In this document: piece by piece, positions 1 through 64,000 of the stretch
How the letters are laid out: each line of letters starts with the position of its first letter
How positions within the stretch are numbered: position 1 is the first letter of the stretch
Source: Phycisphaerae bacterium
GTDB lineage: Bacteria; Planctomycetota; Phycisphaerae; UBA1845
Reading direction: 5' to 3'
Length of the DNA: 64,000 nucleotides
NCBI GenBank assembly: GCA_020056715.1
Contig: JAGVHG010000040.1
Location: 11,920 to 75,919 of the forward strand
Notes under the pieces: model-generated
The model's database searches: none
What the model saw: the letters and a program-made list of their open reading frames with translations, nothing else
Told to the model about the DNA's origin: nothing
Translations under genes and position numbers: made by a program

Positions 1-504
1 GACGCGACTGTCGAAACCGATCACGATCTTGGTCAATGGCGGATCATGCTTAACGCCGAACCTCGCCACGCCCGCGGAAGTGAGCAGCAGCAGAACATCG
101 TTGATCGTGTTCGGCCCTTTGATGATGCCCGCGTGGATGCCCTCTTGTTTGAGTCGGAGGATTTCCTCACGTCGCGCGCCCATCTTTTCACGGATTCCCC
201 CGGTGCCGAAGCTGACGTCGCGGGAGAAGGCGTTGGTCAGCGCCTCCCACTGTTCGCGGCGGATCGCGTCACGCAGGCCGTCGCGAAGATTGGGGGAAAT
301 TCGGTCAAGCTCTTCGGCGAGCAGCCATTTGCGAAGATTTGGGATGGTCTTCGAGACGGCGTCGTCGTAGTAGCTGCCCGCGATACGACCCTGATCCCGC
401 TGGGCGGTGAGGTAGGCGCGGATGCCCGCCTCCGCCTGCTGGAGAAGTACCTGATCCTGATCGTCCTTGATCGACACCGGAAGTCTCCCGCGCGATAGTG
501 CCAT
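1..504 (-). CDS. alpha-D-phosphohexomutase (phosphoglucomutase/phosphomannomutase family), N-terminal part; the gene runs off the left edge
   Basis: Not in the ORF track because it has no stop in the window. A reverse-strand ATG at 504..502 opens a frame that stays open to position 1: MALSRGRLPVSIKDDQ...NAFSRDVSFGTGGIREKMGARR...LTKIVIGFDSRV. FGTGGIR and IGFDSR resemble phosphohexomutase domain I signatures. Confidence 0.55.
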   Translation of the reverse strand, partial: MALSRGRLPVSIKDDQDQVLLQQAEAGIRAYLTAQRDQGRIAGSYYDDAVSKTIPNLRKWLLAEELDRISPNLRDGLRDAIRREQWEALTNAFSRDVSFGTGGIREKMGARREEILRLKQEGIHAGIIKGPNTINDVLLLLTSAGVARFGVKHDPPLTKIVIGFDSRV

Positions 505-691
505 GCTACGTCACTCAGTATTCGACGCACGGCCATGGCCACCGTGACCGACCGGAACGGTAGTCCGCCGGGCGTGGATCGTCAATACGTTCGCGAACTC
601 GCGGAGCGCTGGCGGTTGGTGAAATCTGAATCCGTGGATAAGCTACGCGCGGCTCGACGCCGACCGTTCGCGTACAAGGCTTGGATCGCTT

Positions 692-2428
692 GTGGACCGT
701 GAAGTTTCGACAAACCAGCCGCCGCTCACCGCACCGTCGTCGGTCGACGACACCCACGCCCCGTCACCTTCGTCACGCCCTCGAAGTCGACTGGGGCCGC
801 TGATCGTCTTCGTGGGCGGCGTGGTGCTGATGCACTCGATCTATGCTGGGGACAGTGGGTGGTTGAAACCAATCGCCGGGGTTCCCGGCAATGACTCGTT
901 TTACCACATCAAGATGGCGAGCCTGATGCCGCAGGTGGGACTGCTCCACGAGTTTCCATGGCTTAGGTTCTGCTATTTCACGGACCAAGGGCAGGCCTTC
1001 ATCAGTCACCATTATGGTTTTCACGCGTTGCTAGTCCCGTTCGTCAAACTGTCACAGTGGTTAACCGGAGACGAGTTGCCCGGAGGGCGATGGGCCATTT
1101 GCACGTTCTTCGGCCTCGTACTTGTGTTCCTCGACCGCTTGCTGGTCATCGCGCGTACTCCCTGGCGATGGTTATGGCTCGCGCTTTTCGTCTTGCTCCC
1201 CTTTCAGTTCTTTACCCGTCATGCCTTCATCCGTGCCATCACGCCGTCATTGGTGCTCATGCTCCTGATTCTCCTATTGATGTTCCGTCGCCGCTATGTC
1301 TGGACGGCATTCGCAGTCGCCGTCTACGTACATTTGTACATGGGCGGGGTGATTTTCGGGCCGCTGATTGTCGGGCTTTACGTCGTCGCCATGCTGATTG
1401 TACCACCGAAAGACGGACGCAATCCGTGGCGACTTGCAGTGTGGGTCGTAGCGGGATGGACAATCGGAATTGCGACCCATCCCTATCGCGACGGCATGTG
1501 GGAATTCTTGCGTCTGCAAGTATTCGGCACCGGACTGTCCCCGGACATTGCGGTGGGAAAGGAATGGAAGCCCTACAACGATCTTTGGTGGTTTGCGCAA
1601 ATGTCCGGGATTATGCTGGGAGTGTGGGCGACGGCGGTTTTGGCGCGTCTGCGACTCGGCAAACCGGCCAACGCCGAGGAGCTGGCGTTATTCCTGATCA
1701 ACTTCGCTTTCCTGGTTCTAACCCTCAAGTCCAGGCGTTTCATAGAGTATTGGCCGATGTTTTGTATGCTCAGTGCGGCCTACCTTGCCGCGCCGGTGAT
1801 CGTGAATCTCACCGAGATATTTCAACGACGCGCGAAATCACGCGCGATATACTGGTTTGCGAAATGGGGACCGAGCGCAGCAGTTATCGGTGTCATCGTC
1901 ATTATGGTTTTCTCTCCGGTCTGGCAGGAAATACGGAAGACATCCCAGTGCGAATATGACCTTCCCGCAATCCGTGCGGCCATGGATTACCTACAAGAAC
2001 AATCGCAACCCGGGGAAGTAGTTTTCACGGACGACTGGGACATCTTCCCCGTTTATTTCTTCTACAATTCGCACAACCACTACGTTGTAGGCCTGGACCC
2101 CAAATTCACCCACGCCCGCCGGCCGGACCTCTGGGAGAGATATGTCAAAATCACACGAGGGCAAATCCCTTCGGATGTGACCCTGGACATACCCGGTAAT
2201 GACGCGAAAGTCGTCAGGCAGCCATTGCACGTGTCCCTGGAGGATATCCGCGAGCATTTCGGGGCCAACTATGTAGTCACGGATCGCGATCACAAACCTC
2301 TGGCCAAAAAGCTTGCGGAGGCGAAAGACTTCACCGAATTGATCTATCCCTCGACTTCCTATGCGAAGTCGCGCGACGCGCCTTATCTCATATTTCGCGT
2401 CCGCGGGGAACGCAGTACACCACCCTGA
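692..2428 (+). CDS. polytopic integral membrane protein, possibly a GT-C-type glycosyltransferase (function uncertain)
   Basis: 578-aa ORF with a GTG start. It has many hydrophobic segments in the first ~400 aa, followed by a soluble C-terminal domain. The architecture resembles ArnT/PMT-like enzymes. No catalytic motif recognised with certainty. Confidence 0.6.
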   Translation: MDREVSTNQPPLTAPSSVDDTHAPSPSSRPRSRLGPLIVFVGGVVLMHSIYAGDSGWLKPIAGVPGNDSFYHIKMASLMPQVGLLHEFPWLRFCYFTDQGQAFISHHYGFHALLVPFVKLSQWLTGDELPGGRWAICTFFGLVLVFLDRLLVIARTPWRWLWLALFVLLPFQFFTRHAFIRAITPSLVLMLLILLLMFRRRYVWTAFAVAVYVHLYMGGVIFGPLIVGLYVVAMLIVPPKDGRNPWRLAVWVVAGWTIGIATHPYRDGMWEFLRLQVFGTGLSPDIAVGKEWKPYNDLWWFAQMSGIMLGVWATAVLARLRLGKPANAEELALFLINFAFLVLTLKSRRFIEYWPMFCMLSAAYLAAPVIVNLTEIFQRRAKSRAIYWFAKWGPSAAVIGVIVIMVFSPVWQEIRKTSQCEYDLPAIRAAMDYLQEQSQPGEVVFTDDWDIFPVYFFYNSHNHYVVGLDPKFTHARRPDLWERYVKITRGQIPSDVTLDIPGNDAKVVRQPLHVSLEDIREHFGANYVVTDRDHKPLAKKLAEAKDFTELIYPSTSYAKSRDAPYLIFRVRGERSTPP

Positions 2429-2505
2429 TCGCCCTACTGCGTGAATCAGCCATAAACATCGCGACAGTACCCCGTTCGGGAGATTTCGTGTAAAATGCGG
2501 CGGCG

Positions 2506-3882
2506 ATGAGCGATACCGCGTTCGTATTGATAGTCGAGGATGAGCGAGCCCACGGGGAGGCGATCGCCGAGGCCCTGGCGCGCTCGACGTTCGCCTGCAA
2601 CGTGGTGGACAGCGGCCCGGCGGCCATCGAAAGCGTGCGGAACCGAACGCCCGACGTGGTCATCACCGACTACAAGCTCGGCGGGGGCGTCACCGGCATG
2701 GACGTGCTGCGCGAGGCGAAAAAGAAAAACCCGGACACGGAGGTGATCCTCATCACCGCCTACGGCAGTGAAGCGCTGGCCCGCGAAGTGCTCAGCCAGG
2801 ACAGCGAGTTCCGGGCCTACGACTACCTCATCAAGCCCATCGACATCGACGTGCTGCGCGACAAGGTCAACCGAGCCGCCAAGCAAGCCCTGGCCGCCCG
2901 CGACGCCAGGCTCCTCAAGGAGCAGGTCGATAAAGCCTTCGAGTTCTCCGGCATCATCGGCACGTCGGAGGCCATCCTTCGAGAGATCAAGCGGCTCAAG
3001 AAAATCGCCCGCAGCAAGAGCACCGTGCTGATCGTCGGCGAGACGGGGACGGGCAAGGAATTGTTCGCCCTGGCCATCCATCAGAACTCGCCGCGAGCGG
3101 GCAAGGCATTCAAGGTGCTCAACTGCGCCGCGGTGAGCGAAACGCTGTTGGAAAGCGAACTGTTCGGGCACGTGAAGGGCGCCTTCACCGGGGCGATCGT
3201 GGATCGCAAGGGTCTGATCCAGGCCGCCGACGGGGGGACGCTTTTCCTCGACGAGATCGGCGACATGCCGCTGCCGATGCAGGCCAAGCTGCTGCGCACG
3301 CTGGATACGGGCGAAGTGCTACGGGTTGGCACCAACGACACGCAATACTTCGACGTTCGATTTGTCGCGGCGACGAATCATGACCTTGCGGAGTTGGTCC
3401 GCACCGGCGCGTTCCGGGAGGATTTGTTCTACCGCCTGCACGCCCAGGCCGCCATCCGCTTGCCGCCGCTGCGGCAGCGCCGCGAGGACATCCCCGTGCT
3501 GGTCCACAAGTTCATCGAGCAGGCGAACTTCGAGCACCGCACGGCCTTTACCGGGGCGTCGGCGGAGGTGATGCGCAAGCTGGTCAACTACACCTGGCCG
3601 GGCAACGTCCGCGAGTTGCGCAACGTCGTCTTCCGCATGAGCCTGGAGTCCGAGGGGCCGGTCTTGGAAGTGGACGACCTGCCCGACAACCTGCGCGCTT
3701 CCACCGACATCGTGCTCCTGGGTCCGCCGAACCTGGCGGGGATGTCCATGGCCGACGTGGAGAAATTGCACATCATGAACACGCTACGCATGTTCGGCGG
3801 CAACCGCGAGAAAACCGCCAAGGCCCTGGGCATCGGGGCGCGGACGCTGTATCGCAAACTGCGCGATTACGGGCTGCGATAG
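2506..3882 (+). CDS. sigma-54-dependent response regulator (NtrC family)
   Basis: N-terminal receiver domain (VLIVEDE...VVITDYKL). AAA+ core with Walker A GETGTGKE, the sigma-54 contact loop GAFTGA and Walker [11 protein letters not shown]-terminal Fis-type HTH ([23 protein letters not shown]). Confidence 0.92.
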
Positions 3883-3885
3883 CGG

Positions 3886-3924
3886 GTAAACGTCAAAACG
3901 TCGAAAAGTCAAAACGCCGAAACC
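3886..3924 (+). repeat. partial copy of the GAAACGCCGAAA-type element (family A)
   Basis: gtaaacgtcaaaacgtcgaaaagtcaaaacgccgaaacc: an ~8-nt periodic (A)AAACGYC/GAAA array resembling one arm of the 74-nt elements at 53274, 58897 and 59313. Confidence 0.5.
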
Positions 3925-3980
3925 AGTACCGCGCTAGCATGAAGCGGACCCATCAGAGCCGTCGGCGCGAACCGACGGAC

Positions 3981-4016
3981 ATCCAAACCCAAAGCGCGAG
4001 CGTGGGGTCCATCCGA
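3981..4016 (+). repeat. half copy of the 60-bp palindromic element (family F)
   Basis: atccaaacccaaagcgcgagcgtggggtcc aligns with the reverse complement of the right half of the elements at 57782 and 62570, and with the copy at 8576. Confidence 0.55.
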
Positions 4017-4246
4017 GACGGGAGCGGGTGCTGGCCGGTATCGGCAATTGCGACGAAGCCATATAGCCACGGAAGCAAACGCCGAAAAGCCGGAACCAGG
4101 GCACGCCGGAGGGAGACCGAGCGGTCCCGGCGCGCCAGGACTTCGATCTTGCCGACTTGCAAAGGTTTTTGAACGGCTTCCATCCCGAGCCGTAGGGCGG
4201 CGGTTGGTCGCAGGTCGCATATCGGCTATGATGCTCCTCGAAGTTC

Positions 4247-6937
4247 TTGCGGAGGATCAACGTGCCGACAGTCCCGGGACTCGATTCCAAGATCAATCGT
4301 GCAAGAGCGCACCTAAAAAACCCCCTCACCCTGCCCTCTCCCCCAAGGGGGAGAGGGGGTGACCGGTCGCTTGCGCTCCCGGCTCTGGGGGGCGTCCGCT
4401 GGCTTACGCCTGCGGCTCTGATCGCGCTTCTCGCGGGGGTTCCCGGCTGCGGGAAGGACGAATCAAAACAAACCAAAAGCCAACCCGCGGCGAGCACGCC
4501 GAAGGCGTTCACCGATGTGACCGAGGCCGCGGGCATCAAACACGGCCACAGCAAGCCCGTTCTCGACCACAAGCTCGATAACATCATGACCTGGGTGTGC
4601 AGCGTCGGCGCGGCGGCCGCTGCGGGGGACTTCGACAACGACGGCTGGATCGATCTATACGTTACGAACTCCAACAAGGGCACGCCGAACTATCTTTATC
4701 GTAACAACCACGACGGCACCTTCACCGACATCGCCAAGAAAGCTGGCCTCGCTGACGTCAACGGCGACGACGGCGTCAGCATGGATTGCATCTGGGGCGA
4801 CTACGACAACGACGGGTGGAAGGACCTCTTCCTCGCCCGATGGGGCAGGAATTCGCTCTTCCGCAACAACGGGAACGGCACCTTTACGGAAGTCACCAAG
4901 CAACGCTTCCGTCGACGCGACGGGTCGCCGGGCACCGATTGGGCGAACGCCAACGCGGCCATCTTCCTCGACTACAACCTCGACGGGCGGCTGGACATCT
5001 ACGTAGGGAACTACTTTGATGAGATCGACCTGTGGAACCTCAAGACCACCAAGATCATGCACGACAGCTTCGAGGGTGCGCGCAACGCGGGGCGGAACTA
5101 CATGTACCGCCAGGAAGCGGACGGCACATTCACCGAAGCAGCGAAAGAGCTGGGCCTCGACGATCCCGGATGGACGCTGGCCGTCGGCTCGGCGGATATC
5201 AACAACGACGGTTGGCCCGACCTTTATTGTGCCGACGATTTCGGCCCCGATCAACTCTTCTTGAACAACCGCGATGGGACCTTCAAGAACGTGACCAAGG
5301 AGGTCCTCGGTGGCGATTCCAAGAAGGGCATGAACGTCGAGTTCGGCGACTTCGACAACGACGGCTGGCTGGACATTTACGTCACCAACATCACCACGGC
5401 CGAGTACCTCCAAGAGGGCAACATGCTGTGGCACAACAACGGCGTGGGCCCCGATGGCGTGTTGAGCCTCACCGACGTTTCCCTCGAAACCGGCACCTAT
5501 GATGGCGGATGGGGCTGGGGGGCCAAGTTTTTCGACTACGACAACGACGGCGATCTCGATCTTTTCGCTGCCAACGGGTTCATCAGTGCCGGGGAGGGCA
5601 ACTACTGGTACGACCTCGCCTCGTGGACCGTGCTTGGCCAGGATCCCGCCGATGCCGTCAATTGGCCGACCATCGGCGATCGGTCGTTCTCCGGCTACGA
5701 GCGCGAACGGTTCTGGCGCAATGACGGAATGGGTTCCTTCACCGAACGGGCAGAAGAACTCGGCGTGGGAAACACGCGCGACGGGCGGGGCGTCGTCTAC
5801 TTCGACTACGACAACGACGGGGACCTCGATCTCTTCGTCGCCAACCAAGGGCAACCGCCCTACCTCTACCGCAACAATGGTGCGAACAAGAATCACTGGC
5901 TGATGGTGGAGCTGGAGGTTGATCCGGCAACGGGCGTCAACCGTGACTCCGTGGGTGCGCGGGTGACGGTCATGACTTCGAAGGGCCTGCAAATCCGCGA
6001 GCGCGATGGTGGCAACGGTTACTGCGGCCAAAGCGACCCACGGGTGCATTTCGGGCTGGGAGCGGATAAGGAAGTCAAGTTGCTCGAGGTCCGCTGGCCC
6101 GACGGCGGATTACAGTACCAGGAGCACGTGCAAGCGGACCGCCTGATTAAAATCCGCCAGGACCGCAATAAGTATGCCAGTCAGGTGGCGATCAAGGTGT
6201 CCGCTCCGCAACCGTGGGGAGGCTCCACCGAGGCAGGCCGTCCCAAAGGCCCGCCGCCCGAACCTGCCGATCTCGAAAAACACCTAGCCGACATGGAGAC
6301 CATGCTCCGTGATCGCCCGCAGGCCTACGGCGTGGCGAGCACCTATCGTTCACATTGTGCAACCTATGGCCGCCACGACCGATCGATCAAGTTCTTTCAG
6401 CAACTCGTTTCGGAAAAGCCCGACGACTGGCGGGCGCGCGTCGAATTGGCCTGCGCCTACATCGACAAAATCCCCACCTGTGGGGGCATGGCCGCCATCG
6501 TGAGCAAGGGTACGCTCGCCCGGAAGTCCCTCGACCAGTTCGATCAGGTCCTCGCCGAACATCCTGATTTGTGGGTGGGCTACTACACGCGGGGGATGAA
6601 CCACCTGCACTGGCCTCGGGCGCTCTTACATTCCGACGATGCGGCGACGGACTTAGCCCGATGTATCGAGCTTCAGCGAAAATCCGAATCCGCCGGCCCG
6701 GAGTACTACTTCGTGCGTACCTACGTCGCCCTCGGCGACGCCTTCACCAAGGCCAAAAAATACGACCGTGCCCGGGAAGCCTGGCGGCAAGGTGCGAAAC
6801 TGTTCAGCGCGTCTGCGGAATTGAAAGAGCGTCTGTCGATCACCGATGATTCCGCCTTGCTCAAGTACGTCGAGTCCAAACGCAGCCTGGAGCAGCCGAT
6901 CGACACCGGGCTCTCCTTCCTCGATCCCACGCCTTGA
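4247..6937 (+). CDS. FG-GAP/VCBS-repeat ASPIC/UnbV-family (CRTAC1-like) lipoprotein with a C-terminal TPR-like region
   Basis: Seven or more FG-GAP-type repeats (GDFDNDGWIDLYVTN, GDYDNDGWKDLFLAR, ADINNDGWPDLYCAD, FDYDNDGDLDLFAAN and others). UnbV/ASPIC-like block GARVTVMTSKGLQIRERDGGNGYCGQSDPRVHFGLG. Lipobox-like LLAGVPGC with Cys68. The start is uncertain: TTG 4247 or GTG 4262 are the only canonical in-frame starts upstream of the signal peptide. Confidence 0.85.
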   Translation: MRRINVPTVPGLDSKINRARAHLKNPLTLPSPPRGRGGDRSLALPALGGVRWLTPAALIALLAGVPGCGKDESKQTKSQPAASTPKAFTDVTEAAGIKHGHSKPVLDHKLDNIMTWVCSVGAAAAAGDFDNDGWIDLYVTNSNKGTPNYLYRNNHDGTFTDIAKKAGLADVNGDDGVSMDCIWGDYDNDGWKDLFLARWGRNSLFRNNGNGTFTEVTKQRFRRRDGSPGTDWANANAAIFLDYNLDGRLDIYVGNYFDEIDLWNLKTTKIMHDSFEGARNAGRNYMYRQEADGTFTEAAKELGLDDPGWTLAVGSADINNDGWPDLYCADDFGPDQLFLNNRDGTFKNVTKEVLGGDSKKGMNVEFGDFDNDGWLDIYVTNITTAEYLQEGNMLWHNNGVGPDGVLSLTDVSLETGTYDGGWGWGAKFFDYDNDGDLDLFAANGFISAGEGNYWYDLASWTVLGQDPADAVNWPTIGDRSFSGYERERFWRNDGMGSFTERAEELGVGNTRDGRGVVYFDYDNDGDLDLFVANQGQPPYLYRNNGANKNHWLMVELEVDPATGVNRDSVGARVTVMTSKGLQIRERDGGNGYCGQSDPRVHFGLGADKEVKLLEVRWPDGGLQYQEHVQADRLIKIRQDRNKYASQVAIKVSAPQPWGGSTEAGRPKGPPPEPADLEKHLADMETMLRDRPQAYGVASTYRSHCATYGRHDRSIKFFQQLVSEKPDDWRARVELACAYIDKIPTCGGMAAIVSKGTLARKSLDQFDQVLAEHPDLWVGYYTRGMNHLHWPRALLHSDDAATDLARCIELQRKSESAGPEYYFVRTYVALGDAFTKAKKYDRAREAWRQGAKLFSASAELKERLSITDDSALLKYVESKRSLEQPIDTGLSFLDPTP
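4326..4388 (+). repeat. composite palindromic element (C-rich/G-rich hairpin plus family F/G core) lying inside the 5' end of the ASPIC ORF
   Basis: tcaccctgccctctccccc-aag-ggggagagggggtga is a long hairpin. It is followed by gaccggtcgcttgcgctcccggctctgg, whose reverse complement (ggagcgcaagcgac) is the core shared with the elements at 13633, 57782 and 62570. Confidence 0.6.
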
Positions 6938-6960
6938 AGGCGCGCCCGTCCGATACTTAC

Positions 6961-6989
6961 TTGACAGACCCTCCACGATAATCTATACT
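6961..6989 (+). promoter_or_regulatory. sigma-70-type promoter candidate for the dksA-like/lspA unit
   Basis: TTGACA (6961-6966), 17-nt spacer, TATACT (6984-6989), about 80 nt upstream of the 7071 start, in a locally AT-richer intergenic region. Confidence 0.5.
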
Positions 6990-7070
6990 AAAGGGCTTGA
7001 TTTTATCGCTTCTCTTTGTGGGACAAGGAGTTAGCGACGAACGGGGATCGCCGGAGAGTGGGGGGTTCGG

Positions 7071-7817
7071 GTGAAAAAACGAGTCCAAATGAAGGCCGAG
7101 GTGAAGCCGGTTGCCCCCGCGCAAAAAGTCGCGCGGAAAACGGCGGCGGCCTTGAGCGCGGCCAAGTCCAGGATCTCAACGTCGCGCAAAATGCGCCCGT
7201 CGGAAAGGGATCTCCACGCCGAGCGAAACTCCAAAGAAACCGCGCCGTCCGTTGTGCCGATGATACCGTCGAAGGCCGGCGACGGCGGGGAACGCTCTAT
7301 GACGAACCCCCCAGGATTAATCAACGAGCCGATCAGAGCGACGCGTAAACCCGCGCCTTTGGATATCGTCGAACCGTCGCCGACTTCACAGGATCCCATC
7401 CAGTATCCCGAAGAGGCGACGAATAAGGTCAAGACCTACCTGAACGCCAAGCAGCTTAGGGAATTCAAGACCATCTTGCTGGATAAGCGCGACCAGCTCG
7501 CCGGCGACGTGGAGCGGCTCACCTCGGAAGCGTTGAAGGGCAACGGGCAGGGCCAGAGCGACCAATCGACCATGCCGATCCACATGGCCGACCTCGGCAG
7601 CGACACCTGGGAACAGGACTTCACCATCGGCCTCATCGCCAACGAGCAAAACATCGTCCGGGAGATCGACGACGCACTCGAACGCATCGCGGACAAGACC
7701 TACGGCATGTGCCTCGCTACGGATCAGGAGATTAGTCTGGCCCGTCTACATGCCAAACCCTGGGCCAAGTACTGCATCGAATACGAGCGGGCCCGCGAAG
7801 AGGGACGCGCGCCCTAA
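7071..7817 (+). CDS. DksA/TraR-family protein with a long basic N-terminal extension and an incomplete zinc finger
   Basis: The C-terminal ~130 aa align in pattern with DksA (coiled coil, then ...KTYGMCLATDQEISLARLHAKPWAKYCIEYE). Only 2 of the 4 canonical Cys are present (CxxT...CxxY). Start is GTG 7071 or ATG 7089. Confidence 0.75.
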   Translation: MKKRVQMKAEVKPVAPAQKVARKTAAALSAAKSRISTSRKMRPSERDLHAERNSKETAPSVVPMIPSKAGDGGERSMTNPPGLINEPIRATRKPAPLDIVEPSPTSQDPIQYPEEATNKVKTYLNAKQLREFKTILLDKRDQLAGDVERLTSEALKGNGQGQSDQSTMPIHMADLGSDTWEQDFTIGLIANEQNIVREIDDALERIADKTYGMCLATDQEISLARLHAKPWAKYCIEYERAREEGRAP

Positions 7818-7828
7818 CCCGGTCCTCC

Positions 7829-8608
7829 ATGATGGACGCATTCGCACACCAAACACCCCATGCGGTCGACGAGCAACCCGAATCCGCGATCGGGCACGTC
7901 GCGTCCCAGGTTCGATTTTGGCTGCCCGCCGCCGCCCTCTTGTGGCTCGATTTGTGGTCCAAGAATTGGGTGTTCGCCAACATACCCACCGATCACGGGC
8001 AAATCATCGTCCCCGGTTTCCTTGAGTTCCGGCGGTCGTTGAACGACGGCGCGGTGTTCGGATCGTTCACCGGTTACGTCGGCGTATTTATTGTCGCTTC
8101 CCTGTTTGCTCTCGGCTTTGTCTTCTATTTGTTCGCGAACAGTACGCGGCGGCAACGCAGTCTGCACATCGCCCTGGCCTTAATCCTCGCCGGGGCAATC
8201 GGCAATCTCTACGACCGCGCGTTCATCAAGGCCGACGTGGTACGTTTTCGCGACGGCACCAACCCGCGGGGATCGGTCATCGGCACATTGGCCGGCGAGC
8301 CGACGCAAGACAAGATCCGGCTCGGCGATTGGCCTGACGGCGCCAACGCCCGGACCTTCGCGGTGTCCGACGTGACTCTGCATCGACAGGGCGTGGTCCG
8401 CGACTTCATCAAGTTCATACCGAAATTTCCTCGATCGTGGTCCCGATTGGGCGGTTTCGACATGTGGCCGTGGATCTTCAACGTGGCCGATGCGGCGCTG
8501 GTGTGCGGCGTGGGCCTACTGCTACTCAACTGCTTCTTTGATCGAAAACCGCGAACGGTGCCCGCGCACGTCCTGTTCCAAACCCCAAGCGCAAGCGTGG
8601 GGCCGTGA
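7829..8608 (+). CDS. lspA: lipoprotein signal peptidase (signal peptidase II) with a ~58-aa insertion
   Basis: LspA signatures: NDGAVFG, GNLYDR (catalytic Asp), VVRDFI, FNVADAALVCG (second catalytic Asp). There is an extra segment between GNLYDR and VVRDFI. The last 11 codons and the stop come from a family F half element. Confidence 0.85.
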   Translation: MMDAFAHQTPHAVDEQPESAIGHVASQVRFWLPAAALLWLDLWSKNWVFANIPTDHGQIIVPGFLEFRRSLNDGAVFGSFTGYVGVFIVASLFALGFVFYLFANSTRRQRSLHIALALILAGAIGNLYDRAFIKADVVRFRDGTNPRGSVIGTLAGEPTQDKIRLGDWPDGANARTFAVSDVTLHRQGVVRDFIKFIPKFPRSWSRLGGFDMWPWIFNVADAALVCGVGLLLLNCFFDRKPRTVPAHVLFQTPSASVGP

Positions 8609-8609
8609 C
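8576..8609 (+). repeat. half copy of the 60-bp palindromic element (family F), supplying the lspA 3' end and stop codon
   Basis: ttccaaaccccaagcgcaagcgtggggccgtgac matches the reverse complement of the right half of the 57782 element at about 28 of 34 positions (hand alignment). The lspA TGA (8606-8608) is the ccgTGA of the element. Confidence 0.6.
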
Positions 8610-8685
8610 GGCTGAGGATCGCGGGTTCGGCTCAAAACGAGCGATCGCGCGCACTATGGTGACCGGACGCCTCTCCCCGGCGTGG

Positions 8686-11600
8686 TCATTCGCGGTCCGG
8701 CTTGCCTTGATGCAATCGTGGAGTCGTCGCGCTGTCATCAGTCACACCCTTGCGCGGCACGGTGTCTGACGCGGCGCCGCTGTTCATCGCTCCCAGCGGC
8801 GGCCCGGGACACGGCGTGTCATCGCGCGGACTCACCCAATCGTACTCGCCCCAGGCCATGCCATGCCCGTGGCACGTCTGGCACGAGGTGCAATAGGCAT
8901 GCCAATCATAGGCCGCCAACCAGTCCGCGTGGCACACGGTGCAAAGTCCGTTGGCGCTTCCCCATCCCACATTGAGCCCGCTGACCGGCACTGTAACCGC
9001 GCGGGCCTGGCCGAACGTGTTCCACGGCGGTCCATTGAATCCGCTGCCGCCGGCGGTGCGTATGCCGTCGTCGACGAATGTAGTGCCGTCTACGAAGTCA
9101 CGAATCATGTAAGGGTTTCCGGCTGAGTTCGTCGGCGAGTAGGAACCGTGCGGGTCGTGACAGACGACGCAAGCGGTCACCGCGCCGGGCGCGCCGGAGT
9201 ACCCGGGCCAGCCGCGCTTCGAGTCCGTCCCGTGCGCAGAGTGTGTCCATGAGTAGTCCACATACCAGGGGCCCTCGACATAGTCGCACGAATCGACGCC
9301 GCGCAGCGAGGAGCACGCCCCGCCCAGACACGCGCCGCCGAGGATGTTGTTCCAATTAAAGCCCAACGACGCCCAGCGCGGATCGGTTGCGTCGATCGTC
9401 GGCCCCGCAACGCCCGGCGGGAAGCTCGGGTCGAGCGGGCCGGTGCCGCCATTGTGGCACGACAAGCAGAATCCGTCGCCGCTGCCCGTCCACGGTGTCG
9501 TGTTGGCGAACGGATCGGTAAGCGGCCGGGTCCGGGACGCGGCATGCGCGCCGTGGCAGTTGAGGCATTCGATCTTCGCCCCGCTGAACGCCTGGTCCGC
9601 GTCGCTGATGTCGTGGTGACTGTTGACGGCGCGCAACGTGCCCTCGTTGCCGAAGCAGAAGTCGCCGTATTTCTCTTCCCACTGCAGCGTTCCCTGGAAC
9701 CTGCCGGCAACATCGAGCGGAACGGTGCCGCCGCCGAAGGGATCGAACGGCGTCGCCAGCCGGGCAGAGCCGTCGGAATCATGGCACGCGGCGCAGAAGT
9801 CGGACAGGTCGGGGTCGCCCGTGAGGTCACCGGGTTTTTGGAAGCGATAAACGCCGCCGCCGTCGGGATCGATCAAATCGACATAGCCGTCCATGTGGGT
9901 GCCCTGGTCATGGCACACCACGCACGCGCCGGTTCCAAGCTCAACTCCGTAATGGGCGTGCGCGTCGCCGACGGGGAACTCGCCGACCACCGCCCGTCGT
10001 CCGCCCGGCGGGATGCCGTCGCCGTTGTTCTGTGCCACAGAGTGGCACGATATGCAGTCGCCGCCCGTGGGTATGAAGCCGGCGCTATGGGGATGGCAGT
10101 CTATGCAGTTCTGCCCGTTGTTGTGCGGCGTGCCGCTCCCATCCTGGCGGTGGTAACTGGTCGCGGTGTGGCACACCTGGCAGAGGCCGTCATTGGCCGC
10201 CGGGTCGCCGTCGTCGAGGCTGTTCGCTCCCGTGCGCGCGGAGAATACCACGGGCTTGTCCGCACCCAGCGTCCGGTTGTAGACCGACGTGCCCACTAGC
10301 GCCAAGTTGCCGCTCTTGGGGTTGTGCGTGTCGTGGCACTCCGAGCAGGTCGGTTGCCACGAACCCTGCGGCGTGTGCCCGATGTAATCTACGTGGCACT
10401 GCTTGCACAGCGTACCGTCCCGATTGCTCACCCGAAGGTACGGCGAGCCGGCGGTGTTGTTGTGCTGATTGTGACAGGTGGCGCACTTGATGACTCCGCC
10501 CGATAGATAACGAGCCATTTCGCTCCCGGCCGGCGGGCCGACCGATCCGACCGATGCGTTAATCGCCGCCACGCCCCACGCGTGGGAACGACCGCCCGAA
10601 TCCGGCGCCGGCGAGCCGTTGAGGACGCGATCCGCGCTGCGGAACGCTGAGTCCAAGGCGTGGCCGCCGCTGGTGTGGCAAGAGAGGCAGAGGTTGCTCT
10701 GACCGGCGACCGTGGCCGCATGTCCGCCCGGTTCGCCGTCGATATTGTGGCAACGGGCGCAGGGCGTATCGCTGAGCATGTGCGGGGGTTCCCAGCCGCC
10801 CGTCACGGCGACGGCGTCGGCGTCGAGGGACGCGCTCTTCGGTCCCGTGCGGGTGAGTCGCGAGAGCCTAGCCACCCCGCCGAGAACCTTGCGCAAGGCG
10901 GCGTCGAAGGGGCTGTCATTCGTGCCGCGGTAGAACGTTCCAAGTTCGCCTGCGGCCGCGACACTCGGCGGGTCGTAAATCTCGACGGTGCCGACGTTGC
11001 TGTTTGCGATCAGGACGCGGCCTGTGGCGTCGAGAGCGACGTCGCACGGCGTCTGGAGATCGCCCGGCGCGGCGCCGTAGCCGACGAGCTTGCCGAGCTC
11101 CGCACCGCGCAGATCGAACACGCGGAGGGTTCCCATGATCGCGTCGGTGACGTACACCCGCCCGGAGGCGTCGACGGCCAGCCCTGCGACGCGCGCGAAC
11201 CAGCCTTCGCTGGTCCCGTCGGGCAAATACTTGATGCGGTACCCGAAGGAAAACCGAAACAGGCCCGAGGTGTCGAAAACCTGCACGCGGAAGTTGTCCT
11301 GATCGGCCACGAGGATGCGATGGTTGATCGCGTCCAGTGCGATGGCGCTGGGATACTTGAATTGGCCGAACCCACTGCCGCGGATTCCGAACATGAGGAC
11401 CAGTGCGCCTGCGGCGTCGAACGCGTACACGCGGTCCGCGCCGCTGTCCACGACGTAGACGAGGCCGCTATCGGGATCGACCGCCAGATCGGTTGGCTGC
11501 ACGAAGGCGACGACTCCATCGCCGAGAAATTGCAGGAACGTAAACGTGGAGTCGTAAACGGCGACCTTAGCGTCGCGACGGGAGACGAAGATTCGGCCGT

Positions 11601-11838
11601 CCGCATGGACGGCGACGCCGACCGGCCCGCCCGATTCGATCCATACGCTCAAAGGACTGCCGCTTGTGTCGAATCGCCGGATCACGCCCGAGCGCGGATC
11701 GGTGACGAGGATTTCGGCGGCGGTGACGGCGATCCGGGCCGGACTGTCCAGCCCCGCTGAGAGCGTCATGCGGTGGGTTATCGGTCCAATCTGTGCGACG
11801 GACGAAAGAGAGATTGCTATTGCGGCCCCAATGAACAT
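8686..11838 (-). CDS. secreted NHL-repeat beta-propeller fused to a multihaem c-type cytochrome (15 CxxCH motifs)
   Basis: Signal-peptide-like N-terminus MFIGAAIAISLSSVAQ. NHL-type repeats in the first ~300 aa. Then CARCH, CLSCH, CATCH, CKQCH, CSECH, CQVCH, CIDCH, CISCH, CVVCH, CAACH, CLNCH, CLSCH, CVVCH, CTVCH, CQTCH. GGAGGA lies 7 nt upstream of the ATG. Confidence 0.88.
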   Translation of the reverse strand: MFIGAAIAISLSSVAQIGPITHRMTLSAGLDSPARIAVTAAEILVTDPRSGVIRRFDTSGSPLSVWIESGGPVGVAVHADGRIFVSRRDAKVAVYDSTFTFLQFLGDGVVAFVQPTDLAVDPDSGLVYVVDSGADRVYAFDAAGALVLMFGIRGSGFGQFKYPSAIALDAINHRILVADQDNFRVQVFDTSGLFRFSFGYRIKYLPDGTSEGWFARVAGLAVDASGRVYVTDAIMGTLRVFDLRGAELGKLVGYGAAPGDLQTPCDVALDATGRVLIANSNVGTVEIYDPPSVAAAGELGTFYRGTNDSPFDAALRKVLGGVARLSRLTRTGPKSASLDADAVAVTGGWEPPHMLSDTPCARCHNIDGEPGGHAATVAGQSNLCLSCHTSGGHALDSAFRSADRVLNGSPAPDSGGRSHAWGVAAINASVGSVGPPAGSEMARYLSGGVIKCATCHNQHNNTAGSPYLRVSNRDGTLCKQCHVDYIGHTPQGSWQPTCSECHDTHNPKSGNLALVGTSVYNRTLGADKPVVFSARTGANSLDDGDPAANDGLCQVCHTATSYHRQDGSGTPHNNGQNCIDCHPHSAGFIPTGGDCISCHSVAQNNGDGIPPGGRRAVVGEFPVGDAHAHYGVELGTGACVVCHDQGTHMDGYVDLIDPDGGGVYRFQKPGDLTGDPDLSDFCAACHDSDGSARLATPFDPFGGGTVPLDVAGRFQGTLQWEEKYGDFCFGNEGTLRAVNSHHDISDADQAFSGAKIECLNCHGAHAASRTRPLTDPFANTTPWTGSGDGFCLSCHNGGTGPLDPSFPPGVAGPTIDATDPRWASLGFNWNNILGGACLGGACSSLRGVDSCDYVEGPWYVDYSWTHSAHGTDSKRGWPGYSGAPGAVTACVVCHDPHGSYSPTNSAGNPYMIRDFVDGTTFVDDGIRTAGGSGFNGPPWNTFGQARAVTVPVSGLNVGWGSANGLCTVCHADWLAAYDWHAYCTSCQTCHGHGMAWGEYDWVSPRDDTPCPGPPLGAMNSGAASDTVPRKGVTDDSATTPRLHQGKPDRE

Positions 11839-11899
11839 GATTGCATCCTCCAGCGCGAATAGCGCGCACTACATCCCCAGTTCCTGACGCACTCTGTTG

Positions 11900-11916
11900 T
11901 GGCATTTTTCGTGCCA
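11900..11916 (-). promoter_or_regulatory. sigma-54 (-24/-12) promoter candidate upstream of the NHL-multihaem cytochrome gene
   Basis: The minus strand reads TGGCACGAAAAATGCCA. TGGCACG is a perfect -24 element. The GC of ATGC is at the canonical spacing (GG to GC 12 nt). It lies about 60-80 nt upstream of the ATG at 11838. The site is also palindromic (TGGCA-N7-TGCCA). Confidence 0.5.
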
Positions 11917-12298
11917 TTGGGGCACGCTTATCGCATATGGCGATCAACCACCACTTATCGCTGTATGGGACGCATTTTCGGGCAGTCTGCGGTTCACTGA
12001 GTACAGTTTAGCTTGTCATTCGACGGAATACGGCGAACGTTTTTCTCATTACCGAGAATGACGGGCAAATACCCCACCGGTTGCTGGGCGGAAACCCAAG
12101 TTCCGCAGTTCGGCGATGAAAACAGCATTGTAGTGGGTGCCGAGGCCGTTCGAGCGAGAAAGTCGTAACTACAATTGGCCCCCGTCCGGGAGAGCGGGCA
12201 GTGGGAGTAGTACTGGCAAACTCGAAAAATCGCGTAATGCCAAAATCCGTGGCCAGACCCGGTGGCCAGACGCCATACCTGGGGGCGTTTACCTCTTG

Positions 12299-12327
12299 TT
12301 GACCTGTGTATCAAAGTTCGCTATCTT
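12299..12327 (+). promoter_or_regulatory. sigma-70-type promoter candidate for the IPTL-CTERM protein gene
   Basis: TTGACC, 17 nt, TATCTT, 116 nt upstream of ATG 12443. A 10-bp direct repeat GTGGCCAGAC (12249-12258 and 12262-12271) lies just upstream. Confidence 0.3.
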
Positions 12328-12442
12328 CACCATTGAGCGGTGCTGTTTACGCGCACTGTCGAAGACAACGGAACGGCGAATCGGGGTCGTGCCGGAGTTC
12401 CGCATCGGCGGCCTGAACGACCTCCCAGAGGAGGAGACGGAC

Positions 12443-13576
12443 ATGTGGTCGAACAACGAGGGGGTTCTCAACGTCCAACGTCGACGAAAAAGAACATTGG
12501 CAATCCTGATCCCCGCTTGCATTATCGGCCTTGCGCGCGGCGCCGAGATTCGCCCCGGCGAGGAGAAGCCGAGCGCCGCTCAAGACTCGGCGCGAATGAC
12601 AACTGTTGGGGACGTGGGGAGGACGGAGCAGGTTGCGGGAAGCCTCCCCGAGTTCTATTTCGAGCCGAGTAACATCACTGTTCCGCCCGGCGGTGGCACT
12701 GTGATGTTGAATGTCGCTCTAAGGAACTGGCCGCTACGCCTTGGCGCAATCTCGGCGGACCCGAAAGTGGTTCGCGTCGTTGGGCCAACTTGTCCGCCCT
12801 TATGTCCTTGTCATCCAGATCCCGCGCACTTCACTTTCGCGAGCGCGCCGAATTGGATCTTTGGCAACGCCCCTACTACGTCATGTCACCCCTGCCAGTT
12901 TCCCGAGAGCTTTTCCGTCGACGTTACTAACAAGCCCGCCGACGCGGTTCATTACTACGACGGAGCGAATGGACTCATCGGCACCCTTGAGGTGATCGTC
13001 AGTCCCGGCTGCGAACCCAACACGCAGATCGTAATCGGCACTAGCTCTAGCTTTCCACCAAGTGTTAGCTCGTTGGCAGATAACTTTCTTGTTCTTATAG
13101 ACGACGAAGGGAACGAAACGAAAAGTGCATTCACCGTGATACCCGCGTTCATACTAGTCGTAGGCACAGGCGCGTGCTGCGACCGTCGAATCGTCGATCC
13201 TCTTCTCCGTTGCCGGGACGGCGTACCGGAGTCTCAGTGCATCGTCGATGACCCCACGCAGGTTTCCTGGACCGAGGGAATCTTGTGTCAGGACTTGGAT
13301 CCCGCGTGCACCGAGCACACGGGTGCCTGCTGCGACGAGGACACCTTTGGAAGCTGCCAAGACAACGTGCCGGCGTCGCAATGCAACTGCAAGAAATGCT
13401 TGTTCTACAAGGGTACGCCGTGCAGCGAGATCGAGTGCGTGCACAACCCAATTCCGACGGTTTCCGAGTGGGGGTTGATGGTCCTTGCCCTTCTCCTGCT
13501 CACCGGGGCGAAACTGGCCTTCCGTCGCGCGAGCCGGGGTGAGCCCGCCGACTTTGACGTCACCCACGAGGGGTGA
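12443..13576 (+). CDS. secreted Cys-rich protein with an IPTL-CTERM-type C-terminal sorting signal
   Basis: ATG 12443 is preceded by GGAGGAG. The N-terminus RRRKRTLAILIPACIIGLARGAE is signal-like. The C-terminus IPTVSEWGLMVLALLLLTGAKLAFRR matches the IPTL motif, TM helix and basic cluster. There are two GACCD...SQC Cys-rich modules. The track ORF start at 12137 is an upstream stop-free extension. Confidence 0.75.
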   Translation: MWSNNEGVLNVQRRRKRTLAILIPACIIGLARGAEIRPGEEKPSAAQDSARMTTVGDVGRTEQVAGSLPEFYFEPSNITVPPGGGTVMLNVALRNWPLRLGAISADPKVVRVVGPTCPPLCPCHPDPAHFTFASAPNWIFGNAPTTSCHPCQFPESFSVDVTNKPADAVHYYDGANGLIGTLEVIVSPGCEPNTQIVIGTSSSFPPSVSSLADNFLVLIDDEGNETKSAFTVIPAFILVVGTGACCDRRIVDPLLRCRDGVPESQCIVDDPTQVSWTEGILCQDLDPACTEHTGACCDEDTFGSCQDNVPASQCNCKKCLFYKGTPCSEIECVHNPIPTVSEWGLMVLALLLLTGAKLAFRRASRGEPADFDVTHEG

Positions 13577-13632
13577 CGCTAGATCGTCCGCGAGATTGCG
13601 CTCGCGGCTCGGATCGGTCGTGTCGCTCGGGT

Positions 13633-13735
13633 TGGCCCGTCGCTTGCGCTCCGGGTTCTGATTCGTTTCGGAATTCTGCGGGCGTAGCGATAAAGATCGA
13701 CGTAGACCCTCCCCGCTCCAAGGGGCGGGGACTCG
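13633..13735. repeat. family F/G core plus C-rich/G-rich hairpin between convergent genes
   Basis: The reverse complement of 13633-13663 reads atcagaacccggagcgcaagcgacgggcca, matching about 26 of 30 positions of the 62570 element by hand alignment. 13705-13735 (gaccctccccgc-tccaag-gggcggggactc) resembles the hairpin at 4326. Confidence 0.55.
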
Positions 13736-13759
13736 ACGTGCCTCAAACGCACCTCTCGT

Positions 13760-16420
13760 CTACGGCGGCGTTGGCGCGTGGGGTAAAAGATCGCGAAAGA
13801 ACTTCTCTCGGTCGGGGCGCTCCCAAGCCGCGTATAGGTCCGCCAGGCGAGTGGCGGTCTCTACCGTCCGGAAGTATGACTCCCCCTTCGTGCTCGAGAG
13901 GATGCGGTACGCCTCGAGGAGATGCTGTTCGGCTTCCTCGAAACGAGCGAGTTTGGCCAGGCAGGCACCGAGGCTAGTCAGAGTTACAGCAACGATCTCG
14001 CTGTTGTCACCGAAGAGCTTCCGACGCATGTCAAGGGCTGTACGATGTAACCTTTCGGCCTCCGTTAAGTCGCCCTTCTCACGGAGTATAGCACCCAGGG
14101 TGTTCAGGTCCGAGGCTATCCGCGGGTGCTCGTTCCCGAGCCGCTTTTGATCGATCTGGAGGGCGTCGCGGACTAGAGGCTCGGCCTCATCGTATCTGTG
14201 CCGGTTCAGCAGCAGGGCCGCAAGGTGGTTGGAACACGACGCCACCTCCGGGGATTCTTCCCCAAAGATGAACCGGTACCCGGACAATACCTCGCGGTAC
14301 AAAGGCTCAGCCCGTTCCAGCTCGCCCTCGAAATACAACAATGCGGCGAGGTAATGCAAAGCCTCAAGGACAAGCGGATGCCGGTCGCCAAAGCGAGTTT
14401 TCCGAATGCTCAGCGCCTCAAGATACATGCCTTCAGCGCGCTGGAAATCGCCCCGGACTTGGGCAATCGTCCCCAAGTCGATCAGGGAAAGCGCGACCTC
14501 GGGACTGCCATCGCCGAACAGATCCCGGCGGATCGCAAGCGCTTGGTTGTAGAGGCTCTCCGCTTCGTCGTTGCGGGACAATTTTAGTAGAGTGTTGCCC
14601 GTAGCAGCCATCGACTCTGCCACTTGGGGATGCCGATCGCCGAATAAGGACCGCCTCATACGCAGGGCGTCCTCGTGCGTGCGGAGGGCTTTCTCGTACT
14701 CCCCGCGAGCATCCAGCACGTCGCCGAGGGCGCGGAGGGAGGAGGCGATCTCTTCGCTGGGTTCCACGAGTGAGGATTGACGGATGGACAACGATTCCTC
14801 GAGGAGTCGTTGGGCTTGTTCGAATAAACCCAGCTTGGCGTGGACGTTGCCGAGCGTCTCCAGAAGTGCGCCGCGGATGAGGGGTTGGTCTCGAAGCTCA
14901 TACCGAACTCGAGCCGCCCCCCGGTCGAGGATTTCACGTGTGGTCAGATGAGCGCCCTGTGATTCAAGGGGATCGGAGACGTTGAACAGCCCAACAAGGA
15001 AATCTGAAACTTGTCGAGCGGTAAGAGCTTCGCGGTCCGCCCGGCTGCGCTCGCGCTCCGCACGATCGGCCTCATCTCGCGCCAGTACCTCATTGGCCTG
15101 CGCGACTTCTCGCTGTTCGGCTTCGCGGCCTCGGGCTTGCTCCGCTTGACCGCGCTGCCTCTCGGCACGAAAGTAAAGTCGGGTCATGCCAACTGCCGCT
15201 CCCGCGAGCACCGTGACAAAAAGCGTACTCACCAGTACCGTCCCGCGATTCCGCCGCACGAACTTCTGCAGGCGGTACAGGCGGTTTGGTGGGCCTGCTT
15301 GTACCGGCTCATTGTTGAGATGGCGGATGATATCATCGGCAAAAGCAAAAGCCGTGGCGTAGCGCCGAGTGCGGTCCTTTTCCAAGGCCTTCATGATGAT
15401 CCAGTCCAGGTCGCCGCGGACTTGGCGAAGGAGCGTCTTGGGTTCGGTATGGCGGCGGTGGGCGATGTCGTCGATTGACGAGCCGCCCGCCGCAGGCGGG
15501 TGAGGGAGCGGAGATTTCGGGTCCGCGGGCGTGGCAGGACCGCTTGTTGATACGCGCGGTACTGATCTGAGCGCGCTCAGGCGCGTGCTCGGCTTGGGCG
15601 GATCGACCTCGCGGATAATACGCTGAATCTCCGCGAAACCACCGGCAAACAAGGTTCTTGGATCAAACGGCAACGCGCCAACCAGGAGCTCGTAGAGCAG
15701 CACACCCAGCGAGTAGATGTCCGTGCGCGTGTCGATGTCCAGCGCCGTCATCTCCGCCTGTTCGGGGCTCATGTAGCCGGGCGTGCCGATGAGTTGTCCC
15801 TGCTCGGTGAACAGCGTCCGCTCCGTAAGGCGATGTTGCGTGGCCTTCGCAACACCGAAGTCGATCACTTTGGGCACCGGTTTTTCATCCTGCACGGTCA
15901 CCAACACGTTCGACGGTTTGATGTCCCGGTGGATGATTCCCTTCTGATGGGCGTGCTGCACAGCGTGGCACACGTCTATGAAAAGGCGCAGGCGTTCCTC
16001 GGTATTGAGTCGATGCTTATCGCAGTAGTCAGTGATCGGAATACCCGCAACATACTCCATCACGAAGTAGGGTCGCCCAGTTTCGGTGGCCCCCGCGTCG
16101 AAGACCTTGGCCACGTTAGGATGGTTCATCAAGGCCAGAGCTTCGCGCTCGACCTCGAACCGGGTGATCACCTGCCGAGTATCCATACCCAGCTTGACGA
16201 TCTTGAGGGCCACGCGGCGATGGACGGGCTTTTGCTGCTCCGCAAGGTAGACGGTGCCAAACGCGCCCTCGCCGAGCACCTCCAGAAGTTTGTACGGGCC
16301 GATCTCGCGCAGGACTGGCATCCCGGGCGCGGTCTGCGCAGGTGGTCGACCGCCGACATCGGTGTAGTCGGAGCCGTGTTGGATGGACAGCGTTTCTTCC
16401 GACGATCCGTCGCTGGTCAT
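13760..16420 (-). CDS. Ser/Thr protein kinase with a transmembrane segment and C-terminal TPR repeats
   Basis: Hanks kinase motifs [36 protein letters not shown]. One TM helix ([18 protein letters not shown]). About 400 aa of TPR-like repeats. Confidence 0.92.
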
Positions 16421-16818
16421 GAGCGGCCCTGCTTTCTAAGACGCACTCGATAGGACACGAATAGATGTTTGGGTTATAAGCCAAGGGTGTATCGGTTTCA
16501 AGAGCCGCGGCGGCCACGCGACGACGCGCGTTGATCGGTCGCCCCGGCTACGTGGACCGAGCCCCCGTGACGTTATCTTTTTGGATGAAGGCGCGCCACA
16601 ATCAGAAAAGAAGCGATTGCGAGATAAACGCGGATTTCCAAACGAACCCACCGTAGAATCGCTAAGTCCTTGCGGTGTCGAGAATTATGAAAATGCCCAT
16701 GTCGCGGCAAAGCCAAAACAAAGCCACTCAAAGCCACCCGCGTTCGCAGCGCGTTGCCGGATGGGCGACTTTGGAATCGCAGCCGTCGGCCCAGAAGTTG
16801 ACTGAAGTTGACGAGAGC

Positions 16819-17919
16819 ATGATGCGTCGAGCGCTCGCCCTGGCGAAAAAAGGCGCGGGCCGCGTCGAGCCTAATCCCATGGTGGGCTGCGTTATCGTCC
16901 GCGACGGCCGTGTCATCGGCGAGGGTTACCACCGTCGATTCGGCGGCCCGCACGCCGAGATCGAAGCCCTTCACTCCTGCACACGAAATCCCCGCGACGC
17001 GACGGTCTACGTATCGCTCGAACCTTGCTGCCACCACGGCAAGACTCCGCCCTGCACCGCTGCTTTGATCGAGGCGGGCTTCGCCCGCGTTGTGACGCCG
17101 TTTTACGACCCGAACCCGGCCGTGAACGGCAAAGGTCTTCGACGGCTTCGCGCTGCTGGAATCGCGGTCACCACCGGCGTGCTCGTCCATGAGGCCGCGG
17201 AAGTCCTCGCACCGTTCTTGACCACCGTACGCCTGGGCCGACCGTACATCATCGCCAAATGGGCACAGAGCCTCGACGGGCAGCTCATCACGCCGCCCGG
17301 CGAATCGAAGTGGATATCTTGTGAAATGTCGAGACGGACGGTACACCGCTTGCGTGCCCGCGTCGACGCCATCCTCGTCGGCGTCAGGACGGTGCTCGCC
17401 GATGATCCGCTTCTCACCGCCCGTGATGTTCCCCTCCGGCGTCAAGCGCTCCGCGTCGTGCTCGACGGCCAACTACGGATTCCCGTGAGTGCCAAATTGG
17501 TGGCATCTTCAAAGACTACACCGACGCTCGTATTCACGACGCCTCAGGCGCTCAACACCAAAAAGGCACAACAACTGACGCGCCAGGGCGTGGAACTCGT
17601 GGCGTCCAAGACGCGAAACGGACGATTGCTCCTCGGCGAGTGCTTATCTCATCTAGCCAACCGCAGAGTGACAAACCTGCTGGTCGAAGGCGGTCCGACG
17701 GTCCTCCACGCAATGTTGAAGGCGCGATTGGTCGATGAGGCTTGGGCCTTCGTCGCTCCAAGGCTGATCGGCGGCGACCCGCAACGGTGCTGCCTCGCCA
17801 ACGTGTTCGCCAACACGGATCCCCGCGCCGCGACCGTCGAACGGTCCGGCAATGATCTCCTTTACCGCCTGCGCTTGACCGACCTGCCGCGAGCGGCGGA
17901 AGCGCGAAGATGGAAGTGA
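16819..17919 (+). CDS. ribD: bifunctional riboflavin biosynthesis protein RibD (deaminase/reductase)
   Basis: MMRRALALAKKGAGRVEPNPMVGCVIV..., deaminase zinc motifs HAE and PCCHHGKTPPC, and a C-terminal reductase domain. The track ORF starts at 16675; ATG 16819 fits the usual RibD N-terminus better. Confidence 0.88.
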   Translation: MMRRALALAKKGAGRVEPNPMVGCVIVRDGRVIGEGYHRRFGGPHAEIEALHSCTRNPRDATVYVSLEPCCHHGKTPPCTAALIEAGFARVVTPFYDPNPAVNGKGLRRLRAAGIAVTTGVLVHEAAEVLAPFLTTVRLGRPYIIAKWAQSLDGQLITPPGESKWISCEMSRRTVHRLRARVDAILVGVRTVLADDPLLTARDVPLRRQALRVVLDGQLRIPVSAKLVASSKTTPTLVFTTPQALNTKKAQQLTRQGVELVASKTRNGRLLLGECLSHLANRRVTNLLVEGGPTVLHAMLKARLVDEAWAFVAPRLIGGDPQRCCLANVFANTDPRAATVERSGNDLLYRLRLTDLPRAAEARRWK

Positions 17920-17977
17920 GAAGATAGAAGGGGCCGATCTTGCGATTCTCACCTCTCTCTTCTCTCTTCTAACTTCT
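17916..17977. repeat. nested inverted repeats between the convergent ribD and rodA stops (possible bidirectional terminator; GAAG-rich like family B)
   Basis: gtgagaa (17916-17922) pairs with ttctcac (17946-17952). gaagatagaag (17920-17930) pairs with cttctaacttc (17967-17977) with one mismatch. No clear T-run. Confidence 0.3.
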
Positions 17978-19235
17978 CTATTGCTTGAACCAGCTCCGTC
18001 TGCTCGCGGGTGAACGCCGGAGGTCTGGTGGTCAGAAGAAACGGACGGTGTTGGGATACGCTGATTAGCAGCGCGACGCCTATCAGATTGCATAGCAGGC
18101 TGCTTCCCCCGTAGGAGACAAACGGCAAGGTCATCCCCGTCACCGGCAGAAGCCCCATGGTCATCCCCATGTTCACGACGGCCTGCGAGGTGATGAGGGT
18201 CACCAACCCCACGGCAAGCAAACGAGCGAACGGCTCGGTGGTTACTGATGCAATGCGCACCCCGGCGACGGCGATGGCTGTAAAGCATCCCAACACTATC
18301 GCGCAACCGATCAGCCCCCACTGATGAGCGATGATCGCAAAGATGAAATCATTGTGTCGATCGGGCAGAATGGTGTTCTCGACGTAGACGCCTTTGCCCC
18401 AACCGTTTCCCCAAATCCCTCCGCTGCCGATGGCGTTCTTGGAGTGAACGAGCTGATAGCCGGCGCTCGCCGACCATTCCAATGCCTGGCGCTTCGTCGC
18501 CAGCAGTGTGTATGCTTGCGGATCGTCGATTACCGCCTTGCGAAGTTCGTCGGACTGCAGCAGCACCGCGGTTATGCGAAGTCGCTGGTAGCTCTCGATG
18601 TGCCCCCACGCCAACGGAGCGGCCGCCAGCCCCGCAAGAACGAAGACGGCGAGATATCTTTTTTTCGCACCGGCTGCGAAGAGCATGGTGAAGAGCACCG
18701 GTACCAGCAGCATCGCCGTGCCCAGGTCCGGCTCCAGGAGAATCAATGCGATCGGCGCGGCCGAAACAATCACCGGCAACAGCACTCCGCCGAAACCACC
18801 TACTTTCTTGCGAAAACGCAGATACCACGCCAAGGCCAGCACATAGGCGATCTTCATGAACTCCGAAGGCTGCAAGAGAAATCCGGCAAGGTGAATCCAG
18901 CGGTAGGCGCCGTTACGCGGCGCGGTCAGCCCACCGAAACTCGAATGCAAAACCTTGGCGACAACCAGCGGAACCAACCCGGCAAGGCACACTACAAAGA
19001 GCGAGTAGGAATATCGCCCGATGGTCTGATACCCGATCCTAAGCACGATTGCCGCCAGAAAGAAACCGAGCACGACGCGCACCGCCTGCTTCGCGGCGTT
19101 GGCCGGCCCGTCATTTCCGCTGGCGTAGTGCGTGTCCGTGACGTAGATGCTGGCGATGCCCACCAGGGTAAGGATGGCGACTGCCGAGCCGATCGCCCAG
19201 CCGGGGTTCGTCAAATCGTAGGCAGCGCGTCTCAC
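17949..19235 (-). CDS. rodA: SEDS-family peptidoglycan polymerase RodA (FtsW/RodA/SpoVE)
   Basis: 10-TM profile, conserved LPFVSYGGSSLL near the C-terminus, located immediately downstream of PBP2. GTG start. Confidence 0.88.
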   Translation of the reverse strand: MRRAAYDLTNPGWAIGSAVAILTLVGIASIYVTDTHYASGNDGPANAAKQAVRVVLGFFLAAIVLRIGYQTIGRYSYSLFVVCLAGLVPLVVAKVLHSSFGGLTAPRNGAYRWIHLAGFLLQPSEFMKIAYVLALAWYLRFRKKVGGFGGVLLPVIVSAAPIALILLEPDLGTAMLLVPVLFTMLFAAGAKKRYLAVFVLAGLAAAPLAWGHIESYQRLRITAVLLQSDELRKAVIDDPQAYTLLATKRQALEWSASAGYQLVHSKNAIGSGGIWGNGWGKGVYVENTILPDRHNDFIFAIIAHQWGLIGCAIVLGCFTAIAVAGVRIASVTTEPFARLLAVGLVTLITSQAVVNMGMTMGLLPVTGMTLPFVSYGGSSLLCNLIGVALLISVSQHRPFLLTTRPPAFTREQTELVQAIEKLEERRER

Positions 19236-19261
19236 ATGTACACGGGTCGATCAATGAACCT

Positions 19262-19329
19262 CTGGTGCGAGAATGGATTCTCGCACCAGCAAGGATTCTC
19301 GCACCAACGAGGATTTTCGCACCAGCACG
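19262..19329 (+). repeat. family D element (hairpin plus three 18-nt tandem units) in the mrdA-rodA intercistronic spacer
   Basis: ctggtgcgagaat-gg-attctcgcaccag is a hairpin. It is followed by gcaaggattctcgcacca / acgaggattttcgcacca. 28 nt are identical to the reverse complement of 63246-63273 inside pilM. Confidence 0.7.
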
Positions 19330-19337
19330 GCGTCCAA

Positions 19338-21503
19338 CTACTCACCGAGCACGTCCAACGCTTCCGTCGCAACCTGCGTCGCAAGCGGCCCGGAGGTCTG
19401 CGCGCCGCTACCCCCGAACTCGATCAACACAGCCAAGGCGATCGGCGCTTCCCTAGACCAATCCGGTTGACGGTGTGCATCCAACGGTTGAAGGAACGCT
19501 CCGAACCAGGCATGGGAGTATTTTTCGCCATCGGGGGAAGGATAGGGCGGCCAACGACCGGCCACCTCCACGCGGGCGGGATCGAATTTCCACAATGGGT
19601 TCTCGCGGCGGAAACGCTCGATCGCCGGTTCTTTGGCCGCTTCGCGCACTACAGCCACGCCTTTGACCCCGAATTCGTCGACGTACGGAACCCGATACGA
19701 CGTCGGCCAGGGATGCACCGTCGCGCTGCCCGTCTTTCCGCACAGTGCGTAACGATCGTTTTCAAAGTGGACGTACTTGTGGGCCGTCCCCTCCGGGTCG
19801 TTTACCACTCCATAAATACCTCGGCGGATCGCCAACCATTGATCGTTCGTGGCGGGGAGCTTCCATTCCGGCGAGGGAGTCGCCGTGTCGATCAGCGTCA
19901 CCGGTCGATACCGTCCGCTTGCGTAGGTCGCCATCATGTTTGCGACCTGCACCGGTGTCATCGCCAGCTCGCCCTGCCCGATGGCAAACAGACGGGCCGT
20001 GCCTGGCACGGACTGATGTTTGTTGGCCATCAGCCAGCCCGGAGTGGGATTAATTCCGGCCGCATCCTCACGAAGCCCGATCCCCGACCCTCGGCCGACA
20101 CCGGCCATGTCGAAAGTGTTGCACAGCCGATCGACACCCAGCCGCTCGCCCAACCGGTACATAAAAACATTGCAACTACCGGTGAGCGCTTCCACCAGAT
20201 TGATCGACCCGTGGGCCTTGCGGGTGCTGGTTCCCCTCACCTCCCAACAGCGCCAAGCATCGTGGTTCTCCTCCGACAGATACCCCGTACAGTTCTCCCG
20301 GCTATCCGGCGTGATCCGCCCGTTCATCAAGCCGGCGAGACAGACCAATGGTTTGATCGTGGAACCCGGCGGATACCTACAATTCACCGCCCGGAACAAC
20401 AGCGGCAGCCGGTCGGTATCGTCGCGAAGATCGGTGTAAAGTTCCTCAAAATGACTCGGATCGTAGGAGGGATACGACACGAGCGCAAGCACATTCCGCG
20501 TCCGAACATCGAGGACCACGATCGCGCCGCCGGAGGATGCGGGGTGTTGATGGACGGTGTTCCCGAGCAGCCGATACAGACGTCGCTGCAACGGGCCGTT
20601 AATTGTTAAGGTCACGTCCTTCCCGTGCTCGGCCTCGATGTCTTCGATCACCGCGTTGTCCAGGTCGAGCGTGATCTGCCCCCGCCGACCGCGAAGCATC
20701 CGCTCTGCGGCGTATTCCACCCCGCTGGTTCCGATCCGCTCATCGGCTCGATATTCGGCGAAGGGATCGTTCGCTTCGGGGTCCGAGGCGACGTCATCGG
20801 GATCAATTCGACCCATTCGTCCCAATACGTGTGCGAATGGCTCGGCATCGACGGCGAACCGCCGCGCCGACGAGGCCTCGACATGGACCCACGGGTAGCG
20901 GGCGAACATCTCTCGTGCCGTGATTTGCTGGTCCGCGTCGAGTCCGGTCAGGACGGCGTGGGGTTGTCCCTCCTCTGCCACCGGAGCGTCAAAGCCTCGC
21001 CGAACGGCGACCGCGGCGCGGATTCCGGCGATACGGTCATAGATTTCCCGTGCTCGCGTGCGAAGCACGAAGGCCGATTGTGGTTCGGGCGATCGCGCGG
21101 TGAGCGAAGATAACTCCTCCCACATGGCCGCAATCTCTTCTTGTAATGTGGCTTGGACCTGCTCGTCGGGGACCGTTTTTACAAAGGGATATCGTCCCGC
21201 ACGCTTCCAGCGCTTGATCTCGCGCTTGATCGCTGACGGGGCTTCCTCGCAGGCCGCGGCAATCACACCATAGTCGATCGTAAGGTTCCAGCACGGCTCA
21301 TCGCTCACCAAGACCTCGCCGTTGCGATCGCGAATGCTTCCCCGAACGAATGGAAGTTGAGTCGGAGTGAGAATGAGTGAACGCTCGGTCCGCTGTCGGT
21401 AGTAATCGGCGTGGACGATTTGCAATTGCCCCAACCGGACCAGCAAAACCAGCGCCCCGAGGGCCAGCACACCTAGCAAAACTCGCAACCGCTTCTCAAA
21501 CAT
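19338..21503 (-). CDS. mrdA: penicillin-binding protein 2 (elongasome transpeptidase)
   Basis: N-terminal TM helix (LRVLLGVLALGALVLLV), dimerisation domain, transpeptidase motifs STIK, SCN and KTGS. Start ATG 21503 (MFEKRL) overlaps the mreD stop by 8 nt. The alternatives 21533 or 21656 are less likely. Confidence 0.88.
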   Translation of the reverse strand: MFEKRLRVLLGVLALGALVLLVRLGQLQIVHADYYRQRTERSLILTPTQLPFVRGSIRDRNGEVLVSDEPCWNLTIDYGVIAAACEEAPSAIKREIKRWKRAGRYPFVKTVPDEQVQATLQEEIAAMWEELSSLTARSPEPQSAFVLRTRAREIYDRIAGIRAAVAVRRGFDAPVAEEGQPHAVLTGLDADQQITAREMFARYPWVHVEASSARRFAVDAEPFAHVLGRMGRIDPDDVASDPEANDPFAEYRADERIGTSGVEYAAERMLRGRRGQITLDLDNAVIEDIEAEHGKDVTLTINGPLQRRLYRLLGNTVHQHPASSGGAIVVLDVRTRNVLALVSYPSYDPSHFEELYTDLRDDTDRLPLLFRAVNCRYPPGSTIKPLVCLAGLMNGRITPDSRENCTGYLSEENHDAWRCWEVRGTSTRKAHGSINLVEALTGSCNVFMYRLGERLGVDRLCNTFDMAGVGRGSGIGLREDAAGINPTPGWLMANKHQSVPGTARLFAIGQGELAMTPVQVANMMATYASGRYRPVTLIDTATPSPEWKLPATNDQWLAIRRGIYGVVNDPEGTAHKYVHFENDRYALCGKTGSATVHPWPTSYRVPYVDEFGVKGVAVVREAAKEPAIERFRRENPLWKFDPARVEVAGRWPPYPSPDGEKYSHAWFGAFLQPLDAHRQPDWSREAPIALAVLIEFGGSGAQTSGPLATQVATEALDVLGE

Positions 21504-22038
21504 CCGCCCCTCCCCGCGACGCTGCGCCCGCATACGAGTAACGCGGACGAGGAATCCCCAACGGTCGTGACATCCATTGCAGAACGCGGAAGGCGAACGG
21601 CGCCAATGCTGCGGTGTAAGCGGATACGACAACGCCGCCGATGAGCCAGTCGGCAAGCATCGGCCCCCGCGCTTCGTACAGCAGGTGGTAATACATCGTC
21701 CACGCCGTCCGAACCAACAGGCAGGCCGTCAGAGTAACGGCCGTCTGCGTTACCACACGGTATCGAAACAAATACTCGCGGAATGACGTGACAATTATCG
21801 CGGTCAATCCGTAGGAAAGAGCGATCACGCCGAAGCGCTCGATGGTCATGAGGTCAGCACACACACCGAGAACCCACCCGGCTGCAATCGCGTTACTCGA
21901 CCGTGCATAAAGACTCAAGAATACGACGACGATCAGCAAGAAATCCGGTCGAGCGGAGAACAGTTCAAGCCCGGGCGCCACCGCGGCTTGCAGGGTGAGC
22001 ACGAGAACGGTCAAGATCGCGAAGGTCAGCCAACGCAT
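21496..22038 (-). CDS. mreD: rod shape-determining protein MreD
   Basis: 180-aa, 5-TM protein MRWLTFAILTVLVLTLQAAV...PDFLLIVVVFLSL, positioned directly upstream of mrdA. The track ORF extends to 22473 through an overlapping frame of the HEAT gene and is not credible beyond 22038. Confidence 0.75.
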   Translation of the reverse strand: MRWLTFAILTVLVLTLQAAVAPGLELFSARPDFLLIVVVFLSLYARSSNAIAAGWVLGVCADLMTIERFGVIALSYGLTAIIVTSFREYLFRYRVVTQTAVTLTACLLVRTAWTMYYHLLYEARGPMLADWLIGGVVVSAYTAALAPFAFRVLQWMSRPLGIPRPRYSYAGAASRGGADV

Positions 22039-22057
22039 TCTTCTTCCCGCTCCACTC

Positions 22058-23170
22058 CTACCGGTCCTGCCTCGCCGGGGTCGCGGCGTAGGGCAAGTCC
22101 TTCTTTCGATCCGCATCGACGATGTCGAGAATCGCCCGTGCCGCCGAGACCTGCACGCGCGGATCGCGCGGATCGTCCAAAAGTTCGGCCAGCAACGGTA
22201 GGGCGTCGGCGCGTCCGATTGCTCCCAGCGCCGCGGCGGCAAGTTGTCGCGTCCGCAGCATCTGCCCTTCGACGGGATCCTGCGGATCGCTGCGCGCCGG
22301 TTGATCGCCCCGCAGCGCCCGCATGGCGGTCTCGAATCCCACATCCGAATGGAGCAACCCAAGTCCTCGCGCGGCGGCGAGCCGCGTTTCCATGTGCGTT
22401 GCGGTCGCGAGTTTGTAGCGGAAAGTTTCCAAATAAGTATTGTCGCTGGTGGCGGCCAAAGCGCTGATCGCAAAAACCTCGTCCGAGCCTACGCCGGCGC
22501 CGGTCATGAAGGTAAGCTCTTGCCGAGAGTCGCGGTTTCCCAGCCGGGCCATCGCCTCGAGGGAGTGGTCGCGTACGCCGGCGTCGGAGTCCTTCATCCC
22601 CTTTGCAAGGACTTTGACCGCCCCCTGTTCACCTAGAAGTCCCAACACCAGGGCCGCGTTTCTCCGCACCATCGCGTCGCTGTCATGGAGTAGGTAACCC
22701 GCCAAGTCACCCGAGCGTTCGGTATGCCCAAGTCGATGGCGCGCGAAAAGCGCCGCCACGCGGACGGAGGCGTTCGGATCTTTGAGACACCTTGCCACTC
22801 CCGCCTCGGCCCCAACGTCGCGGGCCTCACCAACCGCCACACACGCGGCGAAGCGCACCGCGGCATGGTCATCCAACAATGCCGAGCGAACCCACGGGGC
22901 CCCTTCATCGGATGTTCGCCCCGCAAGGGCCTCAACGGCCTCGACGCGAACCACCGGGTTGTGCCGATACCCCACCCCAGCCTTCAAGCACTCCATCGCC
23001 CGACGCCGCAGCTCGACCTGATTGCTCGTCTGGCGGCTGCTCACCGGTTGCACGCATCCGGCTAGTGCGATAGTCAACGCCGCTACGATGGAATATAGAA
23101 ACGCGAAGCGCCCATCGACCAATCGACATTCGATCCGCCGCAGGCGGAACAATCGACGTTCCATTCTCAT
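22058..23170 (-). CDS. HEAT-repeat lipoprotein
   Basis: Lipobox LTIALAGC. About eight HEAT/PBS-lyase-type repeats (e.g. DPNASVRVAALFARHRLG, DSDAMVRRNAALVLGLLG, DSDAGVRDHSLEAMARLG). Its ATG 23170 forms an ATGA overlap with the lnt stop. Confidence 0.8.
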   Translation of the reverse strand: MRMERRLFRLRRIECRLVDGRFAFLYSIVAALTIALAGCVQPVSSRQTSNQVELRRRAMECLKAGVGYRHNPVVRVEAVEALAGRTSDEGAPWVRSALLDDHAAVRFAACVAVGEARDVGAEAGVARCLKDPNASVRVAALFARHRLGHTERSGDLAGYLLHDSDAMVRRNAALVLGLLGEQGAVKVLAKGMKDSDAGVRDHSLEAMARLGNRDSRQELTFMTGAGVGSDEVFAISALAATSDNTYLETFRYKLATATHMETRLAAARGLGLLHSDVGFETAMRALRGDQPARSDPQDPVEGQMLRTRQLAAAALGAIGRADALPLLAELLDDPRDPRVQVSAARAILDIVDADRKKDLPYAATPARQDR

Positions 23171-24924
23171 TCCGCCGCGACCGCCCGTGCCCGCGCAACC
23201 CAATAGTCGATGTAGAGCAAGAGCCACACCAGCGCGCAACCCCATGCGAACCAATCACCATACCGGGAGTACATCGAGTACCGCGAATCCACGCTGATGC
23301 GTGAGATCGCGTATCCCGACTCACCGGGCCAGCTATTGGACGGATTGCCGCGAACCCGGTCGTGTACCCGGCCTGATGGCTCGATGAACGCACTGACGCC
23401 CGTCGTAACCGCCCGCGCGATTCCGACCCGGTTCTCGACGGCTCGAAAAACGCAAATGGCCAGGTGTTGCGGCTGTTGCGACCCGTGACCGTACCATCCG
23501 TCGTTGCTGATGTTGAGCATGAAGTCGACGCGCTTTTCGTTCGATCCGCCGGAGACGAACTCCCTGCTGACGTAAGGCATCACGTCCTCGTAACAGATCG
23601 GGACGCCGAATCGGTAGGAACGGCCCGGCTGCGATGCGGGTTCCATCGTGAAGCGTCGGAACTCATTTCCGGAAGTGAGCGAATACTCGAAACCTAGGTC
23701 AGCCCCGCTGAAGGGCATGATCCGATTCAGCCAATGGTAGACGAAGCGTAACCGCCCGAACCGAAATGGAACGACCTCGCCGAAATACACGAGGTGGATC
23801 TTGTCGTAGCGTCCCGGCTCCGAGCCATCCGGGCCAAACACCATGGCCGAGTTGTATCGCCATTCCGTGGCACGCAAGTCGTACGGCGTCTTCACGAGCG
23901 AGGCACTACCCACTACCACGTAGGCGTTGCCCCCGGTCGCATAGCGTTGAAATCGGGCGAAGCTATCCCGCGAAATTTGGAAGAAGTCCCGCGCCTCCGG
24001 GTTTAGGTACATAAACCACGGGGTCTCCGGCAAGAGTAACAGATCGGGCTTCTCCTTCGCCGCCTCCTCGAGCATCGAGAAGTACGTCCGCATCTTGTCG
24101 AGATCGTTGACGTCCGGCCCATCCACCGACACCAGGTAATCGCCTTGGATCACCGCGACCTTAGGGCCCTCGGTCGTCGTTCCGCGATGCAACTGAACTT
24201 GCCCATAGATCACCGTCGCGGCCACAAGCACGATTGCGAACCCGACGCTGAATCTAGCGGACCGCGCGGGCATCCCGTCGCTGCCGCTCCGTGCTCTGAG
24301 TCTGACCAGGATCACATCGGCGATAGCCCCGTTGACCGCGGCCACGACGAAGCTGACTCCGTACGCGCCGACCAGATCACTGATCTGGATCATCGTTAGC
24401 ACGCTATACTGACTGTGGGCAAGGTAGAACCAAGGAAACCCAGTGATAACCACCGCGCGGAGCATTTCGCTGCCCGTCCAGATGAGCGGGAAGACCACGG
24501 CCAGTCCGCCTACGGCGGATCGCCGTACGGCGTGGCGTACCGGGCACGCCACTAGGGGAAAGTACGCGGCCTGGTAGAGCGACAAGCCGAGGTACCCCCA
24601 TCCCGTAGCCGCGTACATCCAGCGCATGTTGATCAGGAACGACACCAAGCCCAGCATGTAACTATAGAAATAGACCCGCGGCGCTTGCGTCGTCCTGGCC
24701 GTCAGGATCAGCCAGGGAACCATACAAACGAAAGCCACCGGCCAAACGGAGATCGGCGCGAAGATGACACTCTGCAACAGCGCGCTAAGCAGGGCGAGAA
24801 CGGCGACGGCGCGATGGGTATTGATGGCAAACTCCGGCGCAGCCTCGGAGGGCACGCGGCGTGGCTTGGCATTCGGCGTGGTCGGATCGAGAGTTCGGTT
24901 CAACAGGCGTCCATCCTTGGGCAT
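23167..24924 (-). CDS. lnt: apolipoprotein N-acyltransferase
   Basis: Multi-TM N-terminal domain plus a CN-hydrolase domain with the E-K-C triad context (LLLPETPW, YDKIHLVYFGE, GVPICYEDVMP). Confidence 0.88.
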   Translation of the reverse strand: MPKDGRLLNRTLDPTTPNAKPRRVPSEAAPEFAINTHRAVAVLALLSALLQSVIFAPISVWPVAFVCMVPWLILTARTTQAPRVYFYSYMLGLVSFLINMRWMYAATGWGYLGLSLYQAAYFPLVACPVRHAVRRSAVGGLAVVFPLIWTGSEMLRAVVITGFPWFYLAHSQYSVLTMIQISDLVGAYGVSFVVAAVNGAIADVILVRLRARSGSDGMPARSARFSVGFAIVLVAATVIYGQVQLHRGTTTEGPKVAVIQGDYLVSVDGPDVNDLDKMRTYFSMLEEAAKEKPDLLLLPETPWFMYLNPEARDFFQISRDSFARFQRYATGGNAYVVVGSASLVKTPYDLRATEWRYNSAMVFGPDGSEPGRYDKIHLVYFGEVVPFRFGRLRFVYHWLNRIMPFSGADLGFEYSLTSGNEFRRFTMEPASQPGRSYRFGVPICYEDVMPYVSREFVSGGSNEKRVDFMLNISNDGWYGHGSQQPQHLAICVFRAVENRVGIARAVTTGVSAFIEPSGRVHDRVRGNPSNSWPGESGYAISRISVDSRYSMYSRYGDWFAWGCALVWLLLYIDYWVARARAVAAE

Positions 24925-24974
24925 CGAGTGTGGCTAGAATAGCTTAAGAAGTTCCCGTCCGCCACAATGGCTGA

Positions 24975-25028
24975 AAGATCGAAGTCCGAAGATCGAAGAA
25001 AATGACGGATTGGACTTCGATCTTCGGG
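24975..25028. repeat. family B (GATCGAAG) inverted-repeat element in the lnt/DUF885 divergent intergenic region
   Basis: ccgaagatcgaag (24986-24998) and cttcgatcttcgg (25015-25027) form a 13-bp stem. The same arms occur at 56132/56184. Confidence 0.65.
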
Positions 25029-25117
25029 TTTCTCATTGACGATCCTGCACCGGTACGGTATTTCTCCCTATCAAACCTCCCGCAATGATGGATTGTTGAA
25101 GATCATTGGAGTCACGT

Positions 25118-26881
25118 ATGCGTAGTAGCGATCGGCGTCTGTGGAAGCTTTCAGTGTTCGTTTTCGCGGCGGCAACTCGGACCCTGGGACAGACCGACCC
25201 GGCCCTAAAGTCCCTCGCCGATCGCTATTGGGACGCGTCGATGGAGCGCTACCCCACCTCGGCCACGGACCTGGGCGACTACCGCTTCAATGACCGCCTA
25301 CCCGACCTCTCCGAAGAGGCCCGCCTTCGCTGGAATCAGGCGCTAGAAGGGTTTCTGAAAGAGGTTCAAGCTCTGCCCGCGGCCGGGCTTTCCCCGGCGG
25401 ACCGGCTAACACGCGGTCTCCTCGAAAGGACGCTCCAAGACGGGCTATTCGAATTCGCCGCCCAACATGGCCAATACTTACCGTTAAACCCGTTGGACGG
25501 ACCCCAACTGCGCTTCCCGCTGATCCTCGTCTCCCAGCCGTTCCGGAGCACCGAGGACTTCCACAAGTACGCCGCGAGGCTTCACGCGTTTCCCAAGCAG
25601 GTCGATGACTTGATCGCCAACATGCGCAAAGGCGTTTCACTTCGGATCGTGTCGCCCCGCGTCACTATCGAGAAAGTCGTTCCGCAGATTCGCACGCACA
25701 TCGTCGATGACCCGGCACAAAGCGAATTCTACAAGCCTGTGCAGAGAACAGAGACATTGAGCGAGGCCGATCGGCAAACGGTCACGCAGGAGATCGTTCA
25801 AGCGATTCGGTCGGACGTGGCGCCCGCGTACCGGAAACTGCTCCAGTTCGTCGAAAGCGAGTACTTACCCGCGTGCCGCCCCACCGTCGGCATTGGGGCC
25901 GTGCCCACCGGCGACAAAATGTACGATGAACTGGCCTACCTGAATGCGACAGTCAAGGTAAACGCCGATGAGGTCCACCAACTGGGTCTGTCCGAAGTCG
26001 CACGCATCCGCGGCGAAATGGCCAAGGTCCAGAAGGAAGTCGGCTTCGAAGGCAGCCTAGACGACTTCCTCGCTCACATGCGCACCGACCCCGCCCAACG
26101 CTTCAAGACCGGCGAGGAACTCTACGCCGCCGCCGATGCCATCCTACAGCGCACCAAACCCCTGATGTCCAAGCTGTTCACGCGGATACCGAAGGCCGAC
26201 TGCGTGATGAAGGAACTCGAATCCTTCCGTGCTCCCGCTTCGCCGGTGGCGTACTACAACCCGCCGCCGGAGGACGGCTCGCGGCCCGGCTACTTCTACA
26301 TCAACACCTACAAGCCGGAGGAGCGATTGCGTTTCACGCTCGAAGCACTCACCTACCACGAGGCCATCCCCGGCCACCACTTCCAGATCGCCCTCCACCA
26401 GGAAAACACAGAGCTCCCCAAGTTTCGCCGCTACGGATCATTCACCGCCTACGTCGAGGGATGGGCGCTTTACACCGAAAAACTCGGCTATGAAATCGGC
26501 GGATACAAAGACGCCTATTCGCGGTTCGGGCAGTTGACCTTCGAGATGTGGCGGGCCTGTCGTCTCGTCGTGGACACGGGTATGCACACCAAGGGCTGGT
26601 CGCGTCAGCAGGCGATCGACTTTATGGCGAGTAATACGAGCCTCGCTCGTCTTGATATCGAATCCGAGATAGACCGCTACATCTCCTGGCCCGGACAGGC
26701 TCTTGCTTACAAAATCGGCGAGCTGCGCATCCTCCAACTCCGCCGCGAGGCCGAGGAGAAACTGGGCAAGAGGTTCGACCTCCGCGCGTTCCACGACGCC
26801 TTACTTTCCGAAGGCGCTATGCCGATCGACGTTCTTGAAACGCGGATGCGCACCTGGATCAGCGAACGTCAGAAGCAATAG
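25118..26881 (+). CDS. DUF885-family secreted protein (putative metallopeptidase-like)
   Basis: Signal-like N-terminus, conserved HEAIPGHHFQ block and the overall DUF885 pattern (YYNPP...GYFYIN...EAxxxHEAxPGHH). ATG 25118 preferred over TTG 25106. Confidence 0.75.
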   Translation: MRSSDRRLWKLSVFVFAAATRTLGQTDPALKSLADRYWDASMERYPTSATDLGDYRFNDRLPDLSEEARLRWNQALEGFLKEVQALPAAGLSPADRLTRGLLERTLQDGLFEFAAQHGQYLPLNPLDGPQLRFPLILVSQPFRSTEDFHKYAARLHAFPKQVDDLIANMRKGVSLRIVSPRVTIEKVVPQIRTHIVDDPAQSEFYKPVQRTETLSEADRQTVTQEIVQAIRSDVAPAYRKLLQFVESEYLPACRPTVGIGAVPTGDKMYDELAYLNATVKVNADEVHQLGLSEVARIRGEMAKVQKEVGFEGSLDDFLAHMRTDPAQRFKTGEELYAAADAILQRTKPLMSKLFTRIPKADCVMKELESFRAPASPVAYYNPPPEDGSRPGYFYINTYKPEERLRFTLEALTYHEAIPGHHFQIALHQENTELPKFRRYGSFTAYVEGWALYTEKLGYEIGGYKDAYSRFGQLTFEMWRACRLVVDTGMHTKGWSRQQAIDFMASNTSLARLDIESEIDRYISWPGQALAYKIGELRILQLRREAEEKLGKRFDLRAFHDALLSEGAMPIDVLETRMRTWISERQKQ

Positions 26882-26886
26882 GGACC

Positions 26887-28071
26887 ATGACGACGACCAG
26901 CACGAATCCTGTGATCTCAGAGGTTGGGCGATCCTACCTGCGCCTCCAGCGAGTCCCCGACGTCGGACCCGTCCGCGCCAGAAACCTCATCGCCCATTTC
27001 GGCTCGGTCGACGCCATCTGGTCCGCGTCGATGGCCGAACTGCAACACGTAGAGGGAATCGGTCCATGTGTTGCCGAATCCATCTTCCGCTCCCGCGACG
27101 AAAAGGGAGTGGACGAGGAGATCGCCAAGGCCGTCGAATGTGAGTTGCGAATCCTCTGCCCCGAGGACGCGGATTACCCCAAACCGTTGCTGCACATCCC
27201 CGACTCGCCGATCTGTCTCTACGTGCGGGGTACGCTTCAACCCGCGGATAGCGTGGCCGTAGCTATCGTGGGAACGCGACGATGCTCCCACTACGGCCGA
27301 GAGCAAGCGCTACGCTTCGGCGAAATGCTCGCCGGCGCGGGGTTCACCGTTGTCTCCGGTCTGGCCCGAGGCATTGACGGCGAGGCCCATCGCGGCGCAT
27401 TACGCGCCGGGGGACGCACTGTCGCCGTCCTCGGCAACGGTCTGGGTTCGATCTACCCGCGGGAACACGAGGAATTGGCCGAAGAAATCGCCGCAAGCGG
27501 CGCAATCGTCAGCGAACTTGAAGTGGACATCGGCCCGGACTTCAAAAACTTTCCCCCGCGCAACCGAATCATTGCCGGGCTGTCGCTGGGCGTGATCGTC
27601 ATCGAGGCCGGAGAAAAGAGCGGCGCTCTCATTACGGCCAGACTCGCTACCGAGTACAACCGCGAAGTCTTCGCCGTTCCCGGCAATGTTGATCGCCCCG
27701 CGCAAACCGCGGGAAGCAATGCCCTGATCCGCGACGGACAGGCCAAGCTCATCACTTGCCTCGATGACGTGCTCAATGAACTCGGCGAGGTCGGTAAGTC
27801 GCTGCGCCCCGACTCCTCGCTCCTCCCCACCGACGCTCCGCTTTTCGCAACCGCGAACCTTGCACAGCACGAACGATCCATCCTTGAAGCGGTGAGCAGC
27901 GGTATCGAGGAGGTGGAGGGCATCTGCACAACGACGCGCCTCGATGCCGGGTCGGTGACCTCCACCTTGACGGCCCTGCAACTCCGCGGTCTGATCCGTC
28001 TGTTACCGGGTAACCGGTTTGTTTGTCGCACTGCTGCGCGATCAGAGCCGCGAGCGGAAGCGAGCGGATAA
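26887..28071 (+). CDS. dprA: DNA-processing protein DprA (Smf)
   Basis: N-terminal SAM-like domain, Rossmann-like core with GLARGIDGEAHRGAL and GSIYPREH, and a C-terminal winged-helix-like extension. Confidence 0.85.
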   Translation: MTTTSTNPVISEVGRSYLRLQRVPDVGPVRARNLIAHFGSVDAIWSASMAELQHVEGIGPCVAESIFRSRDEKGVDEEIAKAVECELRILCPEDADYPKPLLHIPDSPICLYVRGTLQPADSVAVAIVGTRRCSHYGREQALRFGEMLAGAGFTVVSGLARGIDGEAHRGALRAGGRTVAVLGNGLGSIYPREHEELAEEIAASGAIVSELEVDIGPDFKNFPPRNRIIAGLSLGVIVIEAGEKSGALITARLATEYNREVFAVPGNVDRPAQTAGSNALIRDGQAKLITCLDDVLNELGEVGKSLRPDSSLLPTDAPLFATANLAQHERSILEAVSSGIEEVEGICTTTRLDAGSVTSTLTALQLRGLIRLLPGNRFVCRTAARSEPRAEASG

Positions 28072-28100
28072 CCCAGCCAAACGTCACGGACAGACATCCC

Positions 28101-28127
28101 GTCGCTACCGCTCCGGGCTCTGATCCA
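28101..28127 (+). repeat. short dispersed repeat (family G variant)
   Basis: gtcgctaccgctccgggctctgatcca matches 54044-54070 (gtcgctaccgctccccgctctgatcaa) at 24 of 27 positions. This copy is intergenic; the other is inside the histidine kinase ORF. Confidence 0.6.
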
Positions 28128-28149
28128 TGACGCATAGGACGATCGCAAC

Positions 28150-30093
<1,944 letters not shown>

Positions 30094-30182
30094 AACTTGC
30101 TAAAATGATCCGTGTGATGATGGTGGCGATCTAGGCCGTTCTTGGGTAGGATGATTGCGCAGGATAGGAGCGTCGAAACCCC

Positions 30183-31274
30183 ATGGCCGAGGACTTCCTT
30201 CCCATTAAGGGCTATGACCACGTTGAGTTTTACGTGGGCAACGCCAAGCAGGCGGCACATTTTTACGACAAGACCTTCGGCTTCAAGCCGGTGGCCAAGG
30301 CCGGCCTCGAAACCGGCTGCCGCGACCGGGCCAGTTATGTCATGGAGCAAGGTAACGCGCGATTCGTTTTCACCAGCGCCTACGGCCCAGACCATGAGAT
30401 CGCCCGCCATTGCGCTTTACACGGCGACGGCGTCAAATCCATCGGTCTAAGCGTTCCCGACGTCGATCGCGCCATTGCGGAGACAAAGAAACGCGGCGCC
30501 ACCGTGCTGCAACAGACCACGTCGGTGAAGGACGAGCACGGGACTTACGTCACGGGAACGATCAAGTACGCCGGCGATACAGTCTTTCGGTTCGTGGATC
30601 GGAAGAACTATCACGGAGCCTTCGCCCCGGGATTCAAGCCTATCCAGGCACACGGGCCGCTGCCGGTTGGCCTGGCCGCGATCGATCACATTGTCACCAA
30701 CGTCTACCTCGGCGAAATGAACTTCTGGGCCAAGTGGTTCGAGGAGGTGATGGGCTTCTCTAATCTCTGCGGCTTTACCGACAAAGACATCAGCACGGAA
30801 TACTCCGCCCTGATGAGCAAAGTCATGGAGAACGGCACGGGCAAGTGCAAGTTCCCCATTAACGAACCCGCTGAGGGGAAAAAGAAAAGTCAGATCGAGG
30901 AGTTTCTCGACTATTACTACGGTCCCGGCGTCCAGCACATCGCCATGAATAGCGGCAACATCTATGATACGGTCACGGAACTCCGCCGTAGGGACATCGA
31001 CTTCCTCCGCGTCCCGGATACGTACTATGACTACATGCGCAAGCGCGTCGGCGATGTCGGCGAAGACTGGGATAAGCTGCAGGACTTGGGAATCCTTATT
31101 GATAGGGACGATGACGGGTATTTATTGCAGATTTTTACCGCTCCGGTACAAGATCGGCCGACGCTATTCTTTGAGGTCATCGAGCGCCACGGCAGTCGCG
31201 GATTTGGAATCGGTAACTTCAAGGCTCTGTTTATCAGCATTGAAGCGGAACAGGCATTGCGGGGAAATCTTTAG
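30183..31274 (+). CDS. hppD: 4-hydroxyphenylpyruvate dioxygenase
   Basis: Two VOC-fold halves. C-terminal signature FFEVIERHGSRGFGIGNFKALFISIEAEQ. GVQHIA iron-ligand context. Confidence 0.9.
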   Translation: MAEDFLPIKGYDHVEFYVGNAKQAAHFYDKTFGFKPVAKAGLETGCRDRASYVMEQGNARFVFTSAYGPDHEIARHCALHGDGVKSIGLSVPDVDRAIAETKKRGATVLQQTTSVKDEHGTYVTGTIKYAGDTVFRFVDRKNYHGAFAPGFKPIQAHGPLPVGLAAIDHIVTNVYLGEMNFWAKWFEEVMGFSNLCGFTDKDISTEYSALMSKVMENGTGKCKFPINEPAEGKKKSQIEEFLDYYYGPGVQHIAMNSGNIYDTVTELRRRDIDFLRVPDTYYDYMRKRVGDVGEDWDKLQDLGILIDRDDDGYLLQIFTAPVQDRPTLFFEVIERHGSRGFGIGNFKALFISIEAEQALRGNL

Positions 31275-31325
31275 CCGTAAACATTGCTAAATCGGCAATT
31301 GGCAATTCGCGCGGAGCAACTATAA

Positions 31326-32540
31326 GTGATTCACTATCACCACCTCGGCAGCGTCCCCCCCAAGCATCACGTCACGCACTATGAGAACGGCAAACTCCTC
31401 ATGGAGCAGTGCATGACCCGCGTGGGGTTTGACAGCACTTACAGTATTCTCTATTATCGGATTCCGCCAACCGACGAATTCGCCGTACGGGCCATGGAGC
31501 TGCCGGGATTCTGTCCAATCTCGCCGATGGACAGGCAACTGTTGCACCGCCGGCACATCAAGACCCAGAACCTCAAGGTCGACGGCGATTTCCTCACCGC
31601 TCGGCGGACGGTCCTGATGAACGCGGACATCCGCGTGGGCATCAGCAAACCCAACCAGCCGGCCAAACACTGGTTCAGCAACGGCGAAGGGGACGAATGT
31701 TGGTTTGCGTACGATGGCGGCGGGACGCTGGAGAGCGTCTATGGCATTCTCCCTTTCAAGAAACATGACTATGTCATCGTACCCAAGGGAACCCCCTACC
31801 GCCTACATCCCGACGGCAACCGTGGAACATTCCTAGTGTTCGAATCGGACAGTTACATTGACGTTCCCAGGCAATTCCGCAATGAGTCCGGCCAGATCAC
31901 CATGGACGCCCCGTTCTGCCATCGGGATTTCCGCATTCCAACGGAGATGTTGCGGTATGACCGAGCCAAGCACGGCGAGCCGCCTTATCCCCTCGTCGTC
32001 AAACACGCCAATCAACTGAGCGTGCACGAGTTCAAACACTTCCCCTGGGAATTAGCGGGGTGGGACGGCGTTGTCTATCCCGTGGCCTTCAATATTCATG
32101 ACTACCAACCGCGCACCGGCACCGTTCATTTGCCGCCTACGACGCATATCACCTTTGCAGGACGGGGATTTGTGATTTGCAGTTTCGTCCCTCGGAAAGT
32201 TGACTACTACGACCGAGACGGTGTAAAGGCGATTCCCTGCCCCTACGGCCACGCCAGTGTGGACTGCGACGAAATCCTTTATTATGTGGAAGGCAATTTC
32301 ACCAGTCGTAAGGGTATTGAGTCGCAGTCCATCAGTCTTCACCCCATGGGCGTCCCTCACGGACCCCATCCCGGCACCTACGAAAAAAGCATCGGCCACG
32401 ACCGTACCAATGAACTGGCCGTCATGTGCGACACCTTCAAGCCCCTGCTTCTAACCTCAGTGGCTGACTCCATCGAAGACAAGGACTATCACTACACCTG
32501 GGTCAAACGCGAAAACGAAGCCATGGAAACCAGCAAGTAG
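31326..32540 (+). CDS. hmgA: homogentisate 1,2-dioxygenase (short bacterial type)
   Basis: 404-aa cupin-type protein directly after hppD. GTG start. The sequence pattern (YYRIPPTDE..., HPMGVPHGPHPG) is consistent with the compact HmgA family. Confidence 0.75.
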   Translation: MIHYHHLGSVPPKHHVTHYENGKLLMEQCMTRVGFDSTYSILYYRIPPTDEFAVRAMELPGFCPISPMDRQLLHRRHIKTQNLKVDGDFLTARRTVLMNADIRVGISKPNQPAKHWFSNGEGDECWFAYDGGGTLESVYGILPFKKHDYVIVPKGTPYRLHPDGNRGTFLVFESDSYIDVPRQFRNESGQITMDAPFCHRDFRIPTEMLRYDRAKHGEPPYPLVVKHANQLSVHEFKHFPWELAGWDGVVYPVAFNIHDYQPRTGTVHLPPTTHITFAGRGFVICSFVPRKVDYYDRDGVKAIPCPYGHASVDCDEILYYVEGNFTSRKGIESQSISLHPMGVPHGPHPGTYEKSIGHDRTNELAVMCDTFKPLLLTSVADSIEDKDYHYTWVKRENEAMETSK

Positions 32541-32561
32541 TCCTGAGCCGCGGCGGGTGTC

Positions 32562-33026
32562 TTATTTCTTTCCCCGTGCGCGCTGCGCCGCGAAGAACTC
32601 CTGCAATATCGCCCCGCACTCATCCGCGAGGCCTGACTGGTCCATTACTACACGGTGATTCAACCGCTCATCGGTGGGAATGGAATACAGCGACACACAC
32701 GCCCCGGCCTTGGGATCACGGGCGCCAAATACCAGACGTGGAAGCCTCGCCAGCACGATCGCACCCGCGCACATCGCACACGGCTCTAGCGTCACAAACA
32801 GGGTACACCCTTCCAGCCGCCAACTTTGGAGGTGACCGGCCGCCGCCGTAATGGCGATCATTTCCGCATGGGCTGTTGGGTCGTTGAGCGTTTCGCGTTG
32901 ATTATGCCCGCGGCCGATGATCCGTCCGTCATGCACCACGACGGCCCCGATCGGTACTTCATCCTCATCCAAGGCGAAGCCCGCCTCCGCGATCGCCGCC
33001 CGCATGTACGATTCGTCAGATTTCAC
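32562..33026 (-). CDS. tadA: tRNA adenosine(34) deaminase
   Basis: 154 aa with the CDA-fold motifs HAEMIAI and PCAMCAGA. Confidence 0.9.
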
Positions 33027-33192
33027 CCAGGAATCCCGCGGGCTGGGAACCCGCGCTCTCGGCCTCGAAACGATCTCCGCCCAACTGACAGAGCATCGCC
33101 CCGGCCATCTGCGACCGACCCGCCTAGGGCGGATCGCTACACAGTAACAAAACGCTGATCCTGGAACGGTCCGTAATGGGCGCTGCTCGTGC

Positions 33193-33235
33193 CGTCAGCC
33201 GAATCCGCCGACCGGCGGATAAGTCGTTCGGCGAG
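33193..33235 (+). repeat. GTCAG-palindrome-CGAG element (variant of the hairpin-module family)
   Basis: cgtcag, then ccgaa-[atccgccg-ac-cggcggat]-aagtcg-ttcgg, then cgag. It has the same head and tail as the 30-nt modules at 51-56 kb, in the same orientation. Confidence 0.5.
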
Positions 33236-33285
33236 CGACGAAACACTCCAGCGGACTTCACTCTACTGTGCCCTCGCCTATCACT

Positions 33286-35130
33286 CTACGGGCATGCCGC
33301 CGCGTCGCCGACGCACGTCGAGTCCCATTCTGTTTCACAGCAGTAGGGATCGCTCGCGCATACGGTCTCGCAACAGGTTTGTGTAGCGCAACCGGGCGTC
33401 GCATGGACCGAGTGACAATCGCCCGCTCCTGGCACGCAGGTCAAGAAGCACATCGAGTTCGCCTCATCCACACAAGTCCCGTCCCACTCCTCAAGGCAGC
33501 AGAACGGATCGACCTTGCACACCGTGTTGCAGCAGGTCTCGTTGCAACCTGGATTGCTGTCGGGCGTACCGCAGGTTCTTGTATTCGCAGTGCATGCCGT
33601 GTAGCTTCCTTGGCAAACGCCCTTCGCCTCTTCCGCACAGTCCCCATCCCAATCCACATCACAACAGAACCGATCCAATGTACAGATCTGCGCACAGCAG
33701 CCCGAGCCCGCATCGTCGCAGCCCGGCGTCAGCGTCTGACTCGGCGACTCTGTGAAGCAGTCGCCAGTCCCGTTGGCGCAGGCATCGACGACATCGCACC
33801 CGATGGTCAACCGTCCGTCCCCCTGCTTGGTGAGGTATCCGCCTACACGGACCAGATATTGCTGCCCCGACGTCACCGCTATGGTGACGCGGGATTGCTG
33901 CTTTTTGACATCCCCCGTGCCGCCGCAGTCGTCGTCGCTGCACGCCAGCGGCGCCGCCGAGGGGCAACCACAACCGGCGTAGACCGCCAGCTTGGTGTCG
34001 TAATCACTGCCGCACAGACTTACCATCGCCGTGCACGTGTCCGTGGCCGTGTAGCAATACCAGATGTCGGAGTCCACGTTTGTTGATCCGGCGAAGTTGC
34101 ACGTCGCCGGTTCATTCGGACCGTCCGTCGTTGCCCCGGCGTTACTATAGGTCCGTGTCCCTTCGCCCACGGGAGTTGCGACGCTGCAAAGTTCGTTGGG
34201 GATTCCGCCTCCGCCACCCCCGCCTCCGCCTCCGCCTCCTCCGCCGCCACCGCCACCTGTCTCAGTCTGGCAGGTCGCCGAGCAGAGGTCTCCGTTCACC
34301 GTGTTCCCATCGTCGCACTGCTCGCCGGCGTCTACGTGCCTATCGCCGCACTTCGTGCAGTTGTTGCGGCAGCCGTCGGTGTCGACGGCATTACCGTCGT
34401 CGCATGTTTCGACTCCGGCTGGTCCATCTATGGCTTTGTTACCGCAGTACGTGCAATTGCTTCGGCACGCCCCGTGGCTGGCCGGTGCGGTGGTCTCGAA
34501 CTTGGTTCCGTCGCAATCCTCGCCGGTGTTGAGGACGCCGTTTCCACAAGTCGCGGGAGGCGGTTCAGTCTGGCAGGTCGCCCCGCAACGGTCGCCCGGC
34601 GTGGTGTTCCCATCGTCGCACTGCTCGTTTGCGGCAGTGTTCAAGATGCCGTCGCCGCAGCGGGCTGTCGTGCAGTCGGCGTTGCACGACGCCGTCTCAC
34701 CGCCGTCGTCGCATTGTTCAGATCTATCCACGATGCTGTCACCGCAAACCGGTAGCGGCCGATCAGGTTCTACCTGACAGGTCGAGGAGCAACCGTCCAA
34801 ATCCACCGTATTTCCGTCGTCGCATTGCTCGGACGAATCCAAGACGCCGTCACCGCAAACCGGCAGCGGCCGATCAGGTTCTACCTGACAGGTCGAGGAG
34901 CAACCGTCTAAATCCACCGTATTTCCGTCGTCGCATAGCTCGGAAGTATCCACGATGCCGTCACCGCAAACCGGTGAGGGTTCATTGTCGTTGCCGTTTC
35001 CTGTGTTATCGTTGGTGTTGTCCGTCCCTGGGTCGACGAGCGGGCACCCACCCATGGCCAGCGCCGTCAGTCCAGTGATTAACAAAGAAAACGAGTTACG
35101 CCGAAGCCATGCGAATGGTAACTGATACAC
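33286..35130 (-). CDS. secreted multi-domain cysteine-rich protein (Myxococcus-type Cys-rich repeats, poly-Gly linker, PPC-like domain, CC...FCC...WD..C modules)
   Basis: Signal/lipobox-like N-terminus. Repeats of CGDGxxD..EQCDDGNTxxxDGCSSTCQxE. 18 consecutive Gly. C-terminal triplicated motif (GCCAQICTLDRFCCDVDWDGDC, ETCCNTVCKVDPFCCLEEWDGTC, QTCCETVCASDPYCCETEWDSTC). Confidence 0.8.
   Translation of the reverse strand: MYQLPFAWLRRNSFSLLITGLTALAMGGCPLVDPGTDNTNDNTGNGNDNEPSPVCGDGIVDTSELCDDGNTVDLDGCSSTCQVEPDRPLPVCGDGVLDSSEQCDDGNTVDLDGCSSTCQVEPDRPLPVCGDSIVDRSEQCDDGGETASCNADCTTARCGDGILNTAANEQCDDGNTTPGDRCGATCQTEPPPATCGNGVLNTGEDCDGTKFETTAPASHGACRSNCTYCGNKAIDGPAGVETCDDGNAVDTDGCRNNCTKCGDRHVDAGEQCDDGNTVNGDLCSATCQTETGGGGGGGGGGGGGGGGGGIPNELCSVATPVGEGTRTYSNAGATTDGPNEPATCNFAGSTNVDSDIWYCYTATDTCTAMVSLCGSDYDTKLAVYAGCGCPSAAPLACSDDDCGGTGDVKKQQSRVTIAVTSGQQYLVRVGGYLTKQGDGRLTIGCDVVDACANGTGDCFTESPSQTLTPGCDDAGSGCCAQICTLDRFCCDVDWDGDCAEEAKGVCQGSYTACTANTRTCGTPDSNPGCNETCCNTVCKVDPFCCLEEWDGTCVDEANSMCFLTCVPGAGDCHSVHATPGCATQTCCETVCASDPYCCETEWDSTCVGDAAACP
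34738..34959. repeat. 111-bp (37-codon) tandem duplication inside the Cys-rich protein gene
   Basis: Units 34738-34848 and 34849-34959 differ at only a handful of positions by eye. A third, more diverged unit flanks each side. The period is divisible by 3. Confidence 0.85.
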
Positions 35131-35369
35131 GTTTGATTTCCTCCGTTGTTGAAGCGGCCCTCGACCTCAGCCACGGGCAACAATCCCGCAACTGGTCGCC
35201 GCAGACTCACTTGCCTCAACTGTATGCGACCACCAAGTACAAAGCAAGGGCTGAGGAGTTAAGTACCAGCTTATGGGATGCGGCCGAAAATTACCGTCAT
35301 GCTGTATCGAAGTGCCGATGTTTTACTGGACCATCATGCGGAACCCAAGTGGTAATCGGTCATCGGCAA

Positions 35370-36512
35370 TCATTTCATCGCCTCGGCGAAGACTTTTTGG
35401 GCCGCGGCGACACCCGCGCCTGGCGCGAGTTTGAATCCTTGTCCAATCAGGGTCATTTCCAACGCCGCCAACACGCCGAGGGTGTCAAACGCATCGACGT
35501 ATCCCATGTGCGAAAAGCGGATGATCTTCCCCTTAAGTTCGCCCTGCCCGCCCGCGATCTGGAAGCCGTACTTGGACCGCATGGTTTTGCGCAAAGCGCC
35601 TTCCTCGACGCCGGTGGGGACAACGACGGCCGTCACGGAGTCAACGGGATCAGCGGCAAAGAGCTTCAGTCCCATGGCCTCTGCGGCGGCGCGAGTTGCG
35701 CGAGCCAGCAACGTCGTCTCCGCCCAAACTGACTCCAAACCCCGCTCTTTGATCCCGCGGAGCACACAGAGCAACCCACGGACCAGCGTAACCGGCGGCG
35801 TATAAGGCACATCCCACTCCGCGAGCGACTTACGATAAGCCTTCAGATCGTTGTAGAGCGTCGGCGTCTTACCCGACTCGATCCGCTCCCAGGCGCGATC
35901 GCTCACCGCGACAAAGGCCAGCCCCGGCGGAAGCATCAGCGCCTTCTGCGAGCCGGTGATGTAGGCATCGACGCCCCACTCGTCCATCTTGCAGGGAATC
36001 GCGCCCACGGCGGTAATGCCGTCCACGATGAGCAGCGCCCCTCGGTCGCGCGTCAGACGGCCGATGCCTGCGATGTCGGAGAGGGCCGTCGTCGAGGTCT
36101 CGCTGTGGACGATTATGATCGTGTCGATCTTCGGATCAGCGTCCATGGCCTTGCTGATGTCCGCCGCCTTGGCGCCCCGGCCCCATTCGATGGGCAACCG
36201 GGTATTGGCGATACCGAAAGCCGCGCAGACCTTCACCCAGCGCTCGGCGAACTTCCCGTTGTCCACCACGAGGGCCTTATGTCCGGTCGGGCAGCATCCC
36301 ACGATGGCCGCCTCGGCCGCGGCCGTCCCGCTACCCGCCATCGTCACGCACATCGCCTTCGTCTGAAAGAGATATTGCAGAAGCCCATGCGCTTCCTTAA
36401 CCCATTCCTTGTAGATACCCGTGCGATGGTGCTCCATCGGCCGGGCCATTTCCAGCATCACTTCTTCCGGAACCATTGTCGGGCCGGGAGTAAACAAACG
36501 GATTTTCTTCAT
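35370..36512 (-). CDS. class V aminotransferase (serine-pyruvate / alanine-glyoxylate type)
   Basis: MKKIRLFTPGPTMVPEEV N-terminus and PLP-lysine context ITGSQKALMLPPGL. 380 aa. Confidence 0.82.
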   Translation of the reverse strand: MKKIRLFTPGPTMVPEEVMLEMARPMEHHRTGIYKEWVKEAHGLLQYLFQTKAMCVTMAGSGTAAAEAAIVGCCPTGHKALVVDNGKFAERWVKVCAAFGIANTRLPIEWGRGAKAADISKAMDADPKIDTIIIVHSETSTTALSDIAGIGRLTRDRGALLIVDGITAVGAIPCKMDEWGVDAYITGSQKALMLPPGLAFVAVSDRAWERIESGKTPTLYNDLKAYRKSLAEWDVPYTPPVTLVRGLLCVLRGIKERGLESVWAETTLLARATRAAAEAMGLKLFAADPVDSVTAVVVPTGVEEGALRKTMRSKYGFQIAGGQGELKGKIIRFSHMGYVDAFDTLGVLAALEMTLIGQGFKLAPGAGVAAAQKVFAEAMK

Positions 36513-36693
36513 AGCTTGTTATCCTTCCTCAAGTTTCGCCGTACATGGCGCGCCATCGGTATTATACACGAATCATCGTCCCGCTGTAACGCCGCAGCTT
36601 GGCGGCGGCGGCGGGGCCCGCTGGCTCGCGCCCGCGGCTCTGATCGACCGACTTGCAGGTCTTGTGCCAGTTGCCACCGGCTCGAGCACGCGA

Positions 36694-37032
36694 TTACTCT
36701 GACGGTGGGAGCAATCGCCCTAGAGCCGTCCGCACGACTGGGGCCTTCGTACTTGCTATATCCCAGACGAGGTCCCAATCGACGTCCTCGTAGCTGTGAA
36801 TCAGGACATCGCGCAAGCCGGCCATCTGTTTCCACTGAATGGCCGGGTGTGACTCGCGAAAGGCGTCGGACAACCGTTTTGTGGCCTCGCCGACGATCTC
36901 GAGCTGTCGAACGACAGCCGACATCACCAGTTTGTTCGCAAAGAAGTCCTCTTTTGAGCTTCGACCGAGGAACGTCGCGACTTCGTCGCAGGCGTTCACG
37001 ATGTCTGCAACGTACGTGAGGTCACGATCCAT
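36694..37032 (-). CDS. hepT: HepT-like (DUF86) RNase toxin of a type VII TA pair
   Basis: 112 aa with the RxxxxHxY-type motif (LRDVLIHSYEDVDWDLVW). Overlaps the upstream nucleotidyltransferase gene by 11 nt. Confidence 0.8.
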   Translation of the reverse strand: MDRDLTYVADIVNACDEVATFLGRSSKEDFFANKLVMSAVVRQLEIVGEATKRLSDAFRESHPAIQWKQMAGLRDVLIHSYEDVDWDLVWDIASTKAPVVRTALGRLLPPSE

Positions 37033-37339
37033 ATATCAGCATAGCCGAGTCTAAGATGCTCTTACGCCGGATCCAATTGCGGCTTCGCTCCACCGCCCGG
37101 CGGGGAACGAGATCGACGGGCCGCTCAAGGAGCGCCGCGAGGTCGTCCCTCATTTCGATATACTTCCATCCCCACGGTCCGGGGTCGTCGTTCTCAAAGG
37201 TCACGAGGAAATCTACGTCGCTCTCCGGGCCGAAGTCGTCGCCGAGGATCGAGCCGAAGACGGCGAGCTCCTTCACACCGTACTTACTACAAAGTTCGGC
37301 GATGTCGCCCATCGGAAGCGTGGGAGTCTTGAGGACCAT
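37022..37339 (-). CDS. mntA: MntA-like minimal nucleotidyltransferase antitoxin
   Basis: 105 aa with GS...DxD (LAVFGSILGDDFGPESDVDFLV), typical of the minimal NTase partner of HepT. Confidence 0.8.
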   Translation of the reverse strand: MVLKTPTLPMGDIAELCSKYGVKELAVFGSILGDDFGPESDVDFLVTFENDDPGPWGWKYIEMRDDLAALLERPVDLVPRRAVERSRNWIRRKSILDSAMLIYGS

Positions 37340-37505
37340 TTGTACATTCTCGTGGGCGACTTATCCGTACCGGTCAATCGCCCCCTATCATAACCTTCAT
37401 GCGCAAATGCAGTCAAAGGTGCCGTGAAAAAAAATCCTTTTTCCGGCAGGCCAAGGCAATAAATATCTCCCGTGCGAGCTCGTGGAATCGCCTGCGATTC
37501 CGTGC

Positions 37506-38393
37506 TCAATCTCTGTTGAGCTTTTGCGCCAAACGGTCCGCCAATCGCTGGCCGAGCGCTCGCGGATCAACGCCGGTCTCGACTCCTTCGGCCATCCTCA
37601 GACCATCGTCGCTGAAGAGTTGCCCGTGGAGGGCAATCGTGCTTCCATTCACCGTCGCCAAGGCGCCGACGGGCGTATGGCAACCAGCGTGGAGATGGCG
37701 AAGAAAACTCCGCTCGGCCTCGACGGCGCGACGCGAAGGATTGTGCTCAATCACCGCAAGCAATGTGACTGTTGAGTCGCCCTCACGGACCTGCACGGCG
37801 AGTGCGCCTTGGGCGGGAGCGGGTACGAACCAGTCGATCGGTAGGTCGATCAGATTGGGCGGTCTCAGACCCAGCCGCTTCAGCCCCGCGGCGGCGAGCA
37901 CCACTCCTTCGAGTCCGCCCTGCCCCACTTGGGCAATACGCGTGGGAACATTTCCGCGGATCGGGACGATTTCCACCTCGCCTTGGCGTCGCATCTGCGC
38001 GGCGCGGCGCGGACTGCTGGTGCCCAGTCTGATCCCCTTCGGAAGATTAGACAAATCAACGGGGTCGCGGGTCACGAGCACGTCGTGGGGTGCTTCGCGC
38101 GGCGGCACCGCCGCGATCATCAGGCCCGGCGTCGCCGCCGTCGGCAGATCCTTATAGCTGTGAACGGCGAAATCGATACGTCCATCCAACAATGCTTGCT
38201 CGATCGCGCTTACGAACCCGCCGACGGGGAAGTCCGTATCCAAGGGCTGGCCGGTCGCAATGTCGCCGTGCGTCTTGATGACGACCTCTTCAAACTCCAC
38301 GCCTGCATGAACCGCTCGTAGCAGATCGCAGACCCATCGCGTCTGCCGCAGGGCGAGGTCACTGCCACGGGTGCCGACTCGAATCCGCGTCAT
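37506..38393 (-). CDS. hemC: hydroxymethylbilane synthase (porphobilinogen deaminase)
   Basis: MTRIRVGTRGSDLALRQT..., IKTHGD, cofactor Cys context AGCHTPVGA. ATG 38393 forms an ATGA overlap with the hemL stop. The track start 38504 is an upstream extension. Confidence 0.9.
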   Translation of the reverse strand: MTRIRVGTRGSDLALRQTRWVCDLLRAVHAGVEFEEVVIKTHGDIATGQPLDTDFPVGGFVSAIEQALLDGRIDFAVHSYKDLPTAATPGLMIAAVPPREAPHDVLVTRDPVDLSNLPKGIRLGTSSPRRAAQMRRQGEVEIVPIRGNVPTRIAQVGQGGLEGVVLAAAGLKRLGLRPPNLIDLPIDWFVPAPAQGALAVQVREGDSTVTLLAVIEHNPSRRAVEAERSFLRHLHAGCHTPVGALATVNGSTIALHGQLFSDDGLRMAEGVETGVDPRALGQRLADRLAQKLNRD

Positions 38394-39697
38394 GGGGCGA
38401 TGCTCCGAAACGCATCCTTCGCGGCGTCGACGATGGTCGCGATGGCTTCGTCGTCGTGGGCCGAGGAAATGAACATCGCTTCGTACCCGGACGGCGGTAG
38501 CCATACGCCGCGGTCGAGCATGGCGTGGAAGAACTTCGCAAATAGCTTGTGGTCGCAGGCCTGGGCGTCAGTGAAGTTTCGGACGGGGCGCTGCGAGAAG
38601 GCGATCCCTAACAACCCGCCGCGCGCGCCGGTTTGCAAGGCGATCCCGGCAGAGGTCGCACAGGCGCGCAAGCCCTCGGTGAGTCGCGTACTCTTGGCGT
38701 GAAGGGCATCATAGAACTCGGCGGCTTGACACAATCGAAGTGTCGCGATGCCTGCGGCCATTCCGACGGGATTTCCGCTGAGTGTTCCGGCCTGATACAT
38801 CGGACCAGAAGGGCTGACCAGTGACATCAGTTCGCGTCGAGCGGCATACGCGGCGACGGGCATCCCGCCGCCGATAACCTTACCGAGGCAGGTGATATCC
38901 GGTCGGACGCCGCACACATTCTGATACCCGCCCCAGGCCACGCGGAAGCCGGTCATTACTTCGTCGAAGATCAGAAGGCAGCCGTGGCGATCGCAGAGCG
39001 CCCGCAGGCCGGTTAGAAATCCCTCGACCGGTTCGACGAAGCCCATGTTGCCGGCGATCGGCTCGACGAGAACGGCGGCGACGTCCCCGCTGAACTTGCT
39101 CATCATGCGTTCGGCGGAGTTGAGATCGTTGTACGGCGCCGGAATCGTGCATTCCACAAACGCGGTCGGCACCCCGGCGGAATCGGGCACGGTGAATGTC
39201 GCCGCGCCGGACCCGGCGGCGACCAGTAGGGAGTCCGCATGGCCGTGATAGCAACCGATGAATTTGACGATCTTGGATCGTCCGGTCGCGGCCCGGGCCA
39301 GGCGGATGGCGCTCATCGCCGCCTCTGTGCCGCTATTTACGAAACGGACTACTTCCATCGACGGCAAGGCGCTGATGATGATCTCGGCAAGCTCGGATTC
39401 AGCGGCGCAGCAGGCGCCGAAGCTCAGCCCGCTCTTCGCCGCGCGGCAAACGGCCTCGACCACGGCGGGGTGGGCGTGCTCTACGATGGCAGAGCCCCAA
39501 CTCCCGACCAGATCGACGTAGCGATGGCCGTCGAGGTCGAAGATGTACGGCCCCTCAGCGTGATCGACGAACACCGGCGTCCCGCCGACCGCCTGGAAGG
39601 CCCGGACGGGGCTGTTGACGCCCGCAACCAGAACGCGACAGGCACGCTCGTAGGCCGCGTTTGAACGGAGGCGAGTCGGACTGTAGGGGGAGCTCAT
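38390..39697 (-). CDS. hemL: glutamate-1-semialdehyde 2,1-aminomutase
   Basis: Class III aminotransferase with DEVMTGFR and the PLP-lysine context LGKVIGGGMP. 435 aa. Confidence 0.92.
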   Translation of the reverse strand: MSSPYSPTRLRSNAAYERACRVLVAGVNSPVRAFQAVGGTPVFVDHAEGPYIFDLDGHRYVDLVGSWGSAIVEHAHPAVVEAVCRAAKSGLSFGACCAAESELAEIIISALPSMEVVRFVNSGTEAAMSAIRLARAATGRSKIVKFIGCYHGHADSLLVAAGSGAATFTVPDSAGVPTAFVECTIPAPYNDLNSAERMMSKFSGDVAAVLVEPIAGNMGFVEPVEGFLTGLRALCDRHGCLLIFDEVMTGFRVAWGGYQNVCGVRPDITCLGKVIGGGMPVAAYAARRELMSLVSPSGPMYQAGTLSGNPVGMAAGIATLRLCQAAEFYDALHAKSTRLTEGLRACATSAGIALQTGARGGLLGIAFSQRPVRNFTDAQACDHKLFAKFFHAMLDRGVWLPPSGYEAMFISSAHDDEAIATIVDAAKDAFRSIAP

Positions 39698-40023
39698 CGA
39701 ACGCGTTCCTGCTGCGTGCAGCTTGAAGACGTGCGGATTGTCCCATGGTCGGCGGAATCCGGCAATTCAGGGCCGGGAGCGCAAGCGACCGGAGCTGTCC
39801 GATGTCGTCGCGGAACTCGCCGAAAAACTGCCCTATTATGCCGGGGTGCCACTGACGAAGTGTGCCACTGCTCTTGAGCAGTGTGTTTGTCCCGGAAGGA
39901 AGATCACTGTTGTTCCAACAGTGGCACTCGGCGAGATTACCCGGTCGCACCCCCGGGGGGGGCTGAGGGTCTTCGCAGATGGGGTGAACAATACCTCGTC
40001 GGAATGACATTCAAAAACGGCGA

Positions 40024-40052
40024 CGCCCGCGATCGGCGAGCGATCGCGGGCG
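40024..40052 (-). terminator. rho-independent terminator candidate downstream of the 40119 gene
   Basis: 12-bp GC stem (cgcccgcgatcg / cgatcgcgggcg) with a 5-nt loop. On the minus strand it is followed by tcgccGTTTTTgaa. Confidence 0.5.
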
Positions 40053-40118
40053 CTTCGTTCTTTGGGTCATCGGGCAAAACGAACGGCTCTTGCTGACCGT
40101 CGCCGATCGACCTAGAGC

Positions 40119-40466
40119 CTAGTCATCGCCCTGGGGTTTCTTGTCCTTAACTTCGACGTTGGTGTTCTGGCCGTCGGAGGTCACATTGACTTGGACCTCT
40201 CCCCCATCGGCGGATGCCGGCCCGGAAACCGTCACGGTCGTCGCCTTTCCACTTTGAACGGGCACCTGGAAAGTCGTGGCCCCGCCCTCCGGGAGGGTGA
40301 TCTCCCGCGTGTCGACGACCTTGCCGTCAATGACCGTCACCGCAAACCACCCACGGGTCGCAGCAAATGCCGCAGCGCCGAGCAGTAAAGCGGCCAGCCC
40401 CGCGACCATCAGCGTTCTTCGCCTTCCCGTTCCGTACCCCAATCGTTGAGTGTCGAACTCGCTCAT
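40119..40466 (-). CDS. small single-pass membrane protein downstream of the ECF sigma factor (possible anti-sigma or partner; function unknown)
   Basis: ATG 40466 is preceded by GAGGAG at good spacing. One TM helix (LMVAGLAALLLGAAAFA) precedes a ~80-aa extracytoplasmic segment. No zf-HC2 motif seen. Confidence 0.6.
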   Translation of the reverse strand: MSEFDTQRLGYGTGRRRTLMVAGLAALLLGAAAFAATRGWFAVTVIDGKVVDTREITLPEGGATTFQVPVQSGKATTVTVSGPASADGGEVQVNVTSDGQNTNVEVKDKKPQGDD

Positions 40467-40567
40467 CAGTTTCTCCTCTAATAGATTCCTGTGGGATTCT
40501 CCGGTCCATCGCTTGGACCGCAAACACATCAGTGCACCGTCAACTGGATCCAGGTTTTTGCGCACCG

Positions 40568-41143
40568 TTACGACCTCCTTCGCAAGAGTTCTCGTTGAAG
40601 CGATTCTCGCCCGCGCGACAATCGCGATTTCACCGTTCCCACGCGGCAGCCGACGACCGACGCCACCTCCTCGACGCTCAACCCCTCGAAGTAGTGCAGC
40701 GAAAGAACCGTCTGGTGCTTCGGGGACAGCGCCAGCATCGCCTCGCGTGCCGAGGCCGTGTCCTCTCGCTCCCGCGGATCAAGGACCGCCTCGCCGCCGT
40801 CCTGGGCGGTCGCCGGATGGCCTAGAACATAGCGACGGTTGCGTCTGAGCCAGCGGTTGACCGAGTTCGTGGCGATCCGATACAACCACGCTTTCAAGGG
40901 GATCCCGCGGTATTGGTAGCGCCTCAAGGACTGCATTACTGCGAGAAACACCTCGGCCACAACGTCCTCCGTCGCGTGCACGTCGCCCAGGCGACGATAG
41001 ACATAGGTCGTGACATCGTCGTAGTAGCGACGGTAAAGCTGAGTGAATGCGGCCCGATCGCATCTCGCACGCTCAACGAGGTCGCGCTCTTCCTCCAAGT
41101 CGGACCGTTCCCCCACGATCGCGGCAATACAACCATTGCCCAC
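40568..41143 (-). CDS. ECF-type sigma-70 family RNA polymerase sigma factor
   Basis: Region 2 (FTQLYRRYYDDVTTYVYRRL...DVVAEVFLAV...WLYRIATN) and region 4 HTH (LSVEEVASVVGCRVGTVKSRLSRGR). GTG start with GGGAGG upstream. Confidence 0.9.
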   Translation of the reverse strand: MGNGCIAAIVGERSDLEEERDLVERARCDRAAFTQLYRRYYDDVTTYVYRRLGDVHATEDVVAEVFLAVMQSLRRYQYRGIPLKAWLYRIATNSVNRWLRRNRRYVLGHPATAQDGGEAVLDPREREDTASAREAMLALSPKHQTVLSLHYFEGLSVEEVASVVGCRVGTVKSRLSRGRESLQRELLRRRS

Positions 41144-41408
41144 TCTTTGTGCCTCCCAGTCGCATCGAACCAGTCAGGTTATGTCTATACTCTATAAGTC
41201 ACGAGACGCCGAGTAGGTTCCCCAACGTTCACTTTTTCCGTGGTATTTTTTCGGATGCGCTGGTGGATTTGCGGTTTGTGACCAGCCCCCAGGTCGTTAC
41301 TCCCCACCCGTTTCTGTCGAAAGGGATGGGGCGCCTACGGCGACCCTCGCTTACGCACGGCTTGGAATGCCGTCGCAAAACGGCGAAGCGTCCGATAGGA
41401 TAGGTTCG

Positions 41409-42350
41409 ATGAAAAAGTCCGGTCCGGTCGCGTGGTTGCTCTACGTCGCCGTCCGCGCGGTCTTCGCCGTTATGCAGGCGTTTCCAATCGCCTGGAACCT
41501 GCAAACGGCGCGGATATTGGCCAAAATCTGGGCAGTGGCCATGCCCCGACATCGGCAACGGGCGGTCGCAAATCTCTCCGCAGCATTTGGACAAGTTTAT
41601 CCAATGAGCCGGATGTCGCGGCTCGCGGACCTCTGCATGGAAAGCGTAACCATGTTCGCGGTGGAGGCGATTTGCCTGCCGCGACTGATCAATGCCTTTT
41701 CCTGGAGCCGATACATCGATTTGGTGAACTTCGACGATGCCCTTCGGCTGATCCTCAGCGGCAAAGGCGTGATCTTCGTCACCGGGCATTATGGGTCGTT
41801 CGAGGTCATGGGGCACCTGCTCGCGGCGCTGGGCTTTGACATGACTGCGGTGATGCGGCCCCTCGACAACGTCTACCTGAATCGCTTCATGGTTGCTAGC
41901 CGCCGAACGCATGGGTTGACCCTGCTCGACAAGAAAGGGGCGATGAGCAGCGCCGAGGGACTGCTCGCCGACGGGGCGCTGCTCGCCTTCATCGGCGATC
42001 AGGACGCGGGCCGCAAAGGAATCTTCGTCGACTTCTTCGGTCGTCCGGCATCCACCTATAAGTCGATCGCTTTGCTGGCGATGGCCACCGGTTCTCCCAT
42101 CGTCGTGGGTTACGCTCGCCGCTGCGGCAACGTCGCCCGGTACGAGGTGGGCGTGCCGCGGATTATCTATCGTCACGAATGGGAACAGCAGGCGGACCCC
42201 TTGCGCTGGATCACGCAGGAGTACACGTCGGCCATCGAATCTTTCGTCCGCGAAGCCCCGGAACAGTACCTTTGGATTCACCGGCGGTGGAAGTCCAGAC
42301 CCAAGAGCGAGAAAGCGGAGACAACAATGAAGATCGCCCCAAAAATCTGA
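41409..42350 (+). CDS. lipid A biosynthesis (LpxL/HtrB-type) lysophospholipid acyltransferase family protein
   Basis: N-terminal membrane anchor and an HX4E acyltransferase motif (VTGHYGSFEV). Size and pattern fit Kdo2-lipid IVA acyltransferases. ATG 41409 preferred over the track start 41367. Confidence 0.7.
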   Translation: MKKSGPVAWLLYVAVRAVFAVMQAFPIAWNLQTARILAKIWAVAMPRHRQRAVANLSAAFGQVYPMSRMSRLADLCMESVTMFAVEAICLPRLINAFSWSRYIDLVNFDDALRLILSGKGVIFVTGHYGSFEVMGHLLAALGFDMTAVMRPLDNVYLNRFMVASRRTHGLTLLDKKGAMSSAEGLLADGALLAFIGDQDAGRKGIFVDFFGRPASTYKSIALLAMATGSPIVVGYARRCGNVARYEVGVPRIIYRHEWEQQADPLRWITQEYTSAIESFVREAPEQYLWIHRRWKSRPKSEKAETTMKIAPKI

Positions 42351-42409
42351 TTTGACCTTTTTTCGCCGGGGATGAGATTGCCAATTGTTAATTGTCAATT
42401 GAACGCGGG

Positions 42410-42979
42410 TTACTCGTTCCGCGTCAGCAGCGCGAATACTTCGCGGTTTCCGCCGTGTCCTCGCAACGGACTTAGAAATTCGCCGTGGACGGTCCATCCG
42501 CGGGATCGTACGTCGCCGAGCACTGCCTCGACGACTTCATCGACCCGTTCATCGGGTAGAACTCCGTTCACAAGTAGGTTTTCGGAGGCCTCGTAGTGCG
42601 GTTTGATAAGCGTAATGACCCTCGCGGCGGGGGAAATTAGCCGCGCGACGCTTGGCAGGATTTTCGATTGCGGCGTCCAGCCGACATCCACGGTCACGAC
42701 TTCGACCGGCTCCGGCAACGCCACGTGCATCGCGTTGCTGCGTTCGAGGACCGTGACTCGCGGCTCCTTCCGCAGCTTCCACGCGAGGATGCCGTAAGCC
42801 GTATCGACGGAGTAGACGCGGGCCGCGCCACGGCGAAGAAGACAATCGACGAAACCGCCGACATGACTTCCGAGGTCGGCACAGACAAGTCCCGTTACAT
42901 CGACTGCGAAGTGTTGCAGCGCGGCCTCGAGCTTGTCGCCGCCGCGGGAAACATAACGATGCGGTGGCGCATCGGTCAT
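42410..42979 (-). CDS. tlyA: TlyA-family rRNA 2'-O-ribose methyltransferase lacking the N-terminal S4 domain
   Basis: RYVSRGGDKLEAALQHF..., SAM motif ADLGSHVGGFVDCLL. The protein starts just before the YVSRGG block, so no S4 domain is encoded. ATG 42979 preferred over TTG 42994. Confidence 0.75.
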   Translation of the reverse strand: MTDAPPHRYVSRGGDKLEAALQHFAVDVTGLVCADLGSHVGGFVDCLLRRGAARVYSVDTAYGILAWKLRKEPRVTVLERSNAMHVALPEPVEVVTVDVGWTPQSKILPSVARLISPAARVITLIKPHYEASENLLVNGVLPDERVDEVVEAVLGDVRSRGWTVHGEFLSPLRGHGGNREVFALLTRNE

Positions 42980-42998
42980 GAGCGCAATTGGCAATCCC

Positions 42999-43277
42999 CT
43001 AACCGGCTTTGCCGGCCTTGGCCGCGTTGAGGCGGCGGGCGAGGCGGGACTTACGACGGGCGACGGTGTTCTTATGCAGCGTTCCCTTCGCAGCCAGTTG
43101 GTCGAGCTTTTTCGTCACCAGCGTGAACGCGTCCGTGGCCGCTTTCACATCGCCGCTTCCCAGCACATCCAGGAGCCTCCTGGTTTCCGTCTTAATGACC
43201 GATTTGCGGGCACGGTTGCGCGTGCGGTTCCGCTCGTTCTGTTTCACACGTTTCTTCGCCGAGGCAAGGTTGGGCAC
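42999..43277 (-). CDS. rpsT: 30S ribosomal protein S20
   Basis: MPNLASAKKRVKQNERNRTRNRARKS..., 92 aa, a typical S20 N-terminus. Confidence 0.92.
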   Translation of the reverse strand: MPNLASAKKRVKQNERNRTRNRARKSVIKTETRRLLDVLGSGDVKAATDAFTLVTKKLDQLAAKGTLHKNTVARRKSRLARRLNAAKAGKAG

Positions 43278-43309
43278 AGCCGATTCTCCGTTGGTTTCGT
43301 TTTCTATCT

Positions 43310-44791
43310 CTATCGACTCGCCCGACCCGCCTGGCCGGGCAACGCTAGACCATCCAGTCTACCACGAACGTCTTTGTAGTTGTAGTCCAGTTGAAGGATG
43401 ATTCCGTAGGTCTTCTTGGCGGCGTCCTGGTTGCCGGCGGCCTCCTGGGACCGTCCCAGCCAGTAAAACATGGTTTTCGCAAGCGCGTCGTCCGTGACCT
43501 CGTAGTCCTTGAGCGCCTCCTCAAAGGCCGCGATCGCTTCGGTGTAGTACCCCTTGCGAAAGAAACATCGCCCCAGATACATCCCGCAAGCGGCACGGTT
43601 CTTCGGGTCGTTGCGCGCGGTTTGGAAGAGGGGGATGGCGTCGTCGAATTGACCGGCCCGGAATTTCCGCACCGCGTATTCGAAGCGAGCGCGGTTGTCG
43701 GTGGGGTACTTGTCCACCCGCTCCTTATAGACGCTCAACTCGAAGCGGAGCTGGGCGATCTGCTTCTCCTTCAGCGCAGCGGCGTCGCCGGCCTTATCCG
43801 CCTCTCGAACCTCGCGCCCCAGTTGCTTCATACGCACCTCGTCGGCGAGGTGCTTCCAGCGATACTCGCCGCCGCGCTTGTACTCAGCGACGAGAATCCC
43901 GATGGCGCGCGACTCTTCGTCCAGTCGTTCGCGGCGACAGAGCAGATCGACCAATTGCTTGAGCGGTGTGGCATTGCCGGGCTCTTTCTGGTGCTCGGCG
44001 TCAGCTTTGGCGATCAACTCATCCAAACGATCGTCGGATTGGACGGAGCGCTGCTGGTCGTGGAGGTCGGCCTGTTCCTCGAGGCCGTCGATGCTATCGC
44101 GGTAAGACCCGCCGTCCGAATACTTGCCCTTCAGGATCGTCAGCTTCGTGGAAAGGTCTTTCACCGTGTTCTCGGCCGCTTGATCCTTGGGGAAGCGCCG
44201 TCGCCACAAGTTCAGCACCTCGACTCCCGTTTGGTAGCATGCGACCCCGAATGCCGATTCGTTGCGCGCCGCCGCACGATCGCCGAGGTCCTCGAACAAC
44301 TGCGTAAGTGATTGAAGCTGCTTGGCGGTTGTCTTGGGAGCGGAATCGAGTGCCCGGTGGAGCACGCTGCCCGCCCATTTGGCGACGTCCTCCGCGCGGA
44401 GGCGGCTGGCGTTTCGCGCAAGGGCCTCTATGTAACCCAGGTTGTCCGGATCGTGCCCAAAGAGCCAAAGGGCGTTGAGAAACGCCTGTTTGGCGTTCTT
44501 GTCGGTGAGCGACCGCTTCATCGTGTCTTTGAGGCCGGGTTTCTTCCCCCCGGCTTGGCGACGGCCTACGCCACAGCCGTGAAGCGGTTTGCAGGCTTCT
44601 TCGACCGCGTCGGGCCAGAACTCCATCCCGTTGACGTAGTATTCGAGGGCGTAGTCGAACTGTCTTTTGTCGCCTAGTTCGCGGGCGCGGCTGAACCACT
44701 TGGCCGCCTTGGCCTTGTCCTCGGGCGTGACAATCAGACGGGCGTTGGGATCGACGGGCTCAACGGCTTCGTCGTTGGTTTTCTTGGCCAT
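43310..44791 (-). CDS. TPR-repeat protein
   Basis: 493 aa with several TPR-like units (e.g. AACGMYLGRCFFRKGYYTEAIAAFEEAL, MFYWLGRSQEAAGNQDAAKKTYGIIL). Co-directional with rpsT. Confidence 0.75.
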   Translation of the reverse strand: MAKKTNDEAVEPVDPNARLIVTPEDKAKAAKWFSRARELGDKRQFDYALEYYVNGMEFWPDAVEEACKPLHGCGVGRRQAGGKKPGLKDTMKRSLTDKNAKQAFLNALWLFGHDPDNLGYIEALARNASRLRAEDVAKWAGSVLHRALDSAPKTTAKQLQSLTQLFEDLGDRAAARNESAFGVACYQTGVEVLNLWRRRFPKDQAAENTVKDLSTKLTILKGKYSDGGSYRDSIDGLEEQADLHDQQRSVQSDDRLDELIAKADAEHQKEPGNATPLKQLVDLLCRRERLDEESRAIGILVAEYKRGGEYRWKHLADEVRMKQLGREVREADKAGDAAALKEKQIAQLRFELSVYKERVDKYPTDNRARFEYAVRKFRAGQFDDAIPLFQTARNDPKNRAACGMYLGRCFFRKGYYTEAIAAFEEALKDYEVTDDALAKTMFYWLGRSQEAAGNQDAAKKTYGIILQLDYNYKDVRGRLDGLALPGQAGRASR

Positions 44792-44998
44792 TAATGTCGA
44801 ACAACTTCCACACTCAAGTAGGATACACTAACCGGCGATGCGAGCGCCAGGCACCCTTTACAATCGACAGAAAAATCATAGTATCATTAGGGCGGTCGGT
44901 GTCAATATATGGGGTAGCAACCCTCGCCCTGAGCCTCGAAGGGCTTGACGCGAACCGGCTTTACTTGCCCTGAGCCTCGAAGGATCGGTCAAACGACG

Positions 44999-45553
44999 AT
45001 GAAGCTCCCCAGCCCGAGCCGCCTCCGCATCGTGCTGTACCCCAACCCGGTTTTGAAAAAACGGGCCGTGGATGTGGGTGAGTTTAACGCGGAGCATGCC
45101 CTGAGCGGCGAATGGATCGCGGCCCTGGCGAAGCGCATGTTGGAATTAATGCGTGAGGCCAAGGGGGTGGGGCTGGCCGCGCCGCAGGTGGGCGTGGGGC
45201 TGCGCCTGTTCGTTTGCAACCCCACGGGCGAACCTGGCGACGACCTGATCTGCGTCAACCCGCGATTCATCGAACGATCCGGAGGAGAGGAACGGGAGGA
45301 GGGGTGCTTGTCGATTCCCGGTGTGACCGTCACTATGCGTCGAGCAATGAGCGTGGTAATGGCGGCGTTCGATGTCGATGGGAAACCGTTTCAGGCGACG
45401 GGTACGGAACTGCGTGCCAGAATCTGGCAGCATGAGATGGACCATCTCGACGGACGGTTGATCATCGACAACATGTCCGCCACCGACGAGATCGCCAATC
45501 GCCGCGCAATCAAGCAGCTCCAAGACCAATACCGCCCCCCGCGTCGATCCTAA
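44999..45553 (+). CDS. def: peptide deformylase
   Basis: The three PDF motifs GVGLAAPQVG, EGCLSIPG and QHEMDHLDG. ATG 44999 (MKLPSPSRLRIVLYPNPVL). Confidence 0.92.
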   Translation: MKLPSPSRLRIVLYPNPVLKKRAVDVGEFNAEHALSGEWIAALAKRMLELMREAKGVGLAAPQVGVGLRLFVCNPTGEPGDDLICVNPRFIERSGGEEREEGCLSIPGVTVTMRRAMSVVMAAFDVDGKPFQATGTELRARIWQHEMDHLDGRLIIDNMSATDEIANRRAIKQLQDQYRPPRRS

Positions 45554-45570
45554 ACAATGTCGAACGAATC

Positions 45571-46518
45571 ATGCGTATCGTCTTCATAGCTTCGGGTGCG
45601 TTTGCCCAGCCGACGCTGCGCTGGCTCGCACAGAGTCAACACGAAGTCGCGTTGGTGGTGACTCAGCCGGCGAAGGGCAGCGGCCGCGGGCAACACCTTA
45701 CGCGGACGCCCGTTCGAGCGATGGCCGACGAGCTTGGCTTGGAAACATTGGAAGCCGAGAACGTCAATGATCCGAACGTCGTCGCCCGGCTGCGTTCGCT
45801 TGAAGCCCGCGTGGGTTTGGTAATCGCGTTCGGCCAGAAGCTCGGTCCGGAGTTGCTTGAGTCGATGCCCGGCGGCTGTATCAATCTTCATGCGTCGCTG
45901 CTTCCCAAGTACCGTGGGGCCGCTCCAATCAACTGGGCCGTGGCCCGCGGTGAAGAGAAGTCCGGGTGTACCGTGTTCCGCATCACCAATCGCATGGACA
46001 CCGGGCCGATCCTCGTTACACGATGGACGGAAATCAAACCGGAAGAAACCGCCGGCGAATTGCACGATCGACTGGCCGGCATCGGCGTGGATGCGATGCA
46101 GGCCGCGGTGGAGTTGTTCGACGGGGAAACTATTCCGACGGGTACACCACAGGACGAACGCGAAGCCACACTCGCCCCCAAACTTTCCAAGGCCGACGGC
46201 CAGGTGAACTTCGATCGTCCGGCCGCCGACGTAGCCCATCACATTTGCGGCATGACCCCTTGGCCTGGGGCGAGCGCGAGATTCGAGGCCGGCGAGGGCC
46301 GCTGGGAGAACGTCACCTTCCTTCGCGCTCGCCGAGCGTTGGATCCTTACGCACCTAGTGATCTGCCCGGAACGATCGACGCCCGTCGCTACGTGGCCGC
46401 ACGCGATGGCTTCGTCGAAATCCTGGAGATCAAACCCTCATCGGGCCGCTCCATGACCTGGCAGGACTACGTCAACGGCCGACACGTCTCCCACGGTGAT
46501 CGGTTTACAATTCCGTAG
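45571..46518 (+). CDS. fmt: methionyl-tRNA formyltransferase
   Basis: MRIVFIASGAFAQPTL..., HASLLPKYRGAAPINWA, C-terminal Fmt domain, immediately after def. Confidence 0.92.
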   Translation: MRIVFIASGAFAQPTLRWLAQSQHEVALVVTQPAKGSGRGQHLTRTPVRAMADELGLETLEAENVNDPNVVARLRSLEARVGLVIAFGQKLGPELLESMPGGCINLHASLLPKYRGAAPINWAVARGEEKSGCTVFRITNRMDTGPILVTRWTEIKPEETAGELHDRLAGIGVDAMQAAVELFDGETIPTGTPQDEREATLAPKLSKADGQVNFDRPAADVAHHICGMTPWPGASARFEAGEGRWENVTFLRARRALDPYAPSDLPGTIDARRYVAARDGFVEILEIKPSSGRSMTWQDYVNGRHVSHGDRFTIP

Positions 46519-46602
46519 ACACTTGATAGTGGACTTTACCCGCCGTCAAAGTCCCTAGGGGACTGATATCTGGTATGGCAAATTAACAAAAAATGGAAAA
46601 CA

Positions 46603-46632
46603 TTGCATATTCTGCCGCCAGTCCGGTATAAT
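46603..46632 (+). promoter_or_regulatory. sigma-70-type promoter candidate for the large secreted protein gene
   Basis: TTGCAT, 18 nt, TATAAT in an unusually AT-rich stretch. GAGGAGG lies at 46653-46659. A two-codon mini-ORF, ATG TCT TGA (46671-46679), has a stop that overlaps the TTG start at 46676. Confidence 0.4.
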
Positions 46633-46675
46633 GGATCTTCAGTAGGGAAATTGAGGAGGCTTATAGGCACATGTC

Positions 46676-49600
46676 TTGAAAGGTACCGCTGTGACAAGGC
46701 AGAAAGGCTCCAACATCGTTCGCGTCATCAAGTTCAAATCCCTGGTACTTGTCCTCGGACTTCCAGCTCTGGCGACCGTCACTCAAGGAGGGGTAGAGGT
46801 GCAGCTCGTGCTCAACCCGGACCAGGCGGCTTATTCGCCGAACCAAGTCGTGCAGGTCGACGTCAATCTGGCTCAAGCGCCAGGCGGCAGTGATCAGCTC
46901 TTGCGCATGGTCGAGTTTGATCTGCAAGCCACAAACCCGTTCCTCACGCTCGCTCTCCCGTTGACGCACAACAAAGGGACGCCGGGCACGGGCGATGACA
47001 TCAAGTTTTGGTCGTTCAGTTCGCTTTCAATGTGCGTATCTTTCCCGTCGTTCTGCGGATTCAGGCACCTCATCGACGACGACCGCCCGGCTGGTCCGGT
47101 GGACATGCGGGTGGACGTTCTTTCGATCGCATACTTCGGTTTGACCGCTGATTCGACGGCGCAGATCCTCCTTCCGGCAAGCGGCGTACCGCTGACTATC
47201 GGTCGGTTGCAAGTCACGATGCCGGCGTTCGACGGGGATTTCATGCTGAACCTGGTAAACGCCGGCGACCCCGATCCCGTCCGCGGCACCCATGTGGACT
47301 TTGGCTTCGACTCGCATATCATCTGGGAGGCCCGTCTCGCCGCGCCCAACGATGTGACTGGTGGGACCGTTCTGTTCCATGTTTTTTCACCGCTTGCGAC
47401 ATCGCCGCCATTAATCGCCCTCGAACCCGATATACCGAAAACCCGAGTGCTTTCCTTTAATGTCCCGCCCGCCGGTGGCGGGAACGGTTCCGCGACGGCC
47501 ATCAAGATCACGATGGTCGATTTGCAAAACCCGAATCCGCCGAACTTGCCGCAATACCCACCGCCAAACTTCGGTGCGTACGAGTCTGAAACGTGTATGG
47601 CCGCGGGCGAGATGAACGGGTGTGCCCGCTGGGTGGGCAAGCCGGGGATCTTCCTTGAATCGCAGGACAGTCCGGGCCTGGGGAGCTTCGCCGGCGCACG
47701 CCTGCAGTGCACACCGTACTACCATGACTTCGCGGGCGAAGGCCTGCTTCACGTAACCGGGGCCGAAATCGTCCCCAGCTCCACGTATAAGGTCGAAGTG
47801 TTCGGAAGCAACTGCAATGGCAACGAGAGCACTTGCATGGATGTATCCGCCCCGGTGACGATCGGCACGCGCCGTTCCGGCGACGTGTCCGCGTTGTATC
47901 AGGTACCCTCACCAGCGACTCTGTCCCAGCCCAACGCAGTCGACGTCGCGCAATTGGTCAACAAGTTCAAGAACGTGACGGGCGCTCTGGTGAAAGCGAT
48001 CGCACAGTTGCAACCCAACCTGCCGGAGTTAAACGCGGACGTGAGCGCCTTGGACATCGTGGCGGTGGTGGATGCGTTGAAGGGCTTCGCCTACCCGCTC
48101 AGCGGTCCCTGTCCGTGCCCGTCGACGGTGCCCTGCGGCAGCGTCGCGTGCCCTTCGGGTCCGGCGCCTTGTGTTGCCGCATTCGGCGCCGGCGCTATGT
48201 GCGTGAAGACCTGCACGGGCGGCGCCAACCATGGCGACCCGTGCATCAGCGACACGCACTGTCCCGGCGGAACCTGCGGCAATGCCTTCTGCCGCGATCG
48301 CTGCGGACGGTGCGACGCTCCGAATTGCGACGATCAAAACCCGTGCACGGACGATTCTTATTTGTACGGGGTCTGCGAACACGCCGACAACACCAACTCC
48401 TGCAACGACAACAACGCCTGTACGACGAACGATCATTGCTCCAACGGCTCGTGCAGCGGAACAATCCTTGACTGCAACGACAGCAACGAGTGTACGGACG
48501 ATTCGTGCAATCCAGCGAGCGGGTGTGTCCTTGTGAACAACTCCAATTCCTGCACCGATGGGTTGTTCTGCAACGGAAGCGATACGTGCAGCGGCGGGAA
48601 CTGTGGTTTACACTCGGGTAACCCGTGTCCGTCCAACACCACTTGCGACGAAGCAACGCAAACATGTATGCCGAGGGGCAGCGTGATATCGTTCAAAGCG
48701 GTCAAGAGAAACAACGTGGCGATCACGCCGACCAACAACCTTACAGTCCTCGGGGGCGACACGATCGAAGTGGAGCTCTTCCTTTCCAACTGGATCAACG
48801 ACTTTCCAGTCGATGACATTCCCAATAATGTCCGTCTCTTTCAAGTGAAACTTGACCGTGAGCGGTACGTCAGTCCCGATAATGGAACCGCCAAGCCGCT
48901 GGGCTGGTGCGGGCCGGTGGAGAGGATCAACTGCACAGGGTCGGCTACTTGTCCACCCGAGTACCCCATTTGCCTAACGCCTGCGGGGTGCACGTGCTCA
49001 CCGCACAATCCGGACCTTGGGGGGTTCATTACCACGTCGCGAACGGACTTCCTGCTTTTCGGACTGGACGGGCCTACACCCCAATGCGTCACTTCAGTCA
49101 TTGACTATACATACTATGGGGTAGCCGCGGACAGCTCAGTGCCGGACACGGGAGTGCCCCGCTATCTCGGCACCTTGATCCTAAAGGTGTCCGCGAACGC
49201 CTGCGGCACATTCACCATCGGCTTCGTCCAAGAAATCGGGAATACGTTCATCGCCGATCCGGCTCCTAAGCCGAATGTGGCGTTGCCGGCTTTGCAGCCG
49301 CTCCTTCTTACGGTTAGCGATTGTTCGCAGCAGCTTTTGTCTTGTAGCCCCGGTCACTGCAACATTGATGCCCGCATCGCCCACGACCGGCACGACCAGA
49401 ACATAAAGAAAAATACGAACCGGATGGTGATGACTTTCAGTAAACCGACCACGGGAATGACGGCGGCGGACTTTGAAATCACGGTTGTTCCCTACGATCC
49501 CATTAATGATATCATCCCCACCATTAGCATCTTAACGCCGAACGGAACGGACCCGAAGATAACAACCCTCACCCTCAACCGCCGCATCCAGCAGACGCGT

Positions 49601-49927
49601 TGGACGTGTATCCGCGAAAAGGGGAGTAACAAACGCTGCTGCATGGGCAGCCTTCCCGCGGATGCGCACAACAACCTCATCAGCCAACCGGACGACGTGT
49701 TTGAAGTCATCAACAATCTCCAAGGCTGCTTAAACCCGCCTAGCTGCTCAGATCCCCTTCTCCCGATAGAACGGTGCGACGCCGACCGCAACCTGCAGTG
49801 CTTACCGGCGGACCTCCTCATGGTCGTCGACCTGCTCAACGGGGCCGATGCGTTCACCGAAGTCAACGGCGACACGCTTCCAGCGCTCTTCAATCGCGCG
49901 TGCCCGTCGATGAATTTGGCTCCGTAG
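46676..49927 (+). CDS. large secreted protein with Dictyostelium-type Cys-rich (CTDC-like) repeats and a dockerin/EF-hand-like C-terminus
   Basis: Signal-like N-terminus (FKSLVLVLGLPALATV). A central run of C.D.N.CT.D.C repeats (NCDDQNPCTDDS, SCNDNNACTTNDHC, DCNDSNECTDDSCN and others). Two C-terminal D.N..I...D segments. Start is TTG 46676 or GTG 46691. Confidence 0.8.
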   Translation: MKGTAVTRQKGSNIVRVIKFKSLVLVLGLPALATVTQGGVEVQLVLNPDQAAYSPNQVVQVDVNLAQAPGGSDQLLRMVEFDLQATNPFLTLALPLTHNKGTPGTGDDIKFWSFSSLSMCVSFPSFCGFRHLIDDDRPAGPVDMRVDVLSIAYFGLTADSTAQILLPASGVPLTIGRLQVTMPAFDGDFMLNLVNAGDPDPVRGTHVDFGFDSHIIWEARLAAPNDVTGGTVLFHVFSPLATSPPLIALEPDIPKTRVLSFNVPPAGGGNGSATAIKITMVDLQNPNPPNLPQYPPPNFGAYESETCMAAGEMNGCARWVGKPGIFLESQDSPGLGSFAGARLQCTPYYHDFAGEGLLHVTGAEIVPSSTYKVEVFGSNCNGNESTCMDVSAPVTIGTRRSGDVSALYQVPSPATLSQPNAVDVAQLVNKFKNVTGALVKAIAQLQPNLPELNADVSALDIVAVVDALKGFAYPLSGPCPCPSTVPCGSVACPSGPAPCVAAFGAGAMCVKTCTGGANHGDPCISDTHCPGGTCGNAFCRDRCGRCDAPNCDDQNPCTDDSYLYGVCEHADNTNSCNDNNACTTNDHCSNGSCSGTILDCNDSNECTDDSCNPASGCVLVNNSNSCTDGLFCNGSDTCSGGNCGLHSGNPCPSNTTCDEATQTCMPRGSVISFKAVKRNNVAITPTNNLTVLGGDTIEVELFLSNWINDFPVDDIPNNVRLFQVKLDRERYVSPDNGTAKPLGWCGPVERINCTGSATCPPEYPICLTPAGCTCSPHNPDLGGFITTSRTDFLLFGLDGPTPQCVTSVIDYTYYGVAADSSVPDTGVPRYLGTLILKVSANACGTFTIGFVQEIGNTFIADPAPKPNVALPALQPLLLTVSDCSQQLLSCSPGHCNIDARIAHDRHDQNIKKNTNRMVMTFSKPTTGMTAADFEITVVPYDPINDIIPTISILTPNGTDPKITTLTLNRRIQQTRWTCIREKGSNKRCCMGSLPADAHNNLISQPDDVFEVINNLQGCLNPPSCSDPLLPIERCDADRNLQCLPADLLMVVDLLNGADAFTEVNGDTLPALFNRACPSMNLAP

Positions 49928-50111
49928 GGACTTGTTAAAAAGAGCAGGCTCTCGGTCGAAGGGAGCGATCGCAGATGACCGCCTATCGGCACTTGCGGCG
50001 CTGTTCGAATGTCTTAATCGAGTACTGTCCGCGCCACTGGGTGAGGTGGCATTGACCGATGTGTGTGCCCAGCGCGGCTTCGTAGGTTGACGAGTCACGT
50101 GCCCTCGCACC

Positions 50112-50537
50112 TCAGCCGAAAAAGGCGACGACGCCGACCCCGAAGTGCCGTGACAATGCGCAGATGTGCGATTTGGTTAAGTCTCTGCTGCCTGAGAGGA
50201 TCATGGACGTCGCAGACTCCCCAACGTCCAAGAGCCTTGCCAACTCTCTCTGTGTCATTCGGCGTTCGGCCATGAGATGTCGCAGTACGTCGATTCCCTT
50301 CGCCTTTGGCAGCTTCGGATCGTGATGGGCCTGTTCGAATTCGCGAATCAGCACGACGAGGGCATCAAGGTATTGCCCTTCGCCGGCGGTGAGCTTTCGA
50401 CACAGGCCGATGAGACTGCCGGACACCTTCAAAGCTTCTGCATGTTGGGCGTTGCTTTGTACCTTCTTTAGTGGAAACGTTTGCACAAGAGTAAGGTAAT
50501 CGTCTTTCCGGTCAGTGGCGAGGGTTTTGGGCATCAT
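50112..50537 (-). CDS. higA: HigA-type antitoxin (XRE-family HTH)
   Basis: C-terminal HTH MTQRELARLLDVGESATSMILSG. AGGAG lies 5 nt upstream of ATG 50537, inside the end of higB. Confidence 0.82.
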   Translation of the reverse strand: MMPKTLATDRKDDYLTLVQTFPLKKVQSNAQHAEALKVSGSLIGLCRKLTAGEGQYLDALVVLIREFEQAHHDPKLPKAKGIDVLRHLMAERRMTQRELARLLDVGESATSMILSGSRDLTKSHICALSRHFGVGVVAFFG

Positions 50538-50545
50538 CGTCGCTC

Positions 50546-50866
50546 CTATCCGTATCGCTTCTTCCACTTGTCTTTCGAATATTCGGCGTGCGTGAGGACT
50601 TCTACAACCTGTACGAGTTGCTCTTTGTAGCCGATCTGGGTCAGCAATCGGTAATCGTTCCCGCCCGCATTGAACACCGTCACAACCATTTTCTTCTCAC
50701 CGCTTCCTAGAACGACGCCATCGGCAGAGGGGTACATCCTCTTTAAGTCCAAGAGGCTTTGCCAGCTTGCGGCCATGACGACAGTGCGCCATGCTTCGAG
50801 CCAAGCCCTGACCTGGGGATGTTTCTTCGCCGCTCGGTCAAGTTCGATGGCGTTGAGCAGTTCCAC
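50546..50866 (-). CDS. higB: HigB-family mRNA interferase toxin
   Basis: 106 aa. The pattern ...SWQSLLDLKRMYPSADGV...VFNAGGNDYRLLTQIGYKEQLVQVVEVLTHAEYSKDKW matches the HigB_toxin family. GTG start. Confidence 0.85.
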   Translation of the reverse strand: MELLNAIELDRAAKKHPQVRAWLEAWRTVVMAASWQSLLDLKRMYPSADGVVLGSGEKKMVVTVFNAGGNDYRLLTQIGYKEQLVQVVEVLTHAEYSKDKWKKRYG

Positions 50867-50869
50867 GCC

Positions 50870-50903
50870 TTCACATTATGTGAAACATGGGTGAGAATGT
50901 CAA
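50870..50903 (-). promoter_or_regulatory. higBA promoter with an overlapping palindromic operator candidate
   Basis: The minus strand reads TTGACA (50903-50898), 17 nt, CATAAT (50880-50875), then 8 nt to the GTG. The perfect 15-bp palindrome TTCACATTATGTGAA (50870-50884) covers the -10. The transcript would be nearly leaderless. Confidence 0.5.
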
Positions 50904-50952
50904 GCGGGATACGTATATTTTCAGACGTCCCATAAGCAAGTGCGGGTAGCGC

Positions 50953-51279
50953 TTAGTCGAGCACTTCCACGCCGCTGGCGGTGTTGATGTGTTCGGCCTG
51001 GAGGGCGACCTTGCGGTATCCGAGGTACTGCATGATCTCGAAAACCTCAGTCCAACTAGGGAAGGGGCGCTCGTTGATCTTCTTGTACTCGTCGATGGCC
51101 ATGATGAATTCGAGCAGCTCGCCGGTGATTTCCCCTTCTTCAGCCGCTCGACGGACTTCGCCGCGACGCCGCCCCGGGCCGCGACGACGGTCCATGCCGA
51201 CGCGACGCTCCACGCTCCCGCGCCGCGCGCCTCCGCTTGCGTCTCCGCCGCGATGGGGTCCTGTATACGTTGCCGTCAT
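50953..51279 (-). CDS. small protein of unknown function: Arg-rich N-terminus plus a compact helical C-terminal domain
   Basis: 108 aa. Sequence: GARRGSVERRVGMDRRRGPGRRRGEVRR, then ELLEFIMAIDEYKKINERPFPSWTEVFEIMQYLGYRKV. No family recognised. Confidence 0.55.
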   Translation of the reverse strand: MTATYTGPHRGGDASGGARRGSVERRVGMDRRRGPGRRRGEVRRAAEEGEITGELLEFIMAIDEYKKINERPFPSWTEVFEIMQYLGYRKVALQAEHINTASGVEVLD

Positions 51280-51377
51280 ACTGACGGAATCGGCTAGAAA
51301 GGAGGCAGCCTTAACGAGAGAGGGGTATCCGCAAAAAGGTAGCGTAGGAGACGAGATACGGCGACCTTATCAGCCGT

Positions 51378-51407
51378 CAGGCACAGGGCCCTTGAGCCCT
51401 GTGCCGA
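51378..51407 (+). repeat. 30-nt hairpin module (CAG-N9-CCKTGA-N9'-CGA family)
   Basis: cag gcacagggc ccttga gccctgtgc cga. The 9-bp stem is perfect. Confidence 0.8.
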
Positions 51408-51482
51408 CGAATCAATTCCAACAGGCGCTTATCGGATTGCAGCACTTATCGGCGCCTGGCGGGGGAGCAAGGACGGACACAG

Positions 51483-51518
51483 CCGAGCGATCAGGAATTA
51501 CCGAGCGATCAGGAATTA
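51483..51518. repeat. perfect 2 x 18-bp tandem repeat
   Basis: ccgagcgatcaggaatta twice (51483-51500 and 51501-51518). The second unit supplies the stop codon of the acidic-tail ORF. Confidence 0.85.
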
Positions 51519-51788
51519 CTCTTCCTCTTCTTCCACCTCGTCATCGTCATCATCGTCCTCATCGTCGGCATCGTCGTCGGCGAGGAGTTCATCCTCCTCC
51601 TCTTCCTCCTCTTCTTCTTCTTCATCCGCGGCGATGTCGTCGTCCCAGGCCTTGGGGACGGGGGAATCCAACAACATAAGGATGTCTCTCTTCCGCTCAC
51701 GGTACGCCTGAGGGGGGCCGACTCGCAGGCCGAGCCAACCCACAAGCCCGCTCTGCTCAACCAGGAGCCGATCGCACTGATTTAACAT
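51516..51788 (-). CDS. small protein with an extreme poly-acidic C-terminal tail (function unknown)
   Basis: MLNQCDRLLVEQSGLVGWLGLRVGPPQAYRERKRDILMLLDSPVPKAW, then ~45 residues almost entirely D/E. Coding status is uncertain (weak RBS, low-complexity tail). Confidence 0.45.
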   Translation of the reverse strand: MLNQCDRLLVEQSGLVGWLGLRVGPPQAYRERKRDILMLLDSPVPKAWDDDIAADEEEEEEEEEEDELLADDDADDEDDDDDDEVEEEEE

Positions 51789-52014
51789 GTTCGTCGTTCT
51801 CACTGGACCCACGTTCGATCACGCCTGACCGGGCACCCGCGACGCCTCGCGCCTGCACCCGCGTCTTGAGAAGCGGGCAAAGTCTAGTCCGCCGCAAACC
51901 GCCGTCAAGGGGGAAATTTGACCTTCTTGGGAGCCTAATTTTATGCCGCCGGGGGCCTCTCGTTGCCTCCCCCAGGGTGGCGAGTCACAATCCCCCGTCA
52001 GCCGGACCGCCGGT

Positions 52015-52044
52015 CAGCCAAAACGCCCTTGAGCGGTTTGGCGG
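52015..52044 (+). repeat. 30-nt hairpin module
   Basis: cag ccaaaacgc ccttga gcggtttgg cgg. 8 of 9 stem pairs. A truncated head (cag ccggaccgc cggtca) directly precedes it. Confidence 0.75.
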
Positions 52045-52081
52045 ACTTGTTGCCCCTGTGTACGGCGAGGGATCATAAGCG

Positions 52082-52681
52082 ATGCTGCTGACCCGGCGGG
52101 AACTCCCGGTCCTGATCGTCAACCTCATCTACATCCCCGTTTTCACCATCATCGCCCTACGTGAACTGAACTTCGAATTTTTACTTTACATCGGAGTCGT
52201 CCTGGTCGTGGGGGCTTTGGTGGTTTGGAAGCAGCGGAAGGTGCGGTTCGACCTGACGATTCTTTGGGGGTTGACCATATGGGGCCTGCTGCACATGGCC
52301 GGGGGGAACATCCAGGTCGGCGACGATGTGCTCTACGGCCTACAATTGATCCCCGTTGTCCTACGCTACGATCAACTCGTCCATACCTTCGGCTTCGGGA
52401 CGGCCACGCTCGTATGCTACCATCTGCTTCAACCGTATCTACGCGAGGGCATCGACCGTTGGCGTACGCTTTCCGTCCTGATCGTGTTCATGGGTTGCGG
52501 ATTGGGGGCCATCAACGAGATCATTGAGTTCATTGCGGTGAAGACCATCAAGGACACCCATGTCGGCGGTTATGACAACACGCTTTGGGACCTGATCTTC
52601 AACCTCATCGGCGGCGTCTTCGCCGTCGGCTGGCTCACCGTACGGAAACAACGACGGCGGCGAAGAGGCGCTCGGCAATAG
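52082..52681 (+). CDS. integral membrane protein (DUF2238/YjdF-like pattern; tentative)
   Basis: 199 aa, about 6 hydrophobic segments, motifs YDQLVHTFGFG and INEIIEF. Arg-rich C-terminus. Confidence 0.6.
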   Translation: MLLTRRELPVLIVNLIYIPVFTIIALRELNFEFLLYIGVVLVVGALVVWKQRKVRFDLTILWGLTIWGLLHMAGGNIQVGDDVLYGLQLIPVVLRYDQLVHTFGFGTATLVCYHLLQPYLREGIDRWRTLSVLIVFMGCGLGAINEIIEFIAVKTIKDTHVGGYDNTLWDLIFNLIGGVFAVGWLTVRKQRRRRRGARQ

Positions 52682-52760
52682 CCCGCTCTACTCTCAACTT
52701 TCATTAGACATGGTCCGCAGAATTGCTACATACAGCGGATGGGCTTCGTTTGGTCCGCAA

Positions 52761-52800
52761 CAGCCCAAACGCCCTTGAGTCCGCCTGCGGCGGAGGCGAG
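52761..52800 (+). repeat. composite hairpin module (head, first arm and loop, then the palindrome tccgcc-tgc-ggcgga)
   Basis: cag cccaaacgc ccttga g tccgcctgcggcgga ggcgag. 36 of 37 nt are identical to 53823-53859. Confidence 0.8.
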
Positions 52801-52816
52801 GTGACTACCTTCAACA

Positions 52817-52890
52817 TGCGCCCGGCGGGATTCGAACCTGCGACCCCCGGTTTAGGAAACCGGTGCTCTATCCAACTGAGCTACGAGCGC
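52817..52890 (-). tRNA. tRNA-Arg (anticodon CCU)
   Basis: Reverse complement: GCGCTCGTAGCTCAGTTGGATAGAGCACCGGTTTCCTAAACCGGGGGTCGCAGGTTCGAATCCCGCCGGGCGCA. It has a 7-bp acceptor stem (one G-U pair), D-arm GCTCAGTTGGATAGAGC, anticodon stem CCGGT/ACCGG with loop TTCCTAA, and T-arm GCAGG-TTCGAATC-CCGCC-type. No encoded CCA. Confidence 0.9.
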
Positions 52891-52896
52891 TCGAAA

Positions 52897-52926
52897 CAGA
52901 CCAAACGCCCGTGAGCGTTTGGGCGA
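52897..52926 (+). repeat. 30-nt hairpin module
   Basis: cag accaaacgc ccgtga gcgtttggg cga. It lies 7 nt from the tRNA-Arg 5' end. Confidence 0.8.
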
Positions 52927-53009
52927 CGTCAACACTTCAAACGGGCGAGGCAACCACTCCAACCATCGTAACCGTAGGAACCGAGAACCCCAAGGCTGCG
53001 GTCGCCCGC

Positions 53010-53090
53010 GAAGATTGAAGATTGAAGTCCGAAGTCCGAAAATGGCGGAACGCCGATTGCCGTCCGGCCTTCGATCTTCGGACTTCTTCG
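53010..53090. repeat. family B (GAAG/GATCGAAG) inverted-repeat element
   Basis: gaagattgaagattgaagtccgaagtccgaa ... ccttcgatcttcggacttcttcg. The arms are related to those at 24986 and 56132. Confidence 0.6.
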
Positions 53091-53135
53091 TCCGGGAATG
53101 GTCCCCTTTAGAACGCCGCGAACCCTTCATCCCGT

Positions 53136-53165
53136 CAGTTCCACGACCCGTGAGTCGTGGAACGA
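53136..53165 (+). repeat. 30-nt hairpin module
   Basis: cag ttccacgac ccgtga gtcgtggaa cga. The 9-bp stem is perfect. Confidence 0.8.
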
Positions 53166-53273
53166 GGACTCTAACGGCTGATAAACCATTCGTGCATTCG
53201 CGCTTCCGAAGGTGGTCTCGCCCAAAAGTGCTTGAAGTGAAGGGCGGCAGTTCCGCAAACGATAACGATGCAG

Positions 53274-53346
53274 GGAAATGTGGAAACGCCGAAGCCGGGA
53301 AAAGCCGAAATTTCGGCGTTTCAGCGTTTTGACTTTTCCGTTTCGG
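53274..53346. repeat. family A ~74-nt palindromic element (GAAACGCCGAAA type)
   Basis: ggaaatgtggaaacgccgaagccgggaaaagccgaaatttcggcgtttcagcgttttgacttttccgtttcgg. The whole element folds on the centre gaaatttc. Confidence 0.75.
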
Positions 53347-53356
53347 ACGGGGTCGT

Positions 53357-53386
53357 CAGCGGCAAGGCCGGTGAGCCTTGCCGCGA
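53357..53386 (+). repeat. 30-nt hairpin module (loop variant CGGTGA)
   Basis: cag cggcaaggc cggtga gccttgccg cga. The 9-bp stem is perfect. It contains the TTG (53378) that the ORF track uses as the kinase start. Confidence 0.75.
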
Positions 53387-55564
53387 GGAGATGGTGCGCA
53401 CAGCTTGCGAAACTGGTGGAAATCATTTCGAGGGTTCCTCACCGCGGAGGAAGTGCCGCGTTGGTTCGGCCTTTCCGTAGTTCTCATCTACGTCGTGGGA
53501 ATGGGGTCCATCGCCCAGTTCGGCATCGCCCAGGCGCGGCGGGAGACGGCGATCCGTTTCCAGATTGACAGCCAATACGCGGTCAAGCTCCTCGCCGATC
53601 GAATCGAGGCCATCGAGGGCGAGGGCGCAACCGACCCGAAGTGGTTGAGCGTCTGCCAACGAGCGCTGCGGGAGTTCGCGGCCAACGTCCCCGCCAAATC
53701 CGTTCGCGTTGTTGAAGGCCGTCCTCCGGGGCGGATCATCGCCTCGACCAACCCCACGGAAACCGGGACCAGTACCACTCCCGGCGCGCCGGGAGTGGCG
53801 CGTGGGGCGCGAATCGCGGCACACCAAACGCCCTTGAGTCCGCCTGCGGCGGAGGCGAGCGGATCAACCAAGGCATTGCAACCAGGCGGGCTGGAGATCG
53901 CAACGATTTCCTCGAACGGCTCCGAAACGCGGCATCGACTCCTCCGTGCGCCGCTCCACCGTATCCATCAGAGCCGGGAGTCCGCCGCAGGCGGACGACC
54001 GGAATCGACGTACGTGGACCACGCTGCCCAGGAGGCCAATCGGGTCGCTACCGCTCCCCGCTCTGATCAAGACGCCTACCTAGAGGTCATCCTGCCCTTC
54101 GAACCGGTCGAACCGACGAGTCTTGCCAACCAGGCGCGGATGCTGGCCATCGTCCTGGCCGTGCTCGGGGCGTTGTTTGTGGTCTATCGATGTTTGCGCG
54201 AACAGCTTCGCGGACTCTCCAAGATCGCCGGCCGTCTGGAATTGCATCGAGATCGGATTGAAGACGACCTCGCCTCCCTGCGGATCGGTGACGCACTCGA
54301 TGGAGTCACCGTGGGCTGGAATGAACTCGTTGACCTGACCGAGCGACTCCAAACTAGCGTTCAGCGGACCGAGGCCAACGAGGAACTTTCCAGCGTTCTT
54401 CAACGCACAGGCGCTGGGGCGTTGTCCGAAGCGCTCAACGCCGTCCCCGACGGGCTGATGTACATCTCCGATGAAGTTCGCTTCGAGTATCTCAACTCGG
54501 CGGCCCTGCGACTACTCGGGTGGAATGCGCCAGACGCCAACGTCAGCGGCGTGGCCCGTGAGCCACGCCGTGAGAGAAACTATCCGACCCTGATCGATGC
54601 CCAGGCGAACGGACTGGGCCTGAAGCTCTTGGAATTGATTCGCGGCGCCGCCTTGCCGGAGGGCGTTTTTGAAGCGCGGACCGAGGTGCTCGAGGCCGGC
54701 GACGCCGAGGCCCACGACCTCAGTACCTACCGTGTGTGGCTGATTCCCTTGCAGCGCGCCCGTCACCACGGCGAGTGCGTCGTCGTCATCCGTGATGTGA
54801 GCCAGCAGTTTCGCGCCGACCGTGCCCGCGAGGAATTCATCGCCCAGGTGACGCACGAACTACGCACGCCGCTCACCAACATCCGGGCGTATACGGAGAC
54901 CCTTTCCAGCGGCATGTTCGAGGACCCCAAGGTCATCACCGAGTGCTACAACGTGATCACCAAGGAGACCCGCCGGCTGTCGCGTTTGGTGGAGGACATT
55001 CTGAGCGTTTCGCAGTTGGAGGTCGGCTCGATCGAGCTGCACGTGGACAGCGTTGACCTCAAGGTTTTACTGAACGACGGCGTACGCGACGTTCGGGGCC
55101 TCGCCGATGAGAAAAACATCGACGTCCAATTGGTCTTGCCCGCAAAGCTCGAACCGGTCCGCGCCGACCGCGACAAGCTCGCCGTGGTCATCAACAACCT
55201 CCTCGGCAACGCGATCAAGTACACGCCCGCCAACGGTAACGTGATGGTCGGCTGTCAGGTCGCCGCCGACGTCGTGGTGCTCACTTTCAAAGACAACGGC
55301 ATCGGAATCGACCCCTCGGAGCACACCAAGGTCTTTGAGAAGTTCCAGCGCGGCAGCAACCCGGAGGTGCAGAGCGAGTCGGGCACGGGTATCGGTCTCT
55401 ACACGGCCCGCGAGATCGTACGTCGTCACGGAGGGGACATCGAGCTGCTCAGCGAAAAGGGCAAGGGTTCGACCTTTATGGTGCGCTTGCCGCATCGCGA
55501 GAGCCGCGCCGCCGCCGTCAGCACCAACTCCCGTGAGAGTTGGGGCGGTCAGTCCGCGGTGTAA
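53378..55564 (+). CDS. sensor histidine kinase (two TM helices, repeat-colonised extracytoplasmic region, PAS, HisKA, HATPase_c)
   Basis: H-box FIAQVTHELRTPLTNI, N-box NNLLGNAIKYT, G1 DNGIGI, G2 GTGIGLYTAREIV. TM helices FGLSVVLIYVVGMGSIAQFGI and MLAIVLAVLGALFVVY. The start is uncertain (TTG 53378, TTG 53405 or GTG 53453). Confidence 0.88.
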   Translation: MPRGDGAHSLRNWWKSFRGFLTAEEVPRWFGLSVVLIYVVGMGSIAQFGIAQARRETAIRFQIDSQYAVKLLADRIEAIEGEGATDPKWLSVCQRALREFAANVPAKSVRVVEGRPPGRIIASTNPTETGTSTTPGAPGVARGARIAAHQTPLSPPAAEASGSTKALQPGGLEIATISSNGSETRHRLLRAPLHRIHQSRESAAGGRPESTYVDHAAQEANRVATAPRSDQDAYLEVILPFEPVEPTSLANQARMLAIVLAVLGALFVVYRCLREQLRGLSKIAGRLELHRDRIEDDLASLRIGDALDGVTVGWNELVDLTERLQTSVQRTEANEELSSVLQRTGAGALSEALNAVPDGLMYISDEVRFEYLNSAALRLLGWNAPDANVSGVAREPRRERNYPTLIDAQANGLGLKLLELIRGAALPEGVFEARTEVLEAGDAEAHDLSTYRVWLIPLQRARHHGECVVVIRDVSQQFRADRAREEFIAQVTHELRTPLTNIRAYTETLSSGMFEDPKVITECYNVITKETRRLSRLVEDILSVSQLEVGSIELHVDSVDLKVLLNDGVRDVRGLADEKNIDVQLVLPAKLEPVRADRDKLAVVINNLLGNAIKYTPANGNVMVGCQVAADVVVLTFKDNGIGIDPSEHTKVFEKFQRGSNPEVQSESGTGIGLYTAREIVRRHGGDIELLSEKGKGSTFMVRLPHRESRAAAVSTNSRESWGGQSAV
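53776..53797. repeat. perfect 22-nt palindrome, sharing a 19-mer with 56558-56576
   Basis: cactcccggcgcgccgggagtg. The 19-mer tcccggcgcgccgggagtg recurs in the HD-GYP gene. Both are read in the same frame as PGAPGV. Confidence 0.75.
53820..53859 (+). repeat. composite hairpin module inside the kinase ORF
   Basis: cac accaaacgc ccttga g tccgcctgcggcgga ggcgag. Translated as HQTPLSPPAAEAS. Confidence 0.8.
53969..53998 (+). repeat. 30-nt module variant (CAG-N9-[tccgcc-gca-ggcgga]-CGA) inside the kinase ORF
   Basis: cag agccgggag tccgccgcaggcgga cga. Same head, tail and total length as the canonical modules. Confidence 0.6.
54044..54070 (+). repeat. short dispersed repeat (family G variant) inside the kinase ORF
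   Basis: 24 of 27 positions identical to the intergenic copy at 28101-28127. Confidence 0.6.
54544..54573 (+). repeat. 30-nt hairpin module inside the kinase ORF
   Basis: cag cggcgtggc ccgtga gccacgccg tga. The 9-bp stem is perfect. Read as SGVAREPRRE. Confidence 0.8.
55519..55548 (+). repeat. 30-nt hairpin module inside the kinase ORF 3' end
   Basis: cag caccaactc ccgtga gagttgggg cgg. 8 of 9 stem pairs. Read as STNSRESWGG. Confidence 0.78.
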
Positions 55565-55572
55565 CCGGGCGG

Positions 55573-55618
55573 CAGAACCAATCCGTCGGTCTGCGGATGG
55601 GTGTTGGTTCGAGTTTTT
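55573..55618 (+). terminator. CAG-hairpin-CGAG element followed by T5 between the kinase and receiver genes (weak terminator or attenuator candidate)
   Basis: cag aaccaa-tccg tcggtctg cgga tgggtg ttggtt cgag ttttt. This is a 10-bp interrupted stem with an asymmetric bulge. The T-run begins 4 nt after the stem. Confidence 0.3.
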
Positions 55619-55629
55619 GGGATCCGAAT

Positions 55630-56025
55630 ATGGCCAAGATTCTTATTGTCGATGATGACGCCCATATCGTCCGCGTCCTGTCCATGTGGCTGGGTCGGCA
55701 CGGCTACGACGTGGTCACGGCGCGCAACGGCGAGGCGGCTTTGGCGACGCTGGATCGCGAAGAGGTCGACATGATCATCTCGGACATGAACATGCCGGGT
55801 CTGGACGGGGTCGGACTGGCGAAGGCGGTTCGAGCGAAAAGCGGCCCCACGATTCCCATTCTCATGTTGACGGCCCGTTGCGATCAGGAACGTCTCAGTG
55901 AACAGCTTGCGGCGTATGGTGTCCGCGTATACCCCAAACCGTTCCTCCCGTCGCAGTTGGTAGTGGAAATCAACTCCGCCTTCGGCGGATTAGGCGTCGC
56001 CGCCAGTGAGGGTTCGGTATCATGA
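55630..56025 (+). CDS. single-domain CheY-like response regulator
   Basis: MAKILIVDDDAHIVRVLSMWL...VDMIISDMNMPGLDG...PKPF. 131 aa. Its stop forms an ATGA overlap with the next gene. Confidence 0.88.
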   Translation: MAKILIVDDDAHIVRVLSMWLGRHGYDVVTARNGEAALATLDREEVDMIISDMNMPGLDGVGLAKAVRAKSGPTIPILMLTARCDQERLSEQLAAYGVRVYPKPFLPSQLVVEINSAFGGLGVAASEGSVS

Positions 56026-57521
56026 CTCGTCCAAAAAAACAGCATGCTGTTCCGACTTCTCCCGGCGCCCCGGCGACGTCCAAGATCGAAGCATCAGACG
56101 CACGGCCCGTGAGCCGTGCGGCGAGGGAAGGCCCGAAGATCGAAGAACCCGACCGTTTGGGCCTTCGATCTTTGATCTTTGATCTTCGATCTTCGGGTGA
56201 CCTGACCGCGTTGCTGCCGGCTCTGTCGTCGTCGGTCGAACAGTTGATGACCGAGCACCAGGGCATGGCCGACGAATTGCTCTGCCTGTACGAACAGCTC
56301 GGCATCATCTTTGAGATCACCCGCAAGCTCGCCGGGGTTCATAACGAATCCGATGTTCTCGACCTTTTTCTAATCAGCCTGCGACGCAGTTTTGAGGAAC
56401 GGACCGTCTTTGCCGCCCACAGCCGCCCCCGCGGATGGGTGTTGGAAGGGAAACGCGACCGTCATGCGAGCCGACCGGGAAGGGAGGGTCCAGATGGGAG
56501 CGGCGACACGATGGTGGTCAATGAATGGTTGCGCGGACTGCTCGACCGTGCCGCGAATCCCGGCGCGCCGGGAGTGATCGTCGAATCGGCGTTGCCGGGG
56601 GCCATGCCCGGCGCTATCGCCGAGGCCATGATCGCCCCGGTGATCTCCGGCGACGCCCTTGTCTGCTCCCTCGTTCTCCTCCGCACCGAAAAGACGCCTG
56701 CGTTCCGGGCGAGTGAGATGATGTTGATCGAGTCCCTCACCACCTTCTGCGGCGACCTGATCCGCAGCCATCGGCTGGTGCGCGAGCTTCGCGAGATGTC
56801 TCTCACCATGGTGCGGGCCTTGGTCAACGCCATCGATCAGAAGGACGAATACACCTGCGGTCATTCCCTGCGCGTGGCGTACTACGCCACGACGCTGGGT
56901 CAACACCTCGGCTTGGGTGAGGTCGATCTCCAGATGCTCCAGTGGGCCGCGCTCCTCCACGACGTGGGGAAAATCGGGATTCGCGACAACGTCCTTAAGA
57001 AGGAAGGCAAGCTCACTCCCGAAGAGTTCGGGCATATCCAGGAACACCCCGTCCGCAGCCACAAGGTCGTGCAGGAAGTTCCGCAGCTTCTCCGAGCGTT
57101 AGACGGCATTCTTCATCACCACGAACGATACGACGGCTCCGGATACCCCGCAGGGCTGAAGGGGGAACAGATCCCGTACCAGGCACGGATCATTCAGATC
57201 GCCGATGTGTTTGACGCTCTGACCTCCAACCGCTCTTACCGTAAGGCCTTCGACTGGCAGCGGGCCTTAGGAATCCTTCAAGAAGAGGCCGGCAAAACCG
57301 TCGACCCGTGTTTGCAGAAGATCTTCGACACCCTCATCCGCGAGACGCTGAAAGACGAGCCGATGGCATGGGAACGCATGGTCGAACACGCCAACCGTTT
57401 CATGCAGGGTCTGGATGCTCCCGACGACCGAGAGTCAGACGACGCGACCGTCAGACGACGCGACCAAGGCGGGAGCGTCCGGGCGCCGGGAGTCGGCGGA
57501 AATAGAAGGAGAATGACATGA
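56022..57521 (+). CDS. HD-GYP domain protein (predicted c-di-GMP phosphodiesterase) with a GAF-like N-terminal region
   Basis: HSLRVAYYA, LLHDVGKIGI, HHERYDGSGYP. The first ~75 codons consist of repeat elements. An alternative start at ATG 56247 would leave them intergenic. Confidence 0.85.
   Translation: MTRPKKQHAVPTSPGAPATSKIEASDARPVSRAAREGPKIEEPDRLGLRSLIFDLRSSGDLTALLPALSSSVEQLMTEHQGMADELLCLYEQLGIIFEITRKLAGVHNESDVLDLFLISLRRSFEERTVFAAHSRPRGWVLEGKRDRHASRPGREGPDGSGDTMVVNEWLRGLLDRAANPGAPGVIVESALPGAMPGAIAEAMIAPVISGDALVCSLVLLRTEKTPAFRASEMMLIESLTTFCGDLIRSHRLVRELREMSLTMVRALVNAIDQKDEYTCGHSLRVAYYATTLGQHLGLGEVDLQMLQWAALLHDVGKIGIRDNVLKKEGKLTPEEFGHIQEHPVRSHKVVQEVPQLLRALDGILHHHERYDGSGYPAGLKGEQIPYQARIIQIADVFDALTSNRSYRKAFDWQRALGILQEEAGKTVDPCLQKIFDTLIRETLKDEPMAWERMVEHANRFMQGLDAPDDRESDDATVRRRDQGGSVRAPGVGGNRRRMT
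56082..56197. repeat. family B inverted-repeat element with a nested 30-nt hairpin module (56095-56124)
   Basis: Perfect 14-bp arms cccgaagatcgaag (56132-56145) and cttcgatcttcggg (56184-56197). The nested module is cag acgcacggc ccgtga gccgtgcgg cga. Confidence 0.78.
56558..56576. repeat. palindromic 19-mer shared with 53779-53797
   Basis: tcccggcgcgccgggagtg, identical in both genes. Confidence 0.75.
57434..57480 (+). repeat. family E element (16-bp tandem duplication plus a 27-mer shared with pilM)
   Basis: gtcagacgacgcgacc occurs twice (57434-57449 and 57450-57465). gacgacgcgaccaaggcgggagcgtcc (57454-57480) is identical to 63580-63606. Both are read as RRDQGGSV. Confidence 0.8.
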
Positions 57522-58915
57522 CGCTGACACTTCTATTGCCGTGGTTTCCGATCCTCTTGGCCGTCGGCGTCGGCGGACGGTTGTTGGGGCGCAGTCGCGG
57601 CTTCGCCCTCGGCCTGGTGTGCGGGATGTTTTGGATCGTCTTGGTTCAGGCAACCGCCGGAACCGGAGTGTGGAGGCAGCCGTGGGTGGTCGTGACCATG
57701 CTCATCGGCGCCGCGGCGATTTTTCTGATTGGCGGGTGGGCCGGTTCCGCCGAAGGCGGACCGCTCGACGATCTCGCGCCCATCCGAACCCGGAGCGCAA
57801 GCGACGGGTCAAGACCCCGCGCTGGCGCTTGGGGTTCGGATTCCACGGAGCGCTCCTCCGATGAGACGACGATCGCCCTCGACCGGTTCGCAACCGTGAT
57901 CCAGCAGTTCGACGACTGGCTTGTCGAACACCGCGACGATGCCGACCCTTGGCCGTTGTTCGGCGAGTTCATTCGCGGCGCCCTGTATCAATGTTGCAAG
58001 GCGACGCACGTAAAACCATTTCGCTTACTCAGCGAAGGCGAAGAGCTGACGCCGCTCCAATCGTCCCGGTTGGAGCCGGACCCATTTACGGAAGGTAGGC
58101 GAGTTTCCGCTCGGCAGGGGATTCTAGGTCATGTGGTTACGAGCGGTCGATCCTACGTAGAAGGCGACCGGACCCAGGGTGAGCTGATCGAGCAACTAGC
58201 CCAGGCCTGCCCTGAACCGATCGTGTGGTGCTTCGCCATCACCCAAGGCACCCAAAGACTCGGTGCGGTGACGGCGGGTCAACTGGACATCGTTCCCGCA
58301 GACAACCTGGCGCTGCTTCGCGCCGTCGAACAACTTGTCTCGCAATGTTGGTGCCTGCTCGCTGAAACGGTTCACAGCCGCACCGCCGGTCAAGATGACC
58401 CAGGCTCGGGACTCTATAACCGGACCGCGTTCCTCCAGGTCGCAGAGCAATCGTTGCGCGAATCGTACGCTCAAGGTGAACCGGTGGCGATCGCCGTGAT
58501 CGTCGTGGAAGGGATGCGCGAGCTGAACGACGCCGGAAGATGGGAGGTCGCCGATGAACTGGTCCGCGAAGTCGCCGACTCCCTACGCCGCAAGATTCGC
58601 ATGGATGACCGCCTCGGGCGTTTCGACGGTTCGCGTTTCATCTGGCTGCTACGCCGCGTAGACGCCGAGTTGGCGTCGCTGATTGTCAAGCAAGTGATAT
58701 CGCGTCTGACGACGTTGTGCGGCGACCGTAGCCGATGGTCCGCCTCTGGCGGAGCGATCACTGTGCGTTGCGGCGTGGTCGGTAGCGGTACCGGTAGTAG
58801 AAACCCCGACCTCCGCACGCTGGTCTCCCATGCCTTGGTGCAGTCTCGCCGTGCAAGGCTCGAACATGTGACCATCGCCGGCGAACTGGACGCGGCGGAA
58901 ATGTCGAAACGCTGA
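57518..58915 (+). CDS. membrane-anchored GAF-GGDEF protein with a degenerate active site (DGSRF) and an intact RxxD I-site
   Basis: Two N-terminal TM helices and a GAF-like middle region. The GGDEF-fold pattern is GLYNRTAFLQVAEQ...VAIAVIVVEGMRELND...RKIRMDDRLGRFDGSRFIWLL. It has an ATGA overlap with the HD-GYP gene. Confidence 0.8.
   Translation: MTLTLLLPWFPILLAVGVGGRLLGRSRGFALGLVCGMFWIVLVQATAGTGVWRQPWVVVTMLIGAAAIFLIGGWAGSAEGGPLDDLAPIRTRSASDGSRPRAGAWGSDSTERSSDETTIALDRFATVIQQFDDWLVEHRDDADPWPLFGEFIRGALYQCCKATHVKPFRLLSEGEELTPLQSSRLEPDPFTEGRRVSARQGILGHVVTSGRSYVEGDRTQGELIEQLAQACPEPIVWCFAITQGTQRLGAVTAGQLDIVPADNLALLRAVEQLVSQCWCLLAETVHSRTAGQDDPGSGLYNRTAFLQVAEQSLRESYAQGEPVAIAVIVVEGMRELNDAGRWEVADELVREVADSLRRKIRMDDRLGRFDGSRFIWLLRRVDAELASLIVKQVISRLTTLCGDRSRWSASGGAITVRCGVVGSGTGSRNPDLRTLVSHALVQSRRARLEHVTIAGELDAAEMSKR
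57782..57841 (+). repeat. family F 60-bp palindromic element inside the GGDEF-protein ORF
   Basis: Perfect 10-bp termini atccgaaccc / gggttcggat. 53 of 60 positions identical to 62570-62629 inside pilM. Read as IRTRSASDGSRPRAGAWGSD. Confidence 0.85.
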
Positions 58916-58970
58916 AACACCGAAACGCCGAAATTTCGGCTTTTCCCCATTTCGGCGTTTTCGCATTTGG
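58897..58970. repeat. family A ~74-nt palindromic element between the GGDEF gene and the STAS gene
   Basis: ggaaatgtcgaaacgctgaaacaccgaaacgccgaaatttcggcttttccccatttcggcgttttcgcatttgg. It covers the last 6 codons and the stop of the GGDEF gene. Confidence 0.85.
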
Positions 58971-58977
58971 ATAGCCT

Positions 58978-59313
58978 ATGAAGATCGAACAGCAACAGGT
59001 CGGAACGGTGGATGTCTTCACCCCCATAGGGCCTCTGGTGGACCAGGACGGAGAGACCTTTTCGAAGGCGCTCCTCACCAGGGTGAAGTCGCCCAACCCC
59101 CGCATCGTGTTGGCCATGCAGGAAGTCCCCTATGTAGACAGCAATGCTCTGGAGGGCTTACTCACCGCCACTGATGAACTCAACGAACGCGCCTCCAGCC
59201 TCAAGCTGGCCACCGTTACCCCGACCTGTCGGGAGATCTTCGAACTGACCGGATTGTCGCCACGGTTTCGTTTCTTCAAAGACGTGCAGGACGCGGTGAA
59301 GAGCTTTTTGTAG
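58978..59313 (+). CDS. STAS-domain protein (anti-sigma-factor antagonist / SpoIIAA-like)
   Basis: 111 aa. The pattern VDVFTPIGPLVDQD...LAMQEVPYVDSNALEGLL...LKLATVTPTCREIFELTGL matches the STAS fold, with the conserved Ser in YVDSNALEGL. Confidence 0.82.
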   Translation: MKIEQQQVGTVDVFTPIGPLVDQDGETFSKALLTRVKSPNPRIVLAMQEVPYVDSNALEGLLTATDELNERASSLKLATVTPTCREIFELTGLSPRFRFFKDVQDAVKSFL

Positions 59314-59386
59314 GAGAAAGCGGAAACGCCGAAACACCGAAACGCCGAATTTTCGGCTTTTCCCCATTTCGGCGTTTTCGCATTTA
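59313..59386. repeat. family A ~74-nt palindromic element between the STAS gene and the ATPase gene
   Basis: The 55-nt core (59331-59385) differs from 58914-58968 at one position. Confidence 0.85.
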
Positions 59387-59390
59387 GCCG

Positions 59391-61157
59391 ATGCCGAATC
59401 TAACCATCGAAACCGCAGTCCGACTCGGCGACCAGCTCATCCGCGACGGCGTGGTCACGGCTGAGCAACTCGCGGACGCCTTGGCGCGTCAGTCCGCCGC
59501 AGGCGGAGCGGTGCGTATCGGCAAGGCGCTCATGGACGTCGGCGCCATCTCCTCCGCCGCCCTCGTTGGGGCGCTCGCCCGACGGCTTAACGTGAAGGGA
59601 ACTACGCTCCGTCACGGTCTCATCGACCCCAAAGTCGCTAAGTCCATCCCCAAGGAGGAGGCCGAACGGCTGCGCGTGCTGCCCCTGTTCCGGGTGCGCG
59701 ACGAACTCACCGTGGCCATGGTCGATCCGCAATCTCTGCCCGTCCAAGATCGGCTTCGGTCGCTCACCGGCTGCGCGATTCGCTCAGTTCTCGTTCTCGA
59801 GGAAAACCTCGCCGAGTACCAGCAGAAATACCTCGCCGCCGAGGTCACCGTCGATTCCTTCCTCGCCTCGATGGAAGAGTCCGACATTCAGATCACCGAG
59901 TCGGAAGCGATCGACGAAGGCCCGATCACCGACCTCGACAAGATGGTCGAGGGCAGCCCGATCGTAAACCTCATCAACCTCGCCATACTCACCGCCCTCC
60001 GTGCCGGGGCCTCCGACGTGCACATCGAGCCGGACCGCGACGGAACGCACATCCGCTATCGCATCGACGGCGAGTTGCGCGAGATGCTCAAGCCCCCGCG
60101 GGGGATGCACGCCGCGATCGTCTCCCGCGTCAAGGTCATCGGGCGGATGGACATCGCCGAAAAGCGGCTCCCTCAGGAGGGTCGCGTGCATCTCGTCGCT
60201 GACCGTCGCGAGATTGACCTGCGTGTCTCCTCCATGCCCACCGTGCTCGGCGAAAAGATCGTGCTCCGCATTCTCGACAAGGCCAATCTCTCCTTCGAGC
60301 TGGAAACCCTCGGAGTTCGAGGACAGGACCGTTGGGCGATCGAGGCCATGATCCACAGCCCCTACGGCCTGATGCTCGTCACCGGGCCTACCGGCTCCGG
60401 AAAGACCACGACACTATATTCCGCTTTGGATCTCCTCCGCGACGAGTCCACCAACATCGTCACCATCGAGGATCCGGTGGAGTATCAACTGCCGCTCGTC
60501 AACCAGATTCAGGTCAACGAACGAGTGGGGCTGACCTTCGTCCGCGCCCTGCGGTCCATCCTCCGACAAGACCCCGATGTCATCATGGTCGGAGAAATTC
60601 GCGATCAGGACACCGCCCGCGTGGCGATTCAGAGCGCCCTCACCGGCCACTTGGTCCTCTCCACCCTGCACACCAATGACTGCCCCGGCGGCATCATGCG
60701 CCTGGTGGACATGGGCATCGAGCCGTTTCTCCTCACCGCTTCCATCCTCGGCTTCGTCGCCCAGCGGCTCGCCCGCACGATCTGTGCATCTTGCAAAACC
60801 TCCTACTATCCGCCACCCAATTTGCTCAAGCAGGTCGGCTGGGAGAATCGCACCAGCGAACTCTTCCAAAAGGGCGAAGGCTGCCGGGAGTGCAACAACA
60901 CCGGGTTCCGCGGGCGCATCGGCATTTACGAGGTGATGCTGCTGGACGCGGAACTCAAGCAGATGATTCAGAAGAACCCGTCGGAAACCGACATCCGCGT
61001 CTACCTCGCCCAGACCGGATGGCGGACGTTGCGGGAAAAGGCCCTCGACCTGGTCGAGCGCGGTGAATCCACGCTCGAGGAAGTGCTGCGGGTGACGCGC
61101 TCCGAGGCGCTCGACGTCAGTGATCCGTCGGGCGCCGGAAGAGTGGGTGAATCATGA
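59391..61157 (+). CDS. GspE/PilB/MshE-family secretion ATPase with an N-terminal MshEN-type domain
   Basis: Walker A GPTGSGKTTT, Walker B VIMVGEIRD, His box TGHLVLSTLHTN, and the tetra-Cys cluster CASCK...CRECNNTG. The N-terminus is RLGDQLIRDGVVTAEQLADALARQ, then RIGKALMDVGAISSAALVGALARR. Confidence 0.9.
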   Translation: MPNLTIETAVRLGDQLIRDGVVTAEQLADALARQSAAGGAVRIGKALMDVGAISSAALVGALARRLNVKGTTLRHGLIDPKVAKSIPKEEAERLRVLPLFRVRDELTVAMVDPQSLPVQDRLRSLTGCAIRSVLVLEENLAEYQQKYLAAEVTVDSFLASMEESDIQITESEAIDEGPITDLDKMVEGSPIVNLINLAILTALRAGASDVHIEPDRDGTHIRYRIDGELREMLKPPRGMHAAIVSRVKVIGRMDIAEKRLPQEGRVHLVADRREIDLRVSSMPTVLGEKIVLRILDKANLSFELETLGVRGQDRWAIEAMIHSPYGLMLVTGPTGSGKTTTLYSALDLLRDESTNIVTIEDPVEYQLPLVNQIQVNERVGLTFVRALRSILRQDPDVIMVGEIRDQDTARVAIQSALTGHLVLSTLHTNDCPGGIMRLVDMGIEPFLLTASILGFVAQRLARTICASCKTSYYPPPNLLKQVGWENRTSELFQKGEGCRECNNTGFRGRIGIYEVMLLDAELKQMIQKNPSETDIRVYLAQTGWRTLREKALDLVERGESTLEEVLRVTRSEALDVSDPSGAGRVGES

Positions 61158-62365
61158 TTTTGACCTACGACGCCATCGACGCCGGCGGTCGCTCGACGAC
61201 GGATTCGATCGAGGCCCAGAATACTAAGGAAGCCGTCGAACAGCTCCGCCGCCGCGGCCTGTACGTCAAGAAAATAGCCGAGCCGCGGGTTTCAGCCCGC
61301 GTAGCGAAACCGAATCTTCCTGCGTCGCTGCGTCTGCCGCTCAAACTGCTGGTTCAAATCACGCGTCAGATGGCGATGTTGCTCCGCGCCGGCAGCGAGC
61401 TGGTTCCGGCCATTTCCGCCATCCAGCGGCAGATGACGAAGCCCAACCACGCGGCCTTGCTCGGGAAGCTCGTCAACGACCTCGAAGACGGAATGACCCT
61501 CACGGACACGCTGCGGAAGCACCCCCGTACCTTCGACGCGATCTACTGCGCCATCGTCGCCGCGGGCGAAGCCAGCGGAACCCTCACCGAGATGTTAGAG
61601 CGGCTTTCGGTCATCGTGGGGAAGCGCCGGGCCCTGCGCAAGAAAATCCTCGGCGCCCTTGCCTATCCGGCGCTGCTGATCGCGATGTGTTTTCATATCA
61701 TGCTTGTGGTGTTGTTCTTTGTGCTCCCGCGGTTCAACGCCATGTTCGTTCAGCTTAACGTGGAAACTCCCGCCACCACGAAAGCGCTGTTGTCCGTGTC
61801 CGTGGTCCTGCGCGGCTATTGGCCGGTGCTGCTCTTCGTCACCGCCGCACTCGCCGGAGCGGCGGCCTGGGCGTCTACCAGCCGGGCTGGACGACAATGG
61901 CTCAGCAACGTGCAGCTTTTCATCCCCGTCGTGGGACGACTGCGATCACGCCTCATCCAAGGCCAGATTTTTCGGACCATGGGAATGCTCCTGGAGAGCC
62001 GCGTCGACGTGCTCGATACATTAGATTTAGTCCGCGAGTCTACCCTCAACGGTCGCTTTCAGAAACTGTTCAACGACCTCCAGGAGGCCGTGACTTCCGG
62101 CGGGAGGCTCAGCACCGCGTTCGAGGCGTCCACCATCGTCGAGCCTTATATTTGTCAGGCCATCTACACCGGCGAGGACAGCGGCAGTCTCGGCGCCTCC
62201 ATGTCCTTCTGCGCCGATATGCTCGACGAGTCCAATGAAGAGTTCATCAGTATGGTCACGAAACTGATCGAGCCGTTGATTCTCATCATTATGGGCTTCG
62301 TGGTCGGCGGAGTGGCGATTTCACTGTTCGTGCCGTTGTTCGATATGACCTCCGCGATCAAGTAG
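61154..62365 (+). CDS. pilC: type II secretion / type IV pilus platform protein (GspF/PilC family)
   Basis: 403 aa with two T2SSF repeats and three TM segments. ATGA overlap with the ATPase gene. Confidence 0.88.
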   Translation: MILTYDAIDAGGRSTTDSIEAQNTKEAVEQLRRRGLYVKKIAEPRVSARVAKPNLPASLRLPLKLLVQITRQMAMLLRAGSELVPAISAIQRQMTKPNHAALLGKLVNDLEDGMTLTDTLRKHPRTFDAIYCAIVAAGEASGTLTEMLERLSVIVGKRRALRKKILGALAYPALLIAMCFHIMLVVLFFVLPRFNAMFVQLNVETPATTKALLSVSVVLRGYWPVLLFVTAALAGAAAWASTSRAGRQWLSNVQLFIPVVGRLRSRLIQGQIFRTMGMLLESRVDVLDTLDLVRESTLNGRFQKLFNDLQEAVTSGGRLSTAFEASTIVEPYICQAIYTGEDSGSLGASMSFCADMLDESNEEFISMVTKLIEPLILIIMGFVVGGVAISLFVPLFDMTSAIK

Positions 62366-62378
62366 CGAGACTCTGGGT

Positions 62379-63659
62379 ATGATGGTCGCACTGAAAGCTT
62401 TGCAACGCACCAGCTGGCGCGGCAGTCGAAGCCGGATCGGTCTGGACATAGGCGCAGCTGGTATCCGCGCCGTCCAGTTGAACCGCCAAGCACAGCCGCG
62501 CGGCCCAAGTAGCCCCCGCAGCCTGGACGGTTACGTGGTGACGAACGCCGCCTGTGGCGACCGGAGCCCGTCCGAACCCGGAGCGCAAACGACGGGCCAG
62601 GACCACGCACTAGCGCTTGGGGTTCGGATTCCACCGTTGCTGCCCCGTCAGGTCGAGGATTGTCTGCGCCGAGCAAACGTCCGCGGGAAAGCCGTCGCCG
62701 CCGCCCTGGCGACTCCCGACGTGGAGTTTCATACCCTTGAGTTGCCCGCCGCCGTTTTTCAGGCCGACGAGGTCGAGGCCGCTCAGATCGTGCGATTCGA
62801 AGTGGAACGCCTCATGTCCAACTCGCACGCTCCCGTCGAGACCCGGCATTGGCGACTGCCGCAGACGAACGTGACGGCCCCGAACGCCATCGGCGCGGGC
62901 GCCGCACATGAAATCATCAACGCAACGATCAAAGTCTGTGCCGAGGCGGGGTTGACCTGCACCGATCTGGATACAACCGCCACGGCGCTCAGTCGGTTCG
63001 GCGCTGTGTTGCAGAGCCGACCCAAAGACCAGATATGGGGAGTTCTGGACGTTGGCGATCGTCAAGCCCGCTTGGTGCTTTGCCTCGACGATACGCCGAT
63101 TTTGGTGCGGACGGCGGGCGCCGGTGGACGTGCCTGGACCCAACGCATCGCCGACGCCCTGCAAGTGAGCTTCAAGGCCGCGGAAATCCACAAACGCGAC
63201 CACGGGATCGCCCTGACCGGTCGTGCACTGGTGCGAGAATCTGCACTGGTGCGAGAATCCATTCTCGCACCAGGGGCCCCCCGCCTCCCCCATTATCAAG
63301 GGGGGAAAGAGGGGGTTCGAAGCGAATTGGCCTCGTTGATTCTGGGTGCCGTACGCGCGGACCTCAACGATCTGGCCTCCGAGGTCAAGCGATCGTACGA
63401 GTATGTCCTGAGTTGTTACCCGGGGAGACAGGCCGCTGACTTGGTACTTTGCGGCGGCGGTTCGCTCCTGCACTATTTTCCCGAGTTCCTGGGCAATGCC
63501 TTGGGCATACCCGTGCGTCGAGCGTCGAGCTATCTCCAGAGCGAATCGTGTCGACTTCGCTTCGCCGCCGAGAGGGTCGGACGACGCGACCAAGGCGGGA
63601 GCGTCCACGCTCCCCTCGAAGTCCTCGCCGTGGCCGTGGGACTCGCCATATCAGAGTAG
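62379..63659 (+). CDS. pilM: PilM-like actin-fold pilus assembly protein carrying three in-frame repeat-element insertions
   Basis: N-terminus IGLDIGAAGIRAVQL, then ...VLDVGDRQARLVL..., then C-terminal LVLCGGGSLLHYFPEFL. It is 426 aa; removing the element-derived segments leaves roughly the usual PilM length. Confidence 0.75.
   Translation: MMVALKALQRTSWRGSRSRIGLDIGAAGIRAVQLNRQAQPRGPSSPRSLDGYVVTNAACGDRSPSEPGAQTTGQDHALALGVRIPPLLPRQVEDCLRRANVRGKAVAAALATPDVEFHTLELPAAVFQADEVEAAQIVRFEVERLMSNSHAPVETRHWRLPQTNVTAPNAIGAGAAHEIINATIKVCAEAGLTCTDLDTTATALSRFGAVLQSRPKDQIWGVLDVGDRQARLVLCLDDTPILVRTAGAGGRAWTQRIADALQVSFKAAEIHKRDHGIALTGRALVRESALVRESILAPGAPRLPHYQGGKEGVRSELASLILGAVRADLNDLASEVKRSYEYVLSCYPGRQAADLVLCGGGSLLHYFPEFLGNALGIPVRRASSYLQSESCRLRFAAERVGRRDQGGSVHAPLEVLAVAVGLAISE
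62570..62629 (+). repeat. family F 60-bp palindromic element inside pilM
   Basis: gtccgaaccc...gggttcggat. 53 of 60 positions identical to 57782-57841. It is read in a different frame from that copy (SEPGAQTTGQDHALALGVRI). Confidence 0.85.
63225..63316 (+). repeat. family D element (2 x 18-nt tandem plus hairpin) followed by a C-rich/G-rich hairpin, inside pilM
   Basis: gcactggtgcgagaatct / gcactggtgcgagaatcc / attctcgcaccag. Then ccccccgcctccccc-attatcaa-ggggggaaagaggggg. Read as ALVRESALVRESILAPGAPRLPHYQGGKEG. Confidence 0.8.
63580..63606 (+). repeat. family E 27-mer inside the pilM 3' end
   Basis: Identical to 57454-57480. Confidence 0.8.
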
Positions 63660-63666
63660 GGAACGT

Positions 63667-64000
63667 ATGGTCACTGTGAACCTCATTCCGGAAAGCGTCC
63701 AGGCGGCGCAAGCCCGACGCCGGCATATCAAGTGGTGGGCGGCATGCCTTGCCGTCACCACCGTAGTCGCGGTCGTGCCCGTAGGCGCCCACTTGATGCA
63801 ACACTTACGCATTGATGAGTTGCACGCCCAAAATTACAAATTCCAGACCGACCTCGCCGCCGCGCGGGTCGAACTGAAGACCGCAACCGCGGCAGCGAAC
63901 GATTCCTTCCTGCGTATCGAACGGGCCAAGGCTTTACGCACCAAACGGGCCTGGTCGGACATGTTGGCGCTGATCGGCTCCTGCCTTCCGAAGGACTGCT
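63667..64000 (+). CDS. pilN: PilN-like pilus assembly protein, N-terminal part (runs off the right edge)
   Basis: MVTVNLIPESVQAAQARRRHIKWWAACLAVTTVVAVV... The NLIP motif, one TM helix and then a coiled-coil-like segment are typical of PilN, and it sits directly after pilM. Confidence 0.7.
   Translation, partial: MVTVNLIPESVQAAQARRRHIKWWAACLAVTTVVAVVPVGAHLMQHLRIDELHAQNYKFQTDLAAARVELKTATAAANDSFLRIERAKALRTKRAWSDMLALIGSCLPKDC

Follow-up and report, generated by a model that had tools for sequence, protein, structure and literature searches.

Does the secretion ATPase encoded in this stretch of a Phycisphaerae (Planctomycetota) genome carry a c-di-GMP-binding MshEN domain, and has the stretch that separates the two binding motifs been altered by a repeat element? 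Both were proposed in a first-pass annotation of the window, i.e. the whole stretch of 64,000 nucleotides (64 kb) analysed here. The gene and its parts are the following.

59391..61157, + strand: gene of a PilB/GspE-family type IV pilus assembly ATPase, 588 aa (Pfam T2SSE, PF00437, E = 2.7e-134)
59421..59492, + strand: MshEN motif I, residues 11-34, RLGDQLIRDGVVTAEQLADALARQ, matching the strict 24-residue motif at all positions
59493..59513, + strand: spacer SAAGGAV, residues 35-41, 7 residues (5 residues in all close relatives compared)
59514..59585, + strand: MshEN motif II, residues 42-65, RIGKALMDVGAISSAALVGALARR, fitting the relaxed motif only
59610..59843, + strand: MshEN C-terminal alpha/beta subdomain, residues 74-151 (Pfam PF05157, 49.3 bits, cut-off 23.1)
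59952..61091, + strand: T2SSE ATPase core, residues 188-567, with Walker A GPTGSGKT (332-339) and the four Zn-motif cysteines C465, C468, C498 and C501

The closest relatives of the ATPase in the PDB are the PilB proteins of Geobacter and Myxococcus (E ~1e-143), and its Walker A and tetracysteine Zn motifs are kept across 58 homologues of 78-97% identity, the set used for the conservation values of this ATPase. Among species-representative genomes the closest match reached 82% identity. PilB is the best match, yet an equivalog-level assignment to PilB (type IV-A) or to T2SS GspE is not attained, the protein scoring 575.2 bits against NCBIfam TIGR02538 (PilB; cut-off 675.65) and 559.7 bits against TIGR02533 (cut-off 630.25). 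In this bacterium the ATPase would power the assembly of a type IV pilus-like machine. Its neighbours in the window are:

53378..55564, + strand: histidine kinase (PAS-HisKA-HATPase) that opens the conserved cluster, start codon uncertain
55630..56025, + strand: receiver-only response regulator
56022..57521, + strand: HD-GYP-type c-di-GMP phosphodiesterase (HHERYDGSGYP; Pfam HD_5, E = 5.5e-42)
57518..58915, + strand: membrane GGDEF-domain protein with degenerate active-site motif (DGSRF)
58978..59313, + strand: STAS-domain protein
61154..62365, + strand: PilC/GspF platform protein
62379..63659, + strand: PilM-like actin-fold protein

The HD-GYP protein also matches the NCBIfam c-di-GMP phosphodiesterase family (E = 3.4e-39), and the GGDEF protein has, as read from its sequence, an RxxD I-site (RMDD) 5 residues upstream of DGSRF. 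The order histidine kinase, response regulator, HD-GYP, GGDEF, STAS, PilB, PilC, PilM, PilN, PilO-like protein and pilin is conserved in relatives. Of the platform protein, alignment proteins and pilin that mark a pilus operon, PilC and PilM lie in the window; in syntenic relatives they are followed by PilN, a PilO-like match that is weak and stays under the Pfam cut-off, and an N-methyl pilin. A c-di-GMP riboswitch upstream of the operon was considered and rejected, Rfam giving only a tRNA-Arg in the window.

The published MshEN motif, RLGxx(L/V/I)(L/V/I)xxG(L/V/I)(L/V/I)xxxxLxxxLxxQ, occurs in two copies with 5 non-conserved residues between them, giving a unit of 53 residues, and a relaxed form has been defined as well (PMC5013675). 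The motif quoted in the first-pass annotation is the published one, and the definition does not exclude the present sequence. Translation of 59391-61157 (+) places positions 59421-59585 exactly at codons 11-65. Motif I fits the strict motif at every position, as had been claimed. For motif II three deviations had been listed, I43 (for L), A52 (for L/V/I) and R65 (for Q); these stand, but the list was incomplete, since M48 is a fourth. All are common to the whole family and not peculiar to this protein. Across the 58 homologues R11, L12, G13, L27 and Q34 of motif I and R42, G44 and L62 of motif II are invariant, while L31 and L58 reach 90% conservation or more, suggesting that the ligand-contacting positions are under purifying selection.

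Pfam PF05157, although named 'MshEN', covers residues 74-151 only and misses the motif region. NCBIfam NF053729 ('c-di-GMP_motif', 53 positions) was therefore chosen for the profile search that the first-pass annotation had suggested, together with an alignment to Vibrio MshE, as a check. The full-length ATPase passes its cut-off of 38 with 40.0 bits over residues 11-64, a match far beyond chance (E = 2.4e-10), and the N-terminus alone scores 44.8 bits. For comparison, G. metallireducens PilB reaches 66.9, M. xanthus PilB 61.0 and the 97%-identical relative P0002 57.1 bits. With phmmer the N-terminus matched V. cholerae MshE (5HTL) at E = 2.5e-13.

The AlphaFold model of the full-length protein was poor (pLDDT 59, pTM 0.31) and was rejected for fold comparison, so the N-domain was modelled alone. 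Residues 1-152 gave a pLDDT of 86.5, with helices at 2-18, 24-36, 43-49 and 55-66 and an alpha/beta subdomain at pLDDT 90-96; helix 1 starts at residue 2 with a pLDDT of about 50. The top PDB match of this model in Foldseek was 5HTL, 'MshE with cdg' (E = 5.6e-12, TM 0.63-0.68), followed by the c-di-GMP-bound GSPII-B domain of PilF; the neighbours also include the non-binding XpsE-N and PilB-N/PilZ complexes. By sequence and model, the first ~150 residues are an MshEN domain, predicted to consist of a four-helix bundle with two tandem motifs followed by an alpha/beta subdomain. The proposed MshEN match is thereby borne out; finding such a domain on a PilB ATPase belongs to routine annotation and is nothing new.

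The architecture, with two tandem 24-residue motifs, four-helix bundle, alpha/beta subdomain and T2SSE fusion, is that of V. cholerae MshE (5HTL; Wang et al. 2016, PMC5013675), and the pattern of motif I is identical. The present ATPase differs in being nearer to PilB, in its spacer of 7 residues (5 in MshE) and in motif II, where the L, V/I, F/I and Q of MshE correspond to I, M, A and R. The last of these positions is Gln61 in MshE, which hydrogen-bonds ribose and phosphate; here it is Arg (R65). Myxococcus xanthus PilB, for which c-di-GMP binding has been shown (Dye et al. 2023, as cited in PMC11656802), likewise carries an N-terminal MshEN domain on a PilB-type ATPase, and its motif II also starts with RIG and contains G-A-I; its spacer, however, has 5 residues (QKNGT) and its motif II ends with Gln.

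By analogy with MshE, c-di-GMP would sit between the N-termini of helices 1/3 and the C-terminal halves of helices 2/4. Binding would couple pilus assembly to c-di-GMP levels that the co-transcribed kinase, receiver, HD-GYP phosphodiesterase and degenerate GGDEF (I-site) proteins may set or read. Alternatively this protein, or its whole family, might keep the MshEN fold and bind no c-di-GMP, serving solely as a docking module for PilM/PilC or another partner, in the manner of XpsE-N, of X. citri PilB-N (which binds PilZ) or of the GSPII-A domain of T. thermophilus PilF. We regard this as a minority reading that deserves serious weight. It draws on the four departures of motif II from the strict motif, the terminal Gln-to-Arg change included, on the 7-residue spacer, on a full-length NF053729 score only 2 bits over the cut-off (even the isolated N-terminus stays well below the 97%-identical relative) and on the non-binding domains among the structural neighbours. 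Moreover, T. thermophilus PilF illustrates that a perfect motif is no guarantee of c-di-GMP binding, because an extended helix 1 or inter-subdomain contacts can block it (PMC12002112). In the non-binding GSPII-A, motif II ends with Arg as it does here, and helix 1 is N-terminally extended; such an extension is also predicted here, with low confidence. R62Q was among the changes made in GSPII-A to restore binding and was not tested alone (PMC12002112). Against a mere docking role, the key residues of MshE (the Arg, the guanine-reading Gly of RLG and the three-Leu clusters) show little or no variation in the present family. It is exactly such residues that GSPII-A has lost, with S39 for the motif II Arg and A41 for its Gly. 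GSPII-A also has H33 for the motif I Gln; all three residues are kept here. Ile for Leu cost PilF merely 2.4-fold in affinity (PMC12002112), the best structural matches are ligand-bound forms, and c-di-GMP enzymes stand at the heart of the operon. A c-di-GMP-sensing role of the domain is the reading that we follow below.

The spacer, SAAGGAV, has 7 residues rather than the canonical 5, as the first-pass annotation had observed, so that the unit of both motifs and spacer comprises 55 residues. A spacer of 5 residues was found in all ~118 listed homologues that span the region and in 13 further members of the cluster. Since all of these ~130 relatives (79-97% identity) have 5 residues, the longer form is derived. 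The closest allele, L093, has a 5-residue spacer at 93.7% nucleotide identity. The ancestral spacer DNA, CAG TCC GGC GGC GGA (15 nt, QSGGG), has become TCC GCC GCA GGC GGA GCG GTG (21 nt, SAAGGAV). Comparison with the relatives indicates that the change is recent and lineage-specific, and that a hairpin copy took the place of the ancestral spacer DNA. This hairpin-driven lengthening from 5 to 7 residues in a PilB-type MshEN domain is the new element here.

The spacer joins Q34 and R42, the equivalents of the ligand-contacting MshE residues Q32 and R38 (PMC5013675). Because these two residues flank it directly, a change in its length is not obviously neutral. In diverse representatives 8 of 46 motif pairs have spacers other than 5, within a range of 2-8 residues. 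The PilB proteins of Geobacter metallireducens and G. sulfurreducens (5TSG, 6OLJ, 5ZFR) are the closest full-length relatives with structures; their N-domains align without gaps to the present one and have 7-residue spacers, KSADGQQ and RTSGGQQ, between well-conserved motifs. In contrast to the present case, the Geobacter spacer is common to both species and lacks this hairpin, and motif II ends with Gln. The N-domain of Geobacter PilB is not resolved in the crystal structures (review PMC11656802), and no report of c-di-GMP binding came up in the literature searched, either for these proteins or for any other MshEN domain whose spacer has 7 residues. As Geobacter PilB naturally has 7 residues, c-di-GMP binding by the 7-residue domain appears plausible from sequence. 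The insert would lie in the loop between helices 2 and 3, consist of small flexible residues and leave the binding helices intact. Given this loop position and composition, it is most likely a tolerated passenger and not an adaptive redesign.

At positions 59490-59507 the DNA reads CAG TCCGCC GCA GGCGGA, in which a 6-bp stem without mismatches encloses a 3-nt loop; this confirms the hairpin noted in the first-pass annotation. Its predicted folding energy is -6.3 kcal/mol, compared with -1.4 for the spacer of a relative. TCCGCC-N3-GGCGGA occurs in 9 copies in the 64-kb window, spread over 36 kb, against 0.02 expected from shuffles, and one additional copy has a 4-nt loop. All other 6-bp hairpin stems in the window occur at most 3 times each. 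In related DNA (89 loci, 1.44 Mb) a single match was found, and at the orthologous PilB spacer the hairpin is absent in seven relatives. The copies placed in genes, for which no strand is assigned, are:

23134..23148: hairpin in the N-terminal codons of a HEAT-repeat gene downstream of lnt (phase 1, FRLRRI), replacing CGATTG
24505..24519: hairpin in lnt (SAVGG), replacing 12 nt that encode R-H-W-P
53822..53872: 51-nt in-frame insertion in the histidine kinase, the hairpin lying within a longer 45-nt repeat
53981..53995: hairpin in the histidine kinase (SAAGG), inside a lineage-specific inserted region
55975..55989: hairpin TCCGCC-TTC-GGCGGA in the response regulator (SAFGG), replacing 6 nt present in four relatives
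57746..57760: hairpin TCCGCC-GAA-GGCGGA in the GGDEF protein (SAEGG), replacing CAGATG/CAAATG
58739..58753: hairpin TCCGCC-TCT-GGCGGA in the GGDEF protein (SASGG), replacing CGTTCG
59493..59507: hairpin TCCGCC-GCA-GGCGGA, 15 nt, in the PilB spacer (S-A-A-G-G), absent in relatives

A second copy of the 45-nt repeat lies at 52756-52800, downstream of the tRNA-Arg; a metagenome scan for a 34-nt repeat containing the hairpin found none. The reading frame is kept in all eight genic copies. A single common phase was rejected: six copies read S-A-x-G-G, but phase 1 is used by the copy at 23134 and phase 2 by the 51-nt version (53839). Clean replacements of 6 by 15 or 12 by 15 nt are seen at five sites besides PilB, and the sequences replaced there (CAGATG, CGTTCG, CAACTG, CGATTG and CGGCACTGGCCG) are unrelated to the hairpin. 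A loose C-R-N-N-Y-G hexamer is suggested as the target. The R-H-W-P stretch overwritten in Lnt is near-identical in 25 of 25 homologues compared ([RH]-WP; one IP). In the 8-gene cluster, 23 in-frame insertions are found only in the window, as compared to 3-7 in relatives, and at least 9 of the 23 contain perfect hairpins, as compared to 0-1. The suggestion that a repeat element had modified the PilB spacer is thus supported by 9 copies where 0.02 are expected, by their near-absence in relatives, which keep 5 residues and lack the hairpin at the spacer, and by the clean replacements at five other sites. On sequence comparison, the hairpin is one of a family of small palindromes that have overwritten short stretches in many genes of this genome. 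Other hairpins noted in the lineage are a CCGTGA-loop type and CCCGG-CGCG-CCGGG.

The PilB site itself does not follow the pattern of the others, as a clean 6-to-15 nt swap fits no available relative. The change is complex (15 to 21 nt), and the spacer of the closest relative, TCC GGC GGC GGA, already holds TCCG and GGCGGA. Because the ancestral spacer thus had 10 of the 15 hairpin positions, we kept a local mutation of similar sequence, e.g. quasi-palindrome correction by template switching, as an explanation in which the likeness to the other copies would be partly coincidental; intermediates in its support would look like TCCGCCGGCGGA, with the loop absent. It seems improbable to us, given that all 15 nt, loop included, are identical to four other copies in the window, that the same 15-mer took the place of unrelated sequence at five other sites and that none of the ~130 relatives with similar S-G-G-G codons has changed likewise. 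Still further down in probability, to the point of being scarcely credible, is an error of assembly or sequencing that added the extra residues to a gene whose true spacer has 5. The 7-residue allele is indeed represented by a single sequence in a 15-billion-protein collection, and no hairpin-bearing PilB allele was found in the JGI metagenome contigs scanned. However, the change is in frame, nine perfect copies are spread over 36 kb with one more that has a 4-nt loop, the eight shown to lie in genes all preserve the frame, a constant 15-mer in place of 6 or 12 nt is not an artefact pattern, and a decayed copy of the response-regulator hairpin is present in an independent assembly (L092).

The hairpin resembles the RPEs of Rickettsia and the intragenic REPs of Opitutus terrae and others (Di Nocera et al. 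2013, PMC3733652) in being a short, GC-rich, lineage-specific stem-loop that is present in multiple copies, in frame, in functional genes. Intragenic palindromic repeats of this kind are considered tolerable where they fall in loops or linkers (PMC3733652). It differs in its length of only 15 nt (20-40 nt in REPs, ~100-150 nt in RPEs) and in replacing 6-12 nt of host sequence instead of being simply inserted. The flanks of all copies were compared and show no shared GTAG or CGTC tag; with the tag missing and a unit of 15 rather than 20-40 nt, membership in the GTAG- or CGTC-tagged REP superfamilies was rejected. As a side observation, the C-GNA-G loop belongs to a type of unusually stable mini-hairpin.

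Taken together, we consider it probable, with some reserve, that the gene encodes a pilus ATPase with a c-di-GMP-sensing MshEN domain, whose spacer was lengthened by a hairpin copy that is most likely a tolerated passenger. More speculatively, and in our view rather doubtful, TCCGCC-GNA-GGCGGA and the other small hairpins of this lineage may reflect an undescribed process that overwrites 6-12 nt, the PilB copy being a natural MshEN spacer mutant with c-di-GMP control retuned or abolished. If so, this would be the smallest 'mobile' palindrome known, active inside essential genes, and a natural 5-to-7 mutant of the MshEN site would retune or abolish second-messenger control of pilus assembly.

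The locus offers a natural experiment: two alleles, 93-97% identical, differ essentially only in a 5- versus 7-residue loop, and this loop connects both halves of a nucleotide-binding motif that is the longest known. A comparison of their affinities would bear on whether the family needs a spacer of 5 residues or only tends to have one, and the spacer rule, if settled, affects the prediction of MshEN receptors from sequence. For the Phycisphaerae lineage, the burst of in-frame replacements by tiny hairpins, which hit housekeeping as well as signalling genes and include the conserved R-H-W-P stretch of Lnt, provides a compact system for the spread of palindromic DNA in coding sequence and for its tolerance by proteins.

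The ATPase gene was delimited by translation.

59391-61157, plus strand, PilB-like ATPase ORF (588 codons)

In Pfam, residues 188-567 match the T2SSE ATPase core (E = 2.7e-134) and residues 74-151 the MshEN family. Among solved structures, PilB of Geobacter and Myxococcus, the assembly ATPase of type IV pili, comes closest (E ~1e-143 to 1e-137). The best NCBIfam model is type IV-A PilB with 575 bits, ahead of GspE with 560 bits, and neither score reaches its equivalog cut-off; the protein is thus PilB-like, and a certified orthologue of neither. Its homologues are annotated in Phycisphaerae/Planctomycetota metagenome-assembled genomes.

The 53-residue MshEN unit consists of two 24-residue motif copies and 5 non-conserved joining residues (PMC5013675). 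The first-pass annotation had proposed such a c-di-GMP-binding unit at the N-terminus, and translation confirmed its residues and coordinates exactly: motif I at residues 11-34 (RLGDQLIRDGVVTAEQLADALARQ), the spacer SAAGGAV at 35-41 and motif II at 42-65 (RIGKALMDVGAISSAALVGALARR). The motif pattern given there is the published one word for word (PMC5013675), and motif I matches every position of it, as claimed. The second copy is likewise present, with four deviations (I43, M48, A52, R65) where three had been counted; all four are allowed by the relaxed pattern with which the MshEN authors themselves found family members (PMC5013675). In the homologue alignment, RIG, G-A-I and the terminal basic residue of motif II (Arg in nearly all, Lys in few) characterise the Phycisphaerae family as a whole. 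R11, L12, G13, L27, Q34, R42, G44 and L62 do not vary among 58 homologues of 78-97% identity, and conservation at L31 and L58 is at least 90%. The conserved positions are those which in MshE stack on the two guanines or form leucine triangles around them (PMC5013675).

Since the Pfam MshEN model spans the C-terminal subdomain only, it does not test the motif claim. NCBIfam NF053729, which models the binding motif itself over 53 positions (cut-off 38 bits), matches residues 11-64; the score is 40.0 bits for the full-length protein and 44.8 bits for the N-terminus alone. The alignment with Vibrio MshE suggested in the first-pass annotation was positive as well: a phmmer search of PDB sequences paired residues 10-142 with MshE of V. 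cholerae (5HTL, E = 2.5e-13). In the AlphaFold model of residues 1-152 (pLDDT 86.5, pTM 0.75), residues 2-18, 24-36, 43-49 and 55-66 are helical, and an alpha/beta subdomain comes after them. Its top structural match in the PDB is 'MshE with cdg' (E = 5.6e-12, TM 0.63/0.68), followed by c-di-GMP-bound PilF GSPII-B structures. By profile and fold criteria the N-domain is a member of the MshEN family, although the founding definition, read literally, also asks for a strict motif II and a spacer of 5 residues, and the domain has neither. The assignment itself is ordinary; the observation is confirmed and its interpretation supported.

Spacer length sets the window protein apart. Every listed homologue covering the region (about 118 proteins, 79-97% identity) has 5 residues (QSSGG, QSAGG, QASGV etc.), and so do 13 more proteins from the closest 90% cluster, as does canonical MshEN; 7 residues occur in the window protein only, among the homologues compared. 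The first-pass annotation had given both lengths correctly. Over the first 80 residues, some members of that cluster equal the window protein except for V22I and the spacer. Judged by these sequences, the 7-residue spacer is the derived state. The closest DNA allele, the related locus L093 (93.7% identical over the gene), reads CGT CAG CAG TCC GGC GGC GGA CGC ATC, and the window reads CGT CAG TCC GCC GCA GGC GGA GCG GTG CGT ATC. Since the flanks are almost unchanged (about 60 nt on either side are nearly identical), 15 nt have been exchanged for 21 nt.

The new spacer DNA contains the hairpin TCCGCC-GCA-GGCGGA. The pattern TCCGCC-N3-GGCGGA has 9 copies in the window against 0.02 expected, and a tenth has a loop of 4 nt; all other 6-bp hairpin stems occur three times or fewer in the window. 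The pattern was not found in the syntenic DNA of relatives (84-94% nucleotide identity) and occurs once in 1.44 Mb from 89 related loci. In eight of the nine 3-nt loops one strand reads G-N-A (GCA five times, GAA twice, GTA once). DNA mini-hairpins of the d(C-GNA-G) type, reportedly the subject of work by Hirao and Yoshizawa, are very stable, and we take the C·G-closed loops of the window to be of this type. Orthologue comparison revealed clean replacement by the hairpin, with both flanks conserved, at five sites outside pilB.

55975, receiver gene, replaces CAACTG / CGTTTG (6 to 15 nt)
57746, GGDEF protein, replaces CAGATG / CAAATG (6 to 15 nt)
58739, GGDEF protein, replaces CGTTCG (6 to 15 nt)
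23134, N-terminal codons of a HEAT-repeat gene, replaces CGATTG (6 to 15 nt)
24505-24519, minus strand, lnt, replaces CGGCACTGGCCG (R-H-W-P; 12 to 15 nt)

In Lnt (apolipoprotein N-acyltransferase) the hairpin turned R-H-W-P, near-identical in 25 of 25 homologues compared ([RH]-WP; IP in one), into S-A-V-G-G, which raises the question whether Lnt is still functional. Of the coding copies, six read S-A-x-G-G, one lies in phase 1, and one, which is part of a longer insertion of 51 nt, lies in phase 2. A decayed copy (TCCGCATTCGGCGTA) is present at the receiver site of the more distant relative L092, so the receiver insertion is older, and the PilB and second GGDEF copies are recent. Like intragenic REPs and Rickettsia RPEs, the hairpins are multi-copy palindromes tolerated in frame within genes, but they are shorter (15 nt), have no GTAG/CGTC tags and replace host sequence instead of adding to it (PMC3733652). 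Variant hairpins lie at 15486-15500 (CCCGCC-GCA-GGCGGG, in another phase within a Ser/Thr kinase-TPR gene) and 47469-47481 (CCCGCC-GGT-GGCGGG).

On comparison with the related loci, the hairpin is a lineage-specific repeat. The first-pass annotation's proposal of a spacer altered by a repeat element is thus well supported. Unlike the five other sites, the PilB spacer was not cleanly swapped, and the ancestral spacer already held TCCG…GGCGGA; less probably, the hairpin there could have arisen locally or by microhomology-guided conversion.

The window contains further insertions and repeats. Compared with 3-7 in each of three relatives, the eight-gene cluster at 53378-63659 carries 23 window-only in-frame insertions (180 aa), at least 9 of which contain perfect hairpins (stems 6-12 bp; 0-1 in relatives). 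A second family has a constant CCGTGA loop (CGGTGA in one copy) and differing, internally complementary stems (GGCGTGGC, CGCACGGC, GCAAGGC, CCAACTC); three of them form in-frame insertions within the kinase and HD-GYP genes.

53356-53391, CCGTGA-loop hairpin
54543-54578, CCGTGA-loop hairpin
55526-55558, CCGTGA-loop hairpin
56094-56129, CCGTGA-loop hairpin

A third palindrome, CCCGG-CGCG-CCGGG, lies in frame in the kinase and HD-GYP gene (53780-53806 and 56568-56573) and, as one relative-specific insertion, in the GGDEF gene of the related locus L086. In pilM a 10-aa window-only insertion (63243-63272) is a perfect 12-bp-stem hairpin, CTGGTGCGAGAA-TCCA-TTCTCGCACCAG. A 69-nt direct repeat, 90% identical, joins the GGDEF gene (57778-57846) and pilM (62566-62634); the GGDEF copy is also present in L086, L088 and L092, and in L093 the repeat is found in a stretch resembling the pilM copy, so it predates the 15-nt hairpins. 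A 48-nt repeat (57440-57487 and 63566-63613), encoding ...RRRDQGGSV... close to the C-terminus in both the HD-GYP protein and PilM, is absent at both places in relatives. Tandem-octamer palindromes (GAAACGCC / GAAACACC ... GCCGAAATTTCGGC ... GGCGTTTTC) occupy intergenic DNA; between the STAS gene and pilB, relatives have different simple-repeat palindromes (TTGCCAAT arrays in L001, TTTGAAC arrays in L086). A 45-nt hairpin-containing repeat (52756-52800), starting about 20 nt downstream of the 3' end of a tRNA gene, is also inserted in frame in the kinase gene.

53275-53345, intergenic palindrome upstream of the kinase gene
58890-58976, intergenic palindrome upstream of the STAS gene
59315-59401, intergenic palindrome upstream of pilB
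52817-52890, minus strand, tRNA-Arg(CCT)

The cluster order is kept in relatives: PAS-histidine kinase, receiver, HD-GYP phosphodiesterase, GGDEF-domain protein, STAS protein, PilB, PilC and PilM, followed in syntenic loci by PilN, a weak PilO-like protein (Pfam match below cut-off) and an N-methyl pilin. The GGDEF protein (57518-58915) has DGSRF instead of GGDEF but, as in relatives, retains the RxxD site RMDD with the canonical spacing of 5 residues. Judged by what is generally known of I-sites, it is probably a c-di-GMP receptor and not a cyclase. No riboswitch was found in the window. The gene context fits a c-di-GMP-controlled pilus.

In MshE the spacer connects the end of helix 2 (Gln32) with the start of helix 3 (Arg38) (PMC5013675); as both residues contact the ligand, the spacer loop is at that end of the bundle where binding takes place. 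Tolerance of the longer spacer is suggested by the AlphaFold model, in which all four helices are kept and the loop comprises residues 37-42, and by the small, flexible nature of the inserted residues. Geobacter PilB also has 7-residue spacers, between well-conserved motifs, and aligns to the window protein free of gaps; G. metallireducens PilB scores 66.9 bits on NF053729. Of 46 motif pairs in a sample of 150 diverse representatives, 38 have spacers of 5 residues and 8 have spacers of 2-8. Concern arises from the NF053729 score, 12 bits lower than that of the 97% relative, and from work on PilF GSPII-A, where motif conservation was insufficient for binding. Published binding data for a MshEN domain with a 7-residue spacer were not found in the literature. 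On balance we hold it rather probable that the window protein has retained c-di-GMP binding, and somewhat more probable that its 5-residue-spacer relatives bind. What merits follow-up is the spacer variant made by the hairpin, together with the burst of mini-hairpin replacements that underlies it.

Follow-up and report, generated by a model that had tools for sequence, protein, structure and literature searches.

Results

The pilM locus

The DNA analysed, a stretch of 64,000 nt referred to here as the window, closes with pilus genes in the order pilB-pilC-pilM-pilN, and the same pil gene order was found in the relatives L045, L048, L050, and L174. The genes of the locus are as follows.

59391..61157, T2SSE (pilB), upstream of pilM
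61154..62365, T2SSF (pilC), upstream of pilM
62379..63659, + strand, pilM ORF, 426 aa, predicted actin-like (ASKHA) pilus assembly protein
63667..64000, + strand, start of pilN (MVTVNLIPE..., then a transmembrane segment), 7 nt past the pilM stop codon

Comparison with orthologues indicated that the second ATG of the ORF, at 62382, is the probable true start of pilM. The window pilN encodes the putative PilM-binding motif NLIP at its NH2-terminus, and PilB and PilC are nearly constant in length across the same loci.

A preliminary description of this DNA had read the ORF as an over-long PilM-like protein of 426 aa, a reading borne out by profile, fold, and orthologue alignments. The Pfam profile PF11104 (PilM_2), which that description had suggested as a check, scored 54.2 bits and so passed its threshold of 27, with the alignment limited to residues 92 to 275 and stopping just short of the D/G insert described below. 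The TIGR01175 score of 53.5 bits lay far under the cut-off of 133, and we therefore regard the window protein as a member of the PilM family from a divergent branch. A phmmer search matched it to the PilM structure 2YCH (5.6e-11). The AlphaFold2 model had a pLDDT of 88.4 and a pTM of 0.88, and all of the 10 top Foldseek matches of this model in the PDB were PilM (5EOY, 5EQ6, 3JC8, 5EOU, 2YCH; E about 1e-21), with PilM structures ranked above FtsA and MreB. Pfam score, predicted fold, and gene order agree in identifying the ORF as a genuine pilM.

Inserts in pilM and their relatives in the window

Members of a set of 121 PilM homologues are typically 360 to 375 aa long. Orthologues without inserts measure 365 to 375 aa, an insert-free pilM corresponding to 370 aa, and the excess in the window is therefore approximately 56 to 60 residues. 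The earlier estimate, about 75 extra residues over an expected 350 or so, was thus right as to over-length and too high as to size. The excess had been ascribed to three repeat elements, namely F, D together with a C/G hairpin, and E. Families F, D, and E are indeed present, but we counted at least five inserts and at least four families, with the C/G hairpin at 63274-63317 better described as a separate dispersed family (G), as judged from its sequence relatives, than as a part of D.

62493..62525, + strand, insert 0, 11 codons (QPRGPSSPRSL, aa 39-49), lacking in most orthologues, with a pLDDT dip at aa 38-50
62566..62634, + strand, family F, inverted dimer of two 26-nt hairpin half-sites (62571-62596 and 62603-62628)
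63228..63273, + strand, family D, hairpin with a 13-bp stem (63246-63258 / 63261-63273) and a duplicated 18-nt left arm (63228-63245)
63274..63317, + strand, family G, C/G-rich nested hairpin GGGGCCCCCCGCCTCCCCCATTATCAAGGGGGGAAAGAGGGGGTT, encoding GAPRLPHYQGGKEG
63576..63606, + strand, family E, 30-nt non-palindromic unit GTCGGACGACGCGACCAAGGCGGGAGCGTC(C), encoding VGRRDQGGSV (aa 400-409)

A BLAST search of pilM against the rest of the window returned significant matches for exactly three segments, in agreement with the partners first reported for F (the GGDEF gene), D (the mrdA-rodA spacer at 19262), and E (the 3' end of the HD-GYP gene at 57454). Segment 62566-62634 (F) matched 57778-57846 with 90% identity over 69 nt (E=2e-17) and also 13633-13658; segment 63229-63273 (D) matched 19262-19306 in inverted orientation with 91% identity over 45 nt (E=3e-10); and segment 63580-63606 (E) matched 57454-57480 at 27 of 27 nt (E=4e-9). 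Insert 0 had no repeat relative in the window, where a pattern search matched only the insert itself and BLAST gave the same result, and a repeat origin was rejected for it on account of the missing second copy. The partner copies are as follows.

57454..57480, + strand, E copy at the 3' end of an HD-GYP-type gene (HD/HD_5, 56022..57521), in the same frame as in pilM (RRDQGGSV)
57778..57846, + strand, F copy in the GGDEF gene (57518..58915, aa 87-110), in a frame different from that of the pilM copy
19259..19325, + strand, D hairpin with two extra right arms at 18-nt spacing
13633..13661, - strand, single F half-site, intergenic, 93-96% identical to the left arm in pilM

The spacer that separates rodA (17949..19235) from PBP2/mrdA (19338..21656), 103 nt in length, contains the D partner. 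The neighbouring HK, HD-GYP, GGDEF, and Lnt genes also carry in-frame inserts of these families, and of all dispersed copies in the window about one in two lies within a gene.

Each pilM insert appears as a whole-codon gap in the codon alignment with orthologues from related genomes, a comparison that the preliminary description had proposed, and none contains a stop codon; the inserts are therefore all in frame, as had been claimed. The F insert encodes aa 63-86, which form the linker from strand 51-61 to helix 88-99 in the AlphaFold2 model and adjoin the 1A/1C groove. The D insert encodes VRESALVRESILAP, and the peptide ALVRESALVRESILAPGAPRLPHYQGGKEG corresponds to PilM residues 283-312. The E insert represents a net gain of 30 nt relative to orthologues with an empty site, and its site follows the LPQT motif. 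The predicted insert-junction peptides of PilM are GRALVRESALVR, PHYQGGKEGVR, and VGRRDQGGSVHAPLEV.

Modelling of the inserts as loops had likewise been suggested, and the result agreed with that picture. Low-confidence stretches were limited to aa 1-18, 38-50, 62-87, 281-310, and 396-412. At each insert the predicted pLDDT dipped to 51-81, with flanks remaining above 94, as does the core. The F, D, G, and E inserts thus derive from repeats, keep the reading frame, and coincide with low-confidence loops, and the model predicts that the inserts occupy surface or loop positions compatible with the fold.

Structure of the repeat elements

The elements of families F, D, and G are palindromic over their entire length, and their hairpin potential exceeded that of shuffled controls (z -2.8 to -6.5). 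The best-preserved F palindrome is the copy at 57778..57846 (DNA folding energy -27.1 kcal/mol, z -6.5); in the pilM copy the inner palindrome is degraded and part of the pairing is lost (-17.1 kcal/mol, z -2.8). The 92-nt stretch 63225-63316, comprising the D hairpin and G, gave -28.8 kcal/mol (z -5.2).

Alignment of the 16 F half-sites in the window placed 75.8% of cells in pairs, compared with 29-35% when the 3' partners were slid. Changes on both sides were seen at five pairs, and two pairs showed compensatory changes (CG in eight copies, GC in seven); none of 500 shuffles attained the observed covariation score. A GNRA-like loop and a tandem G.A/A.G mismatch are conserved across copies. 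With the half-sites arranged as inverted dimers in both the GGDEF gene (57783-57808 with 57815-57840) and pilM (62571-62596 with 62603-62628), F is, on sequence evidence, a REPIN-like inverted dimer of a covariation-supported hairpin. Its tail is conserved as ATC(A/C)GA(G/A)CC. A GTAG or CGTC tag was rejected, given that neither is conserved among the 16 half-sites, CGTC being present in five.

Family E gave no hairpin signal relative to shuffled sequence either as a single unit or as a composite (z -1.7 to +1.5), and a hairpin was rejected for it. Copies of E nest within themselves, and two independent pairs of empty and filled sites, each with a 30-nt gain, revealed no target-site duplication and no terminal inverted repeats. 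At Rfam gathering thresholds none of the repeats was matched, the sole match being a tRNA at 52817-52890. The + strand of 58800-64000, pilM included, contained no terminator-like site, and an internal terminator formed by the D/G hairpins was rejected on this basis. No transposase of any kind, RAYT included, was found among the approximately 30 ORFs scanned of the 48 predicted in the window.

Distribution of the inserts among relatives

F is present at the same pilM position in L045, L048, and L001 and is common to relatives from both subclades, D is common to the window and nearer relatives, and E is common to the window and its nearest relative; three layers of insertion in pilM can be dated by means of relatives. 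A single hairpin occupies the D site in L172, L173, and L175, the window and L174 have the extra arm, and no insert is present there in L045, L048, and L050. G at 63274-63317 was found in the window only, the closest relatives lacking it, and resembles a replacement patch (35 nt in place of 8 nt, with more changes downstream) rather than a clean insertion. Copies related to G (L001:7599, L048:6545, L048:11692) lie within pilN or at the 3' end of GGDEF genes. The F copy at 57778..57846 is identical at 58 of 58 positions to L001:1405, and F copies are 97-100% identical between genomes whose pilM cores are merely 74% identical. Among GTDB representatives, the pilM most similar to that of the window was no more than 67-68% identical.

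L048 and L176 carry the 30-nt E unit at exactly the same nucleotide, and the closest sampled relatives of both have an empty site. At about ten further pilM sites, orthologues contain additional inserts of these families, which also occur at other sites of pilM and pilN in relatives. L048 and L001 have an E-like block in place of a conserved PilM helix, so that, as judged from these sequences, insertions in this gene family are not all obviously harmless. An assembly artefact was rejected, given that different samples, assembled independently, yielded these same inserts (for example P0001, in three samples, and P0004, in two).

Members of family E were also detected in metagenomes. The pattern scan returned both true copies and probable chance 17-mers, and matches were kept if the upstream 11 nt agreed at 7 or more positions. 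Among the intragenic copies in this sample, approximately 15 of 28 were in the pilM frame and 22 of 28 in sense orientation, a tally in which four pilM copies misclassified by the script were reassigned by hand and for which automated genic and frame calls are noisy, being misled by shadow ORFs in GC-rich DNA.

Discussion

Persistence of the inserts in pilM

The pilM of the window is very probably a functional gene that has been repeatedly colonised by small dispersed repeat elements. We propose that several repeat families of 18 to 60 nt (F, D, G, and E) are scattered through the genome in this uncultured Phycisphaerae clade, with the majority of copies between genes or at gene ends. A copy that arrives within a gene would escape selection if it is divisible by three in length, lacks a stop codon, and falls in a permissive surface loop, and a copy so retained would then be translated as an additional flexible loop. 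The conservation of frame suggests that the inserts are translated, probably as neutral or nearly neutral additions.

It is very unlikely that the blocks are instead selected as protein (disordered linkers and short binding motifs, RRDQGGSV among them, would be examples) and spread by recombination rather than as selfish DNA. Both window copies of E share one frame, the metagenomic copies show the frame and sense bias given above, and AlphaFold2 predicted a helix for VRESALVRESIL, all of which would fit such selection. The identity of the copies, however, is one of DNA, synonymous positions included (27/27 nt; 58/58 nt between genomes), and roughly half of the copies of E, along with many of F and D, lie between genes. 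The frame of F differs between pilM and the GGDEF gene, some copies of E use a different sense frame or are read in antisense, and the covariation of the F hairpin is a property of nucleic acid and not of a peptide.

Whether the pilus scaffold tolerates the inserts or the gene is decaying had been left as a question by the preliminary description. That pilM is an incipient pseudogene, open by chance, might be suggested by the presence of five inserts within one 1.3-kb gene, by the degraded inner palindrome of its F copy, and by relatives in which the pilM ORF is split or fused or the conserved helix is lost. The pilM core is nevertheless under purifying selection, with a dN/dS of 0.13-0.28 over 360 core codons, a pairwise average that is blind to very recent loss of function in the lineage of the window. 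All family-invariant columns are kept, including those of the putative nucleotide-binding motifs (GLDIG, LDVGD, and CGGGS are nearly invariant in the family), the adjacent pilB, pilC, and pilN are intact, the length of every insert is divisible by three and none has a stop codon, and F, D, and E stay in frame among diverged, independently assembled relatives. Given the confident AlphaFold2 core, the confinement of low confidence to the inserts, and the dN/dS values, we conclude that pilM tolerates the inserts; decay is very unlikely, and the pseudogene reading was rejected on dN/dS and motif conservation.

Very improbable, too, is a role of the hairpins as RNA or DNA in the operon (mRNA stability or processing, pausing, protein binding, or ribosome bypassing) with an incidental peptide. 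In its favour, F, D, and G fold far better than shuffled controls, the F loop and tandem mismatch are conserved, and a modulating effect of REPs on mRNA stability and termination is known (PMC3733652). Against it, pairing is partly lost in the pilM copy of F, the + strand of 58800-64000 has no terminator-like site, Rfam gave no match, and all inserts keep the frame, which bypassing would not need; an RNA-level side effect of the hairpins may exist alongside this evidence.

Probable mobility of the elements

Under colonisation of a functional gene, the elements are probably mobile, the evidence for mobility being circumstantial given that no transposase was found among the scanned ORFs and no target-site duplication at the E sites. 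Recurrent insertion at the same site, for which precise loss or allele transfer would be the alternatives, and self-nesting point to an enzyme- or structure-guided process over random duplication. A tentative extension, which we consider possible but on balance doubtful, is that this Phycisphaerae clade harbours an active population of very short, coding-compatible mobile elements of a type not yet described, with E as the clearest candidate. E would then integrate at defined sites, namely its own centre, the apex of other hairpins, and a pilM nucleotide that is identical between two lineages, and, since its length is a multiple of three, the reading frame would always be preserved. If this extension is true, whole operons (pilM, pilN, HK, HD-GYP, GGDEF) are being remodelled, including PilM-PilN fusions resembling GspL.

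Relation to known repeats

In-frame Rickettsia palindromic elements (RPEs) and intragenic REPs have already been described (PMC10969869, PMC3733652), and these are the closest known parallels. As portrayed in PMC10969869 and PMC5896051, which draw on Ogata et al. (2000 Science, 2002 Genome Res), RPEs are dispersed palindromic repeats that lie in frame in unrelated, otherwise conserved genes, are read through as an extra peptide judged to be compatible with the fold, and in some cases are common to related species. The comparison is one of functional class and not of homology family, and sequence homology is not expected. F, D, and G are multicopy, dispersed, and capable of forming hairpins in the manner of RPEs, whereas E has no hairpin signal, and codon alignments and empty and filled sites place the inserts in frame in a conserved gene and show them to be absent from orthologues. 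The RPEs of these accounts span about 100-150 bp, and their hosts are obligate intracellular Alphaproteobacteria, whereas the elements described here are of 18-60 nt, at least four unrelated families are found in a single gene, family E is non-palindromic, and the host is a free-living environmental Phycisphaerae.

Intragenic REPs with GTAG or CGTC tags were described by Di Nocera et al. (2013; PMC3733652) in species including Opitutus terrae of the PVC superphylum. These are 20-40-nt palindromes, single or in inverted dimers, mostly near gene 3' ends, with a minority within ORFs that add 20-30 residues, sometimes twice per gene. The F half-site is likewise an imperfect palindrome within this size range, with a conserved structure. 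It differs in its tail, with no GTAG and no conserved CGTC tag, and the present repeats differ in that about half of the dispersed window copies are intragenic and in that pilus and signalling genes are targeted rather than DNA-repair genes. F also resembles the REPINs of REPIN-RAYT systems (Bertels & Rainey 2011; PMC3116915) in its two inverted hairpin units with a short spacer between them and in its sequence conservation of 97-100% across genomes despite diverged host genes. No RAYT was found among the window ORFs scanned, however, and REPINs are described as extragenic (PMC3116915), whereas copies here lie in frame within genes. MITEs (ERIC, BOX, Coxiella QMITE), as outlined in PMC10969869, PMC5896051, and PMC2759123, are likewise small and non-autonomous, and on occasion they lengthen or interrupt an ORF in frame. 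In those outlines they usually span 100-400 bp and have terminal inverted repeats and target-site duplications; the present elements are far shorter, and no duplication was seen at empty and filled E sites.

Implications

Coding palindromic repeats were first described as unique to Rickettsia and were later seen sporadically as intragenic REPs. The present case extends them, at high density, to a free-living lineage of the PVC group, with at least four families in one pilus gene and inserts at about ten further sites in its orthologues. The pattern of inserts constitutes a natural map of the loops of PilM that tolerate insertion. The repeat families, above all the 30-nt E with its recurrent same-site insertion, are tractable candidates for new miniature mobile DNA, and length outliers and "hypothetical" low-complexity segments among Planctomycetota proteins may often be derived from repeats.

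Identification of pilM and location of its extra residues

The ORF under study encodes a protein of 426 amino acids and lies among the following genes of the window.

59391..61157, T2SSE/PilB-type ATPase gene, upstream of pilM
61154..62365, T2SSF/PilC gene, directly preceding pilM
62379..63659 (+), pilM
from 7 nt past the pilM stop codon, pilN-like ORF, its product beginning MVTVNLIPE followed by a membrane segment

The pilM product scored 54.2 bits against Pfam PilM_2 (cut-off, 27), matched Thermus PilM (2YCH) at 5.6e-11 with phmmer, and had solved PilM structures as its top Foldseek ranks, with FtsA and MreB lower, in agreement with the PilM-like assignment made in the preliminary description. 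Its TIGR01175 score was below the cut-off, and the protein thus represents a divergent PilM branch. A search of 5.8 billion proteins yielded 121 homologues with a typical length of 360–375 amino acids, the closest being 58–76% identical over the full length (up to 84% in partial alignments); those with a source name all came from metagenome-assembled genomes of Phycisphaerae, Phycisphaerales or Planctomycetes. The taxonomy from a GTDB scan, in which the top locus was 67% identical, agreed with this search. The lengths of PilB (584–592 amino acids) and PilC (403–417) were nearly constant in the pilM loci of relatives.

Extra residues were located from protein and codon alignments with P0009, an insert-free orthologue of 370 amino acids. 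The surplus residues corresponded to whole-codon gaps in P0009, confirming that the inserts are in frame.

Extra residues of PilM, with net length relative to P0009
Residues 11–15, N-terminal block, TSWRG: ~5 aa, partly offset
Residues 39–49 (62493–62525), Insert 0, QPRGPSSPRSL: 11 aa
Residues 63–86, family F: ~12 aa
Residues 283–312, families D and G: 21 aa
Residues 400–409, family E: ~10 aa

The F, D (with its C/G hairpin) and E blocks had been named as the source of the excess, and this held; the total is ~56 amino acids relative to the insert-free form, not the ~75 proposed. The PilM_2 alignment covers only residues 92–275 and stops immediately before the D/G insert.

BLAST comparison of the gene with the rest of the window gave exactly three segments with significant matches, which far exceed chance.

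62566–62634: matches 57778–57846, inside the GGDEF gene; 90% over 69 nt, E 2e-17
63229–63273: matches 19262–19306, inverted, rodA-PBP2 spacer; 91% over 45 nt, E 3e-10
63580–63606: matches 57454–57480, 3' end of the HD/HD_5 gene; 27/27 nt, E 4e-9

The three elements and all three partner sites were as first described. That account had missed Insert 0, for which no repeat relative was found in the window, and the C/G hairpin (63274–63317, inside pilM) proved to be a separate family, G.

Repeat families

Family F consists of a 26-nt unit arranged as an inverted dimer. The 16 aligned units, all from the window, share the tail ATC(A/C)GA(G/A)CC as well as a stem of 8 bp, which is capped by a GNRA-like loop and contains a conserved tandem G.A/A.G mismatch. 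Two stem pairs alternate (C-G in 8 copies, G-C in 7), the covariation score was reached by none of 500 shuffles, and pairing fell from 76% to ~30% when the 3' partners were slid. Folding energies were −27.1 kcal/mol (z −6.5) for the GGDEF copy and −17.1 kcal/mol (z −2.8) for the pilM copy, the weaker fold indicating that the latter is partly degraded. An F-type half-site (24271–24299) is also present in frame in the linker of Lnt, the apolipoprotein N-acyltransferase, at amino acids 209–218 between the LNT_N and CN_hydrolase domains; its partner, 28095–28123, is intergenic.

In family D the hairpin has a stem of 13 bp, CTGGTGCGAGAAT..ATTCTCGCACCAG, and one arm is duplicated with an 18-nt period both in pilM and in the rodA-PBP2 spacer. 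Near-identical copies of G were found in the relatives' loci L001 and L048, inside pilN of each; the GGDEF gene of L048 has one as well, at its 3' end.

Family E showed no hairpin signal in folding tests. A metagenome scan recovered ~36 distinct true copies, which define the 30-nt unit GTC(A/G)GACGA(C/G)(G/C)CGACC(A/G)AGG(A/C)GGGAG(C/G)GTC. In the commonest intergenic form one unit is nested at the centre of another, often at the apex of a C-rich/G-rich hairpin. Among 28 genic copies, which are not phylogenetically independent, ~15 used the frame that encodes RRDQGGSV, 7 used a second sense frame and 6 were antisense, after four script-misclassified pilM copies had been corrected by hand. This skew fits a tolerance filter on the encoded peptide, or strand bias.

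Genic copies of the dispersed repeats occur in the Lnt linker, the histidine kinase, HD-GYP and GGDEF genes and, three times, in pilM, with a further one at 4363 near an uncertain start codon. Of the non-genic copies, six are clearly intergenic, one lies over a gene end (58906–58968) and one (53284) is inside a doubtful 99-aa ORF.

Other repeats were also seen in the window. The STAS gene (58978..59313) is flanked on both sides, at 58890–58976 and 59315–59401, by a palindromic element of 63–69 nt in which GAAACGCC units repeat every 8 nt; further copies lie ahead of the histidine kinase gene (53275–53345) and near 3.9 kb (3872–3930). The histidine kinase gene (53378..55564) has three insert blocks relative to orthologues, and its insert 53815–53859 is 91% identical to 52756–52800, an intergenic hairpin adjoining a tRNA (52817–52890). 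The 111-nt tandem repeats at 34703–34975, in the gene for a cysteine-rich DUF4215 protein (33286..35130, −), reflect protein-domain repetition of the ordinary kind and have no relation to the dispersed families.

Tolerance of the inserts

The preliminary description had left undecided whether the inserts are tolerated or the gene is decaying. From an alignment of 114 homologues, AlphaFold2 gave a model with a mean pLDDT of 88.4 and a pTM of 0.88, its core blocks scoring above 94; low values were confined to amino acids 1–18, 38–50, 62–87, 281–310 and 396–412, exactly the insert positions. All nearly invariant columns of the family are kept, including the nucleotide-binding motifs GLDIG, LDVGD and CGGGS. 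Over 360 ungapped core codons compared with five orthologues, dN/dS was 0.13–0.28 at a dS of 0.32–1.6 (Nei-Gojobori). Given this constraint, the intact columns and the confident core, a pseudogene is unlikely, although function may have been lost very recently. F, D and E are in frame also in relatives whose sequences come from independent assemblies of other samples, indicating that pilM tolerates its inserts. The evidence thus favours tolerated insertions in a functional window pilM over decay.

Not all insertions in the family look harmless: in the orthologues L048:10001–11248 and L001:6001–7155 an E-like peptide, GTVIRTDRGGRV, takes the place of a conserved helix, LLPRQVEDCLRRAN.

Insertion history among relatives

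Core identities of pilM divide the relatives into subclade A (window, L173, L174, L045, L048) and subclade B (L176, L177, L001). The D site is empty in L045, L048 and L050, carries a single hairpin (+18 nt) in L172, L173 and L175, and has an extra arm (+18 nt) in both L174 and the window; only the window has G there (net +27 nt), an event that resembles a replacement patch. These stepwise states indicate that the insertions were layered in time.

F occurs in pilM of four loci (window, L045, L048, L001) but not in that of L174, L176, L177 or L050. Copies of F retain 97–100% identity where the pilM cores of the genomes compared share only 74%, and the window GGDEF copy (57783–57840) matches L001:1405–1462 at 58/58 nt. 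Such a pattern points to re-insertion, to gene conversion or to the element itself being constrained. The L045 and L048 copies at the position orthologous to the window GGDEF copy are only 83% identical to it.

A 30-nt E unit occurs at the identical nucleotide, after ...ACG and before NNC GTG, in pilM of L048 (~10427–10456; subclade A) and L176 (subclade B). In their nearest relatives (window ~62861, L177 and L001) this position is empty, and comparison of filled with empty sites revealed no flanking target-site duplication. Two independent insertions at one site are the simplest reading.

About 10 further insertion sites were found in pilM across orthologues. The F-bearing linker is a hot spot, L173 holding there an extra D hairpin and pieces matching window 56087–56198 at 93–97%. 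The 25-aa N-terminal extension of HD-GYP is built from repeat pieces (56022–56200), and the same pieces, 93–97% identical, lie inside L173 pilM (L173:3300–3470). In L172:1–1269 and L175:1220–2779, pilM and pilN were called as a single fused ORF. The L172 DNA has a repeat block in place of the pilM-pilN stop/start junction, and the resulting putative PilM-PilN fusion would have a GspL-like architecture unless an internal pilN start remains.

Discussion

The pilM inserts are repeat-derived, keep the frame and coincide with predicted loops of a protein whose core evolves under purifying selection. They may represent small non-autonomous mobile or copy-prone elements, and selection would then act as a filter, sparing an insertion only where it is free of stops, has a length of 3n and falls in a permissive loop. 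Neither a transposase nor a RAYT gene was found among the ~30 of 48 predicted window ORFs scanned.

The inserts resemble Rickettsia palindromic elements (cited in PMC10969869 and PMC5896051) and the GTAG/CGTC REPs located inside genes of Opitutus terrae, R. conorii and Thauera (PMC3733652). The architecture of F is REPIN-like (PMC3116915), but the GTAG and CGTC tags are absent; given this and the lack of a RAYT among the scanned ORFs, we did not assign F to the REPIN family. The repeats are much shorter than MITEs, and E, the sole family with comparable empty and filled sites, differs from MITEs also in lacking a target-site duplication. A full-text search for work that connects such repeats with Planctomycetes or Phycisphaerae yielded only a general REP survey, and no described counterpart was found for E, a non-palindromic, self-nesting 30-nt unit recurrent at one site.

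In-frame selfish repeats are themselves known. The present case adds a new phylum to them and is unusual in the density with which several tiny families occupy a single pilus gene. It would gain importance if E turned out to be a novel kind of site-specific mobile element.
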